A stretch of DNA of 64,000 nucleotides from NCBI GenBank assembly GCA_017592775.1, contig JAGFNJ010000005.1, forward strand, positions 62,246 to 126,245, in the 5' to 3' direction. The notes below the pieces were generated by a model. That model made no database searches. It had not been told where the DNA came from and worked only from the letters and a program-made list of their open reading frames with translations. A program made the position numbers and the translations under genes. Shown here piece after piece: positions 1 through 64,000 of the stretch. The stretch comes from Candidatus Accumulibacter conexus. GTDB lineage: Bacteria; Pseudomonadota; Gammaproteobacteria; Burkholderiales; Rhodocyclaceae. The stretch's first letter is position 1. Each line of letters starts with the position of its first letter.

Positions 1-163
1 CGACGGGACTGCTCATCTGAATCGGCGTGCGCGCCGGCAGGATTGCGCGCCGCATGCTGCGCACCACCGCAGAGGGGCCGCGCAGCGGTTGCATCAGTGA
101 CCGCGCAGTCTGCCCTGTTCGCTCCCATCCGGGTAGCATCCGGCCATTGAGCCAAGGAAGAAG

Positions 164-1267
164 ATGTCCAGAAAAAAGGAAAGAAGCGTCGAGCCACAGG
201 TCCCCGCAGCGCCTCCCGGCGAGCCCCTGCGACTGACGCAGTTCTCGCACGGCGGCGGCTGCGGCTGCAAGATCGCCCCCGGAGTACTCGAACAGATCCT
301 CGCCCGCACCGCACCGGCCGTGGCGCCTTGGCAGCTCCTCGTCGGCATCGAAACCAGTGATGACGCTGCCGTGTACCAGCTCAACGACGAGCAGGCGGTG
401 ATCGCGACGACCGACTTCTTCATGCCGATCGTCGACGACCCCTTCGACTTCGGTTGCATCGCGGCAACCAATGCGCTGTCCGACGTCTATGCCATGGGCG
501 GAACCCCGCTGCTGGCGCTGGCCGTCGTCGGCATGCCGGTCAACCGCTTGCCGCTGGCAACCATCCAGCGCATTCTCGAAGGCGGCGAATCGGTCTGTGC
601 GAAGGCCGGCATCCCGATTGCCGGGGGACACACGATCGACTCGGTGGAACCGATTTATGGCCTTGTCGCCATCGGGCTCGTCCATCCGCGACACGTGCAG
701 CGGAACTCCGGCGCACGCCCCGGTGACAAGCTGATTCTCGGCAAGGGGCTGGGCGTCGGCTTCTTCAGTGCAGCCCTGAAGAAAGGCCTCCTGTCACCGG
801 CCTGCTATGCGGCGATGATCGCATCGACGACGCAGCTCAACACGCCCGGCCGCACCCTCGCCTGCCTCGCTGGCGTGCATGCGATGACCGATGTCACCGG
901 CTTTGGTCTGCTCGGGCACCTGGTCGAGATCTGCAAGGCATCCGCGGTTTCTGCCGTCATCGACTACACGGCGGTACCGACCCTGCCGAACGCCGTCGAC
1001 TATGCCGCCAAGGGCTGCATCACCGGCGCTTCCGGCCGCAACTGGGCGAGCTATCGCGAGTACGTCGAGCTTGACAGAAAGCTCGGCGATCTCGAACGTG
1101 ACCTGCTGACCGACCCGCAGACCAGTGGCGGACTGCTCGTTGCCTGCGCGCCGGAGGTCGTCACCGAGGTCCTGGCGGTCTTTCTGCAGGAGGGCTTCGA
1201 CCAGGCAACGGTGATCGGTGAGCTGGGCGAAGGCAAGCCACAGGTCGCGGTCATCAGGAGTCACTGA
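164..1267 (+). CDS. selD: selenide, water dikinase (selenophosphate synthetase)
   Basis: 367-aa ORF. The N-terminal loop RLTQFSHGGGCGCKIAP is the Cys-type SelD active site. PurM/AIR-synthase-like motifs DDAAVY, TTDFF and TDVTGFGLLGH are present. ATG at 164 is preceded by AAGGAAG. Confidence 0.9.
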   Translation: MSRKKERSVEPQVPAAPPGEPLRLTQFSHGGGCGCKIAPGVLEQILARTAPAVAPWQLLVGIETSDDAAVYQLNDEQAVIATTDFFMPIVDDPFDFGCIAATNALSDVYAMGGTPLLALAVVGMPVNRLPLATIQRILEGGESVCAKAGIPIAGGHTIDSVEPIYGLVAIGLVHPRHVQRNSGARPGDKLILGKGLGVGFFSAALKKGLLSPACYAAMIASTTQLNTPGRTLACLAGVHAMTDVTGFGLLGHLVEICKASAVSAVIDYTAVPTLPNAVDYAAKGCITGASGRNWASYREYVELDRKLGDLERDLLTDPQTSGGLLVACAPEVVTEVLAVFLQEGFDQATVIGELGEGKPQVAVIRSH

Positions 1268-1386
1268 GGCGCCGCGCGCTGCTGCGCAGCATGCTGCGCG
1301 CCGCCCCCACCGCCCAGCGACCGGACGGGGCGCGTCGTGCGCTCACGGGCCCCCGGGCCTGCGCGCGGCGACTCCTGCGCCGGCCG

Positions 1387-2625
1387 TCAGTCGAGCATCA
1401 GTGATACCAGCCCGTCGGCCAGCTTCGGTTCGAACCAGGTCGATTTGGGCGGCATCACCTGCCCCATGTCGGCTACCGCCATCAGCTCCGCCATCTGCGT
1501 CGGATACATGGCGAAGGCGACCGCCATCTCGCCGCGGTCCACCCGCCGCTCCAGCTCGCCCAGGCCACGCATGCCGCCGACGAAATCGATGCGCGTATCG
1601 CGGCGCAGGTCGCTGATCCCGAGCACCGGGTCGAGAAGCTGCTCGGCAAGCACCGAGACATCGAGCCGGCGCACGGGATCGGCCAGCGGCACCAGTTCCG
1701 GTCGCACCTGCAGCCGGTACCAGCGGCCGGCGAGATACATCCCGCAAACCCCACTTGAATCGGGGCGAAGCGGACCGTCCGCCAGGCTGACGCGGTAGCG
1801 CTCGCCGACTGCCAGCAGGAAATCCGCGACGTTCAGGCCGTTCAGGTCCCTGACCACCCGGTTGTAGTCCAGGATGCGCATCTGCCGCGCCGGGAAGATC
1901 ACCGCCAGGAACGATTCGGCGCCACCCTTGGCCTGCTGGCGCCGCGCAGCCGCAACGCGCGAGGCCGCTGCCGAACGGTGATGACCATCGGCGATGTAGA
2001 GTGCCGGCATCGCACCGAAGACGGCGCTGATGCGCGTCATGTCGGCATCCTCATCGATCAGCCACAGCGTATGCCGGATGCCGTCGTTCGCCGTCAGGTC
2101 GGCCACCGGCGGCTGCCCGGTCGCCATGGCCAGCAGGTTTTCGGCCTGCGGATCGTCAGGATGGGCCAGCAGGACCGGACCTGTCTGTGCATTCAGCGCC
2201 TCGATCTGGCGGACCCGGTCATCCTCCTTGTCGGGGCGGGTGAACTCGTGCCTGCGGATGCGGTTGCTGTCGTAGGCAGCGATCGAGGCTGCCGCCACCA
2301 ACCCCGTCTGCACGTGCTCACCCATCTCCAGACGGTAGGCGTAATAGCATGGCCGCGGGTCGCGGCACAGGACGCCGTCGTCGATCAGCCGGCGAAAGTT
2401 CATCGCCGACCGGGCATACACCTCGGGTGCGTAGTGATCGACCTCGGGTGGCAGGTCGATCTCGGCCTTCGACACATGCAGGAACGAGAGCGGCTTGCCG
2501 GCCGCAGCCTGCCGCGCCTCGTCACTCGAGAGTACGTCGTAGGGTGGTGCAGCGACGGCTGCGGCGTTGGCGCTGCGCGGCCGCAGGCCGGCAAAGGGCC
2601 GGATGAGGCAAGAATCGAATGTCAA
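1387..2625 (-). CDS. DUF1015 family protein
   Basis: 412-aa ORF. The N-terminus IRPFAGLRP...APPYDVLS and the motifs IADGHHRSAAA / DYNRVV match my memory of the DUF1015 family. The start codon is TTG at 2625. Confidence 0.8.
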   Translation of the reverse strand: MTFDSCLIRPFAGLRPRSANAAAVAAPPYDVLSSDEARQAAAGKPLSFLHVSKAEIDLPPEVDHYAPEVYARSAMNFRRLIDDGVLCRDPRPCYYAYRLEMGEHVQTGLVAAASIAAYDSNRIRRHEFTRPDKEDDRVRQIEALNAQTGPVLLAHPDDPQAENLLAMATGQPPVADLTANDGIRHTLWLIDEDADMTRISAVFGAMPALYIADGHHRSAAASRVAAARRQQAKGGAESFLAVIFPARQMRILDYNRVVRDLNGLNVADFLLAVGERYRVSLADGPLRPDSSGVCGMYLAGRWYRLQVRPELVPLADPVRRLDVSVLAEQLLDPVLGISDLRRDTRIDFVGGMRGLGELERRVDRGEMAVAFAMYPTQMAELMAVADMGQVMPPKSTWFEPKLADGLVSLMLD

Positions 2626-2787
2626 ATGCGTCTCCCGCTCGAGCGAAGTTCTGGAAAGTGCGCCGCAGTACGGCGGCTGCCGGCGGTGCCTCGTGGTGCG
2701 CAGCCACCAGCCGCCGCCACCACCGGCGGTCGCCGGCGGCGAACAGTCGTGTGGACAGAGGTCGCTGCAGCGGCCAGACGAAGCACC

Positions 2788-4230
2788 TCAAATGCTTCGG
2801 TAGAGCGCCTCATAGCGCAACGCGGAGTCGGCCCACGAGAAGTCCTGCGCCATCCCGCGCTTCTGCAACTGCTGCCACGCTGCCGCATTGCGCATCAACG
2901 TCAGTGCGTCGCCAATCCGACGGGCAAGGACGCGGCTGCTGGCATCGTCGAAGACGAAGCCGTTCGCCGTCCCGGCCCGGAGATGGTCGGGCGTGGCGTC
3001 GATGACCGTGTCGGCCAGACCACCAACCCGTCGCACCAGCGGAATCGTACCGTAGCGCAGGGCATAGAGCTGCGTCAGACCACAAGGTTCAAAGCGCGAT
3101 GGAACGAGCAGGATGTCGGCGCCGGCCATGATGCGGTGCGACAGGGCATCGTCAAAACCGAGGTAGACCGAGACCGAGCCCGGGTGCGCCCTCGCCGCCG
3201 AACGGAAAGCGCTTTCGATCTCGGCTTCACCACTGCCGATGACCACCAGCTGGCCGCCCGCCGCCAAGACATCCGGCAGCGCACCGAGAACGAGGTCGAT
3301 CCCCTTCTGCGAGGTCAGGCGGCTGACCACCGCGAGCAGGGGCGCCTTGCTCCTGAGCGCGAAGCCGAGTTCCGCCTGCAGCTTGAGCTTGCAGATCCGC
3401 TTCCCACGCAGCTTGTCGGCAGTATAGTTGTGCGCCAGCGCGCGGTCACTGCCCGGATCCCAAACCGAATAGTCGACACCGTTGAGGATTCCCGACAGAT
3501 TGCCGCCACGGTCGCGCAACAGTCCGTCGAGTCCCCAGCCGAACTCCGGCGTACAGATCTCCCGCGCATAGGTCGGACTGACGGCATTGACGCGCGCGGC
3601 ATGAAACAGCGCCGCCTTCATGAACGACAGATGGCCATGGAACTCGAGCGCGCTCTGATCCGCACCCGAGATCATCAACCCGAGATCGTTGTGGTGATCG
3701 AGCGGGAACAGACCACGGAAGGCAAGGTTGTGGATCGTGAACACGGTGGCCGTATTCAGCGCCGGATTCTGCGCGATGTAGGCCGGCGCCAGACCAGCGT
3801 GCCAGTCATGCGCATGCACGACCTCCGGCTGCCAATTGCGGTCGAGTTCGCCGCCGGCCAAATGGGCGGCAATCCAGCCCAGCAGGGCGTAGCGCCGATG
3901 ATTGTCCCGCCAGTCGCGGCCATCGGGACCGAGATACGGGTTGCCGTCCCGCCGGTAGAGGAAGGGCGCATCGATGACGTAGGCCAACAGCCCGCTGTCC
4001 GGCAGGCGGCCAAGGCGCAGCGTCACCACCGCTGCGCCGAAGACCGGGCCAAGGCGGATGACCCGCTTCGCGTCGACAACTCCGTTGAGGATCGCCGGCA
4101 TCCCCGGCAGCAGGACGCGAACATCGAGCCCGCGGGCGGCGAGCGCCGCCGGCAGAGCCGCCACGACGTCCGCCAGGCCCCCAGTCTTGACCAGCGGATA
4201 GATCTCCGCAGCTACGTGCAGGACGCGCAA
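2788..4230 (-). CDS. glgA: glycogen synthase (ADP-glucose type)
   Basis: 480-aa ORF. N-terminus [27 protein letters not shown] (KTGGL motif) and C-terminal [22 protein letters not shown] start at 4230. Confidence 0.95.
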
Positions 4231-4258
4231 GCTTCCCCTCCCCCTCCCGCTGCAGGCG

Positions 4259-5584
4259 TCAACCCAGCCGCTCGAGCATCTTGCGCGTCACCAGACTGAT
4301 GCCGCCCTCGGTGCGACGGAAGCGACGGGCATCCTCCTCCGGATCCTCGCCGATCACCATTCCCGCCGGGATGCTGCAGCCGGCATCGACGACGCAGTGA
4401 CTGAGGCGTGCCCGGGTGCCAACGGTCGTGTCGGGCAGCAGCACCGACAGATTGACACGCGCGTAGGAATGGACGCGACAGCCCGAGAAGAGCAGCGAAC
4501 GATTGACTTCGCCGGAGACGATCGAGCCACTGGAGACGGTCGACTCGACCGCGGTGCCGCGGCGATCCATGTGGTTGTGTACGAACTTCGCCGGTGGCAG
4601 TTGCTGCTGGTAGGTCCACACCGGCCAGTTGCGGTCGTACAGATTGAGCGATGGCACGGTGGCGGTGAGGTCGATGTTGGCATCCCAATAGGCATCGATG
4701 GTACCCACATCGCGCCAGTAGTGCTCGCGTCGCACATCGTCGGCGGCGATGACACAACTGCGCGAGAACGGATGCGCCGCGGCAACGCGATTCATCACCG
4801 CGCGTGGAATGATGTCCTTGCCGAAGTCGTGGCTTGAACTGGGGTCATTGAGGTCACGTTCGAGTTCGTCATAGAGGTACTTGGCGTTGAAGACATAGAC
4901 GCCCATGCTGCACAGGGACATGTCGGGATTGCCCGCCATCGCCGGCGGATCGTCCGGCTTCTCGATGAAGTCGGTGATGATCCCCCTGTCGTCGACGTCC
5001 ATGACGCCGAAGCCGCTGGCATCGCGCCGTGGCACCTCGATGCAGGCAATCGTGCACTCGGCCCCGCTCTCGACGTGGTCGACGAGCATCATGGCATAGT
5101 TCATCTTGTACACATGGTCGCCGGCAAGGATCACGACGTACTCGGGTGATGGCCGGTAGGTCTCGAGGATGTCGATGTTCTGGTAGACGGCATCGGCCGT
5201 CCCCCGGTACCACGACTCCTCGTCCACACGCTGCTGTGCGGGCAGCAGGTCGACGAACTCGTTGACCTCGCCATGCAGGAAGTTCCAGCCCCGCTGCAGG
5301 TGACGCAACAGACTGTGTGACTTGTACTGCGTCACCACCCCGATGCGCCGGAACTGCGCATTGACGCAGTTCGACAGCGCGAAATCGATGATGCGGAACT
5401 TGCCGCCGAAATGGACCGCCGGCTTTGCCCGGCGATCCGTCAGTTCATGCAGCCGGCTGCCGCGTCCGCCGGCCAGTACCAGGGCGATCGCCCTGCGCGG
5501 CAATTGGAATGTCTTCCTGTCAACCATCTTCGTATCCCCAGTTTGACTCGATTCATCGCATCCGGCGGGAACGTCGGATGCCAC
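4259..5584 (-). CDS. glgC: glucose-1-phosphate adenylyltransferase
   Basis: Motifs [37 protein letters not shown] and a C-terminal left-handed beta-helix region. The ORF-track start is GTG at 5584. An in-frame ATG at 5527 ([12 protein letters not shown]...) is an equally plausible true start. Confidence 0.92.
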
Positions 5585-5590
5585 CCTGCC

Positions 5591-7297
<1,707 letters not shown>

Positions 7298-8932
7298 TCA
7301 GCCGATGTGCTGCCTGGTGAACGCCAGCAGTGCCTGCGTCGAGGCATCCAGCGGTGCGGCCAGCGCCGGGTTGCCGATCGCCGGCAGGATGCTGTTGGCC
7401 ACTGCCTTGCCGAGCTCGACACCCCATTGGTCGAACGAGTTGAGTCCCCAGATGACACCCTGGACGAAAACCTTGTGCTCGTACAGGGCGATCAGCGCCC
7501 CCAGCGTCTGCGGTTCGAGCCGCGTCAGCAGCAGCGTCGATGACGGCTGATTGCCCGGAAACACCTTCTGCGGCAGCAGCGCCTCGAGCGCTGCCGGAGA
7601 CATCGTTCCCGCGAGTTCGCTGCGCGCCTCGGCAGCCGTCTTGCCGAAGGCCAGCGCCGCACTCTGCGCGAAGCAGTTGGCGAGCAGCGCTTCCTGGTGT
7701 CCGGGCAGCGGATAGTCGGCGCGAACGGCAGCGATGAAATCGCAGGGGATGAGCCGTCCGCCCTGGTGCAGCAACTGGAAGAAGGCGTGCTGGCCATTGT
7801 TGCCCAGCTCGCCCCAGACGATCGGATTCGAGGCACAGGCCAGCGGCTGCCCATCGCTGCCGACCGCCTTGCCGTTGCTCTCCATTTCAAGCTGCTGCAG
7901 GAAGGACGGGAAATACTTCAGCGATTCGTTGTAAGGCAGCACGGCATTGCTCGTCGCGCCCAGGAAGTTGGTGTTCCAGATGCCGATCAGCGCCATCACC
8001 ACCGGCAGATTGCGCTCGTAGGGCGTGCTGCGGAAATGCTCGTCCATCCGCTCGGCACCCGCCAGCAGTTCGGCAAAGGCCTGCGGTCCAATGGCGATCA
8101 TCAGTGCCAGGCCGACCGCCGACCACAGTGAGAAACGCCCGCCGACCCAATCCCAGAGCGGGAACACGGCGTCCTCCCTGATGCCGAACTGGACCGCCCG
8201 CTCCGGCTTCGCAGTCAGGGCAGCGAAGTGGCTGGACACTGCAGCGGCATCGCCCAGCTTCGCCAGCAGCCAGTCGCGTGCCGTCTGGGCATTGAGCATC
8301 GTCTCCTGGGTGGTGAAGGTCTTGCTCGCGACCAGGAACAGCGTCGTCTGCGGGTCGAGCGTCTGCAACAGCGGTGCCAGCTGCGCGCTGTCGAGGTTCG
8401 AAACGTAATGCACATCGACGGTCGGGTGCGACACCGAACGCAAGGCGTAAGCGAGCATCTTCGGGCCGAGGTCGGAACCGCCGATGCCGATGTTGACCAC
8501 GCTGCGGATTGGCAGGCCGGTGAAGCCGAGCGCCTTACCGGAACGGATGCCGTCGGCAAACGCGGCCATCCGCTGCCGCGTCGCCAGGACATCGGGCATG
8601 ACGTCGAGACTGGCCGTGGGGAACGGGCTCGCAGAGCGGCGCAGGGCGACGTGCAGCACCGAGCGGCCCTCGCTGGCGTTGATCTGCTCACCGCTGAACA
8701 TGCGTTCGGTCCATTGCTCGAGCTGCGCCGCCCGGGCCAGTTCGGCCAGCAGCGGCAGGCTCGCCGGATCGATGCGCTGCTTCGAGAAGTCGTAGAGGAT
8801 GCCGTCGAAGCTCAGTGAGAGGGATGCTACGCGGCCTGGATCGCGAGCAAAGAGTTCCCTGAGGTGCACCGGCGAAAGCGATTGCCGATGCGCTTCAATA
8901 GCCTTCCAGGCGGCTGAGGTGGTGATGTTCAT
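7298..8932 (-). CDS. pgi: glucose-6-phosphate isomerase
   Basis: 544-aa ORF with IGIGGSDLGPKM, ASKTFTTQET and GVIWGLNSFDQWGVELGK motifs. ATG at 8932. Confidence 0.95.
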   Translation of the reverse strand: MNITTSAAWKAIEAHRQSLSPVHLRELFARDPGRVASLSLSFDGILYDFSKQRIDPASLPLLAELARAAQLEQWTERMFSGEQINASEGRSVLHVALRRSASPFPTASLDVMPDVLATRQRMAAFADGIRSGKALGFTGLPIRSVVNIGIGGSDLGPKMLAYALRSVSHPTVDVHYVSNLDSAQLAPLLQTLDPQTTLFLVASKTFTTQETMLNAQTARDWLLAKLGDAAAVSSHFAALTAKPERAVQFGIREDAVFPLWDWVGGRFSLWSAVGLALMIAIGPQAFAELLAGAERMDEHFRSTPYERNLPVVMALIGIWNTNFLGATSNAVLPYNESLKYFPSFLQQLEMESNGKAVGSDGQPLACASNPIVWGELGNNGQHAFFQLLHQGGRLIPCDFIAAVRADYPLPGHQEALLANCFAQSAALAFGKTAAEARSELAGTMSPAALEALLPQKVFPGNQPSSTLLLTRLEPQTLGALIALYEHKVFVQGVIWGLNSFDQWGVELGKAVANSILPAIGNPALAAPLDASTQALLAFTRQHIG

Positions 8933-9209
8933 GATTGATGAGGGTCATTGATGAATGATCAGGCCGTCTGCTGACGACCCATGGGAAGAGGTTTTCGATG
9001 CAATCCAAAGGGATATTCCGTATTGGTTGTCAGCTTGCCAGAATGCGTCGCAGAACGCAAAAAAGAATGGCAACCGGCCCCCCGCAACAGGCCATTTCCG
9101 AGTATTTTTCTTGGTTATATTTCTCCGCTGCCGATCATCACCGGAAACTCCTGTCGCTGCGTCGATGGTCCGAAAGTCGTGCGCTACCAGAGTCGACTGA
9201 CAGGCAAAC

Positions 9210-9647
9210 TCAACTGCTGTTGGCCGGTCGCAGACCGTCGCCGGATTTCGCCCGGGAATTCTTCACGCTGACTGCGAAAGGCCGGTCTTCGACGGCGATA
9301 TGGCGCTCGAACCAGTACTCGGCATAGCGCAGGAAGGAATGAACGTCGCGCGCGCCGTTGCGCACCTCGGCGAAGGCCTTCTGCAAGGCATGCAGGTTGT
9401 CGCGATGGACGGTTGCGTGCCCGGCGAAGTCAACGCCGACCGCTTTCGCGATGCGCTCTTCGCTGGCGAAGTGGTATTCGAGATAATCGAGCAGAATTTC
9501 GAACTCGGCAAAGGAAACGGGCCCGCTGCCGAAACAGGCTGCCTTCAACGACTCGATACGGCGAAAGATTTCTTCGTGTTGTGCATCAATTTCGGGCAGA
9601 TCGATCAGCAATGCTTCCGGCAGCAGTCCGGCAAGGTTGATCTCCAC
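9210..9647 (-). CDS. hemerythrin-like metal-binding protein (bacteriohemerythrin)
   Basis: 145-aa ORF. The IDAQHEEIF...YLEYHFASEE...H..VH...H spacing is typical of the hemerythrin His/Glu ligands. GTG start is preceded by AGGAGA. Confidence 0.75.
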   Translation of the reverse strand: MEINLAGLLPEALLIDLPEIDAQHEEIFRRIESLKAACFGSGPVSFAEFEILLDYLEYHFASEERIAKAVGVDFAGHATVHRDNLHALQKAFAEVRNGARDVHSFLRYAEYWFERHIAVEDRPFAVSVKNSRAKSGDGLRPANSS

Positions 9648-9736
9648 AGCGATTCTCTCCTGGGAAACGGTCGATTTCGCAAGTCCACACAGTATAAAAA
9701 GGGAGCTCGCAAAATTCCAGTAAAATCAGCCCGAAT

Positions 9737-11221
9737 TCAGGCGAAGACGCCGTGCAGGAACCAGCCCGCCTGGCTGCGGAAAACCCACAGCCATTCGTCA
9801 CGCCGGGAAATGGCGACAAAGTAGTCGCGGCAGACATCGCCGAGCGCATCCGGCTCCGCCGCATCCCACCAGCCACTCTCGATTCGCTCGGGGCCGGCAA
9901 GCAGGCGCAGCGGACCGCCGCACTGCGGCCGCCCAGCCAGCTCGCGCAGGGCCTGTGGTTGCGCCAGCAGGCACAGCGGACGCGGACCGACGGCGGAACT
10001 CCGCAGGGCTGGGACAAGAAGCTGGCTGAGCGGCGGTTTCTCTCCTGCCAGCGACGCCGGCACGACCCGCCGCCAGGCGTTTTCCGGCCGATGCTCGGCG
10101 ACTGCCGACAGCGCATGCACGCCATCGTCGCCCAGGCGTGCCTGCAGCCGTTCGAGCAGTCCTGCCATCGATTCGTCGCCGGCACCCTCGCCACGCTCGG
10201 CGAACAGGCTGCGCGAATGACCGACGAGTGCTGCTGGTGCCTCGGCCCGCAAGCCGATGCACTCGACCGCGGCCGGCAGATGCAGACGCTGCAGCCGCTC
10301 GCCGAGCACACGGCCCATCCGCCCGGCGTCACGCGTGGCGCCGGAAAAACCCAGGGCAAGCACGGTCGCCGGCCGCTGCGTCGCGCCGCGTTCGTGCTCG
10401 AACTCGAAAACGCATTCGCTGATTCCACCACCCCGTGCGGCAAGCCAGCCAGACAAGGCATCGATCAGGCGACGTGCAGCAAAACAAAGCGCCGACGCCT
10501 GCTCGACGCGCATCGGCAACTCCAGCCGTTCGGCAAAAAGCTCCGGAAAGACGAAACGCTGCCTGGGATCCGGCAACTCACCCAGCGCCCGCGCCAGATC
10601 GGCCACCAGGCCGGCACCCAGCCGCCGCGCCAGACCGGCGCGCGGCAAGCGCAACAGGTCGGCAAGCGAACGCGCGCCGAAACTGGCGAGACGGGCCTCA
10701 TCCCCTGGTGCAAGGGCGAGCACCGACAGCGGCAGACTGCCGAGACGATGCGGCAGTTCGCCGAGCGTGCAGCAGGCGCGGTCGTCACCGCCGATCGCCA
10801 GCCACTGTGCGGCCAATGGTGTCGGCGCCAGGGCTGCCCGCGGCAGGTGACCCTGCTCGGCACAGCCGGCGACGACGCCCTCGAACAGCTTTGCGGCGCC
10901 ACCGAACAGGCGCAGTGAGGCGGCCACTTCGAGCAACAGCATCGACTGCGCCAGGCAGCAGACCTCGGAGGTGAAACTGCCGGCCCAGCAGGCGAGCCGC
11001 TTCAAGGCTGCCTGCTCACGCTCGACAGCGCGCTCCCGAACCACCAGATCAGGCAGCAACGCCCGTGCTTCAGCCAGCCGCCTGCCGGCCACCACACCTG
11101 CCGACACCGCCGCGCGGTCAGCAACGACGACCCGCTCGTGGTCGACGATGGCGCTAGGCGATGGCAGGTCGGGAAAGACTTCGAGCGGCAGGCAAGGCAG
11201 ATACAGGGCGAGCCAGAGCAT
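9737..11221 (-). CDS. imuB: Y-family polymerase-like translesion protein ImuB
   Basis: The conserved N-terminus MLWLALYLPCLPLEVF... begins at ATG 11221, giving a 495-aa product. The ORF track extends it 138 codons upstream into imuA, which I treat as spurious. It follows imuA, as in SOS mutagenesis cassettes. Confidence 0.8.
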   Translation of the reverse strand: MLWLALYLPCLPLEVFPDLPSPSAIVDHERVVVADRAAVSAGVVAGRRLAEARALLPDLVVRERAVEREQAALKRLACWAGSFTSEVCCLAQSMLLLEVAASLRLFGGAAKLFEGVVAGCAEQGHLPRAALAPTPLAAQWLAIGGDDRACCTLGELPHRLGSLPLSVLALAPGDEARLASFGARSLADLLRLPRAGLARRLGAGLVADLARALGELPDPRQRFVFPELFAERLELPMRVEQASALCFAARRLIDALSGWLAARGGGISECVFEFEHERGATQRPATVLALGFSGATRDAGRMGRVLGERLQRLHLPAAVECIGLRAEAPAALVGHSRSLFAERGEGAGDESMAGLLERLQARLGDDGVHALSAVAEHRPENAWRRVVPASLAGEKPPLSQLLVPALRSSAVGPRPLCLLAQPQALRELAGRPQCGGPLRLLAGPERIESGWWDAAEPDALGDVCRDYFVAISRRDEWLWVFRSQAGWFLHGVFA

Positions 11222-11861
11222 GACGCAAGCGCAGCGGGCGTTGCACGGCGATGGGCAGAGGCAGCGGTTGTGCGCTGCCACGGCGCTTGAGCAGGTGAAC
11301 GATGAGCTGCTCACCCTCGGCTTCGAGAGCCAGCCGCAGCGGTGCCGGCGAAGGCTGGCTGGCACAGGCTGCCGGACGAAAGACGAAGAGCAGAGCCTGG
11401 CTCGCCTCGGCGGCCAGTTGCAGGCGACGCAACGAGGCGGCTTGGACCTCCGGCAGCCAGACGACGATGGCACCAACGCCATCGGCAGCCAGCGAGCGTT
11501 CGCAGGCCCAGGCGGCATCGCGGCCGGGAGCGCTGGCAACCAGCAGGCGCGAGAGATCGACTCCTCCCGCCTGCAATGCCGGGGCATACAGCAGATATGG
11601 CGGGGCAATGCAGACCAGCCAGGCCAGTTCGTCACGCGAGAGCCGGGCCAGCGCCGGCAGCAGCAGGCTCAGCTCGCCGACGCCGCGACGCAGCGGCAGG
11701 AGTTCGGTCAAACCGCCACGCGGCCAGCCGCCACCGGGCAACTCGCGGTCGAGATCGGCGAAGCCCGTCGGCACGCCGGGCAGCGCTGCCCTGGCAAGCG
11801 TATCGCCCCGCCAGACATCGGGACGTTCGAGGATCTGCGCCAGCGTGGTGGATGACGACAT
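11154..11861 (-). CDS. imuA: translesion DNA synthesis-associated protein ImuA (SulA/RecA-like)
   Basis: The motif VWRG...PGVPTGFADLDRELPGGGWPRGGLTELL is typical of ImuA. ATG at 11861 (the ORF track opens at TTG 11867). It sits between lexA and imuB. Confidence 0.75.
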   Translation of the reverse strand: MSSSTTLAQILERPDVWRGDTLARAALPGVPTGFADLDRELPGGGWPRGGLTELLPLRRGVGELSLLLPALARLSRDELAWLVCIAPPYLLYAPALQAGGVDLSRLLVASAPGRDAAWACERSLAADGVGAIVVWLPEVQAASLRRLQLAAEASQALLFVFRPAACASQPSPAPLRLALEAEGEQLIVHLLKRRGSAQPLPLPIAVQRPLRLRHALARPVSALPAARSLSRPAIA

Positions 11862-11887
11862 GGTCAAATCCGGTTGGCAAGCACTGT

Positions 11888-12490
11888 TCAGATCGTCTCG
11901 CCGCTGCGGATCAAGCCGACAGCGATGCCTTCGATGACCAGTGACCGCCGCTCGGGATCGACGACGATCGGCGCGAAATCGGGATTCTCGGCAATCAGCT
12001 CGACGACACCGTCACGCCGCCGGAAGCGCTTGACCGTCACCTCGTCATCGAGCCGGGCAACGACGATCTGGCCGTTGCGCGCCTCGCCGCTGCGGTGCAC
12101 GGCAAGCAGGTCACCATCGAAAATGCCGGCATCGATCATCGACAGGCCACGCACCCGCAGGAGGAAATCGGCGCGCGGCGAGAACAGGCCGGCATCGAGC
12201 GTGTAACGGCGCTGCACGTTCTCCACGGCGAGGATCGGGCTACCGGCGGCGACACTGCCGACCAACGGCAGGCCGAGCTGTTCGACCAGGCGGATGCCGC
12301 GCGCCGATCCCGGCTCGAGGGTGATCAGACCCTTTCTCGCAAGTGCCCGCAGATGCTCCTCGGCCGCGTTGTGCGAGGCGAAACCAAAGGCCGTGGCGAT
12401 CTCCGCCCGTGTCGGCGGCGCGCCGAGGCTTTCCAGCGTGTTGCGAATGAATTCGAGTATTTCCTGTTGCCGCGTTGTAATCCTGAGCAT
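11888..12490 (-). CDS. lexA: LexA repressor
   Basis: N-terminal w[18 protein letters not shown]...PPTRAEIA, Ala-Gly cleavage region VAAGSPI, and S24 peptidase motifs GLSMIDAGI...VVARL..EVTVKR. ATG at 12490. An SOS box lies 25 nt upstream. Confidence 0.93.
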
Positions 12491-12514
12491 GACCGGCACC
12501 CTCCGTTGGCGTGA

Positions 12515-12530
12515 CTGTATTTTTGTACAG
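12515..12530. promoter_or_regulatory. LexA (SOS) box CTGT-N8-ACAG
   Basis: The exact palindromic sequence CTGTATTTTTGTACAG lies in the lexA / bcp divergent intergenic region, 25 nt upstream of the lexA ATG. Confidence 0.75.
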
Positions 12531-12645
12531 CAAGAGGAAAAAAGCAAGCGTGACGGCAGGACGAAGGGATGCAGCCTGGCGCTTGACCCGGGCTCCCCTT
12601 TGTTACCACAATCGCCTCCTCCACTCCCGCCCTCCGAGGCCCGCC

Positions 12646-13101
12646 ATGATCGACCAGCCTGTCGAAGACTTCAGCCTGCCCGCCAGCGGCGGCCGGACCT
12701 TCAGCCTTTCCGCCTGCCGCGGCAGCACCGTGGTCCTCTACTTCTACCCCAAGGACAGCACTCCCGGCTGTACCAGCGAGGCGCGGGACTTTCGTGACCT
12801 GCACCCGCAGTTCGTCGCCGCCGGCGCGATCATCGCCGGTGTGTCGCGCGACGGCCTCAGGTCGCACGACAACTTCACGGCGAAACAGGAACTGCCTTTC
12901 GCCCTCATCAGCGACAGCGACGAGGTGCTGTGCAACCGCTTCGCGGTGATCCGGATGAAGTCGATGTACGGCAAGCAGGTGCGCGGCATAGAGCGCAGCA
13001 CCTTCGTCATTGATGGCAACGGAGTCCTGCGGCGCGAGTGGCGCGGCGTCCGGGTGGCCGGGCACGCGCAGGAAGTGCTCGACTTCGTCAGCCACCTCTG
13101 A
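12646..13101 (+). CDS. bcp: thioredoxin-dependent thiol peroxidase (peroxiredoxin Bcp)
   Basis: The [18 protein letters not shown] peroxidatic-Cys motif is present. ATG at 12646. The upstream part of the ORF-track frame is treated as spurious. Confidence 0.9.
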
Positions 13102-13145
13102 AGCGCCAGACCAGCGCTGCGATCACTCCGGAAGAGGTTCCCGAC

Positions 13146-14570
13146 ATGCTCCACAGGAACGCCGTCGACAGCAGTCCCGTGACTGCGGCAGCGAGGAAGC
13201 TCTTCGTCCTCGACACCAATGTGCTGATGCACGACCCAACCTGTCTGTACCGCTTCCAGGAGCATGACCTGTTTCTGCCGATCATGACCCTCGAGGAACT
13301 CGACAGCCACAAGAAGGGAATGTCGGAGATCGCCCGCAATGCACGCCAGGTGACGCGCACGCTCGACGAAATCGTCAACGGTACGGCCGCCGCGATCGAA
13401 CTGGGCATCGCTCTCGACGGTGCTTCGCGGCAGTTGGCCAGTGGCCGCCTCTTCCTGCAGACGGAAGCGATCACCGGCGAACTGCCGGCGGGACTGCCGA
13501 CAGCGAAGGCCGACAACCAGATCCTGGCCGTCGTCATCCACCTCCAGAAGCGCCATCCCGAACGACCGGTGATCCTCGTCTCCAAGGACATCAACATGCG
13601 CATCAAGGCGCGGACGCTGGGATTGCAGGCGCAGGACTACTTCAACGACAAGGTGCTCGAAGACACCGACCTGCTGTACACCGGCACGCGCGAACTGCCG
13701 GCAGACTTCTGGGACGAGCACGGCCAGGACATGGTGTCGCGCAGCCGGGACGGGCGGACGCGGTACCGCATCAGTGGTCCGCTGTGCCCGCAGTTTCTGG
13801 TCAACCAGTTCCTGTACCAGGAAGGCGAACGCCCGCTGCAGGCGATCGTCCGCTCGCTCGCCGGGACGACCGCCGAACTCGAGACGCTGATCGACTACAG
13901 CCATGCCAGAAACAGCGTCTGGGGAATCACGGCGCGCAATCGCGAGCAGAACTTCGCCCTCAATGCGCTGATGAACCCGGACGTGGATTTCGTCACCCTG
14001 CTCGGCCAGGCCGGCACCGGCAAGACGCTGCTGACGCTGGCGGCCGGTCTGACGCAGGTGCTCGACGACAAGCGCTACGGTGAAATCATCGTCACCCGCG
14101 TGACGGTGCCGGTCGGCGAGGACATCGGTTTCCTGCCGGGCACCGAGGAAGAGAAGATGGGACCGTGGATGGGCGCCCTCGAGGACAATCTCGAGGTGCT
14201 CAACCGGGGCGACGAACAGGCCGGCGACTGGGGCCGGGCAGCCACCCGCGACCTGATCCGCCACCGCATCCGGATCAAGTCGCTCAACTTCATGCGCGGC
14301 CGCACCTTCCTCAACCGGTACCTGATCATCGACGAAGCGCAGAACCTGACGCCGAAGCAGATGAAGACACTGATCACCCGTGCCGGCCCTGGAACCAAGG
14401 TGATCTGCCTCGGCAACATCGCGCAGATCGACACGCCATACCTCAGCGAAGGCAGTTCCGGCCTGAGCTACGTCGTCGACCGGTTCAAGGGCTGGCAACA
14501 TGCCGGCCACGTCACCCTGCAGCGCGGCGAGCGGTCGCGTCTCGCCGATTACGCGGGTGAAGTGCTATAA
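13146..14570 (+). CDS. PhoH-like ATPase with N-terminal PIN domain (PhoH2/YlaK type)
   Basis: PIN-like LFVLDTNVLMHDP...DNQILA, followed by PhoH Walker A GQAGTGKTLL and IIDEAQNLT. ATG at 13146. Confidence 0.85.
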   Translation: MLHRNAVDSSPVTAAARKLFVLDTNVLMHDPTCLYRFQEHDLFLPIMTLEELDSHKKGMSEIARNARQVTRTLDEIVNGTAAAIELGIALDGASRQLASGRLFLQTEAITGELPAGLPTAKADNQILAVVIHLQKRHPERPVILVSKDINMRIKARTLGLQAQDYFNDKVLEDTDLLYTGTRELPADFWDEHGQDMVSRSRDGRTRYRISGPLCPQFLVNQFLYQEGERPLQAIVRSLAGTTAELETLIDYSHARNSVWGITARNREQNFALNALMNPDVDFVTLLGQAGTGKTLLTLAAGLTQVLDDKRYGEIIVTRVTVPVGEDIGFLPGTEEEKMGPWMGALEDNLEVLNRGDEQAGDWGRAATRDLIRHRIRIKSLNFMRGRTFLNRYLIIDEAQNLTPKQMKTLITRAGPGTKVICLGNIAQIDTPYLSEGSSGLSYVVDRFKGWQHAGHVTLQRGERSRLADYAGEVL

Positions 14571-14588
14571 TCGCCGGCGAATCGGGCC

Positions 14589-15959
14589 GTGTCTCATGAC
14601 ACGGCCCAGCCGTTTGTGGCCACCGATCGCTGCCGCCGGGTGCTGCCGGCAGCGGTCCGGCGCCTGCCGGAGAGTCGATTGAAACGACGCGATTTCCTTG
14701 CTGCTTCCGCGCTGATTGCACTGCTGGCGCCGGCGCCGGCGCTGGCCGCCAAGAAGAAGGAAAAGAGCAGCAAGCCGGGCGGCAGCAAACCGGCGAGTGG
14801 GTCGACCGGCCGCAGCAGGCGCGAGGCGAGAACGGACAACCGGAGTCGCGCGCGCGGCAGACAGACCTACCGCCCGGTCACCGAACAGCCGGCCGCCGCC
14901 CCGGCGGCCGTTGCCAGCTCGCCGGCGACGACCAACGAGCAGACCTACAACGCCATCGCACTGCCGGACGAGCCGCAGCCGCAGTGGCGAACCTACGACG
15001 TCACCTCGCTGATCACGCTCAACCACGTCAAGGGCAAGCTGCGCCTCTGGCTGCCGCTGGCACAATACCGCGACAACCCCTGGCAGCGGGCACTGGGGCA
15101 TGACTGGCGGGGCAACTTCGACAGTGCAGGCGTCTACCGCGACCCGGTGGCCGATCTGGAAGTCTTCTACGCCGACTGGAACCATGTTGCCGCGACACCG
15201 AAGCTGCAGCTGGTCAGTCAGGTGGCCAAGCGGGACCGGAACTTCGACATCACCCGCCGCGGCGGCGTCGCCGAGCGCGGCGAGGTGTTGCGCCGCTGCC
15301 TGCAGTCGAGCAACCTGGTACCGACCGACGGACTCGTACGGCGTACCGCCGAGACGGCAGTGGGTCGAATCAAGGATCCGGTGGCCCAGGGCAAGGCGAT
15401 CTACGACTGGGTGATCGAGAACACCACCTACGACCCGGTGCCGGCCGGCATCGGCCGCGGCGACGTCGAGGCGATGCTCGACAGCGGGCGGCTGAGTGGC
15501 GGCAGTGCCGACATCGCCCTGCTCTTCGTTGCCCTGTGCCGTTCGATCGGCATCCCGGCGCGGCCGGTCTTCGGGCTGCGCATCGACGGTTCGCGACTCT
15601 TTTCCGGGCTGGGCGCAACCGGCAACCTCGGTACCGGACAGCACTGCCGCGCCGAGTTCTACACCCCGGGTTATGGCTGGATCCCGGTCGACCCTGGTGA
15701 TGTGCGCAAAGCCATCCGCGACGAGAACCTGGGCTACAGCGACCCGAAGCTGCTCGTCCTGCGCAAGCTGCTGTTCGGTTTCTGGGAGAGGAACTGGCTG
15801 GCGCTCAATACCGCGCAGGATGTCCAACTGCAGGGCGCCAGCGGCGGTCCCCTGCCCTTCCTGGTGCTGCCGCAGATCGAGGCGGGCGGCCAGCGCTTCG
15901 ACAGCAGCGACAGCCAGCGCTGCAGCTACACGGTCACCTCCAACCGCGTCGACGGCTGA
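14589..15959 (+). CDS. Tat-signal transglutaminase-like family protein
   Basis: Twin-arginine signal RRDFLAASALIALLAPAPALA, then a K/R/S-rich linker. The C-terminal transglutaminase-core-like region reads GGSADIALLFVALCRSIGIPARPVFG...HCRAEFY..GYGWIPVDP. Confidence 0.75.
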   Translation: MSHDTAQPFVATDRCRRVLPAAVRRLPESRLKRRDFLAASALIALLAPAPALAAKKKEKSSKPGGSKPASGSTGRSRREARTDNRSRARGRQTYRPVTEQPAAAPAAVASSPATTNEQTYNAIALPDEPQPQWRTYDVTSLITLNHVKGKLRLWLPLAQYRDNPWQRALGHDWRGNFDSAGVYRDPVADLEVFYADWNHVAATPKLQLVSQVAKRDRNFDITRRGGVAERGEVLRRCLQSSNLVPTDGLVRRTAETAVGRIKDPVAQGKAIYDWVIENTTYDPVPAGIGRGDVEAMLDSGRLSGGSADIALLFVALCRSIGIPARPVFGLRIDGSRLFSGLGATGNLGTGQHCRAEFYTPGYGWIPVDPGDVRKAIRDENLGYSDPKLLVLRKLLFGFWERNWLALNTAQDVQLQGASGGPLPFLVLPQIEAGGQRFDSSDSQRCSYTVTSNRVDG

Positions 15960-15982
15960 TGTGACGTTAGCGCTGCCGACGC

Positions 15983-17431
15983 TCAGTACGATCCCGGGCT
16001 GGCAAAGCTCTCGAAACGCGTGTACTCGCCGAGGAAGGTCAGGCGCACGGTGCCGATCGGACCGTTGCGCTGCTTGCCGATGATGATCTCGGCGACGCCC
16101 TTTTCCGGTGTGTCCGGGTTGTAGACCTCGTCGCGGTAGATGAACATGATCACGTCGGCATCCTGCTCGATGGCTCCCGATTCGCGCAGGTCGGACATCA
16201 CCGGACGCTTGTTCGGCCGCTGTTCGAGCGAGCGATTGAGCTGCGACAGCGCCATCAGCGGCACGCCGAGTTCCTTCGCCAGACCCTTCAGCGAGCGCGA
16301 GATCTCGGAGATCTCGGTCGCCCGGTTCTCGCCATGCGAGGTCGCCGACATCAACTGCAGGTAGTCGATGACGATCAGCCCGAGCTGTCCGCACTGCCGG
16401 TAAAGGCGGCGGGCACGCGCCCGCAGGTCGATCGGATTCAGCGCCGGTGTCTCGTCGATGTAGATCGGCGCCTCGTGCATGCGGCCGAGGGCAAAGGACA
16501 GGCGCGACCATTCATCGTCGTTCAGGCGCCCGGTACGGACGCGGTGCGCGTCGAGACGACCGACCGAGCAGAGCATGCGCATCGCCAGTTGGGTGCCGCC
16601 CATCTCCATCGAGAAAATGGCCACCGGCAGCCCGACCTCGAGCGCCACATGCTCGGCAATGTTCATCGCGAACGAGGTCTTGCCCATCGACGGCCGGCCG
16701 GCGACGATCAGCAGATCGCCGCTCTGCAGGCCGGAGGTCTTGCCGTCGAGGTCGTGGTAACCGGTGGGCACACCGGTGATGTCGGACGGGTTGTCGCGAT
16801 CGTGCAGTTCCTGGATCCGCTCGACGACCTGCGTCAGCAGAGGATTGATATGGACGAAGCCGGTCTGGTGGCGAAAGCCGCCCTCGGCGATGGCAAACAC
16901 CTTCGCCTCGGCTTCGTCGAGCAGTGTTTTCGCGTCGCGGCCGAGCGGGTTGAGCGCGCTGCCGGCAATCTCGTCGCCGGCGGTGACCAGTTGGCGCAGG
17001 ATCGCGCGCTCGCGGACGATCTCGGCATAGCGGCGGATGTTTGCCGCCGACGGCGTGTTCGCCGCCAGTTCGCCGAGGTAGGCCAGGCCACCGGTCGCCT
17101 TGCCCTCGCCGGCCAGATCGAGGCTCTCGGCGACCGTTACCGCGTCGGCCGGCTTGCCACCTTCGAGCAGCTTGCGCATCTGGCGATAGATACGCCGGTG
17201 CTCGTCGCGGTAGAAATCGCCTTCGCCAACCAGGTCAGCGATGCGGTCGAAGGCCGCGTTGTCGAGCAACAGGCCGCCGAGGACCGATTGCTCGGCTTCC
17301 AGCGAATGGGGCGGCACACGCAGCTCGGACAGCACGGAGTCGGGCTGCGGGCCGCTCCCCCGCCGCGGGTTGCGCCCGGCCGGGCGGCGTTGCCCATCAT
17401 CGGGGCTGATTGGGTCGGACGAACTGGCCAT
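15983..17431 (-). CDS. dnaB: replicative DNA helicase
   Basis: 482-aa ORF. PPHSLEAEQSVLGGLL N-terminus, Walker A GRPSMGKTSF, IVIDYLQLM and SQLNRSLEQR motifs. Confidence 0.95.
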   Translation of the reverse strand: MASSSDPISPDDGQRRPAGRNPRRGSGPQPDSVLSELRVPPHSLEAEQSVLGGLLLDNAAFDRIADLVGEGDFYRDEHRRIYRQMRKLLEGGKPADAVTVAESLDLAGEGKATGGLAYLGELAANTPSAANIRRYAEIVRERAILRQLVTAGDEIAGSALNPLGRDAKTLLDEAEAKVFAIAEGGFRHQTGFVHINPLLTQVVERIQELHDRDNPSDITGVPTGYHDLDGKTSGLQSGDLLIVAGRPSMGKTSFAMNIAEHVALEVGLPVAIFSMEMGGTQLAMRMLCSVGRLDAHRVRTGRLNDDEWSRLSFALGRMHEAPIYIDETPALNPIDLRARARRLYRQCGQLGLIVIDYLQLMSATSHGENRATEISEISRSLKGLAKELGVPLMALSQLNRSLEQRPNKRPVMSDLRESGAIEQDADVIMFIYRDEVYNPDTPEKGVAEIIIGKQRNGPIGTVRLTFLGEYTRFESFASPGSY

Positions 17432-17497
17432 CGGGAATCCGCAACGAAAGGAAGGAGCAGGGCCACCAGTCTAGCGCGCTGGCGTGCGATCCAGTGC

Positions 17498-17533
17498 CCA
17501 AAAGCAGAAGAGCCTTGCCATCAGGCAAGGCTC
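17498..17533 (-). terminator. putative rho-independent terminator downstream of rplI
   Basis: A perfect 10-bp inverted repeat GAGCCTTGCC / GGCAAGGCTC (17510-17533) has a 4-nt loop. On the minus strand it is followed by TTCTGCTTTTGGG. Confidence 0.5.
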
Positions 17534-17570
17534 CTTGTCGACCAGAGGCAACCCAGCCTGCCGGACTGCC

Positions 17571-18029
17571 CTAGATCTTCGCCTGTTCGATGACCACGGC
17601 GACCGTGATCGTCGCCAGAACGTCGCCATGCAGCGCCACTTCCAGTTGTGTCTCGCCAATCGTCTTCAGTGGTCCGCCAGGCATGCGCACGGCCGACTTC
17701 TCGATGTCGAAGCCCTGTGCGCGCAGGCCGTCGGCAACGTCGAAATTGGTCACTGAACCAAACAGGCGACCATCGACACCAGCCTTGCGCGCGATGCGCA
17801 CGACGACACCCGCCAGTTTCTCGGCATAGGCCTGCGCATCGGCCAGCTTCGCCGCCGCCGCCTGCTCGAGTTCGGCCCGCTTCGCTTCGAACTCCTGCAG
17901 CGCCGCCGGCGTCGCGCGCCTGGCCTTGCCGGTCGGGATCAGGAAGTTGCGCGCGTAGCCGTCCTTCACCTTGAGCAGGTCACCGAGATTGCCGAGGTTG
18001 GCGACCTTCTCCATCAGAATGATTTGCAT
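17571..18029 (-). CDS. rplI: 50S ribosomal protein L9
   Basis: 152-aa [35 protein letters not shown]. Confidence 0.95.
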
Positions 18030-18043
18030 CGTCGTCTCCTCGC

Positions 18044-18319
18044 TTACTGGTGATTGTCGGTGTAGGGCAACAGCGCGAGGAAACGCGCGCGCTTGATCGC
18101 CACCGACAGCATCCGCTGATAGCCCGCCTTGGTGCCCGTCAGGCGGGCCGGCATGATCTTGGCGTTCTCGGCGATGTACTCCTTGAACAGATCGACATCC
18201 TTGTAGTCGATCTCTTCCATCTTCTCGGCAGTGAAGCGGCAGAACTTGCGCCGCTTGAAGAGACCACTACCCCGCTTCTTGACGTTCTTGTCATCCTTCT
18301 TCTTGAAGAACCTTGGCAT
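18044..18319 (-). CDS. rpsR: 30S ribosomal protein S18
   Basis: Motif [10 protein letters not shown]...[16 protein letters not shown] at 18319 is preceded by AAGGAAA (the ORF track opens at TTG 18337). Confidence 0.9.
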
Positions 18320-18701
18320 CTTGATTTCCTTCGACAAATTCGATCTTGGTTACATGCAGTCGCGGCTGCCTGCTGTGGCGGCTGCGCGCGGCGAGAAATC
18401 CGCTCAGCTGCAGCCGTGTCCCGGGACTCGCCGCCTGCAGCCAGTGTGCCGTATCGCCGAGGGCGATCGCCGGCACCTCACATTCGACGCGGCGGTTGCT
18501 GCCTGCCTCGAGCTGCTCCGACTGGTGACCGATCAGGCACTCCGTGACCGGCACTCCGGCCGGGGTGAAACGCAGCGCCTTGCGCTCGATCAGGACTCCG
18601 CTGAGCTCGACACGGTTCAGCAGCGCCGCCGACTCAGGCTGCTGGCTGCTCGCCGGCGGCAGCCGGGTCACGGACTTCCAGCAGCGACTTGGACTTCTCA
18701 T
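18291..18701 (-). CDS. priB: primosomal replication protein N (PriB)
   Basis: OB-fold PriB-like core [35 protein letters not shown]...RLHVTKIEF, in the conserved position between rpsF and rpsR. The start is uncertain. ATG 18701 and GTG 18671 both overlap the rpsF 3' end, and the conserved core begins around 18617. Confidence 0.7.
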
Positions 18702-19014
18702 CCTTCATCATCGGCGACGGCGCAGTGACCGCGCGCTTGGCCTTGATCGTCAGATGACGAAGAATCGCATCGTTGAACTTGAAGCCGTGCTCCAGTTCGG
18801 TCAGCGTCGCGCTGTCGCACTCGATGTTCAGCAGCAGGTAGTGGGCCTTGTGCAGCTTCTGGATCGGATAGGCGAGCTGGCGGCGACCCCAGTCCTCGAG
18901 GCGGTGGATCTGTCCGCCACGCGAGGCGATGAGCCCCTTGTAGCGCTCGACCATCGCCGGCACCTGCTCACTCTGGTCGGGATGGATGATCAGGACGATT
19001 TCGTAATGGCGCAT
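18634..19014 (-). CDS. rpsF: 30S ribosomal protein S6
   Basis: [26 protein letters not shown] begins at ATG 19014. The ORF-track extension to 19107 is treated as spurious. Confidence 0.93.
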
Positions 19015-19077
19015 GAACACTCCTTGTGGCTGAAGCCCCCCGCCATGCGAGCGGTGGAGCAAGGTGAAAAGCCGGCG

Positions 19078-19107
19078 ATTATAGCGCTGCTGCGGCTTCA
19101 CGGGCAA
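19078..19107 (-). promoter_or_regulatory. putative sigma70 promoter of the rpsF-priB-rpsR-rplI operon
   Basis: The minus strand reads TTGCCC-(18 nt)-TATAAT. The -35 lies at 19102-19107 and the -10 at 19078-19083, about 64 nt upstream of the rpsF ATG. Confidence 0.4.
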
Positions 19108-19237
19108 TCACTTCCGCGCATTCGCGGTCTCGCCACCCCTGTTGTCGAAGGCTTGCAGGCGAAGCCACCCTTTCTGGCTGCCAGCATTCACGTTCCCGGC
19201 TGCCGGCTCGCGGGGGGCAGCATCGGGGCATGCGATC

Positions 19238-19960
19238 CTAAGCCAGCCTCGCCTCCAGCTTGCGCAGCGATGCGCGAACGGTGGCAGCCCTCGCGTCCCC
19301 AACCTCGTCGAGTTTGTCGCAGATCGCCCGCAGAACCTCGAGCGTCGCGTTCGGCGCACTGCTGCCAGCCTTGTCGACGAAGGCGCGGTAGGCTCGCTCG
19401 GCGCCCGGTACGTCCACTCCAAGCAATGCGCGGCAGTCGCCGAGGTCGGCCCACGCCCAGCCGCTGTCGCTGAGTTCCTGCTGTTCCGCCAAGTGCTTGG
19501 TGAGCAGCTTTTCCAGCGTTTCGATGTCCGTGGCAAGGTCGTCGAGGGAGCTCGCGCCCGAGAGCAGGGCCAACTTCACGGCGTTGACCCGATTGTACGT
19601 GCTCTGGTGAACGAAGCTCTCCTCCAACTCCGCGCCCTTGCGGTAGCTGTCGAGAGCGGCACGCGAATCGCCAAGGCGACGCAACATTCCCCCGCGACTG
19701 CCGTAGGCTTCGACGAGTTCGCGCGCGATCGCGGCCACCTCCGGGGTCGGATCCCCGGCGGGCACACGCTGCTCGCGGGGCCACTCGGGAAGGGCAAGCA
19801 GGAACCTGATGATCTCGTCCAATACACCCGCGCCGGCACGGAATTCGGCCACCGCTCTGCTCGCGTCGCCTGCCCTGCCAAACGCCTCGCCGCGCTTGCG
19901 CAGGAGCTTCGCCTGGCGATGCCTCTCGGCCACCTCATCCTGCCAGCGGCTCGCCGTCAT
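19238..19960 (-). CDS. all-helical TPR/DUF4071-like protein, last gene of the caspase operon
   Basis: 240-aa ORF. Its ATG overlaps the stop codon of the upstream caspase gene (ATGA overlap at 19957-19960). It shares motif order with the helical region of the 22916-24928 protein: SYRKGAEL..STYNRVNAVKLALL...GWAWADLGDCRALL versus PYHRAFVA..HYSGINALTLLLL...DYWARASHAEACLLL. Confidence 0.6.
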   Translation of the reverse strand: MTASRWQDEVAERHRQAKLLRKRGEAFGRAGDASRAVAEFRAGAGVLDEIIRFLLALPEWPREQRVPAGDPTPEVAAIARELVEAYGSRGGMLRRLGDSRAALDSYRKGAELEESFVHQSTYNRVNAVKLALLSGASSLDDLATDIETLEKLLTKHLAEQQELSDSGWAWADLGDCRALLGVDVPGAERAYRAFVDKAGSSAPNATLEVLRAICDKLDEVGDARAATVRASLRKLEARLA

Positions 19961-22245
19961 GGTGCGTCTCCTTTCAGCCTCTTGAGGATCGTCTCTGCCA
20001 GGGCGAAGTCTTCCGCCACATCGCTGTCGTACAGCGCTGCCGCAACGTCCTCGCCGAGCTTCTGGTGAAGCGCTTTCGCCGCCTCGGGAAACCCGCGCGG
20101 TTTGACCCGGTACTCAAGATAGAGCCAGGCCGCGATGCGCTGCTCCACCGCCGCGCGTTCAGCATCGCGTTTGATCGGCCTGCTGGCAGCGAACAACGTC
20201 TGCGTTGCCTCGACCCGATCCTTCTCGGTGCTGCTCAACGACTCGGCGGAGCGATCCAGCAGATCGTGCACCTCAGGATAGGCGACGCTGACCGGCTCGA
20301 TCGCTTCGCGGACGACCTGATGCACCCAGTTGTAGCTCGGATCGAGTTCGTCGAACGGCCTTCTCTTCACCAGTGCGTCGGCCAAGTCGTCGAAGGTTCT
20401 TGCGGCGCCCTTCTGGTATCGGCGGGGCTCGAGTTGGGCGTTCATCAGCGCCACCTGCTGGAGCTCGGGTCCCGACTGGCCGTCTGCTCTCCGGACGCGA
20501 GCCGCCAAGTCCGCCCCGGGCAGGTAGCGTTCATCGACGATCTGCAGCGCGCCCCAAGGGCTCACCGCGAGCCGGACTCCGAGTTCGAGGAACGAGGACG
20601 GACTGAAGAGGCTCCAGTCCATGACGCATCCGGCTACCCGGCGGATGTGCTCGTACAGTGCCTGCGAAACGAGCTGCGATGACCCCAGGTCGATCAGGCG
20701 ACGGACACGGGGCTGGCGCACCCCCCGCTGCTGGAGAGCCTTTTCCAGCCCGCGGCGCACGTATAGCCATGCTTCCCGATGTTCAGGACGAAAGGAGCAC
20801 AGTGCGAGCACCAGTCGATCCAACGGAATCGTGCCCCACGACTCGACATCGGAGCCGAGCTGGCGCAGCGAATCGTACGCTGGCAGGTCGAGGTAGCGCG
20901 GCTGCAGCAGGAGCTGATCAAAACCCCTCGCCGTACCCTCGATGAAGCGACGGACAACGGGGTCCTCGGCCACAGTCGTCTCGGTCTCACTGTGCGAGAA
21001 GACCTGCAGATCGCTCAGGTTGAACGGCGTCTCCAACTGGCGGCCTTCGCGCCAGCCGTAGCCGTGGCTGCACAGGGTCACTCCGCGCCGGGTCGCCGCG
21101 CGGATGCCGAGCAGGAACATCACGCCCGGCTCGAAGCGCGTCAGATCGAAAAAGGCCAGGTCGGCCTGGACGACGGCCCGGATCGTGTTCTTGAGTGAGG
21201 ATCGGTTCCTGAAGGCGTCGTGAACGCGAAAGACCACGGTCGTGACGCATCCGGCATCGAAGTCCTCCGGCAAGTCCCGACGGGTTCCAGCCACCGACGA
21301 CCGACCCAGCCAAGAGCGGCGGAAGCGCTGCCAGACGCTATCGCCGGCCTGCAGGAACACGTCATTCACCTTCTCACGCAATGGATCGTCGGATGAGAAG
21401 CCCGCATGCTCGGACTCGACGACGAGGCAGTGCAGCCGCCGCGGATCGAAGTTCTCCCAGAGCGCGCCGTCGGACGATCCGGCGGCCATCGCGGTCCGCC
21501 GGAAGATCGGCTGACGACTGAGCTGTTCCAGAGTGTCCGTGTTGATATCGCCCATGCTGCCAATCGAAGGTCTTTGCGGCGGGAGCCGGGGAAGGGCCGC
21601 TGCCGCGATCTCTTCGCATTGGCCGCCCGTCGCGTTCAGTACCTCCTGGAGCGTTTCGTTGCGGGAGTCCGGGGCGAGGGCTCGCGCCAGTGCAGCCGTA
21701 AAAACGCTGACATCCTTGCCATCACTGCCGCATCGCCAGACGTGGCAAAGCTCTTTCTCTGCGCAGCCGAAGATGCGGATGAAGTTCTTGTCCGGAAATG
21801 CCTGACTGCCCTTTGTCCACGGTCGCCCCCCTTTCTCCGTCCCGTGGTCGCAATCGTCGCGGCACGCATCGATGATGAAGATCACCAGCGCGTCCGGATC
21901 CACGACCGAGGGACTCAGGTCGGTCGAAACGCGGTGCGTGGCGCTGCGAGCTGCCTCAGCACGGCTGACGCCGGCGGGGAGGATCCATTCCTGGCCATCA
22001 ATCGAGACGCCGTGGCCGCTGAAGTAGACAATGCCGACGTCGCTGGTCACCTTCGCGCAGAAATCGCTGATCGCACTTTCGAGCAGGCTGGCATTCCTCA
22101 CCGTGTCGGCCGACACGACTTCGACCGCGAACCCACATGTCGTCAGCGTCCGCTTCATGAGCAGGACATCCTGCTCAGCGGCGGGGAGATTCGTGAAGCC
22201 GTCCCCGTACTCGGCAGCACCGATCAGCAGTGCGCGTCTCGCCAC
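19957..22245 (-). CDS. caspase (peptidase C14)-like domain protein with a central TIR/deoxyribosyltransferase-like module
   Basis: 762-aa ORF. The N-terminus ALLIGAAEYG...VYFSGHGV (His, about aa 78) ...FIIDACRDD (Cys, about aa 128) is a caspase His/Cys dyad pattern. The central ADLAFFDLTRFEPGVMFLLGIRAATRRGVTL resembles the N-terminal module of the 22916-24928 protein. GTG start lies 1 nt after the stop of the upstream small ORF. Confidence 0.8.
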   Translation of the reverse strand: MARRALLIGAAEYGDGFTNLPAAEQDVLLMKRTLTTCGFAVEVVSADTVRNASLLESAISDFCAKVTSDVGIVYFSGHGVSIDGQEWILPAGVSRAEAARSATHRVSTDLSPSVVDPDALVIFIIDACRDDCDHGTEKGGRPWTKGSQAFPDKNFIRIFGCAEKELCHVWRCGSDGKDVSVFTAALARALAPDSRNETLQEVLNATGGQCEEIAAAALPRLPPQRPSIGSMGDINTDTLEQLSRQPIFRRTAMAAGSSDGALWENFDPRRLHCLVVESEHAGFSSDDPLREKVNDVFLQAGDSVWQRFRRSWLGRSSVAGTRRDLPEDFDAGCVTTVVFRVHDAFRNRSSLKNTIRAVVQADLAFFDLTRFEPGVMFLLGIRAATRRGVTLCSHGYGWREGRQLETPFNLSDLQVFSHSETETTVAEDPVVRRFIEGTARGFDQLLLQPRYLDLPAYDSLRQLGSDVESWGTIPLDRLVLALCSFRPEHREAWLYVRRGLEKALQQRGVRQPRVRRLIDLGSSQLVSQALYEHIRRVAGCVMDWSLFSPSSFLELGVRLAVSPWGALQIVDERYLPGADLAARVRRADGQSGPELQQVALMNAQLEPRRYQKGAARTFDDLADALVKRRPFDELDPSYNWVHQVVREAIEPVSVAYPEVHDLLDRSAESLSSTEKDRVEATQTLFAASRPIKRDAERAAVEQRIAAWLYLEYRVKPRGFPEAAKALHQKLGEDVAAALYDSDVAEDFALAETILKRLKGDAP

Positions 22246-22246
22246 A

Positions 22247-22531
22247 CTACGGCTTCTTGAACTTCAGCGTGATCGAACCCGAGCCGCTGACTGTGGCTGT
22301 CCCGATGAACTGCACACCGCCTTCGGCGGTGATCTCGACACCGACCTCGACCTCCGAAAGCTCGTAGTTGCCGACCTGCCGAACGTCGCTGAAGACCTCG
22401 GCGAGCAACGCCGTCGCCGACTGCAGGTTTGCGCGCATCGTCGCAACCGGAATCGCGGCAACGCCGACCGCCCTGCCGCCCTTCGCCGGGATCTGCACCA
22501 GAATCGGAAGCGTTTCCTGGTCCGTGCTCAT
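22247..22531 (-). CDS. small beta-rich protein resembling peptidase-co-occurring (trypco2/Pepco-type) partners
   Basis: 94-aa product from ATG 22531, preceded by GGAGGAG. The C-terminal YELSEVEVGVEITAEGGVQFIGTATVSGSGSITLKFKKP matches my memory of the small proteins encoded next to trypsin/caspase peptidases in conflict systems. The longer ORF-track frame to 22855 is treated as spurious. Confidence 0.55.
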   Translation of the reverse strand: MSTDQETLPILVQIPAKGGRAVGVAAIPVATMRANLQSATALLAEVFSDVRQVGNYELSEVEVGVEITAEGGVQFIGTATVSGSGSITLKFKKP

Positions 22532-22915
22532 CTGCTCCTCCCTTCGTCGTTGCGGCGAGGAAACGTCGCCGACCTTCCCATCGTCTCGGCCTTCGCGTCG
22601 GCACATTGGTCCGTTCCTCGCTCTCAGGTCAGCAAATTCATCGACCGCGTCGCCGACCCCGCCCGCAACCGCCCATTTTTCGGCAACCAAGCTGCTCGAC
22701 GACTGGCGCGACGGCGACGCCTGCACCAAGAATGCACGAGCACGAGAAATCCAACGGCAACGACCCAAGTATATGAGCTTGCTTGAAGCAGCGTCAATCT
22801 CACGACAATCGCCTGGATGCGGCGGCCTGCAAGCATGGGCGAGATCTCGCGACACGGCAATTCGGCGGCAGGCGTCTCCTCATGCAGCGACCATGGCAGA
22901 CACGGCAAGCGGGCG

Positions 22916-24928
22916 TCACCACAGCCGGCGCGTATCGATCCAGCTCACCCGCCCGGTGCGCCGCTTGACTTCGTTGTACATGTGGCTGGTACCGCCGGGA
23001 CCGTCGCCGCCGCCGCCGTTCCACAGGCAGATGAAGCGGACCTTGTCGACACCCCAGGCGAGCGCGGTATGGAGCAGCCAGAGATTGCAGCGCTCGAAGG
23101 CGCTGATCGTCCTGCCGCGGCCTCCCGCAGGCAGCGGCCCGATTTCCTCGGGCATGATCCGCGGCTCGTCGGCCAGAGTCGCGGTGACGGCGAAGTAGCG
23201 CTCGCGCCACTGCTCGCCATTGCTTGCCGGCAGGATGGAGCGCTCGATGAACTCCGGTTCGGCGAACGGCAGCATCACTTGCAGGCGAACGCCACGCGCC
23301 TGGCAGGCCTCGAGGAACAGCAGATCACCACCGCTGGCCGCCTGCGACAAGGCCAGATCACCGGCTCCGACGCCGAGCTGGTCGAGAACCCGGGCAACCT
23401 GTTCCGCTGCCAGCCCTTCCCGGTCAGCAGGAAAGCGCGGCGGCAGGCGATCGGCGGCATCAATCCTGTGGCCGCTGAACAGCAGCACCTGCCGCGGTGC
23501 AAAGGGTGGCGTGCTGCGCGCGATCTCGCGCTCGACGATGCTCAGGGCAGCGGCCGTCTCCGCCGGGCGAAAATCGATGTCGCGCAACAGGCACAAGGTC
23601 TGCCGGCTCGATTCGAGGGCGAACCAGTCCCGGTTGGCCGCGGCGACCATGTGGCTGAACTCCCGGCGCACCGATTCGACCGGCGCCAGCAGCAGGCACG
23701 CCTCGGCATGGCTGGCACGCGCCCAGTAGTCCTTGCGATCGCGCTCCTGCGCCGTCAGGCTGGCCCAGCGCACGCCGCCGCCGAGGTTCTCGATCAGCCG
23801 GGGATCGCTGTCGCCACCCAGATGCTGCCGCAGCAGCAACAGCGTCAGGGCATTGATGCCGGAGTAATGGTGCGCAGGGTCGGCGACGAAGGCCCGATGA
23901 TAGGGCTCGATCGCCTCGCCCAGGGTAGCGTTCTCGAAACTGGCTGCCTCGCGCATCTGCAGCGGCGACAGCCCGGGCTGGCGCCAGAGCGCCACCCAGC
24001 GCTCCTTCTCGATGCGCCCGGCAAGCGCCCAGCATTCGGCGTCGCGGGGATGATCGGCGGTCAGCCGGTGCACCAGCTCGCGCGCTTCCTCGAAACGGCC
24101 GAGGCGGCCCAGGCAGACCGACTTCCTCTCCCGGCTCGGCTTGTCGTCGGCGTCGATCGTCAACGCCTGTTCGAACTGCTCGAGCGCCAGTTCGTACTGC
24201 TTGAGCTTCAGCAGCGCCTGTCCGGCGGTGCGCCTGGCCTCGAGCTGCAGCGCGCGCACCGGCGTCTCCCCGGCGAGGACGAGGATGTCGCCCGGCCGGT
24301 TCTTCTGCCGCGACACCTCCATCCGGTTCGCCCAGCTTTCATAGGCGTCGGAGAACTCGTTGCGTTCGGCGAGCAGGAGCCGGCGCCACTCCGGTTGCTC
24401 GAGCTGCGGCATCAGTTGGAAGACGGGGCTCACCTTGCGCCGCGTCGAACTGGCCATGCTGGCGCAGACCATCGCCGTCAGCGCTGCGCGATCCTGCTCG
24501 ACGGTCGCCGGGTCCGGCGCGCCGTCGCGCAGCGAGTAGCGCAGCTTGCGGTCGGTGTAGATGTCGAAGGGCTGGTTCGGCCGCGGCCCCTGCACCAGCA
24601 CCACCCCGCGTGCGCGCAGGGCATGCCGTACGCCGAGTTCGTACCAGACGTTCGGGTTGTCGAGGGTCAGATCGGCAACGACGAGATCGGCGATCAGCAA
24701 CTCCTGGAACATGTCGGTGCGGATGTCGCCGGCACGCTGCTCCTCGTCGGCGCGAAACACCTCCATCCCCGCCGCCTCGAGCGCCGGCCGGATGTACTCG
24801 GCATAGACGCGATTGAAGTCGATCAACTGGCCATCGGCTCCGGGCTTGCTGCCGAAGGGCATGGCGACGAAGGCGTGTGGCGGCATCGGCCTCTCCTCAG
24901 CGCGGCGCTGCGTTGGCAGCGGCAGCAA
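22916..24928 (-). CDS. TIR/deoxyribosyltransferase-like + DUF4071 (TRAF-binding-like TPR) + C-terminal SLOG/DprA-like Rossmann domain protein
   Basis: N-terminus FVAMPFGSKPG...ADLVVADLTLDNPNVWYELGVRHALRARGVVLV. The central helical repeats contain HYSGINALTLLLL. The C-terminus reads VLLFSGHRID...SQAASGGDLLFLEACQARGV...ICLWNGGGGDGPGGTSHM. The likely true start is ATG 24886 (MPPHAFVAMPFG, preceded by GAGGAGAGG). The ORF track opens at TTG 24928. Confidence 0.65.
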   Translation of the reverse strand: MLPLPTQRRAEERPMPPHAFVAMPFGSKPGADGQLIDFNRVYAEYIRPALEAAGMEVFRADEEQRAGDIRTDMFQELLIADLVVADLTLDNPNVWYELGVRHALRARGVVLVQGPRPNQPFDIYTDRKLRYSLRDGAPDPATVEQDRAALTAMVCASMASSTRRKVSPVFQLMPQLEQPEWRRLLLAERNEFSDAYESWANRMEVSRQKNRPGDILVLAGETPVRALQLEARRTAGQALLKLKQYELALEQFEQALTIDADDKPSRERKSVCLGRLGRFEEARELVHRLTADHPRDAECWALAGRIEKERWVALWRQPGLSPLQMREAASFENATLGEAIEPYHRAFVADPAHHYSGINALTLLLLRQHLGGDSDPRLIENLGGGVRWASLTAQERDRKDYWARASHAEACLLLAPVESVRREFSHMVAAANRDWFALESSRQTLCLLRDIDFRPAETAAALSIVEREIARSTPPFAPRQVLLFSGHRIDAADRLPPRFPADREGLAAEQVARVLDQLGVGAGDLALSQAASGGDLLFLEACQARGVRLQVMLPFAEPEFIERSILPASNGEQWRERYFAVTATLADEPRIMPEEIGPLPAGGRGRTISAFERCNLWLLHTALAWGVDKVRFICLWNGGGGDGPGGTSHMYNEVKRRTGRVSWIDTRRLW

Positions 24929-24942
24929 CCGGCACAGCGCGG

Positions 24943-27900
24943 CTACTCATCGGTTGCCGACCGGGCACGGCGCGGCCGGCCGGAGCGGCGCGGAGCATCG
25001 CCGCCCGCCAGCGGGCGGTCGACGCGCTCGCCCGCACCCGGCCAGACCTGTTCGATGAGCGCGACCAGACGGTCGGCCGCGAGCTGCCACCCCGTCTCGC
25101 CACTGGTGACCCGGCGGGCATCGCAGAAGCGTGACAGCATGCCAATCTGGCTGACGATCGAGTCGAGATCGCGCGGCCGCAAAGCGAGGCTCGCCAGCGT
25201 CTCGGCGTAGGCACGGGCGACTTCCTCGTACGCCCGCTCGCCGGCCTCGCCAGCCTGCAGCAGTTGCTGGTCGAGCAGGCGCTCGATCAGCAACGCGTCG
25301 GCGGCGATGAGCGCATCCCAGACGCCGGCGCCGCTCGCGCTGCCACCGCCGACGCCCTGCCGGCAGTGGCCGGCGAGCGCAATCGCCGCGGCGCGCTGCC
25401 CATCGTCGGGCAGCAGTGCCTCCAGGGCAAGGCGATTGAGCGCATTGTAGGCGCGGAACGAGCTGTCACCCGGCCTGCCCTCACCGGCGGCGTAGAAACG
25501 TGCGCTGTCAAGCAGCGCGCGGTCCACTGCCGCCGCCGCGTCGCCGTCCACCGCCCGCTGCTGCGCCGCACCGCCGTTCCAGGCGGCGAGCAGGCGCGTC
25601 GCATGCAGGCTGGCGAGGCGCTTGGCGGCACCACCGCGCAAGGCGCTGCGCTCGCCACCCGCCGTCGCTGGCGCCGCTCCGTCCGGCTGCCGGCCTGCCG
25701 CGGCGACGACCTGGTCGAGATCGGCGAGGCGTGCGAGAGCCCGCTCGATCAGGCCCGGATCGGCGCTGGCCTCACCGAGGCGAGCCTCGATGTTCGCCAG
25801 TTGCTCGATGGCGCCGATCGGCACTTGGCCGGCGTCATCGTCGTCCTGCAGCGCATCGAGATAGCAGTCACGCGCATCGGCAAACTGACCGAGATCGGCC
25901 CACAGCGCGCCGACGGCGAACTGTACCGCCGGCAGGCGCCGCCAGCCGGCGGGGCAGCGTTCCTTGAGCAGGCGACGGAGGTTCCTGACGCTGGCCTCGA
26001 TCTCGCGTCGTGTCTGCTGACGGCTCGCTCGCGCCAGCCCCGCCCGCCAGCTCACCAGTTCATCGAGCAGTTCGTCGACCGACGCGTAGCCCGAATCGTC
26101 GTTGCCGCGGCCCTCGAGGCGCGGCTCGGCCCGCCAGCCGGGATCGCCGTAGGCCTGGAAGGCACCCCAGGTGATGTCCTGCGCGTTGCTCCTCCAGACC
26201 GCCTTGCGCGCCGCGTACACCGCCTCGCCAAAGGGCAGTCGCTCGACCAGCAGATGGCGGTAGAAGGCATTGCCGAAAACCAGCGCCCCCTGATCGTCGA
26301 CCGCCCAGCCGGCAACGACGACGCAGCGTACACCGCAGTCGATCAGCTCGCGTGCGACGCTGGCGGCAAGCAGGTTGCCGTCACGCACCGTCGCCGCAGT
26401 GTCGGCAGCGGCGACGCTGTCGATCTTGCCGAGATGACAGCAACTGAGGAAGACCAGCTCGGGAACCGTCTCCATCGCCCTGATCTCGGCCGCCGTCAGC
26501 AGCAGCCCGTCGGAGAGGACGACGCCGCTGCGCCGCCGGCCATCGGCGTGCAACTGGTCGAAGACACCATGCGCCGAGATGTACAGCAGCCGATAGTTCT
26601 CCTGATACAGCCGCGTCAGCACGTCGCAAGCACGCCAATCGGCACCGATCGCCGACAGCACCTGATAGCCCATCGCCTGCAGTACGGCAGCCACCTCGTT
26701 CGCCTCGCTCTCGGCGCCGGGCAAGGGTGGCGGATTGGCGGCATCCGGCCGCCGCGGGTCGGGAAAGGCGCGGGTGAAGCCTTCGACCGAGGGATTGCCG
26801 ACGACGAAAGCCCGGCGCTCGAATCCCTGCCGTACCTGCCGCCGGAACTCGCTGGTGGCAAACTGCCGGACCACCGGCGTCCGCAGCGCCAGCGGCAGCT
26901 TCTCGCCACCGCCGCCCGGCGAGTCGGCGAACATCAGCTCCCACGGCAAGTTCGCCGTGTACTCGTCGACCACCAGGACGATCCGCTCGAGCTGCCGGGC
27001 AGCGTCCTTGAAATCGTTCGGCACCATCAGCTGGAAGAGCGCACGGCCGAAACTCTCCTGCCAGACCGTGCTGTGGATCTGCTGCCGGACCAGCATCTCG
27101 ACCAGTCCCGGCTGGCGCTGATGAACGATCGACTCGGCGCGCGCCCGCTGGCCGACATAGAGGAAACGCAGGCGATCGGTGACCGCCGTGCGCGCCGTCC
27201 GCGGCGCCCGCCCGGCGGCGTCGGCGGGCGCCGCGCCGACGGCAGCCGGCGCCGTCGCAGCCACCTCCGCCGGCTCCTGCCGAGCGGCGTCGGTGATCAT
27301 CAGACGCGGCCAGTAGGCAGACCCGCTGCGGTCGAACAGGCGCCGCCGCCAGCCTTCGCCCTGCTGCAATTGTGGCTGGCAGACCAGCGCGACGCCATGG
27401 CGGCCGAGCAGTCCGGCGAGGCGCTCGGGTACCCGGCGCAAGGCATACGCGGCGGTGATCGCCGTGTCCTGGTACAGCTCGACGATGTCGACCCGACTGA
27501 CCCGGATGTGACGCCGGGTTGCCTCGTGAAAGCGTGCGTTGGCCTCGATGACCCCACGCACCAGCGCTTCGACCGAAGCCGCAACCGAAACACTGGCCGA
27601 CGAGTTGTAGCCGAGGAGCAGCGTCGCCAGTGGCAGGTCGCGATCCTCGTCGCCGAGCACGTCGATCGCCTGCAGCAGGTAGCGCAGCACACCCGCCCGC
27701 ACCGCGGCCGTCAGATCCTCGACGTTCAGGCTGCCGTCGTAGCTCCCCAAACCACAGACGACGGCTCCGCGCAGCGACCCGCGCCGCCGCTCCTGTGCGT
27801 TCGGCAATCGCAGCACGACCGTCGCGCTGCCCCGCGGCCCGGCATAGAGGCCCAGGTTGTAGCGTTCGCCGAGATCGCCGTCGAGCAGTTCGCGGTCGAT

Positions 27901-30900
27901 CAGCGCCTCGGCGCCGGAAATCGGATCCTGCTCGTAGTGACCGAGCAGGATCGGCTGCTCGAGGAAACGCAGGTCCATCGCCCGCACGGCCACTTCCAGC
28001 CGGCGCTTCGAGCGCGGTGCGACGCGGTTGCGCGGCGCGCCTCCGAGCAGGCCGACGGCCACTGCTTCGCCGCTCGCCAGCATCGGCGGTCCTGCGTCAT
28101 AGACGACCGGCCGCGCCTCGCCATCGCCGCGCACTGCCGGCGGACTGCGCAGCAGGGCACCGGTGGCGCCGCTGTGCAGCAGTTCGGCGAGCGCCGGATG
28201 GTACTCGCGGGTCGACGGCAGATCGCCGTGCTGCGCCGGCATGTAGTAGTAACTGCCGATGTTCCCGATCCGCCCCGAGGCCCACGTCACCGTGCCGTCA
28301 CCCTGCGTCGTGCCGACCAGCTTCAGCCGCCCCTTCTCCTCGCGGATGCCGCACGGCGTGTTGCGCGCAACGCCGAAGACATAGACCGACTGCTGCTCGT
28401 ATTCCTTCGGCAGGGCGGGCGTCGGCTCGCCATCCTGCCGCCAGAGCCAGCTGCCCTCGTCGAGTTCCGCCTGGCTCGGCGTCGCCGACTGGCCGTCGCC
28501 AAACCAGAAATCCTTCACCTTCTGCCGGTAGTCCTGCCAGGTCTCGGCGCGCTCGAAGCTCTGCCCGCCCAGGCCACCGTCCGGCTGCCCCTGAAAGCAG
28601 TCGACGAAACCCGGCTTTGGCAGCAACTGCAGGGCGCCACGGAAACCGGAGACGATCTGCAGCACTTCGCGCATGTCGTGCCGGACATCGAGTCGCACCA
28701 GCGAGCGCAGCGTGTCACCCTTGCCGAGCAGGTTCTCGACCATCGAGTAGGCGCCCTGGTTCGGCGTGCCGAGCATCACCAGACGGGCGCCCGGCCGCGC
28801 CATCAGCGCATCCATCACCGGCCGCCGCCGATGGATGCAGGCACGCACGACGAGACCGCCCATGCTGTGCGCCAGCAGCCGGATCGGCTGTTGCGTCTCC
28901 AGCAGCAGCCGATCGAGCAGCGCAGCCAGGCGTTCGCCCAGCACGTCGAGCGGCTGCCGCCAGTCGTAGGCAAAGCTCTCGACACGGTGGCTGGCGGCGA
29001 GAAACCTGCAGAGATCGCCATAGAACATGCCGAACAGTTCCTCCGCCTCGACTTCCGGCTGTCCCCAGGCGATCTTGTCGAGGCCGCCACCGGCAATGTC
29101 GAGGGGATCGAACCAGACCCGGTCGCGGCGCCTGACCTGCAGGTGCGACCCCATGACGCCGGGCAGGACGACGACCACCGGCAGATCGGCGACCGCCGCT
29201 TCGCCACCACGCCGCAGCCGGGCGCCGGGCATGGCTGCGTCGGCGAAAGGCCCCGGCAACGGCTGGAAAGCCGCCAGCGAGCCGACATCGCCGCTCACCA
29301 GCCAGTCCCGCAGGGCTGCCCGCGTGTCGATGTTGCTGAAATAGGCGAAGTGCGATACCGCGGCGCCACGGTCGAACAGGGCCCGCGCCCGCGCCTGTGG
29401 CGCGATGCCGGCGTACATAGAATCGGTATCGACGACCAGATCGTTGTCGAGGTTGTCGAACAGCAGGAAGTCGGTCAGCAACACCCCCAGGCGCTGCAGC
29501 ACGCCGCCGCCCTCGATGTCACCGGCGATCACCGCCATCTCGATGCCCGAACGTACCGGCGCCTCGCGCAGCAGGCGCGCCATCGGTGACTCGGGCAGCA
29601 TCGCCTCGATGCCCGGCACCAGGTGGGCACTCGTCCGTCGCCGGGCGATCTCGAGCACGACACGCTTGAAGGCCGAATAGAGCGGATTGCCGAAGAAGAA
29701 CGGAATCTGTCCGAGCAGCGTCAACAGCCCGGAGAGAAAGACATCGAGGTTGCCGCTGGCCAGCCGCGTTCCCTGCGCCGGGCTGGCAACCCGCACGTAG
29801 CGCCGCACGACCAGCTTCTTCGCCGCCAGCTCGCTGGCCAGCGCCCGCAAGAGCTGCCGCTGTTCGCCATGCGCGTCGCCGATCTCGCGCTGCACGACCT
29901 GTGCGGCGGCGGCGTCGGTCTCGCCGGTGGCCGGCAGGTCGCTGCGATAGTGCTCGATCAGGTGGTCGAAATTCTCGAGGCAGATGAGATCACCGACCAG
30001 GCCGCCACGCGAGTGCGAAACCAGACTGAGCTGCAGACCGTCCGGCAGCGCCGCCAGCAACTGCCGCGCGTTCTCGATCGGGCTCTCGGACAGCGTCCGG
30101 TGCTCGAAGGCGTAGATGCGACCGTTGAACTGCCGCTCGAGAACGCTCCACAACTCGCGCTCGTCGAGTTGCAGATCGCCGAAGCTGCCGCGCGTGCTCG
30201 ACCCCGTGCCGTGGATGAAGACGAGGACCGGCTCACCCGCGACAGCAGCCTCCTGCAGCTCCCGCTGCGCCCGCGCCCGCGCCTGCTCGTCCGGTTCTGC
30301 GGCCGGCGCAGCGCCGCGCACCGGCTGCCAGCAGTAGACTCCCGGCTGCCGCTCCAGCCGCTGCTCGATGGCCCACATCAGGGCCTTGGTTCCGAGCCAG
30401 GAAACGCCCAGTTCGACGGCATCGGAACCCCTGCCCCGTGTCAGCTCGGCAAGCCGCTTCCTGGCGTCGGTGATGATCGCGTCTTCACTGGCGCCGACCG
30501 CCAGCGCGAAAACGCGGCTGATCAGGCCGCCGACGAGATCGCCGGCGAGCCCGCGCGTCGCCGCGCCGTCGCTGCGCAGGCGATCGAACAGGATCTCGCC
30601 CTCGCTGCCGAGGAGGTCGGGACGGCTGCGTGCCAGCGACGCCTGCAGCTCGCTGGCGCTGGTGATCAGCACCCCGCCGTCAGCCAGTTCGATGACCAGC
30701 ACCTCGTCCGCCTGCGCCACGTACTTCTGGCTGACGGCGGTGGCGCCGCGCGCCGTCGCGCCGATCTCGAAGCAGGCTCGCGGCTGCAGGTAGCCCGCCG
30801 GCATGAACGGATCATCGCCGGCATCGGCGGCGCGCCGGACGTTGCGCAGCAGTGCCGGCAAGGGTGCCTGATCCTGCGGGCTGGCCGTCAGGTCGAGAAT

Positions 30901-30915
30901 CGTGGTCTGCGACAT
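24943..30915 (-). CDS. giant multidomain protein: two alpha/beta-hydrolase (lipase/LCAT/PGAP1-like) domains + CHAT caspase-fold protease + C-terminal helical repeats
   Basis: About 1990 aa from ATG 30915, preceded by GGAG. Hydrolase 1: VLVFIHGTGSS...LVSHSRGGLV (about aa 250-325 of the ORF-track frame). Hydrolase 2: VVVLPGVMGSHL...RLLAHSMGGLVVRA (about aa 598-710). CHAT: LLYISAHGVF...ELVFLSCCHLGK (about aa 1461-1515). The tail is Ala/Leu-rich and helical. Confidence 0.8.
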   Translation of the reverse strand: MSQTTILDLTASPQDQAPLPALLRNVRRAADAGDDPFMPAGYLQPRACFEIGATARGATAVSQKYVAQADEVLVIELADGGVLITSASELQASLARSRPDLLGSEGEILFDRLRSDGAATRGLAGDLVGGLISRVFALAVGASEDAIITDARKRLAELTRGRGSDAVELGVSWLGTKALMWAIEQRLERQPGVYCWQPVRGAAPAAEPDEQARARAQRELQEAAVAGEPVLVFIHGTGSSTRGSFGDLQLDERELWSVLERQFNGRIYAFEHRTLSESPIENARQLLAALPDGLQLSLVSHSRGGLVGDLICLENFDHLIEHYRSDLPATGETDAAAAQVVQREIGDAHGEQRQLLRALASELAAKKLVVRRYVRVASPAQGTRLASGNLDVFLSGLLTLLGQIPFFFGNPLYSAFKRVVLEIARRRTSAHLVPGIEAMLPESPMARLLREAPVRSGIEMAVIAGDIEGGGVLQRLGVLLTDFLLFDNLDNDLVVDTDSMYAGIAPQARARALFDRGAAVSHFAYFSNIDTRAALRDWLVSGDVGSLAAFQPLPGPFADAAMPGARLRRGGEAAVADLPVVVVLPGVMGSHLQVRRRDRVWFDPLDIAGGGLDKIAWGQPEVEAEELFGMFYGDLCRFLAASHRVESFAYDWRQPLDVLGERLAALLDRLLLETQQPIRLLAHSMGGLVVRACIHRRRPVMDALMARPGARLVMLGTPNQGAYSMVENLLGKGDTLRSLVRLDVRHDMREVLQIVSGFRGALQLLPKPGFVDCFQGQPDGGLGGQSFERAETWQDYRQKVKDFWFGDGQSATPSQAELDEGSWLWRQDGEPTPALPKEYEQQSVYVFGVARNTPCGIREEKGRLKLVGTTQGDGTVTWASGRIGNIGSYYYMPAQHGDLPSTREYHPALAELLHSGATGALLRSPPAVRGDGEARPVVYDAGPPMLASGEAVAVGLLGGAPRNRVAPRSKRRLEVAVRAMDLRFLEQPILLGHYEQDPISGAEALIDRELLDGDLGERYNLGLYAGPRGSATVVLRLPNAQERRRGSLRGAVVCGLGSYDGSLNVEDLTAAVRAGVLRYLLQAIDVLGDEDRDLPLATLLLGYNSSASVSVAASVEALVRGVIEANARFHEATRRHIRVSRVDIVELYQDTAITAAYALRRVPERLAGLLGRHGVALVCQPQLQQGEGWRRRLFDRSGSAYWPRLMITDAARQEPAEVAATAPAAVGAAPADAAGRAPRTARTAVTDRLRFLYVGQRARAESIVHQRQPGLVEMLVRQQIHSTVWQESFGRALFQLMVPNDFKDAARQLERIVLVVDEYTANLPWELMFADSPGGGGEKLPLALRTPVVRQFATSEFRRQVRQGFERRAFVVGNPSVEGFTRAFPDPRRPDAANPPPLPGAESEANEVAAVLQAMGYQVLSAIGADWRACDVLTRLYQENYRLLYISAHGVFDQLHADGRRRSGVVLSDGLLLTAAEIRAMETVPELVFLSCCHLGKIDSVAAADTAATVRDGNLLAASVARELIDCGVRCVVVAGWAVDDQGALVFGNAFYRHLLVERLPFGEAVYAARKAVWRSNAQDITWGAFQAYGDPGWRAEPRLEGRGNDDSGYASVDELLDELVSWRAGLARASRQQTRREIEASVRNLRRLLKERCPAGWRRLPAVQFAVGALWADLGQFADARDCYLDALQDDDDAGQVPIGAIEQLANIEARLGEASADPGLIERALARLADLDQVVAAAGRQPDGAAPATAGGERSALRGGAAKRLASLHATRLLAAWNGGAAQQRAVDGDAAAAVDRALLDSARFYAAGEGRPGDSSFRAYNALNRLALEALLPDDGQRAAAIALAGHCRQGVGGGSASGAGVWDALIAADALLIERLLDQQLLQAGEAGERAYEEVARAYAETLASLALRPRDLDSIVSQIGMLSRFCDARRVTSGETGWQLAADRLVALIEQVWPGAGERVDRPLAGGDAPRRSGRPRRARSATDE

Positions 30916-31066
30916 CGTCGTCTCCTTCGCACCTGCTTCTTCAGACGGCCGCGTACCCCACGGCCGCAAGTGGCAACAGCATCCTGGTCAGCGCCGACCC
31001 CGATCCAGGCACGTCAGCTCTGGCGACTGCCCCTTGCCGCGACAGCGCCGGCGCGATACGGACCGA

Positions 31067-31909
31067 TCAGGTGAGAACCTTCCGCTGACGCGCGTCCGCG
31101 CTGCCGAAGATCTGCGGCGTCTGCGGATACGAGGCAGACGGCAGGTTGGCCGGCGTGATGCGGGCATGCCAGTCAGCATAAGTGGCACCGGCAGGCAGCG
31201 CACGCAGGGTCTTCAACGCGTAGTAGGTGAAAGCACCGCAGGGACGGCCGCCAATCCTGGCGTCGTAGCTGAAGTTGTTCGGCCCTTCCTTGCAGCCGGC
31301 GAGCAGCAGGTCACCGGCCATCCGCGACAGCGCACCGGCAAAAGGCGACAGACCCGAAGTGACCTGGACCGTCGTCAGCGGCTGCCCGCTGAAACCGCGC
31401 GGCAACTGGTCGGCAGGCAGCCAGTTGCCCATCGGCATGAAGCGCGGTCGCGGCGCGTCATCGGCATCCGGATCGGCCAGCGCCGCCCGCGTCACCGTCC
31501 CCGAATGGCAGCTGTCAGAAATCAGCAGCAGCCGCACGCCCGCCTTGCGGGCCGCAAACAGGGTATTGATCTCGTCATCGATCAGGGCGCCGCCACCGGT
31601 CTGCAGGTCGTACGGACACAGCGCCTCGTCGAGTCCGTCAACTTCGTCGCCGTTGAGGTCGGGGACATAGGTTCCGTGTCCCGAGAAGGTCATCACGACG
31701 ACGTCGCCACTGACTGCCGAACCGATCAGCGACTGGATGCCACTGACCATCGCTGCCTTGGTGGCCTGGCTGTCGATCAGCTTGCTGACGGTGAAACCGC
31801 GCGTCGCCAGTTCGCCGGCCCAGTCGTTGGCGTCGTTGACGCAGCCATTCAGGTCCATGTGCGTGCCGGGATAGTTGTTGACACCGATGCAAAGCGCGCG
31901 CTTGCTCAT
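31067..31909 (-). CDS. metacaspase-like peptidase C14 family protein
   Basis: 280-aa ORF. ALCIGVNNYPG...LNGCVNDA...VVMTFSGHGT (His) ...LLLISDSCHSGT (Cys). ATG at 31909 is preceded by AGGAGG. Confidence 0.85.
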   Translation of the reverse strand: MSKRALCIGVNNYPGTHMDLNGCVNDANDWAGELATRGFTVSKLIDSQATKAAMVSGIQSLIGSAVSGDVVVMTFSGHGTYVPDLNGDEVDGLDEALCPYDLQTGGGALIDDEINTLFAARKAGVRLLLISDSCHSGTVTRAALADPDADDAPRPRFMPMGNWLPADQLPRGFSGQPLTTVQVTSGLSPFAGALSRMAGDLLLAGCKEGPNNFSYDARIGGRPCGAFTYYALKTLRALPAGATYADWHARITPANLPSASYPQTPQIFGSADARQRKVLT

Positions 31910-32052
31910 GACTGCCTCCTGTGGTCTGATGATTTATCGGGGATTGCGATCTCCAGTGTAGCAAGCGCCCGGCGAATGACAACCCCCACGGCGGCCAAGC
32001 CATGCGCTCACGGCTGCGAAGTCGTCGCGCACGGGGCGGAAAGTCAACAGGC

Positions 32053-32084
32053 AAAAAAAAAAAGCGAGCCCGCCACGAGCTCGC
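32053..32084 (-). terminator. rho-independent terminator downstream of the OmpA-like gene
   Basis: On the minus strand, stem GCGAGC / GCTCGC with a 9-nt loop is followed by a run of 11 T (plus-strand A-run 32053-32063). It lies 24 nt after the stop at 32108. Confidence 0.65.
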
Positions 32085-32107
32085 CGGCACGCCATCAACT
32101 TTGGCGA

Positions 32108-32575
32108 CTACTGCACGCGAATCTCCACCCGCCGGGCTTCCTCGGGGCCGCCACTGCCGATGGTCGACTCGGGGCGACGGAACTTCACGCGCTGCGCCGG
32201 AACACCGCCCGCCACCAGCGCGTCGCGCACCGAAGCGGCGCGCGCCCGCGCGAGATCGGCGTTGTGCTTCGGATCACCCGAAGCATCGTGGAAGCCCGAC
32301 AGGAGGACGATCGCCGCCGGCTTGTCCGCGAGCACCTGCTTCGTCCGCAGCACGACGAGGTTGTCCTCATCGACGAACACTGCCTGATCGACCGAAAAAT
32401 AGACCTTCGCCAGGGGTTCGCCGATCGGCGCGATATCGCTCACTGCGGCAGTCGCCTGCGGCAACCCCGGCGACGGACCAGCGCTGAAGTAAACGGCCGC
32501 GACACAGAGCGCGATACCGCCAACCACCCCCGCCACCACACCCGCTACTTCGTCCTCATCGTCATGCGCCGACAT
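32108..32575 (-). CDS. membrane-anchored OmpA/MotB-like domain protein
   Basis: 155-aa ORF with an acidic N-terminus, one hydrophobic helix (VVAGVVGGIALCVAAVYF), and an OmpA-like C-terminus LSGFHDASGDPKHNADLARARAASVRDALVAGGVPAQRV. Confidence 0.8.
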   Translation of the reverse strand: MSAHDDEDEVAGVVAGVVGGIALCVAAVYFSAGPSPGLPQATAAVSDIAPIGEPLAKVYFSVDQAVFVDEDNLVVLRTKQVLADKPAAIVLLSGFHDASGDPKHNADLARARAASVRDALVAGGVPAQRVKFRRPESTIGSGGPEEARRVEIRVQ

Positions 32576-32779
32576 CTTCGTCTCCCCAGGCAGATTGCTG
32601 GGCCGCTCGCCCAGATCAGGGGGGATTCTACTCCCGATGCGGTCCGGAGAATACCCTTGCGCACGCTCCGGACATCGTCGCAGGACCGCCTCACGCGAGC
32701 AGCGACGACACCGGCCCGCATCCCCGACACCCCGCAGGAGACGGCGACTCGCCCACCACGCGCGCTGCGGCGCGAGCGA

Positions 32780-33079
32780 TCAATCCGGAACCAGGTCGCG
32801 ATAGTGACGCAACTGCACGAAGCGGGCGACCTCGTCGATCTCCTCCTCGGTCCAGCGCAGCGACGCCATCGCCTGCCAGCGGCGAATCTCGGCGAGCAGG
32901 CTGCGCCAGTCGGTGACCAGCCGCCGGTCGCGCCAATGCACCTCGCGATCGTGACAGGCGATGCAATGCGTCGCATACAGGAGTTCACCGCGTGCCGGCG
33001 CCCTCACCTCATCGGCCGCAACCGCAGGCGGCCTGGCAAGGACGGCCAGAAGGACGGCGACCGTCAGTCTCGGCAACAT
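32780..33079 (-). CDS. small secreted c-type cytochrome-like protein
   Basis: Signal-like MLPRLTVAVLLAVLARPPAVAA, then a single CXXCH motif (CIACH). ATG at 33079 is preceded by GGAG. Confidence 0.6.
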   Translation of the reverse strand: MLPRLTVAVLLAVLARPPAVAADEVRAPARGELLYATHCIACHDREVHWRDRRLVTDWRSLLAEIRRWQAMASLRWTEEEIDEVARFVQLRHYRDLVPD

Positions 33080-33130
33080 CGACTTCTCCGGCGGTGACCA
33101 CAACCCGAGCGCACTGGCTTCACCACGGGC

Positions 33131-33667
33131 CTAGTCGATCGGCACCTGCCTGCCCTTGCCTGCAGGCGCCTTCGGCAATGTGACCTCGAGCACGCCATCC
33201 TTGAAGGCCGCCCTGGCCGCCTCGGCATCTACTTCGGCGGGCAGCGACAGCGAGCGCGAGAACGAGTTCGAGCGGATCTCGCGACGGCGATAGTCGCCCT
33301 TCTCATCGACCTCCTCCTGCCTGCTCTGCGCCTGGATCGTGATCGCATCGGCGGTCAGCGAGATCGAGATCTCGTCCTTGCTCACCCCGGGCAGCTCGGC
33401 CCGCACCAAGACCTCGTTCTCGCGATCGATCAGGTCGACTGCCGGCGCACGAAAACTCGGGCCCTCGAACCACGTCGGCCATTCCCGTTCGAAAGGCCGC
33501 ATCCAGCGGCCAGGCGAAAAGCCGGAGAACATCCGGTCCATCATCCGCTCCATCTGTTCGAAGCGCTCTTCAAAACCCCTGAACGGCGTCACACCTCCGT
33601 GTTGAACGGCCAACGACTTGCCGCCCTGCTCTTCCCGGACCTCTGCTTCACCTGCCTTGTCGTTCAT
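33131..33667 (-). CDS. Hsp20/alpha-crystallin family small heat-shock protein
   Basis: The alpha-crystallin domain PAVDLIDRENEVLVRAELPGVSKDEISI...FSRSLSLPAEVDAEAARAAFKDGVLEVTLPK is present. ATG at 33667 is preceded by AAGGAGAG. Confidence 0.85.
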   Translation of the reverse strand: MNDKAGEAEVREEQGGKSLAVQHGGVTPFRGFEERFEQMERMMDRMFSGFSPGRWMRPFEREWPTWFEGPSFRAPAVDLIDRENEVLVRAELPGVSKDEISISLTADAITIQAQSRQEEVDEKGDYRRREIRSNSFSRSLSLPAEVDAEAARAAFKDGVLEVTLPKAPAGKGRQVPID

Positions 33668-33934
33668 GACTCTCTCCTTGACAGAATGTGCTTCCGCGTC
33701 GGCGCCGATGGCGGCTGACAGCGAGCGCGCCGATGCCACCGCCGACAAGCCGGGGAAGCATTCAACCAGAGCATCATCACCCTCATCGCGCGCGGCTGGG
33801 CGGCACGGGGCGGCACGAATTGCGCCGCAACCCAACCGCGCTTACCATACCCAACATAGTCACTGCCGGGCAGAAATCAAGGTCTTTCGCGCCCGCACCC
33901 CGGCGACCCGGCGAATGATCGGTAGGGAGAAATC

Positions 33935-34294
33935 ATGGCAAGCAGCCACACTCAAGCCACGCGCGAGCCGCCGCGCAGCGAGATCGACGCCTGCGCGGGA
34001 CCGTTGCTGATCGAGTTCGGTGCCCGCTGGTGCGGGCACTGCCAGGCCCTGCAGGCGCCGCTCGCCGCAGCACTGGCAGCGTACCCGGCGATCCACCATC
34101 TGCAAATCGAGGACGGTCCGGGCCGCCCGCTCGGCCGTTCGTTCGCGGTCCGCCTGTGGCCGACCCTGGTCTTCCTCCACCAAGGGAAGGAAATCATCCG
34201 CCTGGTGCGGCCAGCGGCTGCCGAGACGATCGAGCAGGCGCTGGCGGCACTCCACCTCCGGTCGGCCAACCCGCACTGCCAGGATCTGGCCTAG
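33935..34294 (+). CDS. thioredoxin family protein
   Basis: 119-aa ORF with a WCGHC active-site motif and cis-Pro context (LWPTLVF). ATG is preceded by GGGAGA. Confidence 0.8.
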
Positions 34295-34311
34295 CCGGAC
34301 GCGCTGCTGCC

Positions 34312-34830
34312 ATGCCCGCCCTGCTGCGCGCGGTCCGCGCCGACATCACCACCCTGCAGGTCGACGCGGTCGTCAACGCCGCCAACACGTCGCTGCTCGG
34401 CGGCGGCGGAGTCGACGGCGCCATCCACCGTGCCGCCGGACCCGACCTGATGCAGGCATGTCGGCTGCTCGGCGGCTGCCCGACCGGCGACGCGCGCATC
34501 ACCCGCGGCTATCGCCTGCCGGCCCGCTATGTCATCCATGCCGTTGGTCCGGTCTGGCGGGGCGGCTGCAGTGGCGAGGCCGAGCTGCTGGCTTCGTGCT
34601 ACCGTCGCCTGCTCGCGCTGGCGGCGGCGCACGAGGTAGGAAGCCTGGCGATTCCGAGCATCAGCACCGGCATCTACGGGTACCCGATCGCCCAGGCGGC
34701 CGGCATCGCGGTGAGCACGGTGCAGGCAGCCCTCCCCGCTGCCGCCCTGCTGCGCGAAGTGATCTTCTGCTGCTTCTCGGCGGGCGACCTCGCCGTCTAT
34801 GAGAACCTGCTCGCCGACAACGGCGCCTGA
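34312..34830 (+). CDS. macro domain protein (O-acetyl-ADP-ribose deacetylase, YmdB-like)
   Basis: Motifs [33 protein letters not shown] and [16 protein letters not shown] at 34312. Confidence 0.88.
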
Positions 34831-35232
34831 GAGCCAACCAGCGCCCGGCTGCCAGTCCGACAGCGCCAGACCCGGAACGAACACCTTGCCAAGGCGACCG
34901 ACCGCGCACCACAATGGCAATGTGGCCGGCAGTGGATCGATGATCGCCGCCAGTCGATGAGCATGGGGCATCACAGCAAGCGAGCCGACAGGGCTGCGGT
35001 CATCACGATCGAGCAGTGTTCGGACAGGGTTGGACCACGGTTGCCGGCACGGCCGGCGGCAAATGACGAAGGAGCACGGCAGGATGCAACCACACAGCCA
35101 GTCGGGCCAGGGCACGAGCAGGGCGTCCACCGCCACCGGCCGGGATCGGCGAGCGCGCCAGGCATGCGCCGCCGGCGTCGGCTGCCGCGGCAGGCAACCC
35201 GCGTGCTGCGCTGACCCAGTGCAGACGGATCG

Positions 35233-35889
35233 ATGAGCGGCGCGAGCGAGGCGCCTGCGTCGTCGCCACCGACCGCCGCCACACCCTTCGACGAGCGCGC
35301 AGCGACCTGGGATGCGGACCCGGCGAAAGTCGCCCGCGCGCTCGCCGTCGCCGCGGCGATCCGCAGCCGGGTGCCGACCGATCGAGCCATGCGCGTTCTC
35401 GAGTATGGCTGTGGTACGGGCCTGCTGGGCTTCGCCCTGCAGCCGCACTGCGGCTGCATCACCCTGGCCGACAGTTCGTCCGGAATGCTCGCCACGCTGC
35501 AGGGCAAGATCGCGGCGTCGGGCGCCAGCAATCTGCAGGCGCTGCAACTGGACCTCGTCAGCGATCCGTTGCCAACCGAACGCTACGACCTCATCTGCTC
35601 GCTGATGACCTTTCACCACATTGCCGACACCGCCAGGCTGCTGCGCGACCTGTACACCCTCCTCGACTCACCCGGCCATCTCTGCGTCGCCGACCTCGAC
35701 GCCGAGGATGGCTCGTTCCACGAACCGGGCTTCACCGGCCACCAGGGTTTCGCGCGCGCCGCCCTCGCCGGCGAAGCGCAGGAAGCCGGCTTTCACGACA
35801 TCGGCTTCAGCACCGTTTTCCACATCTCGAAGCCCGACAGTGCCGGCCAGACCGACTTCCCGATCTTCCTCATGGTGGCCCGCAAGTGA
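35233..35889 (+). CDS. class I SAM-dependent methyltransferase
   Basis: Motif I VLEYGCGTGLLG. The post-I and II regions are consistent with a Methyltransf_11/12-type fold. Confidence 0.8.
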   Translation: MSGASEAPASSPPTAATPFDERAATWDADPAKVARALAVAAAIRSRVPTDRAMRVLEYGCGTGLLGFALQPHCGCITLADSSSGMLATLQGKIAASGASNLQALQLDLVSDPLPTERYDLICSLMTFHHIADTARLLRDLYTLLDSPGHLCVADLDAEDGSFHEPGFTGHQGFARAALAGEAQEAGFHDIGFSTVFHISKPDSAGQTDFPIFLMVARK

Positions 35890-35928
35890 CCGCCGGCCTG
35901 GACGGTCGAGGCTGATCGCCGCATCGCG

Positions 35929-36810
35929 ATGCGTACCCCCTGGCGCTGCGAGCGGCTGCCGATCAACGGCCTCACCTACCATGTCCGCCACTGGGGACCG
36001 CCCGACGCGCCGCTGCTGCTGATGCTGCACGGCTGGATGGATTCGTCGCCGAGCTTCCAGTTCACCGTCGATGCGCTCCGCCAGTCGTGGCACGTGCTGG
36101 CGCCGGACTGGCGCGGCTACGGGCAAAGCGAGTGGCTGCACCGACGCTACTGGTTCGCTGACTACTACGCCGACCTCGAGGCGTTGCTCGACCACTACAG
36201 CCCCGACGCGCCCGTGCGCATCGTCGGGCACAGCATGGGCGGCGCGGTGGCGAGCATCTATGGCGGCGTCCGTCCGGAACGAATCGCCGGCCTGGTGATG
36301 GTCGATTTCCTGGGCCTGCCGACCAACGAAGCGGACGAGGCGCCGGCCCGCATCCGCCAATGGCTCGACCACCGGCGCGCACCACCGCTGATGCGCACCT
36401 ATGTCAGCCACGAGCAACTGGCGGCGCGCCTGCTGCAGTTCAACCGCCGCTTGCTGCCCGAACGGGCGCTGTTCCTCGCCACGCACTGCATCAGCGACCG
36501 GCCCGATGGCCGGCTGGTGGTCGCCTGCGACCCGTGGCACAAGGTTCCTTCGCCCTATCTCTACCATGCCGGCGACGTGATGGCCTGCTGGCGCGCGATG
36601 ACTGCCCCGGTACTGCTGGTGACGGCCGACGAAGGCTACGTGCTGCAGCGATTCGGCAGGCAGCCCGGCGAGCTGCGGCGGCGAATGGACTGCTTCGTCA
36701 ACGGCAAGCAGGTGCACATCGACGACTGCGGCCACAACGTCCAGCACGACCGGCCGGAAAGGCTCGCCGAGCTGGTCGAGTCGTTCTTCGGCCCCGCGCG
36801 TGCGGAATGA
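35929..36810 (+). CDS. alpha/beta hydrolase fold protein
   Basis: HG oxyanion motif LLLMLHGWMDS, nucleophile elbow GHSMGG, and C-terminal DDCGHNVQHDRPE (His of the triad). Confidence 0.8.
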   Translation: MRTPWRCERLPINGLTYHVRHWGPPDAPLLLMLHGWMDSSPSFQFTVDALRQSWHVLAPDWRGYGQSEWLHRRYWFADYYADLEALLDHYSPDAPVRIVGHSMGGAVASIYGGVRPERIAGLVMVDFLGLPTNEADEAPARIRQWLDHRRAPPLMRTYVSHEQLAARLLQFNRRLLPERALFLATHCISDRPDGRLVVACDPWHKVPSPYLYHAGDVMACWRAMTAPVLLVTADEGYVLQRFGRQPGELRRRMDCFVNGKQVHIDDCGHNVQHDRPERLAELVESFFGPARAE

Positions 36811-37008
36811 ACGGCCGCCCGCCGGCAGATGCGGCGGCGGCCGATTGCCAGCCCCCGCGCTTCGCTGCCGCGCTCCAGCGGCACGGCCATGGCGCCGGTG
36901 ACCTGACCGGCCCGCCGGCCGCGAGCACCTGCAGGAAGCCCAGTGCTGCCGGCAAGGTCGGCAGGCGGGGCGATCGACGACGCCGCGCCCCGCACCCCGC
37001 ACGACGCG

Positions 37009-37563
37009 TCAGAGGGCCGGATACTTGGCCGGATCGAACATCTTCTCGAGCGCCTTTCCGAGTTCCGGTACGCTCAGTTTCTCATCGTAGATGCCAGCGC
37101 TCACCTGGATACCGGTGGTGAAGGACATGTCCGCCGCCAGGGCATAGGAGAGCTTGCGCGACAGCTTGCCCGCTCCCGGCTTCTGCCATGCGTACTCGAC
37201 CCAGCCGCCACGCGGTTCGCTGCCCACCTTGCAGAGCTCGCGGAAGATGAACTTGCCCGAATTGTCGGTGATCTGCATGATCGGCTGACCCACCAGGTCG
37301 GGCCGCAGGGGATGTGCCATCATCCTGTTCCGGCGACAGTCATAGACAAAGACGTAGCTGTCCTTCCACACCCATTTGCCGTCCTTGTTGTTGAACTCGG
37401 CATAGCCCGCCGAGCCCTTGTCGTGCAGGAACCTGGCGGCCGCCCGGACGTTGTTGACGGCCTCTTCTGCCGTTGCGGCATCGGCGTCTGCAGCCGTCGC
37501 CGAGGGGAGAAAACCACATGCGGCCAACACCGCGACCAAACCGATCACTTTCCCGTTTCTCAT
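37009..37563 (-). CDS. periplasmic single-Cache (sCache_2-like) domain protein
   Basis: Signal peptide MRNGKVIGLVAVLAACGF, followed by GKWVWKDSYVFVYD...MAHP...GGWVEYAW, which is typical of Cache_2. No transmembrane or output domain follows. Confidence 0.6.
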   Translation of the reverse strand: MRNGKVIGLVAVLAACGFLPSATAADADAATAEEAVNNVRAAARFLHDKGSAGYAEFNNKDGKWVWKDSYVFVYDCRRNRMMAHPLRPDLVGQPIMQITDNSGKFIFRELCKVGSEPRGGWVEYAWQKPGAGKLSRKLSYALAADMSFTTGIQVSAGIYDEKLSVPELGKALEKMFDPAKYPAL

Positions 37564-37655
37564 AGCATCTTGCTCCTTCAGAACTTTCTCACTGGTGCCG
37601 GCAAGACCGCCTCTCGCCGACGATCGTGGCGCTGCGGCTGCCGACCGGACGGACC

Positions 37656-38219
37656 CTAGGCGATCCATGGCCGGCCAACCGGCAGGATGTCACGACCGAA
37701 GACGTCGGCATAGATGATGTGGGCCATGATGTACCAGGCCATTGCCGCCGTGACCATCAACTCGTAGCCGGCAACGACGGTCAGTTCCGGAAAGCCGAAA
37801 TGCGCCAGATCGAGCAGGATGAAACCGATCAGCAACAGCGTGAACGTCAGGGCCAGAGCGCCGTGAATGCGCATTGAGCCGATCCAGAGGATGAAAGTGA
37901 ACAGCGTCCAGGCGATCAGGAACCAGCCGACATCGGTCTTGCTCGAAGTGTAGAGGTCGTAGTGGTTGCCGATCAGCAGCAGAGCCAAAGCGATCCAGAA
38001 ACAGCCGTAGGCGGTGAACGCGCAATAGCCGAAGTTGTTGCCGGTCTTCATCTCCTGCAAGCCAGCGATCATCTGCGCCAAGCCGCCAAAGATCAGCCCC
38101 AGCCAGACGACGGGGCCCAGCCCCATCCAGCCGACGTTGTGGAACTGCAATACCATCGTCGTCAACCCAAAACCGGCCAGACCGACAACTGCCGGATTCC
38201 CCAGCTTCTGCTCCGCCAT
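37656..38219 (-). CDS. satP: acetate/succinate uptake transporter, GPR1/FUN34/YaaH (SatP) family
   Basis: NPAVVGLAGFGLTTMVLQ...GGLAQMIAGLQEMKTGNNFGYCAFTAYGCFW, a six-helix pattern. ATG at 38219. Confidence 0.85.
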   Translation of the reverse strand: MAEQKLGNPAVVGLAGFGLTTMVLQFHNVGWMGLGPVVWLGLIFGGLAQMIAGLQEMKTGNNFGYCAFTAYGCFWIALALLLIGNHYDLYTSSKTDVGWFLIAWTLFTFILWIGSMRIHGALALTFTLLLIGFILLDLAHFGFPELTVVAGYELMVTAAMAWYIMAHIIYADVFGRDILPVGRPWIA

Positions 38220-38715
38220 CACTACCCCCTGTGAACAAGAAAAACGAACGGTTGCGCCAGCAACACGCAACCGCGAGGAATGCGGGTTTGCTCGCCCCGT
38301 TCGACGCCTGCGCCCCCAGCAAGGTGCTGATGATACCATTACATTGGCATCACCAGCAAACCGGAAACCCTGCGGACAGAAGCAAAACCACATCTCCGGC
38401 AGTCGTTAATCGCGTGCCGTCAGCGACTTGTGAATTGCGTTTGTCCGCCAACTATTACGGGCGCGTAGGCATCCTGACTGGCCGCGCAAGGGCTCGCCCG
38501 ACGGCCGGCCAGCGGTCCTGGAAGGTGCTCGCGAGGACTGCTCGCCGGGCCCCGGGGGAGCGCCGTGCGTGCCGGCCCGCTTGCGCCGACGTCCGATTGC
38601 GGTCCCAGCACGCGTTGCTGGGCACTTCCGTTCCGCCGCCTGGCGGCGGCGTTGGCATCCTGCTTGCAGCCGCCCTCGCAGGCAGGCACGGATCCCGGTC
38701 AGCGACGGCCCTTGC

Positions 38716-39342
38716 ATGCGCGCCATCGCGTCGCAGGCGGAAGTCAGCGGACGCCCGCTGCCGCGACTCGGCGAACTCGGGCGCGCCCGCTTGCGGCTGC
38801 TGGCACTGGCGGCAACCGTCGCTCCCTGGCTGGTGCGCAGCCTGAAAGCGCGGTCGGCAATGCATTGCCCGTGGGGAATCGACCGCTACGACGGCAGCCA
38901 TCCCTTTCTCCGCCTCCTCGATGCCATGCCGGCCGGCTGGCAGGCCGGCCACTGCTTCCCGGCTGGCCATGCCAGTGCCGGCATGTGGCTGGCGGCACTC
39001 GCCGTGCTCTGGCTGCCCCACTCGCCACGCAAGGCGCTGCTGGCCTACGCTGGCGGCGCCGGGGTCGGCATGCTGCTGGGCTGGGTACAGCAGATGCGTG
39101 GCCAGCATTTCCTCACGCACACGCTGTGGACGGCGTGGCTGACGACCGCGGTTCTCGTCGTGCTTCTGGCCCTCTTCTCGCGCCACTTGCTGTCATCGGC
39201 GCCGGCAGCGCCGGCACTCGACGAGCGCGCCGTGTGTCAGCACTTGGCACCGGCGGCACAACCGGTCGCCACGCCACCGCTCACCGGCGCCAGCGGCCGG
39301 CCCTCCGACGCCCAGGCACGAATCCCGTCGCGGACGTTATAG
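38716..39342 (+). CDS. PAP2-superfamily phosphatase-like protein, possibly N-terminally truncated
   Basis: The motifs SLKARSAMHCPW...GHCFPAGHASAG...QMRGQHFLTHTLW match the KX6RP / PSGH / SRX5HX3D-like PAP2 pattern. The frame upstream of about 38716 is Arg-rich and non-hydrophobic, whereas N-terminal TM helices would be expected. Confidence 0.5.
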   Translation: MRAIASQAEVSGRPLPRLGELGRARLRLLALAATVAPWLVRSLKARSAMHCPWGIDRYDGSHPFLRLLDAMPAGWQAGHCFPAGHASAGMWLAALAVLWLPHSPRKALLAYAGGAGVGMLLGWVQQMRGQHFLTHTLWTAWLTTAVLVVLLALFSRHLLSSAPAAPALDERAVCQHLAPAAQPVATPPLTGASGRPSDAQARIPSRTL

Positions 39343-39686
39343 ACCGTCCGGTAACCGGCCTGCTGCGACAGCAACTGGCTTGCCGCCCGCGTCCGGTTGC
39401 CACTGCGGCAGATGACGATCACCGGCTCGTTCGCCTTGGCCACCCCCTGTACCTGCTGCAGCCAGGCCGGCGGGTCGGCGCGGCCACGCTCGTCGAAGAG
39501 GGTCAGCAGCCTGCTGTTCGGCACGACCCCGGTCTCCTGCCACTCGCCGGCAGTGCGGATGTCGACCACCGGCACCCCGGCAGCCAGCAGTCGTGCCAGT
39601 TCGGCGTTGCCGATGTCCACCACCTCGGCGCGCAGCAGCAACGGAAAGGTCAGCGCCAGAAAAGGGAAAAGAAGCTTGCCGAGCAT
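39237..39686 (-). CDS. rhodanese-like domain protein (secreted)
   Basis: Signal-like MLGKLLFPFLALTFPLLLRA and an active-site loop VIVICRSGNRT. ATG at 39686. Confidence 0.8.
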   Translation of the reverse strand: MLGKLLFPFLALTFPLLLRAEVVDIGNAELARLLAAGVPVVDIRTAGEWQETGVVPNSRLLTLFDERGRADPPAWLQQVQGVAKANEPVIVICRSGNRTRAASQLLSQQAGYRTVYNVRDGIRAWASEGRPLAPVSGGVATGCAAGAKC

Positions 39687-40011
39687 GATCGATCCTCCAG
39701 AAAGACGCACCGCCTCATCTTACACGCCTGCGCCGCCTGCTGCCTGCTGCCCCTGCCTGCCGCGGTCGGTTCGCGCGGCCGGCGCGCAACTGCCGGCAAT
39801 CCAGGACATGGCCATAAAACGTGCCAAGTCGGAGCGAAGGCTGCCCCTTGCCCAAAAAGCACCCGTAAACCAGCCGTACAGAGACCTCCCGCGAGCCGGC
39901 GCAAGCTTGAAAGATAGCCCTTTTCAGCGTCGCGGCAGCGCGCTACCATGGACGCCTCTGCGGTCAGCGGTCCTTGTCCCAATTGCCCAGCGACGAAAGG
40001 ATACCCCAGTC

Positions 40012-41850
40012 TTGAAGCCTACCGACATCAGCGCTCCCGACTACTTCCACAAGGTCGTCGACTGCCAGTGGGCCTGCCCGGCCCACACGCCCGTTCCCGA
40101 GTACATCCGCCTGATCGCCGCCGGGCGGTACAGCGAAGCTTACATGGTGAACTGGGTGTCGAACGTCTTTCCCGGCATTCTCGGTCGTACCTGCGACCGC
40201 CCCTGCGAACCCGCCTGCCGCCGCAGCCGCGTCGAGGACGAAGCACCTGACGGCCGCGAGCGCCGGGAGCCGGTCGCCATCTGCCGCCTGAAGCGCGTCG
40301 CCGCCGACTACAAGGAAGACATTCGCAGCCTGCTGCCGCAACCGGCGGCACAGAAGAACGGCCGCCGCGTTGCCTGCATCGGTGCCGGCCCGGCGTCGCT
40401 GACCGTCGCCCGCGATCTGGCGCCGCTCGGCTACGAGGTGGTGGTCTATGATGGCGACAGGCTCGCCGGCGGCATGATGCGCACGCAAATCCCCAAGTTT
40501 CGCCTGCCCGAGGGAGTCATTGACGAGGAAACCGGCTACATCCTCAACCTCGGCGTCGACTTCCGCGGCGGCCAATACATCCATTCGCTGAAGGCCGTAC
40601 TCGACGAAGGCTACGATGCCGTCTTCGTCGGCTGCGGCGCACCACGCGGCCAGGATCTCGACGTCCCCGGCCGCAAGGCGGCAGCCAAGCACATCCACCT
40701 CGGCATCGACTGGCTGGCGAACGTCGCCTTCGGCCACGTCACCTCGATCAGCAAGCGGGTGATCGTCCTCGGTGGCGGCAACACCGCCATGGACTGCTGC
40801 CGCTCGGCGCGACGTCTCGGCGGCGAGGACGTCAAGGTGATCGTCCGTTCCGGCTTCGAGCAGATGAAGGCCAGCCCGTGGGAGAAGGAGGACGCGATGC
40901 ACGAAGGCATCCCGATCCTCAACAACCTCGTACCGAAAGCCTTCACCCACAACGGCGGCCGCCTGACCGGCGTCACCTTCCAGAAGGTGCGCTCGGTCTA
41001 TGACGAGAACGGGCGCCGCACACTCGTCCCGACCGGCGAGCCCGACCCGCACTTCGAGTGCGACACCGTTCTCGTCGCCGTCGGCCAGGAGAACGCCTTC
41101 CCGTGGATCGAGCGCGACATCGGCATCGAATTCGACAAGTGGGGACTGCCGAAGCTCGACGAGAAGACGATGCAGTCGACGCTGCCGAACGTCTTCTTCG
41201 GCGGCGACGCCGCTTTCGGGCCGAAGAACATCATCTGGGCGGTGGCGCACGGGCATGAGGCGGCGGTCTCGATCGACCGCCTGCTGAACGGCGAGGACAT
41301 CGCCGCCCGGCCGGCACCGACGACCAGCCTGGTGTCGCAAAAGATGGGCATCCACGCCTGGCGCTACGACAACGCCATCTCGGACGATCGCCGCCTGCGC
41401 GTGCCGCTGCGCGACGTCTCGGCGGCGCTGAAGAACATCCGCATCGAGGTCGAACTCGGCTTCGATCCCCAGCTCGCCTTCAAGGAGGCGCAGCGCTGCC
41501 TGAACTGCGACGTGCAGACGGTGTTCAGCAACCGCCTGTGCATCGAGTGCGACGCCTGCATGGACATCTGCCCGATGGACTGCATCAGCTTCACGCACAA
41601 CGGCGACGAGGATGACCTGCGAGGCCGCCTGCAGGCGCCGGCGCAGAACCGCAGCCAGGACCTCTACGTCTCGGGGACGCTGAAGACCGGGCGGGTGATG
41701 GTCAAGGACGAGGATGTCTGCCTGCACTGCGGCCTGTGCGCCGAGCGCTGCCCGACCGGCGCCTGGGACATGCAGAAGTACCTGCTGGTCATGACGCATG
41801 CCGGCTGCGCGCGGACGGGCGCCAGCGAAGCGCAGGCCGTGGTCACCTGA
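40012..41850 (+). CDS. GltD-like FAD/NAD(P)-dependent oxidoreductase fused to a 2x[4Fe-4S] ferredoxin domain
   Basis: N-terminal Fe-S Cys cluster (CQWACPAHTP...CDRPCEPAC). Dinucleotide motifs VACIGAGPASL and VIVLGGGNTAMDC. C-terminal CLNCDVQ...CIECDACMDICP and CLHCGLCAERCP. I propose the start at TTG 40012, after AAAGGA, because no in-frame ATG is nearby. Confidence 0.75.
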   Translation: MKPTDISAPDYFHKVVDCQWACPAHTPVPEYIRLIAAGRYSEAYMVNWVSNVFPGILGRTCDRPCEPACRRSRVEDEAPDGRERREPVAICRLKRVAADYKEDIRSLLPQPAAQKNGRRVACIGAGPASLTVARDLAPLGYEVVVYDGDRLAGGMMRTQIPKFRLPEGVIDEETGYILNLGVDFRGGQYIHSLKAVLDEGYDAVFVGCGAPRGQDLDVPGRKAAAKHIHLGIDWLANVAFGHVTSISKRVIVLGGGNTAMDCCRSARRLGGEDVKVIVRSGFEQMKASPWEKEDAMHEGIPILNNLVPKAFTHNGGRLTGVTFQKVRSVYDENGRRTLVPTGEPDPHFECDTVLVAVGQENAFPWIERDIGIEFDKWGLPKLDEKTMQSTLPNVFFGGDAAFGPKNIIWAVAHGHEAAVSIDRLLNGEDIAARPAPTTSLVSQKMGIHAWRYDNAISDDRRLRVPLRDVSAALKNIRIEVELGFDPQLAFKEAQRCLNCDVQTVFSNRLCIECDACMDICPMDCISFTHNGDEDDLRGRLQAPAQNRSQDLYVSGTLKTGRVMVKDEDVCLHCGLCAERCPTGAWDMQKYLLVMTHAGCARTGASEAQAVVT

Positions 41851-41860
41851 GGAGCGAGAA

Positions 41861-43699
41861 ATGCAGAAGATCGAAGCAGTCAACGATTTCGTCGTCAAGT
41901 TCGCCAACATCAACGGCTCCGGCTCGGCGTCGGCAAACGAACTGTTTGCCCGCGCGATCCTGCGCATGGGGGTGCCGGTGTCACCGCGCAACATCTTTCC
42001 GTCGAACATTCAGGGCCTGCCGACCTGGTTCGAGGTGCGCGTCACCGAGCACGGCTACCTCGGTCGCCGCGGTGGTGTCGACCTGATGGTGGCGATGAAT
42101 CCGCAGAGCTGGGAGCAGGACGTGCGCGAGATCGATCCCGGCGGCTACCTCTTCTACGACAGCTCGAAAGCCGTACCGCGCGCGCGCCTGCGCAGCGACA
42201 TCCACGTCCTCGGCATGCCGCTGACCGAGATCTGCAACGATACCTACAGCGACTCGCGCGAACGGCAACTGTTCAAGAACATCATCTACGTCGGCGCCCT
42301 GACGACGCTGCTCGACATCGACCCACAGGAAATCGAGAAGCTCTTCGGCGAACAGTACAAGGGCAAGGAGAAGCTTTTCGACTCCAACCTGCAGGCACTC
42401 AACCTCGGCCGCGACTACGCCCGCGAGCACCTGAAGCCGATCGCCCTCAAGGTCGAGCGCCGCGACCGTGTCGGCGACATGGTCTTCACCGACGGCAACA
42501 GTGCCGCCGCGCTCGGCTGCATCTACGGTGGCGCGACGGTCTGCGCCTGGTACCCGATCACCCCCTCCTCGTCGGTCCCCGAAGCCTTCGAGCGCTATGC
42601 CCAGAAGCTGCGTACCGACCCGGTCAGTGGCGAGAAGCGCTACAGCATTGTCCAGGCCGAGGACGAGCTGGCATCGATCGGCATGGTCATCGGCGCCGGC
42701 TGGAACGGCGCGCGCGCGTTCACCGCCACCTCCGGCCCCGGCATCTCGCTGATGGCCGAGTTCATCGGTCTCGCCTACTTCGCCGAGATCCCGGCGGTGC
42801 TGATCAACGTCCAGCGCGGCGGCCCGTCGACCGGCATGCCGACGCGCACGCAGCAGGCCGACGTGCTCGCCTGCGCCTACGCCTCGCACGGCGACACCAA
42901 GCACGTCCTGCTGTTTCCCGAAGACCCCTGCGAGTGCTTCGAGATGTCGGCGCAGGCGCTCGACCTCGCAGAACGGCTGCAGACGCCGGTCTTCGTCATG
43001 AGCGACCTCGACATCGGCATGAACCAGCGGCTTTGCCGCCCCTTCGCCTGGGACGACAGCCGCGAGTACGACCGCGGCAAGGTGATGACGCGCGAAGCGC
43101 TCGACGCCGGCACCGATTTCGGCCGCTACCTCGATGTCGATGGCGACGGCATTCCCTACCGCACCTATCCCGGAACGCACCCGACCAAGGGCGGCTACTT
43201 CACCCGCGGCACGACGAAGAACGCCTATGCCACCTACTCCGAAGCCGGCGCCGACTACATCTACAACATGCAGCGGCTGCGGCAGAAGTTCGAGACCGCC
43301 AAGTCGCTGGTGCCGTTGCCGGTGCTGACCGCCGCCCGCTACCCGGCACGTTTCGCCGCCATCTTCTATGGCTCGACCGGCCCGGCGATGCAGGAAGCGC
43401 TCGACGCACTCGCCGAGCAGGGCATCTACATCAACGCCCTGCGCGTTCGCGCCTTCCCGTTCCAGAACGAGATCGCCGACTTCATCGCCGCGCACTCGAA
43501 GGTCTTCGTCTTCGAGCAGAACTTCGACGGACAACTGACGACGCTGCTGATCAACGAGGCACACGTCAACCCGGCCAGCCTGATCCCGGTGCTGCACTAC
43601 GACGGCACGCCGATCACTGCCCGCTTCATCACCCAGGAGATCGCCGAACGAGTCGCCCGGCTCAACGTGCGGCCACTCCGCGAAAACATGGTGGCCTGA
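41861..43699 (+). CDS. korA: 2-oxoacid:acceptor (ferredoxin) oxidoreductase subunit alpha
   Basis: NGSGSASANELFARAILRMGVPV (gamma-like N-terminal part), then an alpha domain AWYPITPSS...QAEDELASIGMVIGAGWNGARAFTATSGPGISLM. ATG at 41861 is preceded by GAGGAG. Confidence 0.9.
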   Translation: MQKIEAVNDFVVKFANINGSGSASANELFARAILRMGVPVSPRNIFPSNIQGLPTWFEVRVTEHGYLGRRGGVDLMVAMNPQSWEQDVREIDPGGYLFYDSSKAVPRARLRSDIHVLGMPLTEICNDTYSDSRERQLFKNIIYVGALTTLLDIDPQEIEKLFGEQYKGKEKLFDSNLQALNLGRDYAREHLKPIALKVERRDRVGDMVFTDGNSAAALGCIYGGATVCAWYPITPSSSVPEAFERYAQKLRTDPVSGEKRYSIVQAEDELASIGMVIGAGWNGARAFTATSGPGISLMAEFIGLAYFAEIPAVLINVQRGGPSTGMPTRTQQADVLACAYASHGDTKHVLLFPEDPCECFEMSAQALDLAERLQTPVFVMSDLDIGMNQRLCRPFAWDDSREYDRGKVMTREALDAGTDFGRYLDVDGDGIPYRTYPGTHPTKGGYFTRGTTKNAYATYSEAGADYIYNMQRLRQKFETAKSLVPLPVLTAARYPARFAAIFYGSTGPAMQEALDALAEQGIYINALRVRAFPFQNEIADFIAAHSKVFVFEQNFDGQLTTLLINEAHVNPASLIPVLHYDGTPITARFITQEIAERVARLNVRPLRENMVA

Positions 43700-43700
43700 G

Positions 43701-44756
43701 ATGACCTACATCGCCAAACCCCGCCTGCACCACCCGAGCCTGGCGAAGAACCGTGTCGGCTTCACCCGGCGCGACTACGAAGGCAAGATCTCGACCCTCT
43801 GCGCCGGTTGCGGCCACGACTCGATCTCGGCATCGATCATCCAGGCATGCTGGGAACTCGACATCGAGCCGCACCGCGTCGCCAAGCTGTCCGGCATCGG
43901 CTGCTCGTCGAAGACCCCCGACTACTTCCTTGGCAACTCGCACGGCTTCAACACCGTGCACGGCCGCATGCCCTCGGTGCTCACCGGCGCCTACCTCGCC
44001 AACCGCGACCTGATCTACCTCGGTGTCTCGGGCGACGGCGATTCGGCATCGATCGGCCTCGGCCAGTTCGCGCACGTCATGCGCCGCGGCGTCAATATGA
44101 CCTACCTGGTCGAGAACAACGGCGTCTACGGCCTCACCAAGGGCCAGTTCTCGGCCACCGCCGACAAGGGCTCGCGCTCCAAGAAGGGCCAGAGCAACAA
44201 CGACGCGCCGATCGACCTCGTCACCCTGGCGCTGGTGATGGGCGCCACCTTCGTCGCCCGCGGCTTCTCGGGCGACAAGACACAGCTCGTGCCGCTGCTC
44301 CGCGCCGCCCTCGCCCACCAGGGCGCGGCGGTGATCGACATCCTGTCGCCGTGCATCACCTTCAACAACCACTCCGGCAGCACCAAGAGCTACGACTACG
44401 TGCGCGAGCACAACGAGGCGGTGAACCGTCTCGACTTCATCCCGCTGCACGAGGAAATCACCGCCGACTACGCTGCCGGCGAACTCGTCGCCGTCCGCCA
44501 ACACGACGGCTCGGTCGTCCACCTGCGCAAACTGCACGCCGACTACGACCCGACCGACCGCATCCGCGCCATGTCGTACATCCAGGAGCACGCGGCGCGC
44601 GGCGAGGTCGTCACCGGCCTGCTCTACGTCGATCCCGAGGCCGCCGACCTGCACCGACAGCTCGGCACCGTCGAGCAGCCGCTGAACACGCTCGGCGCCG
44701 CCGAACTCTGTCCGGGCGCGAAGGCACTGGAGAAGATCAACGCCTCGCTGCGCTGA
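43701..44756 (+). CDS. korB: 2-oxoacid:ferredoxin oxidoreductase subunit beta (TPP-binding)
   Basis: CAGCGHDSI and the TPP motif GVSGDGDSASIG...YLVENNGVYGLTKGQ. The start lies 1 nt after the korA stop. Confidence 0.9.
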   Translation: MTYIAKPRLHHPSLAKNRVGFTRRDYEGKISTLCAGCGHDSISASIIQACWELDIEPHRVAKLSGIGCSSKTPDYFLGNSHGFNTVHGRMPSVLTGAYLANRDLIYLGVSGDGDSASIGLGQFAHVMRRGVNMTYLVENNGVYGLTKGQFSATADKGSRSKKGQSNNDAPIDLVTLALVMGATFVARGFSGDKTQLVPLLRAALAHQGAAVIDILSPCITFNNHSGSTKSYDYVREHNEAVNRLDFIPLHEEITADYAAGELVAVRQHDGSVVHLRKLHADYDPTDRIRAMSYIQEHAARGEVVTGLLYVDPEAADLHRQLGTVEQPLNTLGAAELCPGAKALEKINASLR

Positions 44757-44810
44757 CCGCCGCCCGCGGCGGCCGCTCGCGCGTTGCGGCCGGCACCGAC
44801 GGGCCGGACG

Positions 44811-45170
44811 ATGATCGGCGCCATCACCCTGCTGCTCGTCTTCCAGCTCGTCGGCGAGGTGATCGCCCGCGGACTGGCATTGCCGGTTCCCGGCCCGGTG
44901 ATCGGCATGGCCCTGCTCTTCGTCGCGCTGTGCGTGCGCGGCGGGCCTTCGACCGAGCTGCGCGGCACCGCCCAGGGCATGCTGCAGCACCTCTCGCTGC
45001 TCTTCATCCCGGCTGGCACCGGCATCATGCTGCACTTCCAGCGCATGTCCGACGAGCTGCTGCCGCTGCTCGTCTCGCTGCTCGTCAGCACCGTCGTCAC
45101 CATCGCCGTGACGGCACTCGTCCTGCGCTTCCTCGCCGACCGCAGTGGCAAGCAGGAAAGGACGCCATGA
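44811..45170 (+). CDS. CidA/LrgA family (holin-like) membrane protein
   Basis: 119-aa hydrophobic protein, MIGAITLLLVFQLVGEVIARGLALPVPGPVIGMALLF. Confidence 0.8.
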   Translation: MIGAITLLLVFQLVGEVIARGLALPVPGPVIGMALLFVALCVRGGPSTELRGTAQGMLQHLSLLFIPAGTGIMLHFQRMSDELLPLLVSLLVSTVVTIAVTALVLRFLADRSGKQERTP

Positions 45171-45883
45171 GCGCGAGCGCCATCTGGGTCTACCTGGCCG
45201 CCTCGCCGCTTCTCGGCCTGACACTGACGTTGCTCGCCTACCTCGCAGCCAGCGCCGTACACCAGCGCTGCGGCGGCCACCCGCTGGCCAATCCGGTCCT
45301 GCTCGCGGTCGCAACACTCGTCGGCCTGCTGTGGCTGACCGACACCCCCTACCGCACCTACTTCGACGGCGCCCAGTTCGTCCACTTCCTGCTCGGGCCG
45401 GCCACCGTGGCGCTGGCGATCCCGCTGCACGCCCAGCTTCCCCGCCTGCGGCGAATGGCGCTGCCACTGCTCCTCGCCCTGGTCATCGGCTCGCTGACCG
45501 CCGCCCTGTCGGCCGTCGCCATCGGTGCCCTGCTGGGAGCGAGCCGGGCGACCCTGCTGTCGCTGGCGCCGAAGTCGGTGACGACGCCGATCGCCATGGG
45601 AATCGCCGAGCGGATCGGCGGCCTGCCCTCGCTGACCGCGGTACTGGTGATCCTCACCGGCGTGCTCGGGGCGATTCTCGCCCGCTACATCTATCGCGCC
45701 CTGCACATCGACGACGATGCGCAACGCGGCTTCGCCCTCGGCATCGCCGCGCACGGCATCGGCACGGCGCGCGCCTTCCAGGAGAGCGAGCAGATGGGCG
45801 CCTTTGCCGCCCTGGCGATGGGTCTCAATGGCCTGCTGACGGCCGTGCTGCTGCCGCTGCTGCTGCCTTTGCTGCTCGCCTGA
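45167..45883 (+). CDS. LrgB family membrane protein
   Basis: The ATG overlaps the lrgA-like stop (ATGA). Motifs SLAPKSVTTPIAMGIAE and GIAAHGIGTARAF. The ORF track embeds it in a longer spurious frame starting at 43808. Confidence 0.85.
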   Translation: MSASAIWVYLAASPLLGLTLTLLAYLAASAVHQRCGGHPLANPVLLAVATLVGLLWLTDTPYRTYFDGAQFVHFLLGPATVALAIPLHAQLPRLRRMALPLLLALVIGSLTAALSAVAIGALLGASRATLLSLAPKSVTTPIAMGIAERIGGLPSLTAVLVILTGVLGAILARYIYRALHIDDDAQRGFALGIAAHGIGTARAFQESEQMGAFAALAMGLNGLLTAVLLPLLLPLLLA

Positions 45884-46112
45884 GCGCAGCGCTGCCGCCA
45901 GCCCTGACGAGACTCTTCCCCGCGAGCCGCGCGCACGGCGCAGCGCGCAGCCAGCGGGCGACGGGCAATCGATGTACACTGCACAGCGCTGCGTCAGGAC
46001 GCGCCACCTGTCGCAGGCAGCGCCAGGGACCGGCCGGCACGCCACGACGCCGCGCGTGTCCGGTGCTCCGTCGGCCGACCACAGCCAACCACCCGATGGC
46101 GAGGAGAGCAGC

Positions 46113-48065
46113 ATGCGCAGCAAGATCGTCACCGCCGACGAAGCGATCGCCCTGATCCGCGACGGCGATACCCTGGCCAGTACCGGCTTCGTCCAGACCG
46201 GCTTCGCCGAGGCCCTGCTGTCGGCGCTCGAGCGCCGCTTCCTCGCCAGCGGCAGCCCGAAGAACCTGACGCTGTTCGCCGCCGCCGGCCAGGGCGACGG
46301 CCTCTCGCTGGGCCTCAACCACCTCGGTCACGAGGGACTGCTGCGGCGCGTCGTCGCCGGCCACTGGGGCCGCATGCCGAAAGTCGCCCAGCTCGCCCTC
46401 GACAACCGCATCCAGGCCTACAACCTGCCGCAGGGAATCATCTGCCAGCTCTTCCGCGACCTCTCCGCCGGCAAGCCGGGCTCGTTCTCCAAGGTCGGCC
46501 TGCACACCTTCGTCGATCCGCGTTACGGCGGTGGCCGGATCAACGACGCGACGACGCGCGACATCGTCAAGCTGGTCGAGGTCGACGACGAGGAATGGCT
46601 GTTCTACAAGGTCGGCAGGGTCAATGTCGCCTTCGTCCGTGGCACCACCGCCGACACCTTCGGCAACATCACCATGGAACGGGAAGCGCTCACCCTCAAC
46701 AACCTGGCGATGGCGATGGCGGCCAAGAACAGCAACGGCATCGTCATCGCGCAGGTCGAGCGGATCGCCGAGCGCAACGGCCTGCCGCCACGGCAGGTGA
46801 AGATCCCCGGCATCCTCGTCGACTGCGTCGTCATCGCCGAACCGGCGCAGCACATGCAGACCCTGGCGACGCCGTACAGCGCCGCCTACGCCGGCGAGTT
46901 CCGCGTGCCGGCGGCCAGCCTGGTATCGACGCCGCTGACCGAGCGCAAGATCATCGCCCGCCGCGCCGCCTTCGAGCTGCCGCCGAACGGCATCATCAAC
47001 CTCGGCGTCGGCATGCCGGAAGGCGTCGCGGCGGTCGCCAACGAGGAGCGCATCTCGCACCTGCTGACACTGACCGTCGAATCCGGACTCATCGGCGGCA
47101 TCCCGTCGAGCGGCGGCAACTTCGGCACCGGCGTGAACATGGACGCGGTGATCGACGAGAACCAGCAATTCGACTTCTACGACGGCGGCGGCCTCGACAT
47201 GGCCTGCCTCGGCATGGCCGAGTGCGACGCCGCCGGCAACGTCGACGTCAGCCGCTACGGTGGCCGCCTGACCGGCGCCGGCGGCTTCATCAACATCAGC
47301 CAGAACGCCCGCCTCGTCATCTTCGTCGGCACCTTCACCGGCAAGGGCCTGAAGGTCGATGTCGTCGACGGCAAGTTGCGCATCGTGCAGGAGGGCGAAC
47401 AGCGCAAGTTCGTCAGGCAGGTCGAGCAGATCACCTTCAACGGCCAGTACGCCTACGATCGCGGCAAACCCGTCTACTACGTCACCGAACGCTGCGTCTT
47501 CCGGCGCGTGCGGCGCGGACTGGCGCTGATCGAGGTCGCTCCCGGCATCGACGTCGCGCGCGACATCCTGCCGCACATGGACTTCGAACCGATCATCGGC
47601 GAATACGCCGAGATGGACGCGCGCATCTTCAACAACAACCCGATGGGCCTCGAAGCCGAACTGCTCAACCTGTCGATGCCCGAACGCGTCATCTACGACG
47701 CCGAGCGCAACATCCTCTTCCTCAACTTCGAAGGCATGTACGTGCGCGTGCTCGAGGACGTGCAGGCGATCTGGGACATCTGCGAACTGCGCTGCCGGGC
47801 CGCCGGCAAGCGCGTCGGCGTCATCATCAACTACGACCGCTTCCGCATCAACCAGGACATGTACGACGCCTACGCCGAAATGGACCGCTACTTCCTCGCC
47901 AACTACTTCAGCCAGATCACCCGCTACGCCACCAGCGCCTTCCTGCGCGCCAAGCTCGGCGAAGCCTTCTCGGCGCGCAGCATCGCGCCGCACGTCTTCG
48001 AGCGCCGCGAGGAAGCGCAGGCCTACCTCGCCGGCCGCGGCGGCGAGAACGGCCGCAGCGGCTGA
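46113..48065 (+). CDS. acyl-CoA:acetate/3-ketoacid CoA-transferase (YdiF-like fused alpha-beta family I)
   Basis: MRSKIVTADEAIALIRDGDTLASTGF...GHWG..P...LA..N.IQAYNLPQGI...ESGLIGG (catalytic Glu region). ATG at 46113 is preceded by GAGGAGAG. Confidence 0.85.
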   Translation: MRSKIVTADEAIALIRDGDTLASTGFVQTGFAEALLSALERRFLASGSPKNLTLFAAAGQGDGLSLGLNHLGHEGLLRRVVAGHWGRMPKVAQLALDNRIQAYNLPQGIICQLFRDLSAGKPGSFSKVGLHTFVDPRYGGGRINDATTRDIVKLVEVDDEEWLFYKVGRVNVAFVRGTTADTFGNITMEREALTLNNLAMAMAAKNSNGIVIAQVERIAERNGLPPRQVKIPGILVDCVVIAEPAQHMQTLATPYSAAYAGEFRVPAASLVSTPLTERKIIARRAAFELPPNGIINLGVGMPEGVAAVANEERISHLLTLTVESGLIGGIPSSGGNFGTGVNMDAVIDENQQFDFYDGGGLDMACLGMAECDAAGNVDVSRYGGRLTGAGGFINISQNARLVIFVGTFTGKGLKVDVVDGKLRIVQEGEQRKFVRQVEQITFNGQYAYDRGKPVYYVTERCVFRRVRRGLALIEVAPGIDVARDILPHMDFEPIIGEYAEMDARIFNNNPMGLEAELLNLSMPERVIYDAERNILFLNFEGMYVRVLEDVQAIWDICELRCRAAGKRVGVIINYDRFRINQDMYDAYAEMDRYFLANYFSQITRYATSAFLRAKLGEAFSARSIAPHVFERREEAQAYLAGRGGENGRSG

Positions 48066-48189
48066 GGCCGGGCGCTGGCCAGGGCGACAGCGCAGCGACG
48101 GCGAGGCGGCGAGCAGCCGGATCGAATCCTGATCGGCACAGCAGGGACGGCGCTCGTCAGCGCCACACCTGACTCACCCGAGGAGCACC

Positions 48190-48199
48190 GCAAGCTTGC
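48190..48199. promoter_or_regulatory. 10-bp palindrome GCAAGCTTGC (copy 1 of 3), candidate operator
   Basis: A perfect palindrome 66 nt upstream of the CARF-wHTH gene ATG. The 13-mer CGCAAGCTTGCCG is identical to copy 2. Confidence 0.3.
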
Positions 48200-48264
48200 C
48201 GTTGCTCGCGTGGTCGGCAAGAATGGCGAAAATTCGCGCCATACCAACGCGGAGCCCAAGAACA

Positions 48265-49413
48265 ATGCCCAATCTCAGCGAACCCCCAGGCGACTACCCC
48301 CGGCGCGTCCTCGTCGCCGTCACCGGCCTGTCGCCGCAGATCGTCACCGAGACCCTGTACGCGCTGGCGATCGCCGCCGAAGGAACACCTTTCGTCCCGA
48401 CCGAGATCCATCTGATCACCACCCGCAGCGGCGCGGAGAAAGCCCGCCTGGCGCTGCTTTCGGACGACCCCGGCTGGTTCCATCAGCTCTGCCACGACTA
48501 CGAACTGCCGCCGATCCGCTTCGCCGCCGACACCATTCATGTCCTCCGGGACGGCGATGGCGGCGCCCTTGAGGACATCCGGTCACTCGACGACAATCGC
48601 CACGCCGCCGACGGCATCACCGAACTCGTTCGCGCCTTCACCGCCGACCCGGACTGCGCGCTGCACGTATCGATCGCCGGCGGGCGGAAGACGATGGGCT
48701 TCTTCCTCGGCTATGCGCTGTCACTCTACGGCCGGCCGCAGGACAGGCTGTCGCACGTCCTCGTGTCCGAGCCGTTCGAATCGAGCGGCGGCTTCTACTA
48801 CCCGACGCCCTTCAGCCGTGTCCTCGAGCTGCCTGGCGGCCGTCTCGTCGACACCGCGAACGCGCTGATCACCCTTGCCGAGTTGCCTTTCGTGAGCCTG
48901 CGGCACGGCTTGCCGGAGGCGCTGCTGACCGGTCACGCCAGCTACAACCAGACGGTCGAGGCCGCCCGGCAGGCGCTGGCGCCACCCGAACTGCAACTGG
49001 ACCTCGCCGCGCGCCGCGTGCGCGCCGCCGGCAAGGTCTTCGCCCTGCCCCCAGCCGAACTCGCGCTGCTCAGCGTCTTTGCACGGCGCGCACTGCGCGG
49101 CGAAGCGCCGCTGCCCGCCCCACCGAAGGAACTGCCGGACGTCGAATGGCGACAGCGCTACCTGATCGAACTGCGCTGGATCGACGGTCTCCTGGGCGAA
49201 CGCGACGACACCGAGCGCGCACTGAAGAAGGGCATGGACGGCGGTTACTTCTCGACGCACCTGTCGAAGCTCAGGAAAATCCTGCAGCGCGAACTCGGCC
49301 CCGCCGCCGCTCCCTATCTGATCAGCGACGGCGGCAGCCGGCCGCGCCGCTACAGCCTTGAGCTGCGGCCGACGGCGGTAGGCTATGGTGCCCTCGACAA
49401 TGCAGCGTCGTAG
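48265..49413 (+). CDS. CRISPR-associated CARF protein (NE0113/TIGR02584-like) with C-terminal OmpR/PhoB-type winged-helix domain
   Basis: N-terminus RVLVAVTGLSPQIVTETLYAL...LHVSIAGGRKTMGFFLGYALSLYGRPQDRLSHVLVSEPFE (CARF Rossmann pattern). C-terminus PAELALLSVFARRAL...YFSTHLSKLRKILQREL...YLISDGGSRPRRYSL resembles trans_reg_C. ATG at 48265. Confidence 0.75.
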   Translation: MPNLSEPPGDYPRRVLVAVTGLSPQIVTETLYALAIAAEGTPFVPTEIHLITTRSGAEKARLALLSDDPGWFHQLCHDYELPPIRFAADTIHVLRDGDGGALEDIRSLDDNRHAADGITELVRAFTADPDCALHVSIAGGRKTMGFFLGYALSLYGRPQDRLSHVLVSEPFESSGGFYYPTPFSRVLELPGGRLVDTANALITLAELPFVSLRHGLPEALLTGHASYNQTVEAARQALAPPELQLDLAARRVRAAGKVFALPPAELALLSVFARRALRGEAPLPAPPKELPDVEWRQRYLIELRWIDGLLGERDDTERALKKGMDGGYFSTHLSKLRKILQRELGPAAAPYLISDGGSRPRRYSLELRPTAVGYGALDNAAS

Positions 49414-49465
49414 GACCAGTCCCTTGCCGCTCTCGCCACCCCTACTGCAAACCGATCAAGGATAG

Positions 49466-50641
<1,176 letters not shown>

Positions 50642-50655
50642 CCGGGAGACCAAAC

Positions 50656-53319
50656 ATGAACCTCCTCGACCAATCGGCCCGTGTTGCGCTGGCGGCCTTC
50701 CTCCACGACATTGGCAAGCTCGCCGAGCGCGCCGGCATCGAGCACGACGGCCGCCTCGACGCCCACCGGACGCTGTACTGCCCGTGGCACCAGGAGGGAA
50801 GCAACCCCCGCCATGGCTACCACAGCCATATCCATGCTGCCTACACCGCGCTCGCCTGGGACGAACTGGAAGCGACTGGACATTTTCCGGATCTGCGCCA
50901 CGACGCTCCACCGTTCGCGACTGCCGCCGACGACAACGCTACCGACTCGGCCGTGAATGCGGCCAGTGCGCACCACCGGCCGGACACCTTCCTGCAATGG
51001 ATCGTCGCCACGGCCGACCGCGTCGCCTCGGGCTTCGAACGTGACGAGTTCGACAGCCGGTACAACAACAGCAAGGAGCGCGAGAACCACTACCGCGCGC
51101 GTCTGCTGACGCTGTTCGAACAGATCGGTCGCGGCCCGATCAAGGAAGGCGAACTCCAGTGGCGCTACGCCCTGCAGCCCCTGGCACCGGCGAGCATCTT
51201 TCCGCAGCCGGTCAGCCTGTGCACGCCGCGCAATGACCCCGGCGCGCGCAGCGAGTACCTCGCTCTGTGGCAGACCCTGCTCACCGGCATCCGGCTCATC
51301 CCTCGGGCGCACGTTGGCTCGCTGCCGTTGTGGCTCGACCACTTCGACAGTCTGTGGCTGACGATGACGCACGCCATCCCTTCTGCGACGGCCTTCGGAG
51401 CCAAGCCCGAGGTATCGCTGTACGACCACAGCAAGGCGACGGCCGCGCTGGCGACGGCCCTGTGGCGCTGGCACCACGAGCAGCGGCTGACCACGGTCGA
51501 TGCCGTGCGCGGCGGCTGGTCCGACGACAAGTTCCTGCTGATCCAGGGTGACGTGTTCGGCATTCAGGACTTCATCTTCGCCGAAGGCGGCGCCACCCAG
51601 ACGAACGCCCACAAGCTGCTGCGGGGCCGCTCGTTCCAGGTCTCGCTGTTCGCCGAGTGCGCGGCACTCATGCTGCTCGACGCGCTCGAGCTACCGGCGA
51701 CGGCGCAGATCATCAACGCGGCAGGCAAGTTTCTCATCGTCGCGCCGAACACCGCCGACGCGCACGGCGCCCTCGAGCGCTGCCGCCGCGCACTCAACGA
51801 CTGGTGTCTGAGGCACACCTACGGCGAAGTCGGCGTCGGGCTGGCGAGTACGCCGGCTTCGTGCAACGACTTCGCCGCCGGCCGCTTCGGCAAGCTGACA
51901 CGGCGCCTGTTCGCGGCGCTCGACACCGCCAAGCACCAACGCTTCGATCTTTGCGCCGACGAGGCCACCACCGCTTTTGACGGTTTTCTCGACCAGTTCG
52001 ACACTGCCCTTGGTGTCTGCACGATCAACGGCCGCCATCCCGCTGATCGCGCGGCATCCGCCCGGCGCGGCTACCCGCTGTCGAAGCTCGCCGACGACCA
52101 GATCCGGATCGGCGAGCAACTGACCCGGCACGCCCGCCTGCTGGTCGCACGCGAGGCCGGAACGCTACCGGTGCTCGGCCTCGACTACTTCGGCTACCGG
52201 CTCGCGATCGTCCCCGGCGACGAGGAGTCCGGCAGGTACGGCGAACTCGCTCGCTGCGGCAACCTGCTGCGCGCCTGGGATTTCGACGCCCCCGAGGCGG
52301 ACGGCACGATCTGGCGTGGTTATGCGCGACGCTTCGTCAACAGCTATGTGCCCCGCTTCGACGCCAGTGACTTGCCGACGCTGGACAAGTATGGCGCGTG
52401 GCAAAGCGAAGCCGAAGTGCTGGTGGCGGACCACCGCGAACAGAAAGCGTCAGGGGCGATCAAGACGCTCAACCTGATCGCCTGTGAAGATCGCCAGCAG
52501 GGCAGCCAGGGGCGCTGGCAAGGAGAGATTGCCCTGATGGTTCTCAAGGGCGACATCGACAACCTCGGCAGCCTGTTTCAACAGGGCCTGGAGAAACCGA
52601 CTTTTGCCAAGATGGCTTCACTGTCGCGCCAGGTCAACGGCTTCTTTGCCCTCTGGCTACCGTGGTTCTGTGAACACGGGCTCGACGAGCGGCAGGTCGC
52701 TCGCTACCGCAACACCTACACCGTCTTCGCCGGTGGCGACGATTTCTTCCTGATCGGTCCCTGGGAGTCGACACTCGCGCTGGCCACGACGTTGCGGGAG
52801 AAGTTCGCGGCCTATGTCGCCAATCCGGACCTCAGCTTCTCTGCCGGCCTGAGCATGGCGCACTCGAAGACGCCGGTACGCCAGCTCGCGCGCAGCGCCG
52901 AAGGGGCGCTCGCAGCCGCCAAGGAACACCCTGGCAAGGATGCCGTCACCCTCTGGCAGCGCACCGTCGGCTGGACCGACTGGCGCAGCCTCATGGGCCA
53001 GCGCCGACACGCGCTCGAGGCGCTGATGGAACGTGCCGGCAGCCACGGCGCGGCTTTCTCCAGTGGCCTGACCTACGCCCTGCTGCTCCTCTCGGATCGC
53101 GCCGGGAGCAAGCGTCCGGAAGATGCCATCTGGCGCTCGCAACTGCACTATCGGCTGGCACGCTTCTTCCGTGACCGCGTCAAGGGAGACGAGGCAGCCC
53201 GCACGCGTCGCGAAGAACTGCTCGTCGAAGCCATACGAGAAGTCGGCGGCGCGCTGAGCACCCACCGGGGCGCCTACCGCCTGCCACTGTCCGTCCTGCT
53301 CTACCGGCAGCGTCAGTAG
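50656..53319 (+). CDS. cas10: type III CRISPR-associated Cas10/Csm1
   Basis: 887 aa. N-terminal HD motif AAFLHDIGK (50704-50709). Palm/cyclase motif FAGGDDFFLIGPW (GGDD at 52732-52743). ATG at 50656 is preceded by GGGAGA. Confidence 0.9.
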   Translation: MNLLDQSARVALAAFLHDIGKLAERAGIEHDGRLDAHRTLYCPWHQEGSNPRHGYHSHIHAAYTALAWDELEATGHFPDLRHDAPPFATAADDNATDSAVNAASAHHRPDTFLQWIVATADRVASGFERDEFDSRYNNSKERENHYRARLLTLFEQIGRGPIKEGELQWRYALQPLAPASIFPQPVSLCTPRNDPGARSEYLALWQTLLTGIRLIPRAHVGSLPLWLDHFDSLWLTMTHAIPSATAFGAKPEVSLYDHSKATAALATALWRWHHEQRLTTVDAVRGGWSDDKFLLIQGDVFGIQDFIFAEGGATQTNAHKLLRGRSFQVSLFAECAALMLLDALELPATAQIINAAGKFLIVAPNTADAHGALERCRRALNDWCLRHTYGEVGVGLASTPASCNDFAAGRFGKLTRRLFAALDTAKHQRFDLCADEATTAFDGFLDQFDTALGVCTINGRHPADRAASARRGYPLSKLADDQIRIGEQLTRHARLLVAREAGTLPVLGLDYFGYRLAIVPGDEESGRYGELARCGNLLRAWDFDAPEADGTIWRGYARRFVNSYVPRFDASDLPTLDKYGAWQSEAEVLVADHREQKASGAIKTLNLIACEDRQQGSQGRWQGEIALMVLKGDIDNLGSLFQQGLEKPTFAKMASLSRQVNGFFALWLPWFCEHGLDERQVARYRNTYTVFAGGDDFFLIGPWESTLALATTLREKFAAYVANPDLSFSAGLSMAHSKTPVRQLARSAEGALAAAKEHPGKDAVTLWQRTVGWTDWRSLMGQRRHALEALMERAGSHGAAFSSGLTYALLLLSDRAGSKRPEDAIWRSQLHYRLARFFRDRVKGDEAARTRREELLVEAIREVGGALSTHRGAYRLPLSVLLYRQRQ

Positions 53320-53335
53320 GTACCGCCCAGGAATC

Positions 53336-53345
53336 GCAAGCTTGC
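53336..53345. promoter_or_regulatory. 10-bp palindrome GCAAGCTTGC (copy 2 of 3), candidate operator or internal regulatory site
   Basis: Lies in the 79-bp cas10-csm2 gap, 54 nt upstream of the csm2 ATG. Confidence 0.3.
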
Positions 53346-53398
53346 CGAACCAGAGAACGCCACCCACTTTCCGCATAATGCGCCAAGGAGATCAACTG

Positions 53399-53770
53399 AT
53401 GGACATCAACCTCGCCACCTTCCCGCCGGACGCCGAGCTGTTCAACATGGAGGCCGAAAAAGTCGCCAACCGCCTCAACCAAGCCCCCGGCACAGTCAAC
53501 AAGCCGACGCAGATCCGCCGCTTCTACGACGAACTGGTCGGCTGGCAGGAGCGCATCGACGGCGACGACGAAAGGTTCAGGCAATACGAAGCCTTCATTC
53601 GCATGCTCAACGCCAAGGTCGCCTACGCCAAGGGCCGCCGCCTGGTCGATGATGAATTCGTCGGCTGGTTCCGCCAGTGCATCAAGACCACCACCAACGC
53701 CAGGGCACTGGACCACTTCCGCCTGCACTTCGAAGCCGTCCTCGGCTTCCTCAAGGCGCTGCGCGCCTGA
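53399..53770 (+). CDS. csm2: type III-A small subunit Csm2 (Cas11)
   Basis: 123-aa helical protein placed between cas10 and csm3. The KPTQIRRFYDEL...AKVAYAKGR pattern is typical of Csm2. ATG at 53399 is preceded by AAGGAG. Confidence 0.75.
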   Translation: MDINLATFPPDAELFNMEAEKVANRLNQAPGTVNKPTQIRRFYDELVGWQERIDGDDERFRQYEAFIRMLNAKVAYAKGRRLVDDEFVGWFRQCIKTTTNARALDHFRLHFEAVLGFLKALRA

Positions 53771-53790
53771 CAACCCAGGGAGACAAGAGA

Positions 53791-54501
53791 ATGCAACTCA
53801 CGCAGATCAAACAACTGACGGCCATCCTCGTGCTGCGCACCGGCCTGCACATCGGTGCCGGCGATACCGAGATGCGTATCGGCGGTACCGACAATCCGGT
53901 CGTCAAGAACCCCCTGGATGGCCAGCCCTACATCCCCGGTTCATCGCTCAAGGGCAAGATCCGTTCGCTCCTCGAATGGCAGCTCGGTCTGGTCAGTGCC
54001 GCCAACGGCCACCCCTTCTCCTTCGAGCACCTCGCGAGGGATGACCGTCCCGAGGCACGCAACCTGCTGCGCCTGTTCGGCGGTGCGCCGGGCGCCAATG
54101 TCGACAAGCTCGTCAACGAAATCGGCCCGACACGCAGTGCATTCTGGGACTGCGCCCTGAACGCTGACTGGCTCGGCAGGGCACGCGCGCGCAACCTGTT
54201 GACCATCGAGGCGAAAAGCGAGAACTCGATCAACCGCATCGCCGGGGTCGCCGAAAACCCCCGCTTCACCGAGCGCGTCATCGCCGGTGCCGAATTCGAC
54301 TTCCGGCTTTCGCTGAAGGTGATCGACGGTGAAGACCTCCTCCCGCTGCTGCTGCGTGGCCTCAAGCTACTCGAAATGGACAGTCTCGGCGGCTCGGGGT
54401 CGCGCGGCTACGGCAAGATCGCGCTGTCCGGGCTGGCACTCGACGGTCGGTCGATTCAGGCCGACTTCGACGCCATCGAGCCCTTCCCGGCCGGCACCTG
54501 A
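53791..54501 (+). CDS. csm3: type III-A RAMP protein Csm3 (Cas7)
   Basis: LRTGLHIGAGDTEMRIGGTDNPVVKNP...PYIPGSSLKGKIRSLLE and a C-terminal GGSGSRGYGKI glycine loop. Confidence 0.9.
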   Translation: MQLTQIKQLTAILVLRTGLHIGAGDTEMRIGGTDNPVVKNPLDGQPYIPGSSLKGKIRSLLEWQLGLVSAANGHPFSFEHLARDDRPEARNLLRLFGGAPGANVDKLVNEIGPTRSAFWDCALNADWLGRARARNLLTIEAKSENSINRIAGVAENPRFTERVIAGAEFDFRLSLKVIDGEDLLPLLLRGLKLLEMDSLGGSGSRGYGKIALSGLALDGRSIQADFDAIEPFPAGT

Positions 54502-54504
54502 ACC

Positions 54505-55458
54505 ATGCCGCACTCCCTCCATCGCGCCACACTGGCGCTCCACAGCCCGCTTGGCACTCCGCTCGCCGGCGACACGGTCTTCGGCCAGATGTGCTGGACG
54601 CTGCGCGAGGCAGCCAGCGAAACCGAACTCGCCCGCCGCCTCGAAGGCTACGCGGAGGGCCACCCCTGGCTAGTCGTTTCGGACGGCTTCCCCAGCGGCT
54701 TCCTGCCCAGACCTTCGCTGCCGCAGCACCTCGTCACCCCGAACCACGATCCGACTCAGCGCAAGGCCGACAAGCGCCGCCGCTGGCTGCACGCCGACGG
54801 CACTGGCGATGCTCTGGCGGCGCAGCTCGCCCGCGCAGTCGATGATGCGCAGGCCTACGGGCAGGCGCCAAGGCACGAAACGCAGGCACACAACACGCTC
54901 AATCGGCTCACCGGTACCACTGGCGAAGGGGCCTTCGCTCCCTATGCGGTCGCGCACTCACGCTACGCGGCAGGGCAGCGCATCGACCTCTACCTCGCGC
55001 TCGACGATGAGCGCTTGCCAGCAGCGGAAGCGGCCCGCCTGCTGGCAGCACTCGGCAGCGCGGGCTTCGGCCGCGATGCCAGCATCGGCCTCGGCAAGTT
55101 TTCGGTCGAAGGTATCGAAGCCGCTTCCTTCGCCGAACCGACCCGGGCAGGCGCCTACTGGACCCTCGGTCCATGCGCACCGCAGGGACAGGGTTTCGTC
55201 GGCAGCAAGAGTTACTGGCGCGTGTTCACCCGCTTCGGACGCCACGGCAATGCGCTCGCGCTCAGCGGCAGCCCGTTCAAGACGCCTCTGCTGCTGGCTG
55301 CGACCGGCGCGCTCCTGGTACCGGCTGGCGAGTTCGAGCGGCGTGCCTTCGTCGGGCAGGGTCTCGGCGGCAACGGCCGTCTGTCGAAGACCCAACCCGC
55401 CACGGTACACCAGGGCTATGCCCCGGTTGCAACCATCGACCTGGAGAACGCGAAGTGA
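54505..55458 (+). CDS. csm4: type III-A RAMP protein Csm4 (Cas5)
   Basis: 317-aa ORF immediately after csm3. N-terminal LHSPLGTPLAGDTVFGQMCW and a C-terminal glycine-rich GFGRDASIGLGKF loop. Confidence 0.8.
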   Translation: MPHSLHRATLALHSPLGTPLAGDTVFGQMCWTLREAASETELARRLEGYAEGHPWLVVSDGFPSGFLPRPSLPQHLVTPNHDPTQRKADKRRRWLHADGTGDALAAQLARAVDDAQAYGQAPRHETQAHNTLNRLTGTTGEGAFAPYAVAHSRYAAGQRIDLYLALDDERLPAAEAARLLAALGSAGFGRDASIGLGKFSVEGIEAASFAEPTRAGAYWTLGPCAPQGQGFVGSKSYWRVFTRFGRHGNALALSGSPFKTPLLLAATGALLVPAGEFERRAFVGQGLGGNGRLSKTQPATVHQGYAPVATIDLENAK

Positions 55459-57095
55459 GCGCCCACCCGCACACCACCTCCCGACCGCTGGCCATCTCGA
55501 CGCTGTCACCGGTCCACATCGGCTGTGGCGAGGTCTACGAGCCCAGCAACTTCGTCATCCACGACGGGCTGCTGCACGCCCTTGATCCATCAGACCTGGC
55601 AGCCGCACTGAGCGACAGCGAACGCAAGCGACTGGCGGCACTGGCCGAAGAGCGTGAGCCGATCGGTGCCATGCAGCGCTTTTTCCGCGATGCAGCGGCG
55701 CGCCTGGCAGAGCTGGCGCGGCACCAAGTCGCCATCGTCCCGTCTCTGGAACAGGAGTACCGCGACAAGGCGGGGCGACCGACGCAGCGGGCCCGCGACG
55801 GCGAAGCAACCTACAACCTGTTCCCGATCGCACGAACCGCCTTCCGGCCGCTCGACGACAGTCCCTACCTGCCGGGGAGCTCGCTCAAGGGCAGCATCCG
55901 CACGGCGTACCTCAACCATATCAATTCGGGCCGCAAGCTGACCGCCGCGGAGCAGGCGGAAAGGCGACCGGCCGGCCGCAGCGTCGAGCAGCGGCTCCTG
56001 GGTTACAACCGGAACCAGTTCGAGAAGGACCCGTTCCGCCTGCTTGCACTCGCCGACGCTCACCCCGAGGAAGGCTGCACGCCGCCACCGACGCGCGTCC
56101 TCTACTGCATCAGCAAGAAGAAGCGCCAGCCACGCGAAGGCGAGCGGCCGTCTCCCGAGCTGCAGGTGTTTCTCGAGACCATTCCCGATGCGCTCCCTGC
56201 GGCGTTTTGCAGCGAAGTGCGCTTCGGGCCGCGTGCCGCGATCCTGTGGAACGAGTTGTGTGACGCCTGCAACGGCTTCTACCGACCCCAGCTCGAAGCC
56301 GAACTGTGCCACCCGCTTCTCGGCCCGCAACTCGACAGTGAGTGGCGGCAGCTGATGCAGGAGCTTCTTGATGCGGAGCTGGCCGAGCTGATCGCGGCGC
56401 GGCAGGGCCTCCTGCTGCGTGTCGGCCGCCACTCCGGCGCCGAGTCGGTCACCCTGGACGGCGTGCGCTCGATCAAGATCCTCGGTGCCCGCGTCAATGG
56501 CAAGCAGACCTTCGACTTCCGCGCCCTGCCGACCGAAAAGCGCTACGCCCGGCCCAACAAGGCTACCGACAGCAAACTCCTGCCTTTCGGCTGGATTTGG
56601 GTTGATGGCAGCGACGATCGACACCGCCATCTTTCCGATGCCCTGCGCCAGAAGCTCGCGCTGCGCAGCCGTCCACTTTGCGAAGCGCATCGGGATCGCC
56701 TGTCGCGCCTCGAGGCAAGGCAGGCCGAGCTGGCCTTGGCCAAAGCCGTTGCCCTCGAACGCCAACGAACCGAAGCTGCCGCGGTACGCGCCGAAGCAGA
56801 AACGAGGCAACAGAGAGAACTCGAACTGGCACGCATGAGTGCGAACGGCCGTCGTGTGCAGCAGTTTCTCACTGACTTCGCCGCCCGTGCCGAGCAACTG
56901 CGGGGCAACAAGGAGAACCCCAACGGCACGTTCCACGGCATGGCCAGAGCGCTGGCGCGCGACGCCGCCGAGTGGCCACACGAAGAGCGCCTCGCGGCTG
57001 CCGATGCCATCGAGCAATGGCTACCGAAAGTCGTCCGGGTCGACCTCAAGGAAGAGCGCAAGAAGCTCAGGCTTGCCGCACTGCGTACTGCATGA
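55455..57095 (+). CDS. csm5: type III-A RAMP protein Csm5 with ~160-aa C-terminal coiled-coil-like extension
   Basis: The GTG start overlaps the csm4 stop (GTGA). N-terminus LAISTLSPVHIGCGEVY, YLPGSSLKGSIRTAYL, and the terminal RAMP motif LLPFGWIWV at 56589-56603. An Ala/Glu/Arg-rich tail then runs to 57095. Confidence 0.75.
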   Translation: MSAHPHTTSRPLAISTLSPVHIGCGEVYEPSNFVIHDGLLHALDPSDLAAALSDSERKRLAALAEEREPIGAMQRFFRDAAARLAELARHQVAIVPSLEQEYRDKAGRPTQRARDGEATYNLFPIARTAFRPLDDSPYLPGSSLKGSIRTAYLNHINSGRKLTAAEQAERRPAGRSVEQRLLGYNRNQFEKDPFRLLALADAHPEEGCTPPPTRVLYCISKKKRQPREGERPSPELQVFLETIPDALPAAFCSEVRFGPRAAILWNELCDACNGFYRPQLEAELCHPLLGPQLDSEWRQLMQELLDAELAELIAARQGLLLRVGRHSGAESVTLDGVRSIKILGARVNGKQTFDFRALPTEKRYARPNKATDSKLLPFGWIWVDGSDDRHRHLSDALRQKLALRSRPLCEAHRDRLSRLEARQAELALAKAVALERQRTEAAAVRAEAETRQQRELELARMSANGRRVQQFLTDFAARAEQLRGNKENPNGTFHGMARALARDAAEWPHEERLAAADAIEQWLPKVVRVDLKEERKKLRLAALRTA

Positions 57096-58114
57096 ACGCC
57101 CGGACCACCTTCCCCGTCGCCCGCTACCGCCTCGAGTTCCGAGCCACGCGGCCGATTCGCCTGCCCGACTACGCAGGGTCGATGCTGCGCGGCGCCTTCG
57201 GCCACGCACTGCGGCAGCTCGCCTGCATGACGCGCCAAAAGGAGTGCACCGGCTGCCCGCTGGCCGGAACATGTCCTTATCCCGCGATTTTCGCGCCCGT
57301 GCCGCCGGCGACGCATGCCCTGCAGAACTTCAGCCGGATTCCCGTGCCGCAGGTCATCGAGCCTCCCGCATGGGGCGCCAAGGTGCTGACTGCGGGCGAG
57401 ACGCTCACTTTCCACCATGTGCTGATCGGCCGCTCGCGTCAGGAGCTGCCGCTGATCGTCCTGGCCTGGCGTCGCGCGCTCGCCCGTGGCGTCGGGGCCG
57501 GCGACGGCACCGCCGAACTGCTTGGCGTCGTCCACTGCGGTGAGAACGACGAGACTGAAATCCATCGTCCCGAGGTGGGAACCATCTGCGACCACGTGCA
57601 GGAGATCCCCTTACGGGCACCATCTGACGCCCGACTGACCGACACCACGCTCAACTTCGTCACGCCCCTGCGCCTGCAATACAACGGCCAGGCCCTGCCG
57701 CCCGCGAAACTGCAGCCACGGACTCTGTTGCTGGCGCTTGCCCGACGGGCAAACCTGCTCGCCGAGTTCCACGCGGATGGTCCGCTGATCCACGACTTCG
57801 CTGCACTGAGCGACGCCGCCGCGCGGGTCGGCGACGAGCGCAACGTCTGCTGGCGTGACTGGAAACGCTACTCGTCACGACAGCAGCGCGCAATGTGCTT
57901 GGGCGGAGTTGTCGGCACCTGGCGACTGCAGGGCCCGCTCGCTCCCTTCGCCGCTCTGCTCCGCCTGGGCCAATGGCTGCACGTGGGCAAGGAGACCACG
58001 TTCGGCCTCGGTCAATACACCCTCGCCGGATGCGCGCCCGGCGACATCTCCGCCGATGCCGAAAGACATTGTGAACGCCACGCGCAACTCCTTGAAAGAA
58101 ATGCAGTAAACTGA
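57092..58114 (+). CDS. cas6: CRISPR pre-crRNA endoribonuclease Cas6
   Basis: The ATG overlaps the csm5 stop (ATGA). N-terminus YRLEFRATRPIRLPDYAGSMLRGAFGHAL with a Cys cluster CTGCPLAGTCPY. C-terminal glycine loop VGKETTFGLGQY. Confidence 0.85.
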   Translation: MNARTTFPVARYRLEFRATRPIRLPDYAGSMLRGAFGHALRQLACMTRQKECTGCPLAGTCPYPAIFAPVPPATHALQNFSRIPVPQVIEPPAWGAKVLTAGETLTFHHVLIGRSRQELPLIVLAWRRALARGVGAGDGTAELLGVVHCGENDETEIHRPEVGTICDHVQEIPLRAPSDARLTDTTLNFVTPLRLQYNGQALPPAKLQPRTLLLALARRANLLAEFHADGPLIHDFAALSDAAARVGDERNVCWRDWKRYSSRQQRAMCLGGVVGTWRLQGPLAPFAALLRLGQWLHVGKETTFGLGQYTLAGCAPGDISADAERHCERHAQLLERNAVN

Positions 58115-58122
58115 CAGGTGCG

Positions 58123-61100
58123 GTCAGTATGCAGCCCTGAAAACAAAGGGATTGAGACGTGAGAATATAAGTTGTGCATCCTGCCTCAGTCAGTATGCAG
58201 CCCTGAAAACAAAGGGATTGAGACTGAGATACTGCAACCGACGCAAGGCAAAGAGTGCGTCAGTATGCAGCCCTGAAAACAAAGGGATTGAGACCGAGCG
58301 AACGCGGCTTTATTGCCTGCACTCGTGAGTCAGTATGCAGCCCTGAAAACAAAGGGATTGAGACTTGTTAGCCCGCGGGGTTTGCATAGTCTAGCGTAGG
58401 GTTGTCAGTATGCAGCCCTGAAAACAAAGGGATTGAGACATCTGCTCCTGCGTCCGGGCCGGGCGAGCGGTTTTGTCAGTATGCAGCCCTGAAAACAAAG
58501 GGATTGAGACAGGAGTTTCGTCCCCTCGTACTCGTCGACGGAGTGTCAGTATGCAGCCCTGAAAACAAAGGGATTGAGACCGGCCTTCGCGGGCCATGGC
58601 GATGATTTGTAGTTGGTCAGTATGCAGCCCTGAAAACAAAGGGATTGAGACTCCGGGCTCCAGGCTCGCGTCTTGCTTCGTCATCGTCAGTATGCAGCCC
58701 TGAAAACAAAGGGATTGAGACGTGGCCTGCTACGGCGGCTTTGGGCTGCCGGACTGTCAGTATGCAGCCCTGAAAACAAAGGGATTGAGACTTAAGCATC
58801 GTCGTCTCCTTGCGTTTCGATCCGGGTCAGTATGCAGCCCTGAAAACAAAGGGATTGAGACATGCCAAAGCATGCCTGTTGGGTAGCGTCGCGTCAGTAT
58901 GCAGCCCTGAAAACAAAGGGATTGAGACTCGCCGCCTACGCCGAATCCCTCCCCAAGCTCGGTCAGTATGCAGCCCTGAAAACAAAGGGATTGAGACCGC
59001 CAAGAAGCTCCGGGCAGTCTGGCGAGACGTGTCAGTATGCAGCCCTGAAAACAAAGGGATTGAGACTCAGCGTCGATCCATTCGATTCCCTTCTCCGAGG
59101 TCAGTATGCAGCCCTGAAAACAAAGGGATTGAGACCCGCCTCTTCCGCGACCTCCAGGTGATGGAATGTCAGTATGCAGCCCTGAAAACAAAGGGATTGA
59201 GACAGCTCCGGGCAGTCTGGCGAGACGTAGGCCGCCGTCAGTATGCAGCCCTGAAAACAAAGGGATTGAGACCAGCGCTCTTGTCCCGACCAAAAAAGAA
59301 ATGCCCGTCAGTATGCAGCCCTGAAAACAAAGGGATTGAGACGACCCAGACGGTTGAGCTTTTGTCTCTGGGTAACGTCAGTATGCAGCCCTGAAAACAA
59401 AGGGATTGAGACGGATTCTCGCTTGCTCTTTCTTTTCTTCTTCTAGAGTCAGTATGCAGCCCTGAAAACAAAGGGATTGAGACCAACTGCCGCTTGACGA
59501 AAGCGGCCTCGGCGCAACGTCAGTATGCAGCCCTGAAAACAAAGGGATTGAGACATTCGGTACTTTATGTACTCGCGCGACCAGTCTGGTCAGTATGCAG
59601 CCCTGAAAACAAAGGGATTGAGACGACGGACGGTTTTCGTGGTATTCGTGGTCATTACATTGTCAGTATGCAGCCCTGAAAACAAAGGGATTGAGACGAT
59701 ACTTCCGGTCGTAGAGCTTTGGAACGTCGGGTCAGTATGCAGCCCTGAAAACAAAGGGATTGAGACAGGGATCTTTGTGTCCATCTACCCGAAAGAGGAA
59801 CTGTCAGTATGCAGCCTTGAAAACAAAGGGATTGAGACCGCCCAGAACAACGCAACCAGCGCACCCGTCAGTCAGTATGCAGCCCTGAAAACAAAGGGAT
59901 TGAGACCGGCAGAACCCCGCCGCTCGCCGATGATAAAATGGTCAGTATGCAGCCCTGAAAACAAAGGGATTGAGACGTTTGCTCGACTAACGTTTACAAC
60001 GTTTCTGTTGTCAGTATGCAGCCCTGAAAACAAAGGGATTGAGACTTTCGGCGGACGAACGGTACGAGTAGTACTCATTGTCAGTATGCAGCCCTGAAAA
60101 CAAAGGGATTGAGACGACGCACTGTCCTGCGATGCAGAGCAATAAGCCGTCAGTATGCAGCCCTGAAAACAAAGGGATTGAGACGCAGACTCTGCCGCCG
60201 TCCTGATCTTGTGCTTCGTCAGTATGCAGCCCTGAAAACAAAGGGATTGAGACTCGACTTGCGCTTCTCACTGAGCGGGGCGGTCATGTCAGTATGCAGC
60301 CCTGAAAACAAAGGGATTGAGACGGGCTGAACGGGGCGGTGGTGAGGTGGGCGATGCCGTCAGTATGCAGCCCTGAAAACAAAGGGATTGAGACTGCGCC
60401 CGTTCTGATCAGTGATTGTCATGGCGTGTCAGTATGCAGCCCTGAAAACAAAGGGATTGAGACTTGTACGCAGCGTTCGATGGAGTGCGCTTCCATCGTC
60501 AGTATGCAGCCCTGAAAACAAAGGGATTGAGACGTACGAAATCGTACGGCATTTTCGACGATAGACGGGTCAGTATGCAGCCCTGAAAACAAAGGGATTG
60601 AGACTGGTTTAGCGGGTCTGATAATGCTACCCGCAAGGTCAGTATGCAGCCCTGAAAACAAAGGGATTGAGACTGTTTCTGGAGTGCATCGCCGCTACCT
60701 GCCATTGGTCAGTATGCAGCCCTGAAAACAAAGGGATTGAGACCGAAGTGGTCGCGCTTGTAGCTGATCGCCTCGTAGGTCAGTATGCAGCCCTGAAAAC
60801 AAAGGGATTGAGACTATATGCCCGATTATTTATGGATAAAACATAAGGGGTCAGTATGCAGCCCTGAAAACAAAGGGATTGAGACCGAGTCGTACGGTAC
60901 CGGACGGCATGCTCAACGATGTCAGTATGCAGCCCTGAAAACAAAGGGATTGAGACTAGCCACTAGGCAGCGCATCGCAGAGGTAAGGAAGTCAGTATGC
61001 AGCCCTGAAAACAAAGGGATTGAGACGTGCAGATCTTCGACAGCGTCGAAAACGGAACGCCGTCAGTATGCAGCCCTGAAAACAAAGGGATTGAGACGGC

Positions 61101-62908
61101 GGCAGGCAGTCGCGCAGCACTTCGATCGTGTGTCAGTATGCAGCCCTGAAAACAAAGGGATTGAGACCCGGGCAGACTGTTTCACGCAGCGCGATCTCGT
61201 CAGTATGCAGCCCTGAAAACAAAGGGATTGAGACGCACGGCCGCCCGTTGATCCATGTCGAATGCCCTAGTCAGTATGCAGCCCTGAAAACAAAGGGATT
61301 GAGACGATCAGCGTGCTCTTGGCTGACGAAACTGATGGGTCAGTATGCAGCCCTGAAAACAAAGGGATTGAGACTTCAGCATCGCTACAGCATGCGCAAG
61401 CCGCTGCTCGGTCAGTATGCAGCCCTGAAAACAAAGGGATTGAGACAATGCTTCATCCTCTTCCTGGGTGACTTCCAGAGTCAGTATGCAGCCCTGAAAA
61501 CAAAGGGATTGAGACCATGCAGCCTTGAACTCGGCACGCAGTTTGAGAACGTCAGTATGCAGCCCTGAAAACAAAGGGATTGAGACGATCTTGTCGGCGG
61601 CGGTGAAAACTTGGGCACGGGTCAGTATGCAGCCCTGAAAACAAAGGGATTGAGACCCAATGACGACCCACTCATTATCAGCGACGGTCAGTATGCAGCC
61701 CTGAAAACAAAGGGATTGAGACTTGATGTACTCGCGCGACCAGTCTGGTTTGGGCTTGTCAGTATGCAGCCCTGAAAACAAAGGGATTGAGACCCCTTTG
61801 TGATACATGCTACCTATCGCTGGATGAGGTCAGTATGCAGCCCTGAAAACAAAGGGATTGAGACCGATTCGGCGAACTTGGGGAGCGCTACCATTGTCAG
61901 TATGCAGCCCTGAAAACAAAGGGATTGAGACCGCTCCTGCACTGTGTGTGAGAAGGAAATCATGTGTCAGTATGCAGCCCTGAAAACAAAGGGATTGAGA
62001 CTTATCATAATCTCGGTACTTGGCGGTGATCACAAGTCAGTATGCAGCCCTGAAAACAAGGGATTGAGACCGCGGAACTCCCGGCGACCAACTCTGCAAA
62101 TGAGGTCAGTATGCAGCCCTGAAAACAAAGGGATTGAGACGCTCGCCGATGATGAACTGATCCTCATCAACCGGTCAGTATGCAGCCCTGAAAACAAAGG
62201 GATTGAGACCTCTTGCACCGCCTCCCAAAGCCACTGATGGGTCAGTATGCAGCCCTGAAAACAAAGGGATTGAGACGACCATTGCGGAACTTTCACGACT
62301 CAACGAGGACAGTCAGTATGCAGCCCTGAAAACAAAGGGATTGAGACCCGGATGAGCCGCCTATGCAGGGAGCCGATGGTCAGTATGCAGCCCTGAAAAC
62401 AAAGGGATTGAGACAACGAACGCGGCGACGGTCGAAAGATCAACTGCGTCAGTATGCAGCCCTGAAAACAAAGGGATTGAGACCGTTCAATGCTTCCATT
62501 TCAATCTCCTGTTTGGGTCAGTATGCAGCCCTGAAAACAAAGGGATTGAGACTTTGCCGCCTTTGATCGACGGCCCGGCTAGCGGGGGGTCAGTATGCAG
62601 CCCTGAAAACAAAGGGATTGAGACTCTGTCGATTTCGGCGTCAGGTACGAAACCAGTTGAAGTCAGTATGCAGCCCTGAAAACAAAGGGATTGAGACCCG
62701 GTCAGTTCGTCGTAGAAATCGCTTTGCGGCGGTGTCAGTATGCAGCCCTGAAAACAAAGGGATTGAGACGCTGTGCGCCCAGACGCACTGGGCATGTCGC
62801 TTGTCAGTAAGCAGCCCTGAAAACAAAGGGATCGAGACGGTGAGGGCGGCGATCAGGTCGCGGATTGCCGACGTCAGTAAGCAGCCCTGAAAACAAGGAG
62901 ACTTCAAA
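58123..62908 (+). CRISPR. CRISPR array, 69 repeats / 68 spacers
   Basis: The 36-bp repeat is GTCAGTATGCAGCCCTGAAAACAAAGGGATTGAGAC. I hand-counted 69 copies and 68 spacers of 30-39 bp. Variant copies: repeat 25 (59803) has C15T, repeat 57 (62036) has a 1-nt deletion, repeat 68 (62803) has T8A and T31C, and repeat 69 (62873) is strongly degenerate. The repeat 3' end ATTGAGAC resembles the canonical 8-nt Cas6-generated 5' tag (ATTGAAAC/G). That, plus degeneracy at the 62.9-kb end, supports plus-strand transcription. Confidence 0.97.
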
Positions 62909-63008
62909 GTCGGGCGACCATGCGGTGGCCACCGGTGCTCCGCTCTCGGCTTCCGTCCCGACAGAGCACCGTCAGCGAAATCGGGCGCAACCCCCTGGAT
63001 GGCAAGTG

Positions 63009-63018
63009 GCAAGCTTGC
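63009..63018. promoter_or_regulatory. 10-bp palindrome GCAAGCTTGC (copy 3 of 3), candidate operator
   Basis: Lies between the last degenerate repeat and cas2, 41 nt upstream of the cas2 ATG. Confidence 0.3.
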
Positions 63019-63058
63019 GGATCGGGACAGCCGCGCCGCCGACGTCTATCGTTGCGCC

Positions 63059-63346
63059 ATGAGCGATGCAGCACGAACTCTCTACCTGGTCTGCTACGAC
63101 GTGTGCGATTCGGCACTGCGCCGTCGCGTGCAGAAGTACCTCACGGGCTACAAGGTCGGTGGTCAGAAGTCGTTCTTCGAGTGCTGGCTGACAGCCGCGG
63201 AGTTGCGCGAGGTCCGCTCGACGTTGGCGAACCAGCTTGACCTTGCAGAAGACCGTGCGCATATCTTCCAGCTCGATCCGCGCATGCAGCGGGACCTGCT
63301 TGGCCGCGCAACCGAGCCCGTAACGGAGTGTTTCCTGATCGTCTGA
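63059..63346 (+). CDS. cas2: CRISPR-associated endoribonuclease Cas2
   Basis: 95-aa product, LYLVCYDVCDSALRRRVQKYL...QKSFFECWLTAAELREV...HIFQL. ATG at 63059. Confidence 0.9.
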   Translation: MSDAARTLYLVCYDVCDSALRRRVQKYLTGYKVGGQKSFFECWLTAAELREVRSTLANQLDLAEDRAHIFQLDPRMQRDLLGRATEPVTECFLIV

Positions 63347-63362
63347 GGAAAGGAGAGAAGCG

Positions 63363-64000
63363 ATGTCGAGCCTCTACGTAGACCGACGCGGCGTCACGCT
63401 GAAGGCGGACGGCGAAGCGCTGGTGTTCTACGAGAACGGCGAGCGCGTGGGCACGGTGCCACTGGCACCGCTGTCGCGGGTCTTCATGCGCGGCGACGTG
63501 ACGCTATCCTCGGCGCTTCTCGGCAAGCTCGGCGAGCGCGGCATCGGTGTGGTGGTCCTGTCGGGCCGCAAGGCGGTGCCGACGATGCTCCTCGGCCGAC
63601 CGCACAACGATGCGGCACGTCGGGTGGCTCAGTACCGCCTCTCTCTCGATGCCGATTTCTGCCTGCGCTTCTCGCGCGCCATCGTCGAAGCCAAGCTCCG
63701 CGCGCAGGCGGCCTTTCTCGACGAACGCCGGGACAGTGAGCTACGTTCGCGCTACCTGCTGACGCTCTCGCTGAAGCGCCTGGCCAGCAGCATTGCGGCG
63801 GTCGACCAACAGTCGACGATTGCATCGCTGCGCGGACTCGAAGGCGCGGGGGCGGCGGCCTACTTCGAGGGCTTCGCCGATCTGCTCCCCGACCGCCTGC
63901 ACTTCAACGGCCGCAACCGCCGTCCTCCGCGCGACCCGGTGAATGCCGTCCTCTCGCTCGGCTACACCCTGCTGCACGCAGAAACCGTGCTGGCGCTGTA
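63363..64000 (+). CDS. cas1: CRISPR-associated endonuclease Cas1 (3' end truncated by the window edge)
   Basis: It is absent from the ORF track because no stop is reached. My own translation from ATG 63363 (after AAGGAGAGAAG) gives MSSLYVDRRGVTLKADGEALVFYENGERVG...GIGVVVLSGRK...LRGLEGAGAAAYFEGF...RNRRPPRDPVNAVLSLGYTLLH, which carries typical Cas1 motifs. Confidence 0.9.
   Translation, partial: MSSLYVDRRGVTLKADGEALVFYENGERVGTVPLAPLSRVFMRGDVTLSSALLGKLGERGIGVVVLSGRKAVPTMLLGRPHNDAARRVAQYRLSLDADFCLRFSRAIVEAKLRAQAAFLDERRDSELRSRYLLTLSLKRLASSIAAVDQQSTIASLRGLEGAGAAAYFEGFADLLPDRLHFNGRNRRPPRDPVNAVLSLGYTLLHAETVLAL

Follow-up and report, generated by a model that had tools for sequence, protein, structure and literature searches.

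A giant CHAT-protease protein with two lipase-like hydrolase domains and its small caspase partner in Candidatus Accumulibacter conexus

In conflict systems, caspase genes are obligatorily paired with a gene for an alpha/beta-hydrolase (Kaur et al. 2020, PMC7159879). In one such pair, LcCaspase-LcHydrolase of Lysobacter capsici, the hydrolase is a separate zymogen of ~300 aa; the caspase activates it via two R|G cuts inside it, which leads to cell death (Evans et al. 2025 preprint, PMC12642450). In the SAVED-CHAT/PCaspase systems of type III-B CRISPR-CBASS hybrids, a sensor-fused CHAT protease cleaves and thereby activates a second, smaller caspase-like protease (Steens et al., 10.1101/2023.06.23.546230). 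TPR repeats and CHAT are combined in one chain in Craspase TPR-CHAT (Csx29) of type III-E CRISPR-Cas, and Borvo (BovA) is a single-gene defence system consisting of one large CHAT-containing protein.

The locus examined here lies in a window of 64,000 nucleotides from Candidatus Accumulibacter conexus (contig JAGFNJ010000005.1), the whole stretch of DNA that was analysed. It encodes a giant protein in which an N-terminal domain, a DUF7379 hydrolase, an LCAT/LPLA2-like hydrolase, a middle domain, a CHAT protease and TPR-S-like repeats follow one another, and the gene for a small caspase stands next to it (Table 1). The likeness to caspase/alpha-beta-hydrolase modules is one of arrangement: a protease of the caspase superfamily and a lipase-related hydrolase are tied together genetically, repeat-type sensors are fused on the protease side, and a conserved Arg followed by Gly occurs in flexible segments by the hydrolase. 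By analogy, protease-licensed cell death would be expected. The giant differs from LcCaspase-LcHydrolase in that its protease-sensor chain itself carries two hydrolases, each from a different family; the protease of that chain is CHAT, a separate C14 protease is present in addition, and the candidate cuts flank the hydrolase domains instead of lying inside them.

With SAVED-CHAT the giant shares the sensor-fused CHAT and the second, smaller protease, but its sensor is a C-terminal TPR-S instead of SAVED, its operon has no cyclic-oligonucleotide synthase, and its middle and lipase domains are absent from SAVED-CHAT. PADLOC matched the giant to no system except for a weak CHAT match; it gave only a partial BovA match (E 4.6e-5), limited to aa 1404-1578 of CHAT with nothing outside CHAT matching the BovA model, and a non-significant SAVED_CHAT match for a plasmid homologue. 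Csx29 is the only multidomain solved structure retrieved by Foldseek (7x8a_D, 8d9f_A; about 615-656 aligned columns), with weak matches (E 4e-3 to 2e-2, TM about 0.2-0.3). Its TPR repeats are N-terminal to CHAT and it acts bound to gRAMP/Cas7-11, whereas the repeats of the giant are C-terminal and Cas7-11 is not adjacent. The window also contains a type III-A CRISPR locus, ~19 kb from the giant gene and beyond housekeeping genes.

Table 1. Features of the giant gene, its product and its neighbours (positions in the window).
Feature	Residues	Positions	Strand	Basis or remark
Terminator-like hairpin		32063-32085		strong, T10 tail; after preceding OmpA-like gene
Promoter-like site		31955..31982	-	5' of small caspase gene; consensus scan only
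Small metacaspase/orthocaspase-like Peptidase_C14 gene	280 aa	31067..31909	-	directly upstream of giant gene
Giant gene	1990 aa + stop codon	24943..30915	-	ORF, start site, orthologues
N-terminal domain, mixed beta/alpha	1-205	30301..30915	-	model; without known family
Candidate cleavage site	Arg121-Gly122	30550..30555	-	sole disordered loop of N-terminal domain
Hydrolase domain 1, DUF7379 alpha/beta-hydrolase	226-545	29281..30240	-	Pfam PF24096 E 2e-33
Candidate cleavage site	Arg569-Gly570	29206..29211	-	variable disordered linker between hydrolases 1 and 2
Hydrolase domain 2, LCAT/LPLA2/PGAP1-like alpha/beta-hydrolase	576-925	28141..29190	-	Pfam LCAT, profile, Foldseek
Candidate cleavage site	Arg929-Gly930	28126..28131	-	motif PPxxR-G/A after hydrolase 2
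Polybasic RSKRR	968-972	28000..28014	-	end of disordered linker, right before middle domain
Middle domain, alpha/beta fold	970-1205	27301..28008	-	alignment and model; without known family
CHAT caspase-like protease domain	1255-1597	26125..27153	-	Pfam CHAT E 2e-30, full model length
C-terminal helical repeats, TPR-S-like	1613-1960	25036..26079	-	model and Pfam
Downstream gene	656 aa	22916..24886	-	TIR-like N-terminus, TPR-S/MAP3K_TRAF_bd middle, conserved C-terminal domain without assignment

Architecture and conservation of the giant protein

The minus-strand reading frame runs uninterrupted from 30969 to the stop codon at 24943-24945. Its likely start is the ATG at 30915, preceded by AAGGAG 7 nt 5' of it, and the single protein of ~1990 aa proposed by the sequence-only reading is thus 1990 aa long. 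An assembly artefact, in which sequencing or assembly error would have merged several genes, is rejected: full-length orthologues, over 100 in number and 1950-2090 aa long, align across 97-100% of the giant, and a middle-domain profile matches 1353 clusters, all of them giants, fragments or middle-CHAT-TPR-S proteins.

Two lipase-like hydrolases, CHAT and helical repeats had been read from the sequence as parts of one polypeptide. Domain parsing with Pfam and profiles, segment-wise structure prediction and conservation all support this composition. Conservation was assessed in an alignment of 117 sequences (the query and 116 full-length homologues) and in a second set of members made non-redundant at 90%, of which ~200-214 are aligned depending on the site. 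The AlphaFold model of aa 1-960 (pLDDT 85, pTM 0.86) has LPLA2, LCAT and bacterial lipases as its best Foldseek matches. The nucleophile elbows claimed near nt 30012 (VSHSRGG) and nt 28866 (AHSMGG) are located at nt 30001-30021 and 28855-28872, and hold Ser302 and Ser684, respectively; the oxyanion-type HG/PG motifs claimed to precede them are IHGTGS (aa 234-239) and LPGVMGS (aa 584-590).

In hydrolase 1, the residues are HG 235-236, Ser302, Asp466 or Asp492, and His522. The model displays a strand-Ser-helix elbow, a long conserved lid insert covers aa ~310-458, and the profile matches the putative lipase 7x2p at 2.8e-3. In hydrolase 2, they are Ser684, Asp873 (in GDGTV) and His896, with a cap insert at aa ~720-842. 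The Pfam LCAT match of this domain only just clears the threshold of 21 bits (E 5e-5, 23.3 bits); its profile retrieves LCAT (3.6e-8) and LPLA2 (3.7e-7) from the PDB, and its best Foldseek match is LPLA2 4x95 (E 2e-7). Fold, nucleophile elbow, GDGTV-type acid motif and final His are those of LCAT/LPLA2 and bacterial family I lipases, but identity is about 14-16%, the cap region is different, and hydrolase 2 sits inside a cytosolic protein of 1990 aa. Ser302 is invariant among the 117 sequences, Ser684 is kept in 116, and Asp492, His522, Asp873 and His896 are each kept in at least 98%. Both hydrolases of the window's giant have intact Ser-Asp-His residues.

The CHAT dyad consists of His1449 and Cys1493. 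The motifs ISAHG and FLSCCHLG, claimed near nt 26571 and nt 26439, are found at nt 26566-26580 (His1449) and 26428-26451 (Cys1492/1493). These residues are invariant in the 117-sequence alignment, and all 214 non-redundant members have the dyad. The claimed ~400 aa of Ala/Leu-rich helical repeats correspond to an all-helical stretch of the model, aa ~1613-1960. Their TPR-S score in the giant (E 2.6e-4) is under threshold, while the repeats of homologues exceed it (1.6e-10 in one), and Foldseek of the C-terminal half returns weak matches to TPR proteins and the Csx29 TPR-CHAT (E around 1e-3 to 1e-2). The TPR-S-like repeats are presumed to be the sensor.

Two regions described earlier as unassigned, the N-terminus and a segment at ~aa 990-1230, remain without Pfam or PDB sequence match as aa 1-~205 and ~970-1205; both are conserved and form folded domains in the models. 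The N-terminal domain is modelled confidently except for the loop 121-129, and its profile matches only orthologues of the giant, being absent or undetected in some family members. Few regions are as conserved as the middle domain, whose identity per 30-residue block is about 0.5-0.8 and mostly at least 0.7. It is always N-terminal to CHAT in the family, and similarity between the two is not detectable.

A conserved module with a small caspase

The giant is not a stand-alone protein but part of a conserved two-gene module. Its partner matches Pfam C14 (E 2e-21), has the dyad His78 (in FSGHG) and Cys134 (in DSCHSG), and is closest in the PDB to GSU0716 (3bij, 3e-28) and metacaspases. Among the 64 judgeable metagenome loci, 56 carry the small caspase gene immediately upstream of the CHAT gene and in the same orientation (45 of 52, ~87%, after removal of redundancy). 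Of 24 distinct loci fetched from genomes, plasmids and encoding contigs, 16 have the two genes side by side. Loci with an adjacent caspase span Accumulibacter, Burkholderiales, Thiotrichales, Gammaproteobacteria and picocyanobacteria; cyanobacterial orthologues of the caspase are 60-62% identical, with an invariant dyad. Since this upstream gene is conserved, a second protease must enter any cleavage model. The metacaspase class cuts after basic residues (PMC6426788), and an Arg-specific bacterial caspase is known (10.1101/2024.10.24.620036).

The promoter-like site, found by consensus scan only, suggests a transcription unit beginning before the small caspase gene. A terminator scan found none between the giant gene and the downstream 656-aa gene, which may belong to the same unit. 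The latter (Pfam TPR-S 3e-21; PADLOC TIR effector 1.7e-6) adjoins giants again, whole or in parts, in loci L004, L006, L016, L008 and L025. In the window, a Pepco-caspase module and this TIR-like/TPR-S gene are directly downstream of the giant gene.

The arrangement had been called unusual; instead, it belongs to a large family present in Beta-, Gamma- and Alphaproteobacteria, Bacteroidota and Cyanobacteria. The constant unit is the small C14 caspase plus a middle-CHAT-TPR-S protein. As this core carries zero, one or two hydrolases, the hydrolases are optional add-on cargo. The picocyanobacterial gyrA-C14-CHAT-crtL slot, for instance, is filled by the hydrolase-free or the one-hydrolase form. 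A plasmid tblastn search with hydrolase 1 gave nine matches, all under very large annotated genes (seven named CHAT domain-containing protein, one hypothetical, one unannotated), and the three that were Pfam-checked all bear DUF7379, an LCAT/PGAP1-like domain and CHAT.

Candidate cleavage sites and possible modes of action

The most disordered segments of the model bear a near-invariant Arg followed by a small residue, also where the linker around it is unconserved. For the N-terminal loop (aa 121-129, pLDDT <50), about 202 non-redundant members are aligned; 196 of them have Arg at position 121, and 189 have Gly at 122. The inter-hydrolase linker (aa 557-571, pLDDT <50) varies in length and sequence; even so, 189 of ~200 members have an Arg ~11-13 residues ahead of the first strand of hydrolase 2. 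Arg929 is kept in 198 of ~210, the next residue being small (A 103, G 56, D 19, S 11), and the site is present even in homologues of only 31-40% identity. Arg968, which follows another disordered stretch (aa ~940-965, pLDDT <50), is kept in 99% of close homologues, and the hydrolase-free short forms start with Met just before the equivalent of aa ~972.

Giant and small caspase most likely constitute a putative protease-triggered cell-suicide or defence device. It is quite possible, if short of probable, that a sensor-gated two-protease cascade cuts at the conserved arginines and frees membrane-directed lipases. The TPR-S repeats would keep CHAT inactive until they bind a trigger, possibly a protein or ligand that derives from phage or stress. 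Active CHAT and an Arg/Lys-specific small caspase would then work in two steps, as modelled on the activation of PCaspase by SAVED-CHAT, and the giant would be cut at Arg121|Gly122, Arg569|Gly570, Arg929|Gly930 and the polybasic 968-972, all in disordered loops or linkers; the assignment of either protease to these sites is a guess. A hypothetical release of the hydrolases by CHAT autoproteolysis has just these Arg sites as its support. The cuts would free both hydrolase domains or relieve their inhibition, and the hydrolases would attack membrane lipids, so that the cell is killed or arrested (abortive infection or programmed death).

The original proposal of a single-chain sensor, protease and effector is the best supported in outline, but it needs the second protease gene, and its effectors are optional and not always intact. 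The nucleophile of hydrolase 1 is replaced in 15 of 206 aligned non-redundant members (13 times by Gly) and that of hydrolase 2 in 28 of 203 (26 Gly), i.e. in 7-14% of the family, while the CHAT dyad is never lost. One-hydrolase members all lack the nucleophile Ser, and a few members are without either nucleophile. Judged from these alignments, the hydrolases cannot be a universal killing agent; the losses, together with optional presence, weaken the idea that they are always effectors.

These recurrent and specific Ser-to-Gly losses, in which Asp, His and lid region are kept, and the conservation of the core without any hydrolase would fit a device that kills or signals through proteolysis of cellular proteins by C14 and/or CHAT. 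Precedents exist among bacterial caspases, some of which kill through promiscuous proteolysis with Arg specificity (10.1101/2024.10.24.620036, 10.1101/2023.06.23.546230). The hydrolases would then be regulatory: ligand-binding receptors of the D14/KAI2/GID1 kind, autoinhibitory plugs, or decoy substrates tuning activation. Plant receptors of this type derive from hydrolases. We consider this protease-only reading rather unlikely, as the giant of the window and about 86-93% of members have both triads intact and strongly conserved, the two distinct lipase-like domains are retained in tandem, and the hydrolase is the death effector in known caspase/alpha-beta-hydrolase pairs (PMC12642450).

The cascade might also operate with the same biochemistry but a different trigger and purpose, namely in a vertically inherited pathway for programmed cell death, stress response or remodelling of membrane lipids. 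In Accumulibacter, which forms aggregates, or in picocyanobacteria, internal cues (nutrient, oxidative or envelope stress, for example) would set it off. Most copies occupy conserved positions amid housekeeping genes (trx...rpsF within Accumulibacter, gyrA...crtL within picocyanobacteria), a placement unusual for mobile defence genes. Hsp20 and thioredoxin genes are neighbours in the window, PADLOC recognises no system beyond the weak CHAT match, and a GC content of 0.69-0.71, slightly above the about 0.62-0.70 across most of the window, with a GC3 of 0.85, gives no obvious foreign-DNA signature. TPR-S, Pepco and TIR-like neighbours are, however, hallmarks of conflict systems (PMC7159879), and an endogenous rather than anti-phage purpose is judged unlikely. 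The Azotobacter plasmid copy adjoins a type I restriction-modification system, Fic genes, a PD-(D/E)XK nuclease and IS elements, and a Cytophagaceae copy adjoins a resolvase and umuDC; with the window's Pepco-caspase and TIR-like/TPR-S genes, these neighbours indicate a defence-type setting in places. Flanking genes vary between genera, so the cassette does move.

Large secreted toxins use cysteine protease domains for self-processing, and some homologues adjoin other very large proteins without Pfam match, but it is very improbable that the giant, with its phospholipase-like domains and internal cysteine protease, is a secreted or contact-delivered polymorphic toxin against competitors in which CHAT serves self-processing or maturation: it has neither signal peptide nor transmembrane segment (maximum 19-residue hydropathy 1.67), its partner is a cytosolic metacaspase, no PAAR, VgrG, Rhs, TPS or immunity gene is seen nearby in the window, and the large neighbours of separate loci are not homologous to one another.

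Caspase gene and giant gene together are a module of the protease-gated effector kind, in a fused and widespread form. What sets it apart from known caspase/hydrolase modules is that the hydrolases are carried on the CHAT-TPR-S chain itself.

Gene, domains and catalytic residues

The giant protein of the window (1990 aa) is encoded by a single open reading frame on the minus strand, which runs from the stop at 24943 back to 30969; the start is an ATG at 30915, preceded by AAGGAG. Size and frame thus bear out the sequence-only reading, which had proposed one chain of about 1990 aa and named several misassembled genes as the alternative. More than 100 full-length orthologues show that this is one gene, and rule out an artefactually fused frame. 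Its GC3 of 0.85 is in the range of real genes here. The GC content of the window is ~0.62–0.71 over most of its length, and the DNA is very close to Candidatus Accumulibacter. The giant shares 94% identity with a protein of Accumulibacter sp. SK-11 and 96% with a partial copy (residues 1–1215) in the UBA2327 'iunctus' MAG. Only two copies, both from long-read metagenome assemblies (loci L014 and L022), look frameshifted, with the gene in several frames or split into ORFs of 1243 and 538 aa; such breaks probably reflect frameshift errors or pseudogenes rather than a genuinely split gene.

Both nucleophile elbows lie where they had been placed, namely VSHSRGG with Ser302 (nt 30010–30012) and AHSMGG with Ser684 (nt 28864–28866), as does the CHAT pair of ISAHG (His1449) and FLSCCHLG (Cys1492/1493). 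Pfam returns DUF7379 (E 2e-33), CHAT (E 2e-30) and, barely over the cut-off, LCAT (E 5e-5), with PGAP1 and DUF676 as weak extras. The NCBIfam scan of the giant gave no match, and the sole PADLOC match is a partial BovA within CHAT. The CHAT match (PF12770) scores 106.8 bits, where the cut-off is 24, and covers model positions 3–289 of 289. His1449 (SAHG) and Cys1493 (LSCCHLG) sit in the conserved HG and SxC motifs, and all 214 non-redundant members have both residues. By family match and dyad, the domain is assigned as a caspase-like protease.

The two hydrolases differ in how closely they can be placed. Hydrolase 1 matches DUF7379 (PF24096) with 116.3 bits (cut-off 33) and has the elements in canonical order: HG (235–236), a strand (295–301), Ser302, a helix (304–311), an acid for which Asp466 or Asp492 are the candidates, and His522. 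Its placement is loose, by a profile match to the 'putative lipase' 7x2p (2.8e-3). Hydrolase 2 is marginal for LCAT (PF02450) in Pfam (23.3 bits, cut-off 21); against the PDB, its profile matches LCAT (3.6e-8) and LPLA2 (3.7e-7), and Ser684, Asp873 (GDGTV) and His896 form a triad in the conserved positions of that family. On these matches it belongs with LCAT/LPLA2, and it may have phospholipase or acyltransferase activity on lipids. The AlphaFold2 model of aa 1–960 is confident (pLDDT 85, pTM 0.86); both GXSXG contexts model as α/β-hydrolase cores, in which the serine sits in a strand-Ser-helix elbow and a large insert forms the lid or cap. In a Foldseek search of the PDB, this model retrieves LPLA2 (E 2e-7), LCAT, lipases of Bacillus, Geobacillus, Proteus and Pseudomonas, and Legionella PlaB. 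The hydrolases did not arise by tandem duplication; in hhalign they share just the 12-residue nucleophile elbow.

The model of aa 940–1990 (pLDDT 80, pTM 0.68) comprises an α/β middle domain (~970–1205), CHAT, and an all-helical region (~1613–1960) that corresponds to the roughly 400 aa of helical repeats anticipated from the sequence. Foldseek matches for this half are weak (TPR proteins and the TPR-CHAT protein Csx29, E 2e-3 to 2e-2). TPR-S (PF20308) reaches 22 bits in the giant, below its cut-off of 27.6, and exceeds the threshold in relatives, with 41.9 bits in locus L015 and up to 46.7 bits in 7 of 10 short forms scanned. The N-terminal (aa 1–205) and middle domains, already noted as unassigned, have no sequence relative in Pfam or the PDB by sequence and profile searches. 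Sequence comparison lends no support to the idea that the middle domain is a second, degenerate caspase lobe with homology to CHAT (hhalign probability 0.1). The giant has no apparent signal peptide or transmembrane segment.

A conserved protease core with variable hydrolase cargo

A protein search with the giant gave 1245 matches. The best 120 of these, named only 'CHAT domain-containing protein', are nearly all 1950–2090 aa long, with 97–100% coverage and 57–94% identity. In an alignment of 117 sequences, the full length is conserved except for a few linkers; all 117 have Ser302, His1449 and Cys1492/1493, 116 have Ser684, and at least 98% keep Asp492, His522, Asp873 and His896. Distant copies (31–47% identity) with the same domain order occur in MAGs of Cytophagaceae, Thiotrichales and Sphaerotilus and on plasmids of Azotobacter, Paracoccus and Burkholderia. 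A profile of the middle domain finds 1353 representative clusters, defined at 50% identity, among 1.84 billion proteins (1009 at E <= 1e-10).

Scanning the retrieved proteins with custom domain profiles and Pfam distinguishes three forms: a short form (middle-CHAT-TPR-S, ~950–1025 aa) with a genuine Met start just before the middle domain, a form of ~1520–1550 aa that has hydrolase 1 as its sole hydrolase, together with the N-terminal domain, and the giant form with both hydrolases. Since the same core occurs with zero, one or two hydrolases, the small caspase and middle-CHAT-TPR-S make up the conserved unit, which carries the hydrolases as cargo. Picocyanobacterial contigs keep a common slot (gyrA, C14, CHAT protein, lycopene cyclase), filled by the short form in L023 and L024 and by the one-hydrolase form in L026. 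The occupant of this slot is either a hydrolase-free protein of 963–1009 aa or a 1521-aa protein with a dead hydrolase 1.

The nucleophile of hydrolase 1 is replaced in 15 of 206 aligned non-redundant members (13 times by Gly), and that of hydrolase 2 in 28 of 203 (26 by Gly). Every hydrolase-1-only member carries Gly in place of Ser, and a few members have lost both nucleophiles. The CHAT dyad is never lost in the same set, and the Asp and His of the hydrolases are also retained. Because part of the family has lost the nucleophile, the hydrolases cannot be its universal output; they may act as effectors in members that have them intact and as regulators in the others. The giant of the window has both serines.

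The second constant element is the small caspase, a metacaspase-like C14 protein with a conserved linker at residues 140–200; among solved structures, Geobacter GSU0716 and the metacaspases of yeast, plants and trypanosomes are closest to it. Of 24 distinct loci from genomes, plasmids or encoding contigs, 16 have a homologue that adjoins the CHAT gene; the copy on the plasmid of Azotobacter chroococcum HR1 has no partner annotated. When metagenomes were scanned with the profile of the middle domain, 80 loci emerged, 64 with a judgeable 5′ side; in 56 of these, C14 lies directly upstream on the same strand, 11–470 nt away (45 of 52, ~87%, when redundancy is removed). Where the small caspase is missing, a shared alternative partner can be discounted, as the large Pfam-less neighbours in three such loci (L002, L020 and L021) are not mutually homologous. 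An in-frame fusion of small caspase and giant in a Sphaerotilus locus (L011) was likewise rejected; the two genes lie side by side and are read in different frames. Picocyanobacterial C14 proteins are 60–62% identical to that of the window, which is strikingly high for a betaproteobacterial protein compared across phyla.

Candidate cleavage sites and neighbouring genes

Near-invariant arginines are found where the models are least confident. For each of Arg121, Arg569 and Arg929, ~94–97% of aligned sequences (214 non-redundant members) keep the arginine, and Arg929 is followed by Ala, Gly, Asp or Ser. The conserved R-G/A lies in disordered loops flanking the hydrolase domains, not inside one. 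Metacaspases and orthocaspases cut after basic residues (PMC6426788), an Arg-specific bacterial caspase has been demonstrated (10.1101/2024.10.24.620036), and the characterised caspase-activated hydrolase, LcHydrolase, which has 161 homologues, receives two R|G cuts (PMC12642450). The Gly-rich segment aa 122–140 (nt ~30496–30552; GLAGDLVGGLISRVFALAV) is among the most hydrophobic stretches of the giant (19-residue hydropathy 1.58), and would become the new N-terminus on cleavage at Arg121/Gly122.

Genes near the giant gene and candidate cleavage sites in its product
Feature	Position	Strand	Remarks
Small caspase (C14) gene	31067–31909	−	upstream of giant; 280 aa; FSGHG/DSCHSG dyad intact
TIR-like/TPR-S protein gene	22916–24886	−	downstream of giant
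Pepco gene	22247–22531	−	downstream; own promoter-like site
762-aa caspase gene	19957–22245	−	downstream
TPR-like 240-aa protein gene	part of 19238–22531 set	−	downstream
Cas10/Csm1 gene (type III-A CRISPR-Cas)	50419–53319	+	PDB 9zs2_A, E 2e-158
Cas6 gene (type III-A CRISPR-Cas)	56972–58114	+
CRISPR array	58123–~62900		~69 repeats GTCAGTATGCAGCCCTGAAAACAAAGGGATTGAGAC, period ~70
Candidate site	Arg121-Gly122		only disordered loop of N-terminal domain
Candidate site	Arg569-Gly570		linker before hydrolase 2, otherwise unconserved and length-variable
Candidate site	Arg929 (PPxxR-G/A)		after hydrolase 2; kept in homologues down to 31% identity
Candidate site	RSKRR, end of aa ~940–969 linker		just before middle domain; short forms begin here

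A strong terminator-like hairpin follows the OmpA-like gene that precedes the small caspase, and a promoter-like site precedes the small caspase gene itself; no terminator is found between the giant gene and the next gene downstream. In Accumulibacter UW20, the order is thioredoxin, C14, giant and rpsF-priB-rpsR-rplI-dnaB; the window additionally has four downstream genes and, upstream, genes for Hsp20, cytochrome c and OmpA.

The first downstream product has a TIR-like N-terminus, a TPR-S/MAP3K_TRAF_bd middle part and a conserved, unassigned C-terminal domain (GGDLLF, WNGGxGDGPGGT). In a Burkholderiales locus (L016) and in Piscinibacter (L008), the C-terminal domain also occurs beside the giant as a separate small gene, and in Sphaerotilus (L025) a TPR-S/MAP3K_TRAF_bd gene follows the giant. 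This gene may encode a third component of the system. The GGD...GDGPGGT motifs are reminiscent of SLOG/LOG domains, a lead for which searches of the PDB and Pfam gave no support. The giant's TPR-S tail has no significant similarity to this protein that would point to paralogy. Further downstream, separate genes for Pepco (~94 aa from Met109), the 762-aa caspase and the TPR-like protein form a set that resembles the Pepco-protease pore modules of PMC12642450. In Piscinibacter (L008), a fused caspase/TPR relative adjoins the giant cassette. The CRISPR array explains the low-GC stretch at 58–62 kb; a link between the giant and the type III-A locus is unlikely, as the latter lies ~19 kb off behind housekeeping oxidoreductase genes and is missing from the other loci.

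Proposed mechanism and relation to known systems

In the proposed mechanism, sensing by TPR-S would trigger a cascade of CHAT and C14; cuts at the conserved arginines would free or activate the lipase-type domains, and these would damage membranes, leading to cell death or arrest. A role in biological conflict is favoured by TPR-S itself, by the Pepco-caspase and TIR-like neighbours in the window and by the plasmid or mobile-element contexts of giants elsewhere, and has precedents (PMC7159879, PMC12642450, 10.1101/2023.06.23.546230). Against it count the conserved, housekeeping-like chromosomal positions in Accumulibacter and picocyanobacteria, which allow for an endogenous stress or programmed-death role.

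A more far-reaching reading is, as a whole, improbable. The small caspase and middle-CHAT-TPR-S may constitute an ancient, largely vertical cell-death cascade common to picocyanobacteria and Proteobacteria (60–62% identity between the small caspases of the two phyla), which may repeatedly have captured α/β-hydrolase domains. The giant form may then be a self-contained cascade of three tiers, with a sensor, an initiator protease and a latent pair of lipase executioners in one polypeptide; the executioner metacaspase might release the lipases at fixed arginines, and the Ser-to-Gly lineages may represent hydrolases turned into non-catalytic regulators.

Several known systems share parts of this arrangement. 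Caspase and α/β-hydrolase are likewise obligately linked in the modules of PMC7159879 and PMC12642450, whereas here the hydrolases are fused to CHAT in every giant and a C14 gene is adjacent as well in ~87% of loci. In SAVED-CHAT/PCaspase, too, the operon encodes a C14 protease besides the CHAT protease, but Pfam and PADLOC scans find no SAVED domain in the giant, and the only SAVED_CHAT match, to a plasmid homologue (E 0.007), is limited to the CHAT core. Csx29 of Craspase has its TPR at the N-terminus and is associated with gRAMP/Cas7-11, whereas the repeats of the giant are C-terminal, its neighbours are not cas genes, and the Foldseek similarity is weak. In the literature searched, DUF7379 goes unmentioned and no description of this architecture was found. 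Parts and logic are already known; the fused two-lipase/CHAT/TPR-S protein, with a metacaspase as its obligate partner, is a variant yet to be characterised.

Effectors licensed by proteases increasingly appear to be a dominant principle in bacterial immunity, and also the evolutionary background from which eukaryotic caspase pathways are to be viewed. The giant family would add a fused, single-chain version, with sensor, CHAT and two lipase-type executioners plus a second metacaspase. It is very widespread, as the number of middle-domain clusters indicates, and its hosts include bacteria that dominate their environments, such as Accumulibacter, many Burkholderiales and picocyanobacteria. With its catalytic residues and cleavage sites predicted, the proposed cascade is open to direct tests, and the giant offers a compact model for the wiring of a bacterial two-caspase cascade, for the effect of a caspase-activated lipase on the cell, and for the swapping or inactivation of effector cargo on a constant sensor-protease core.
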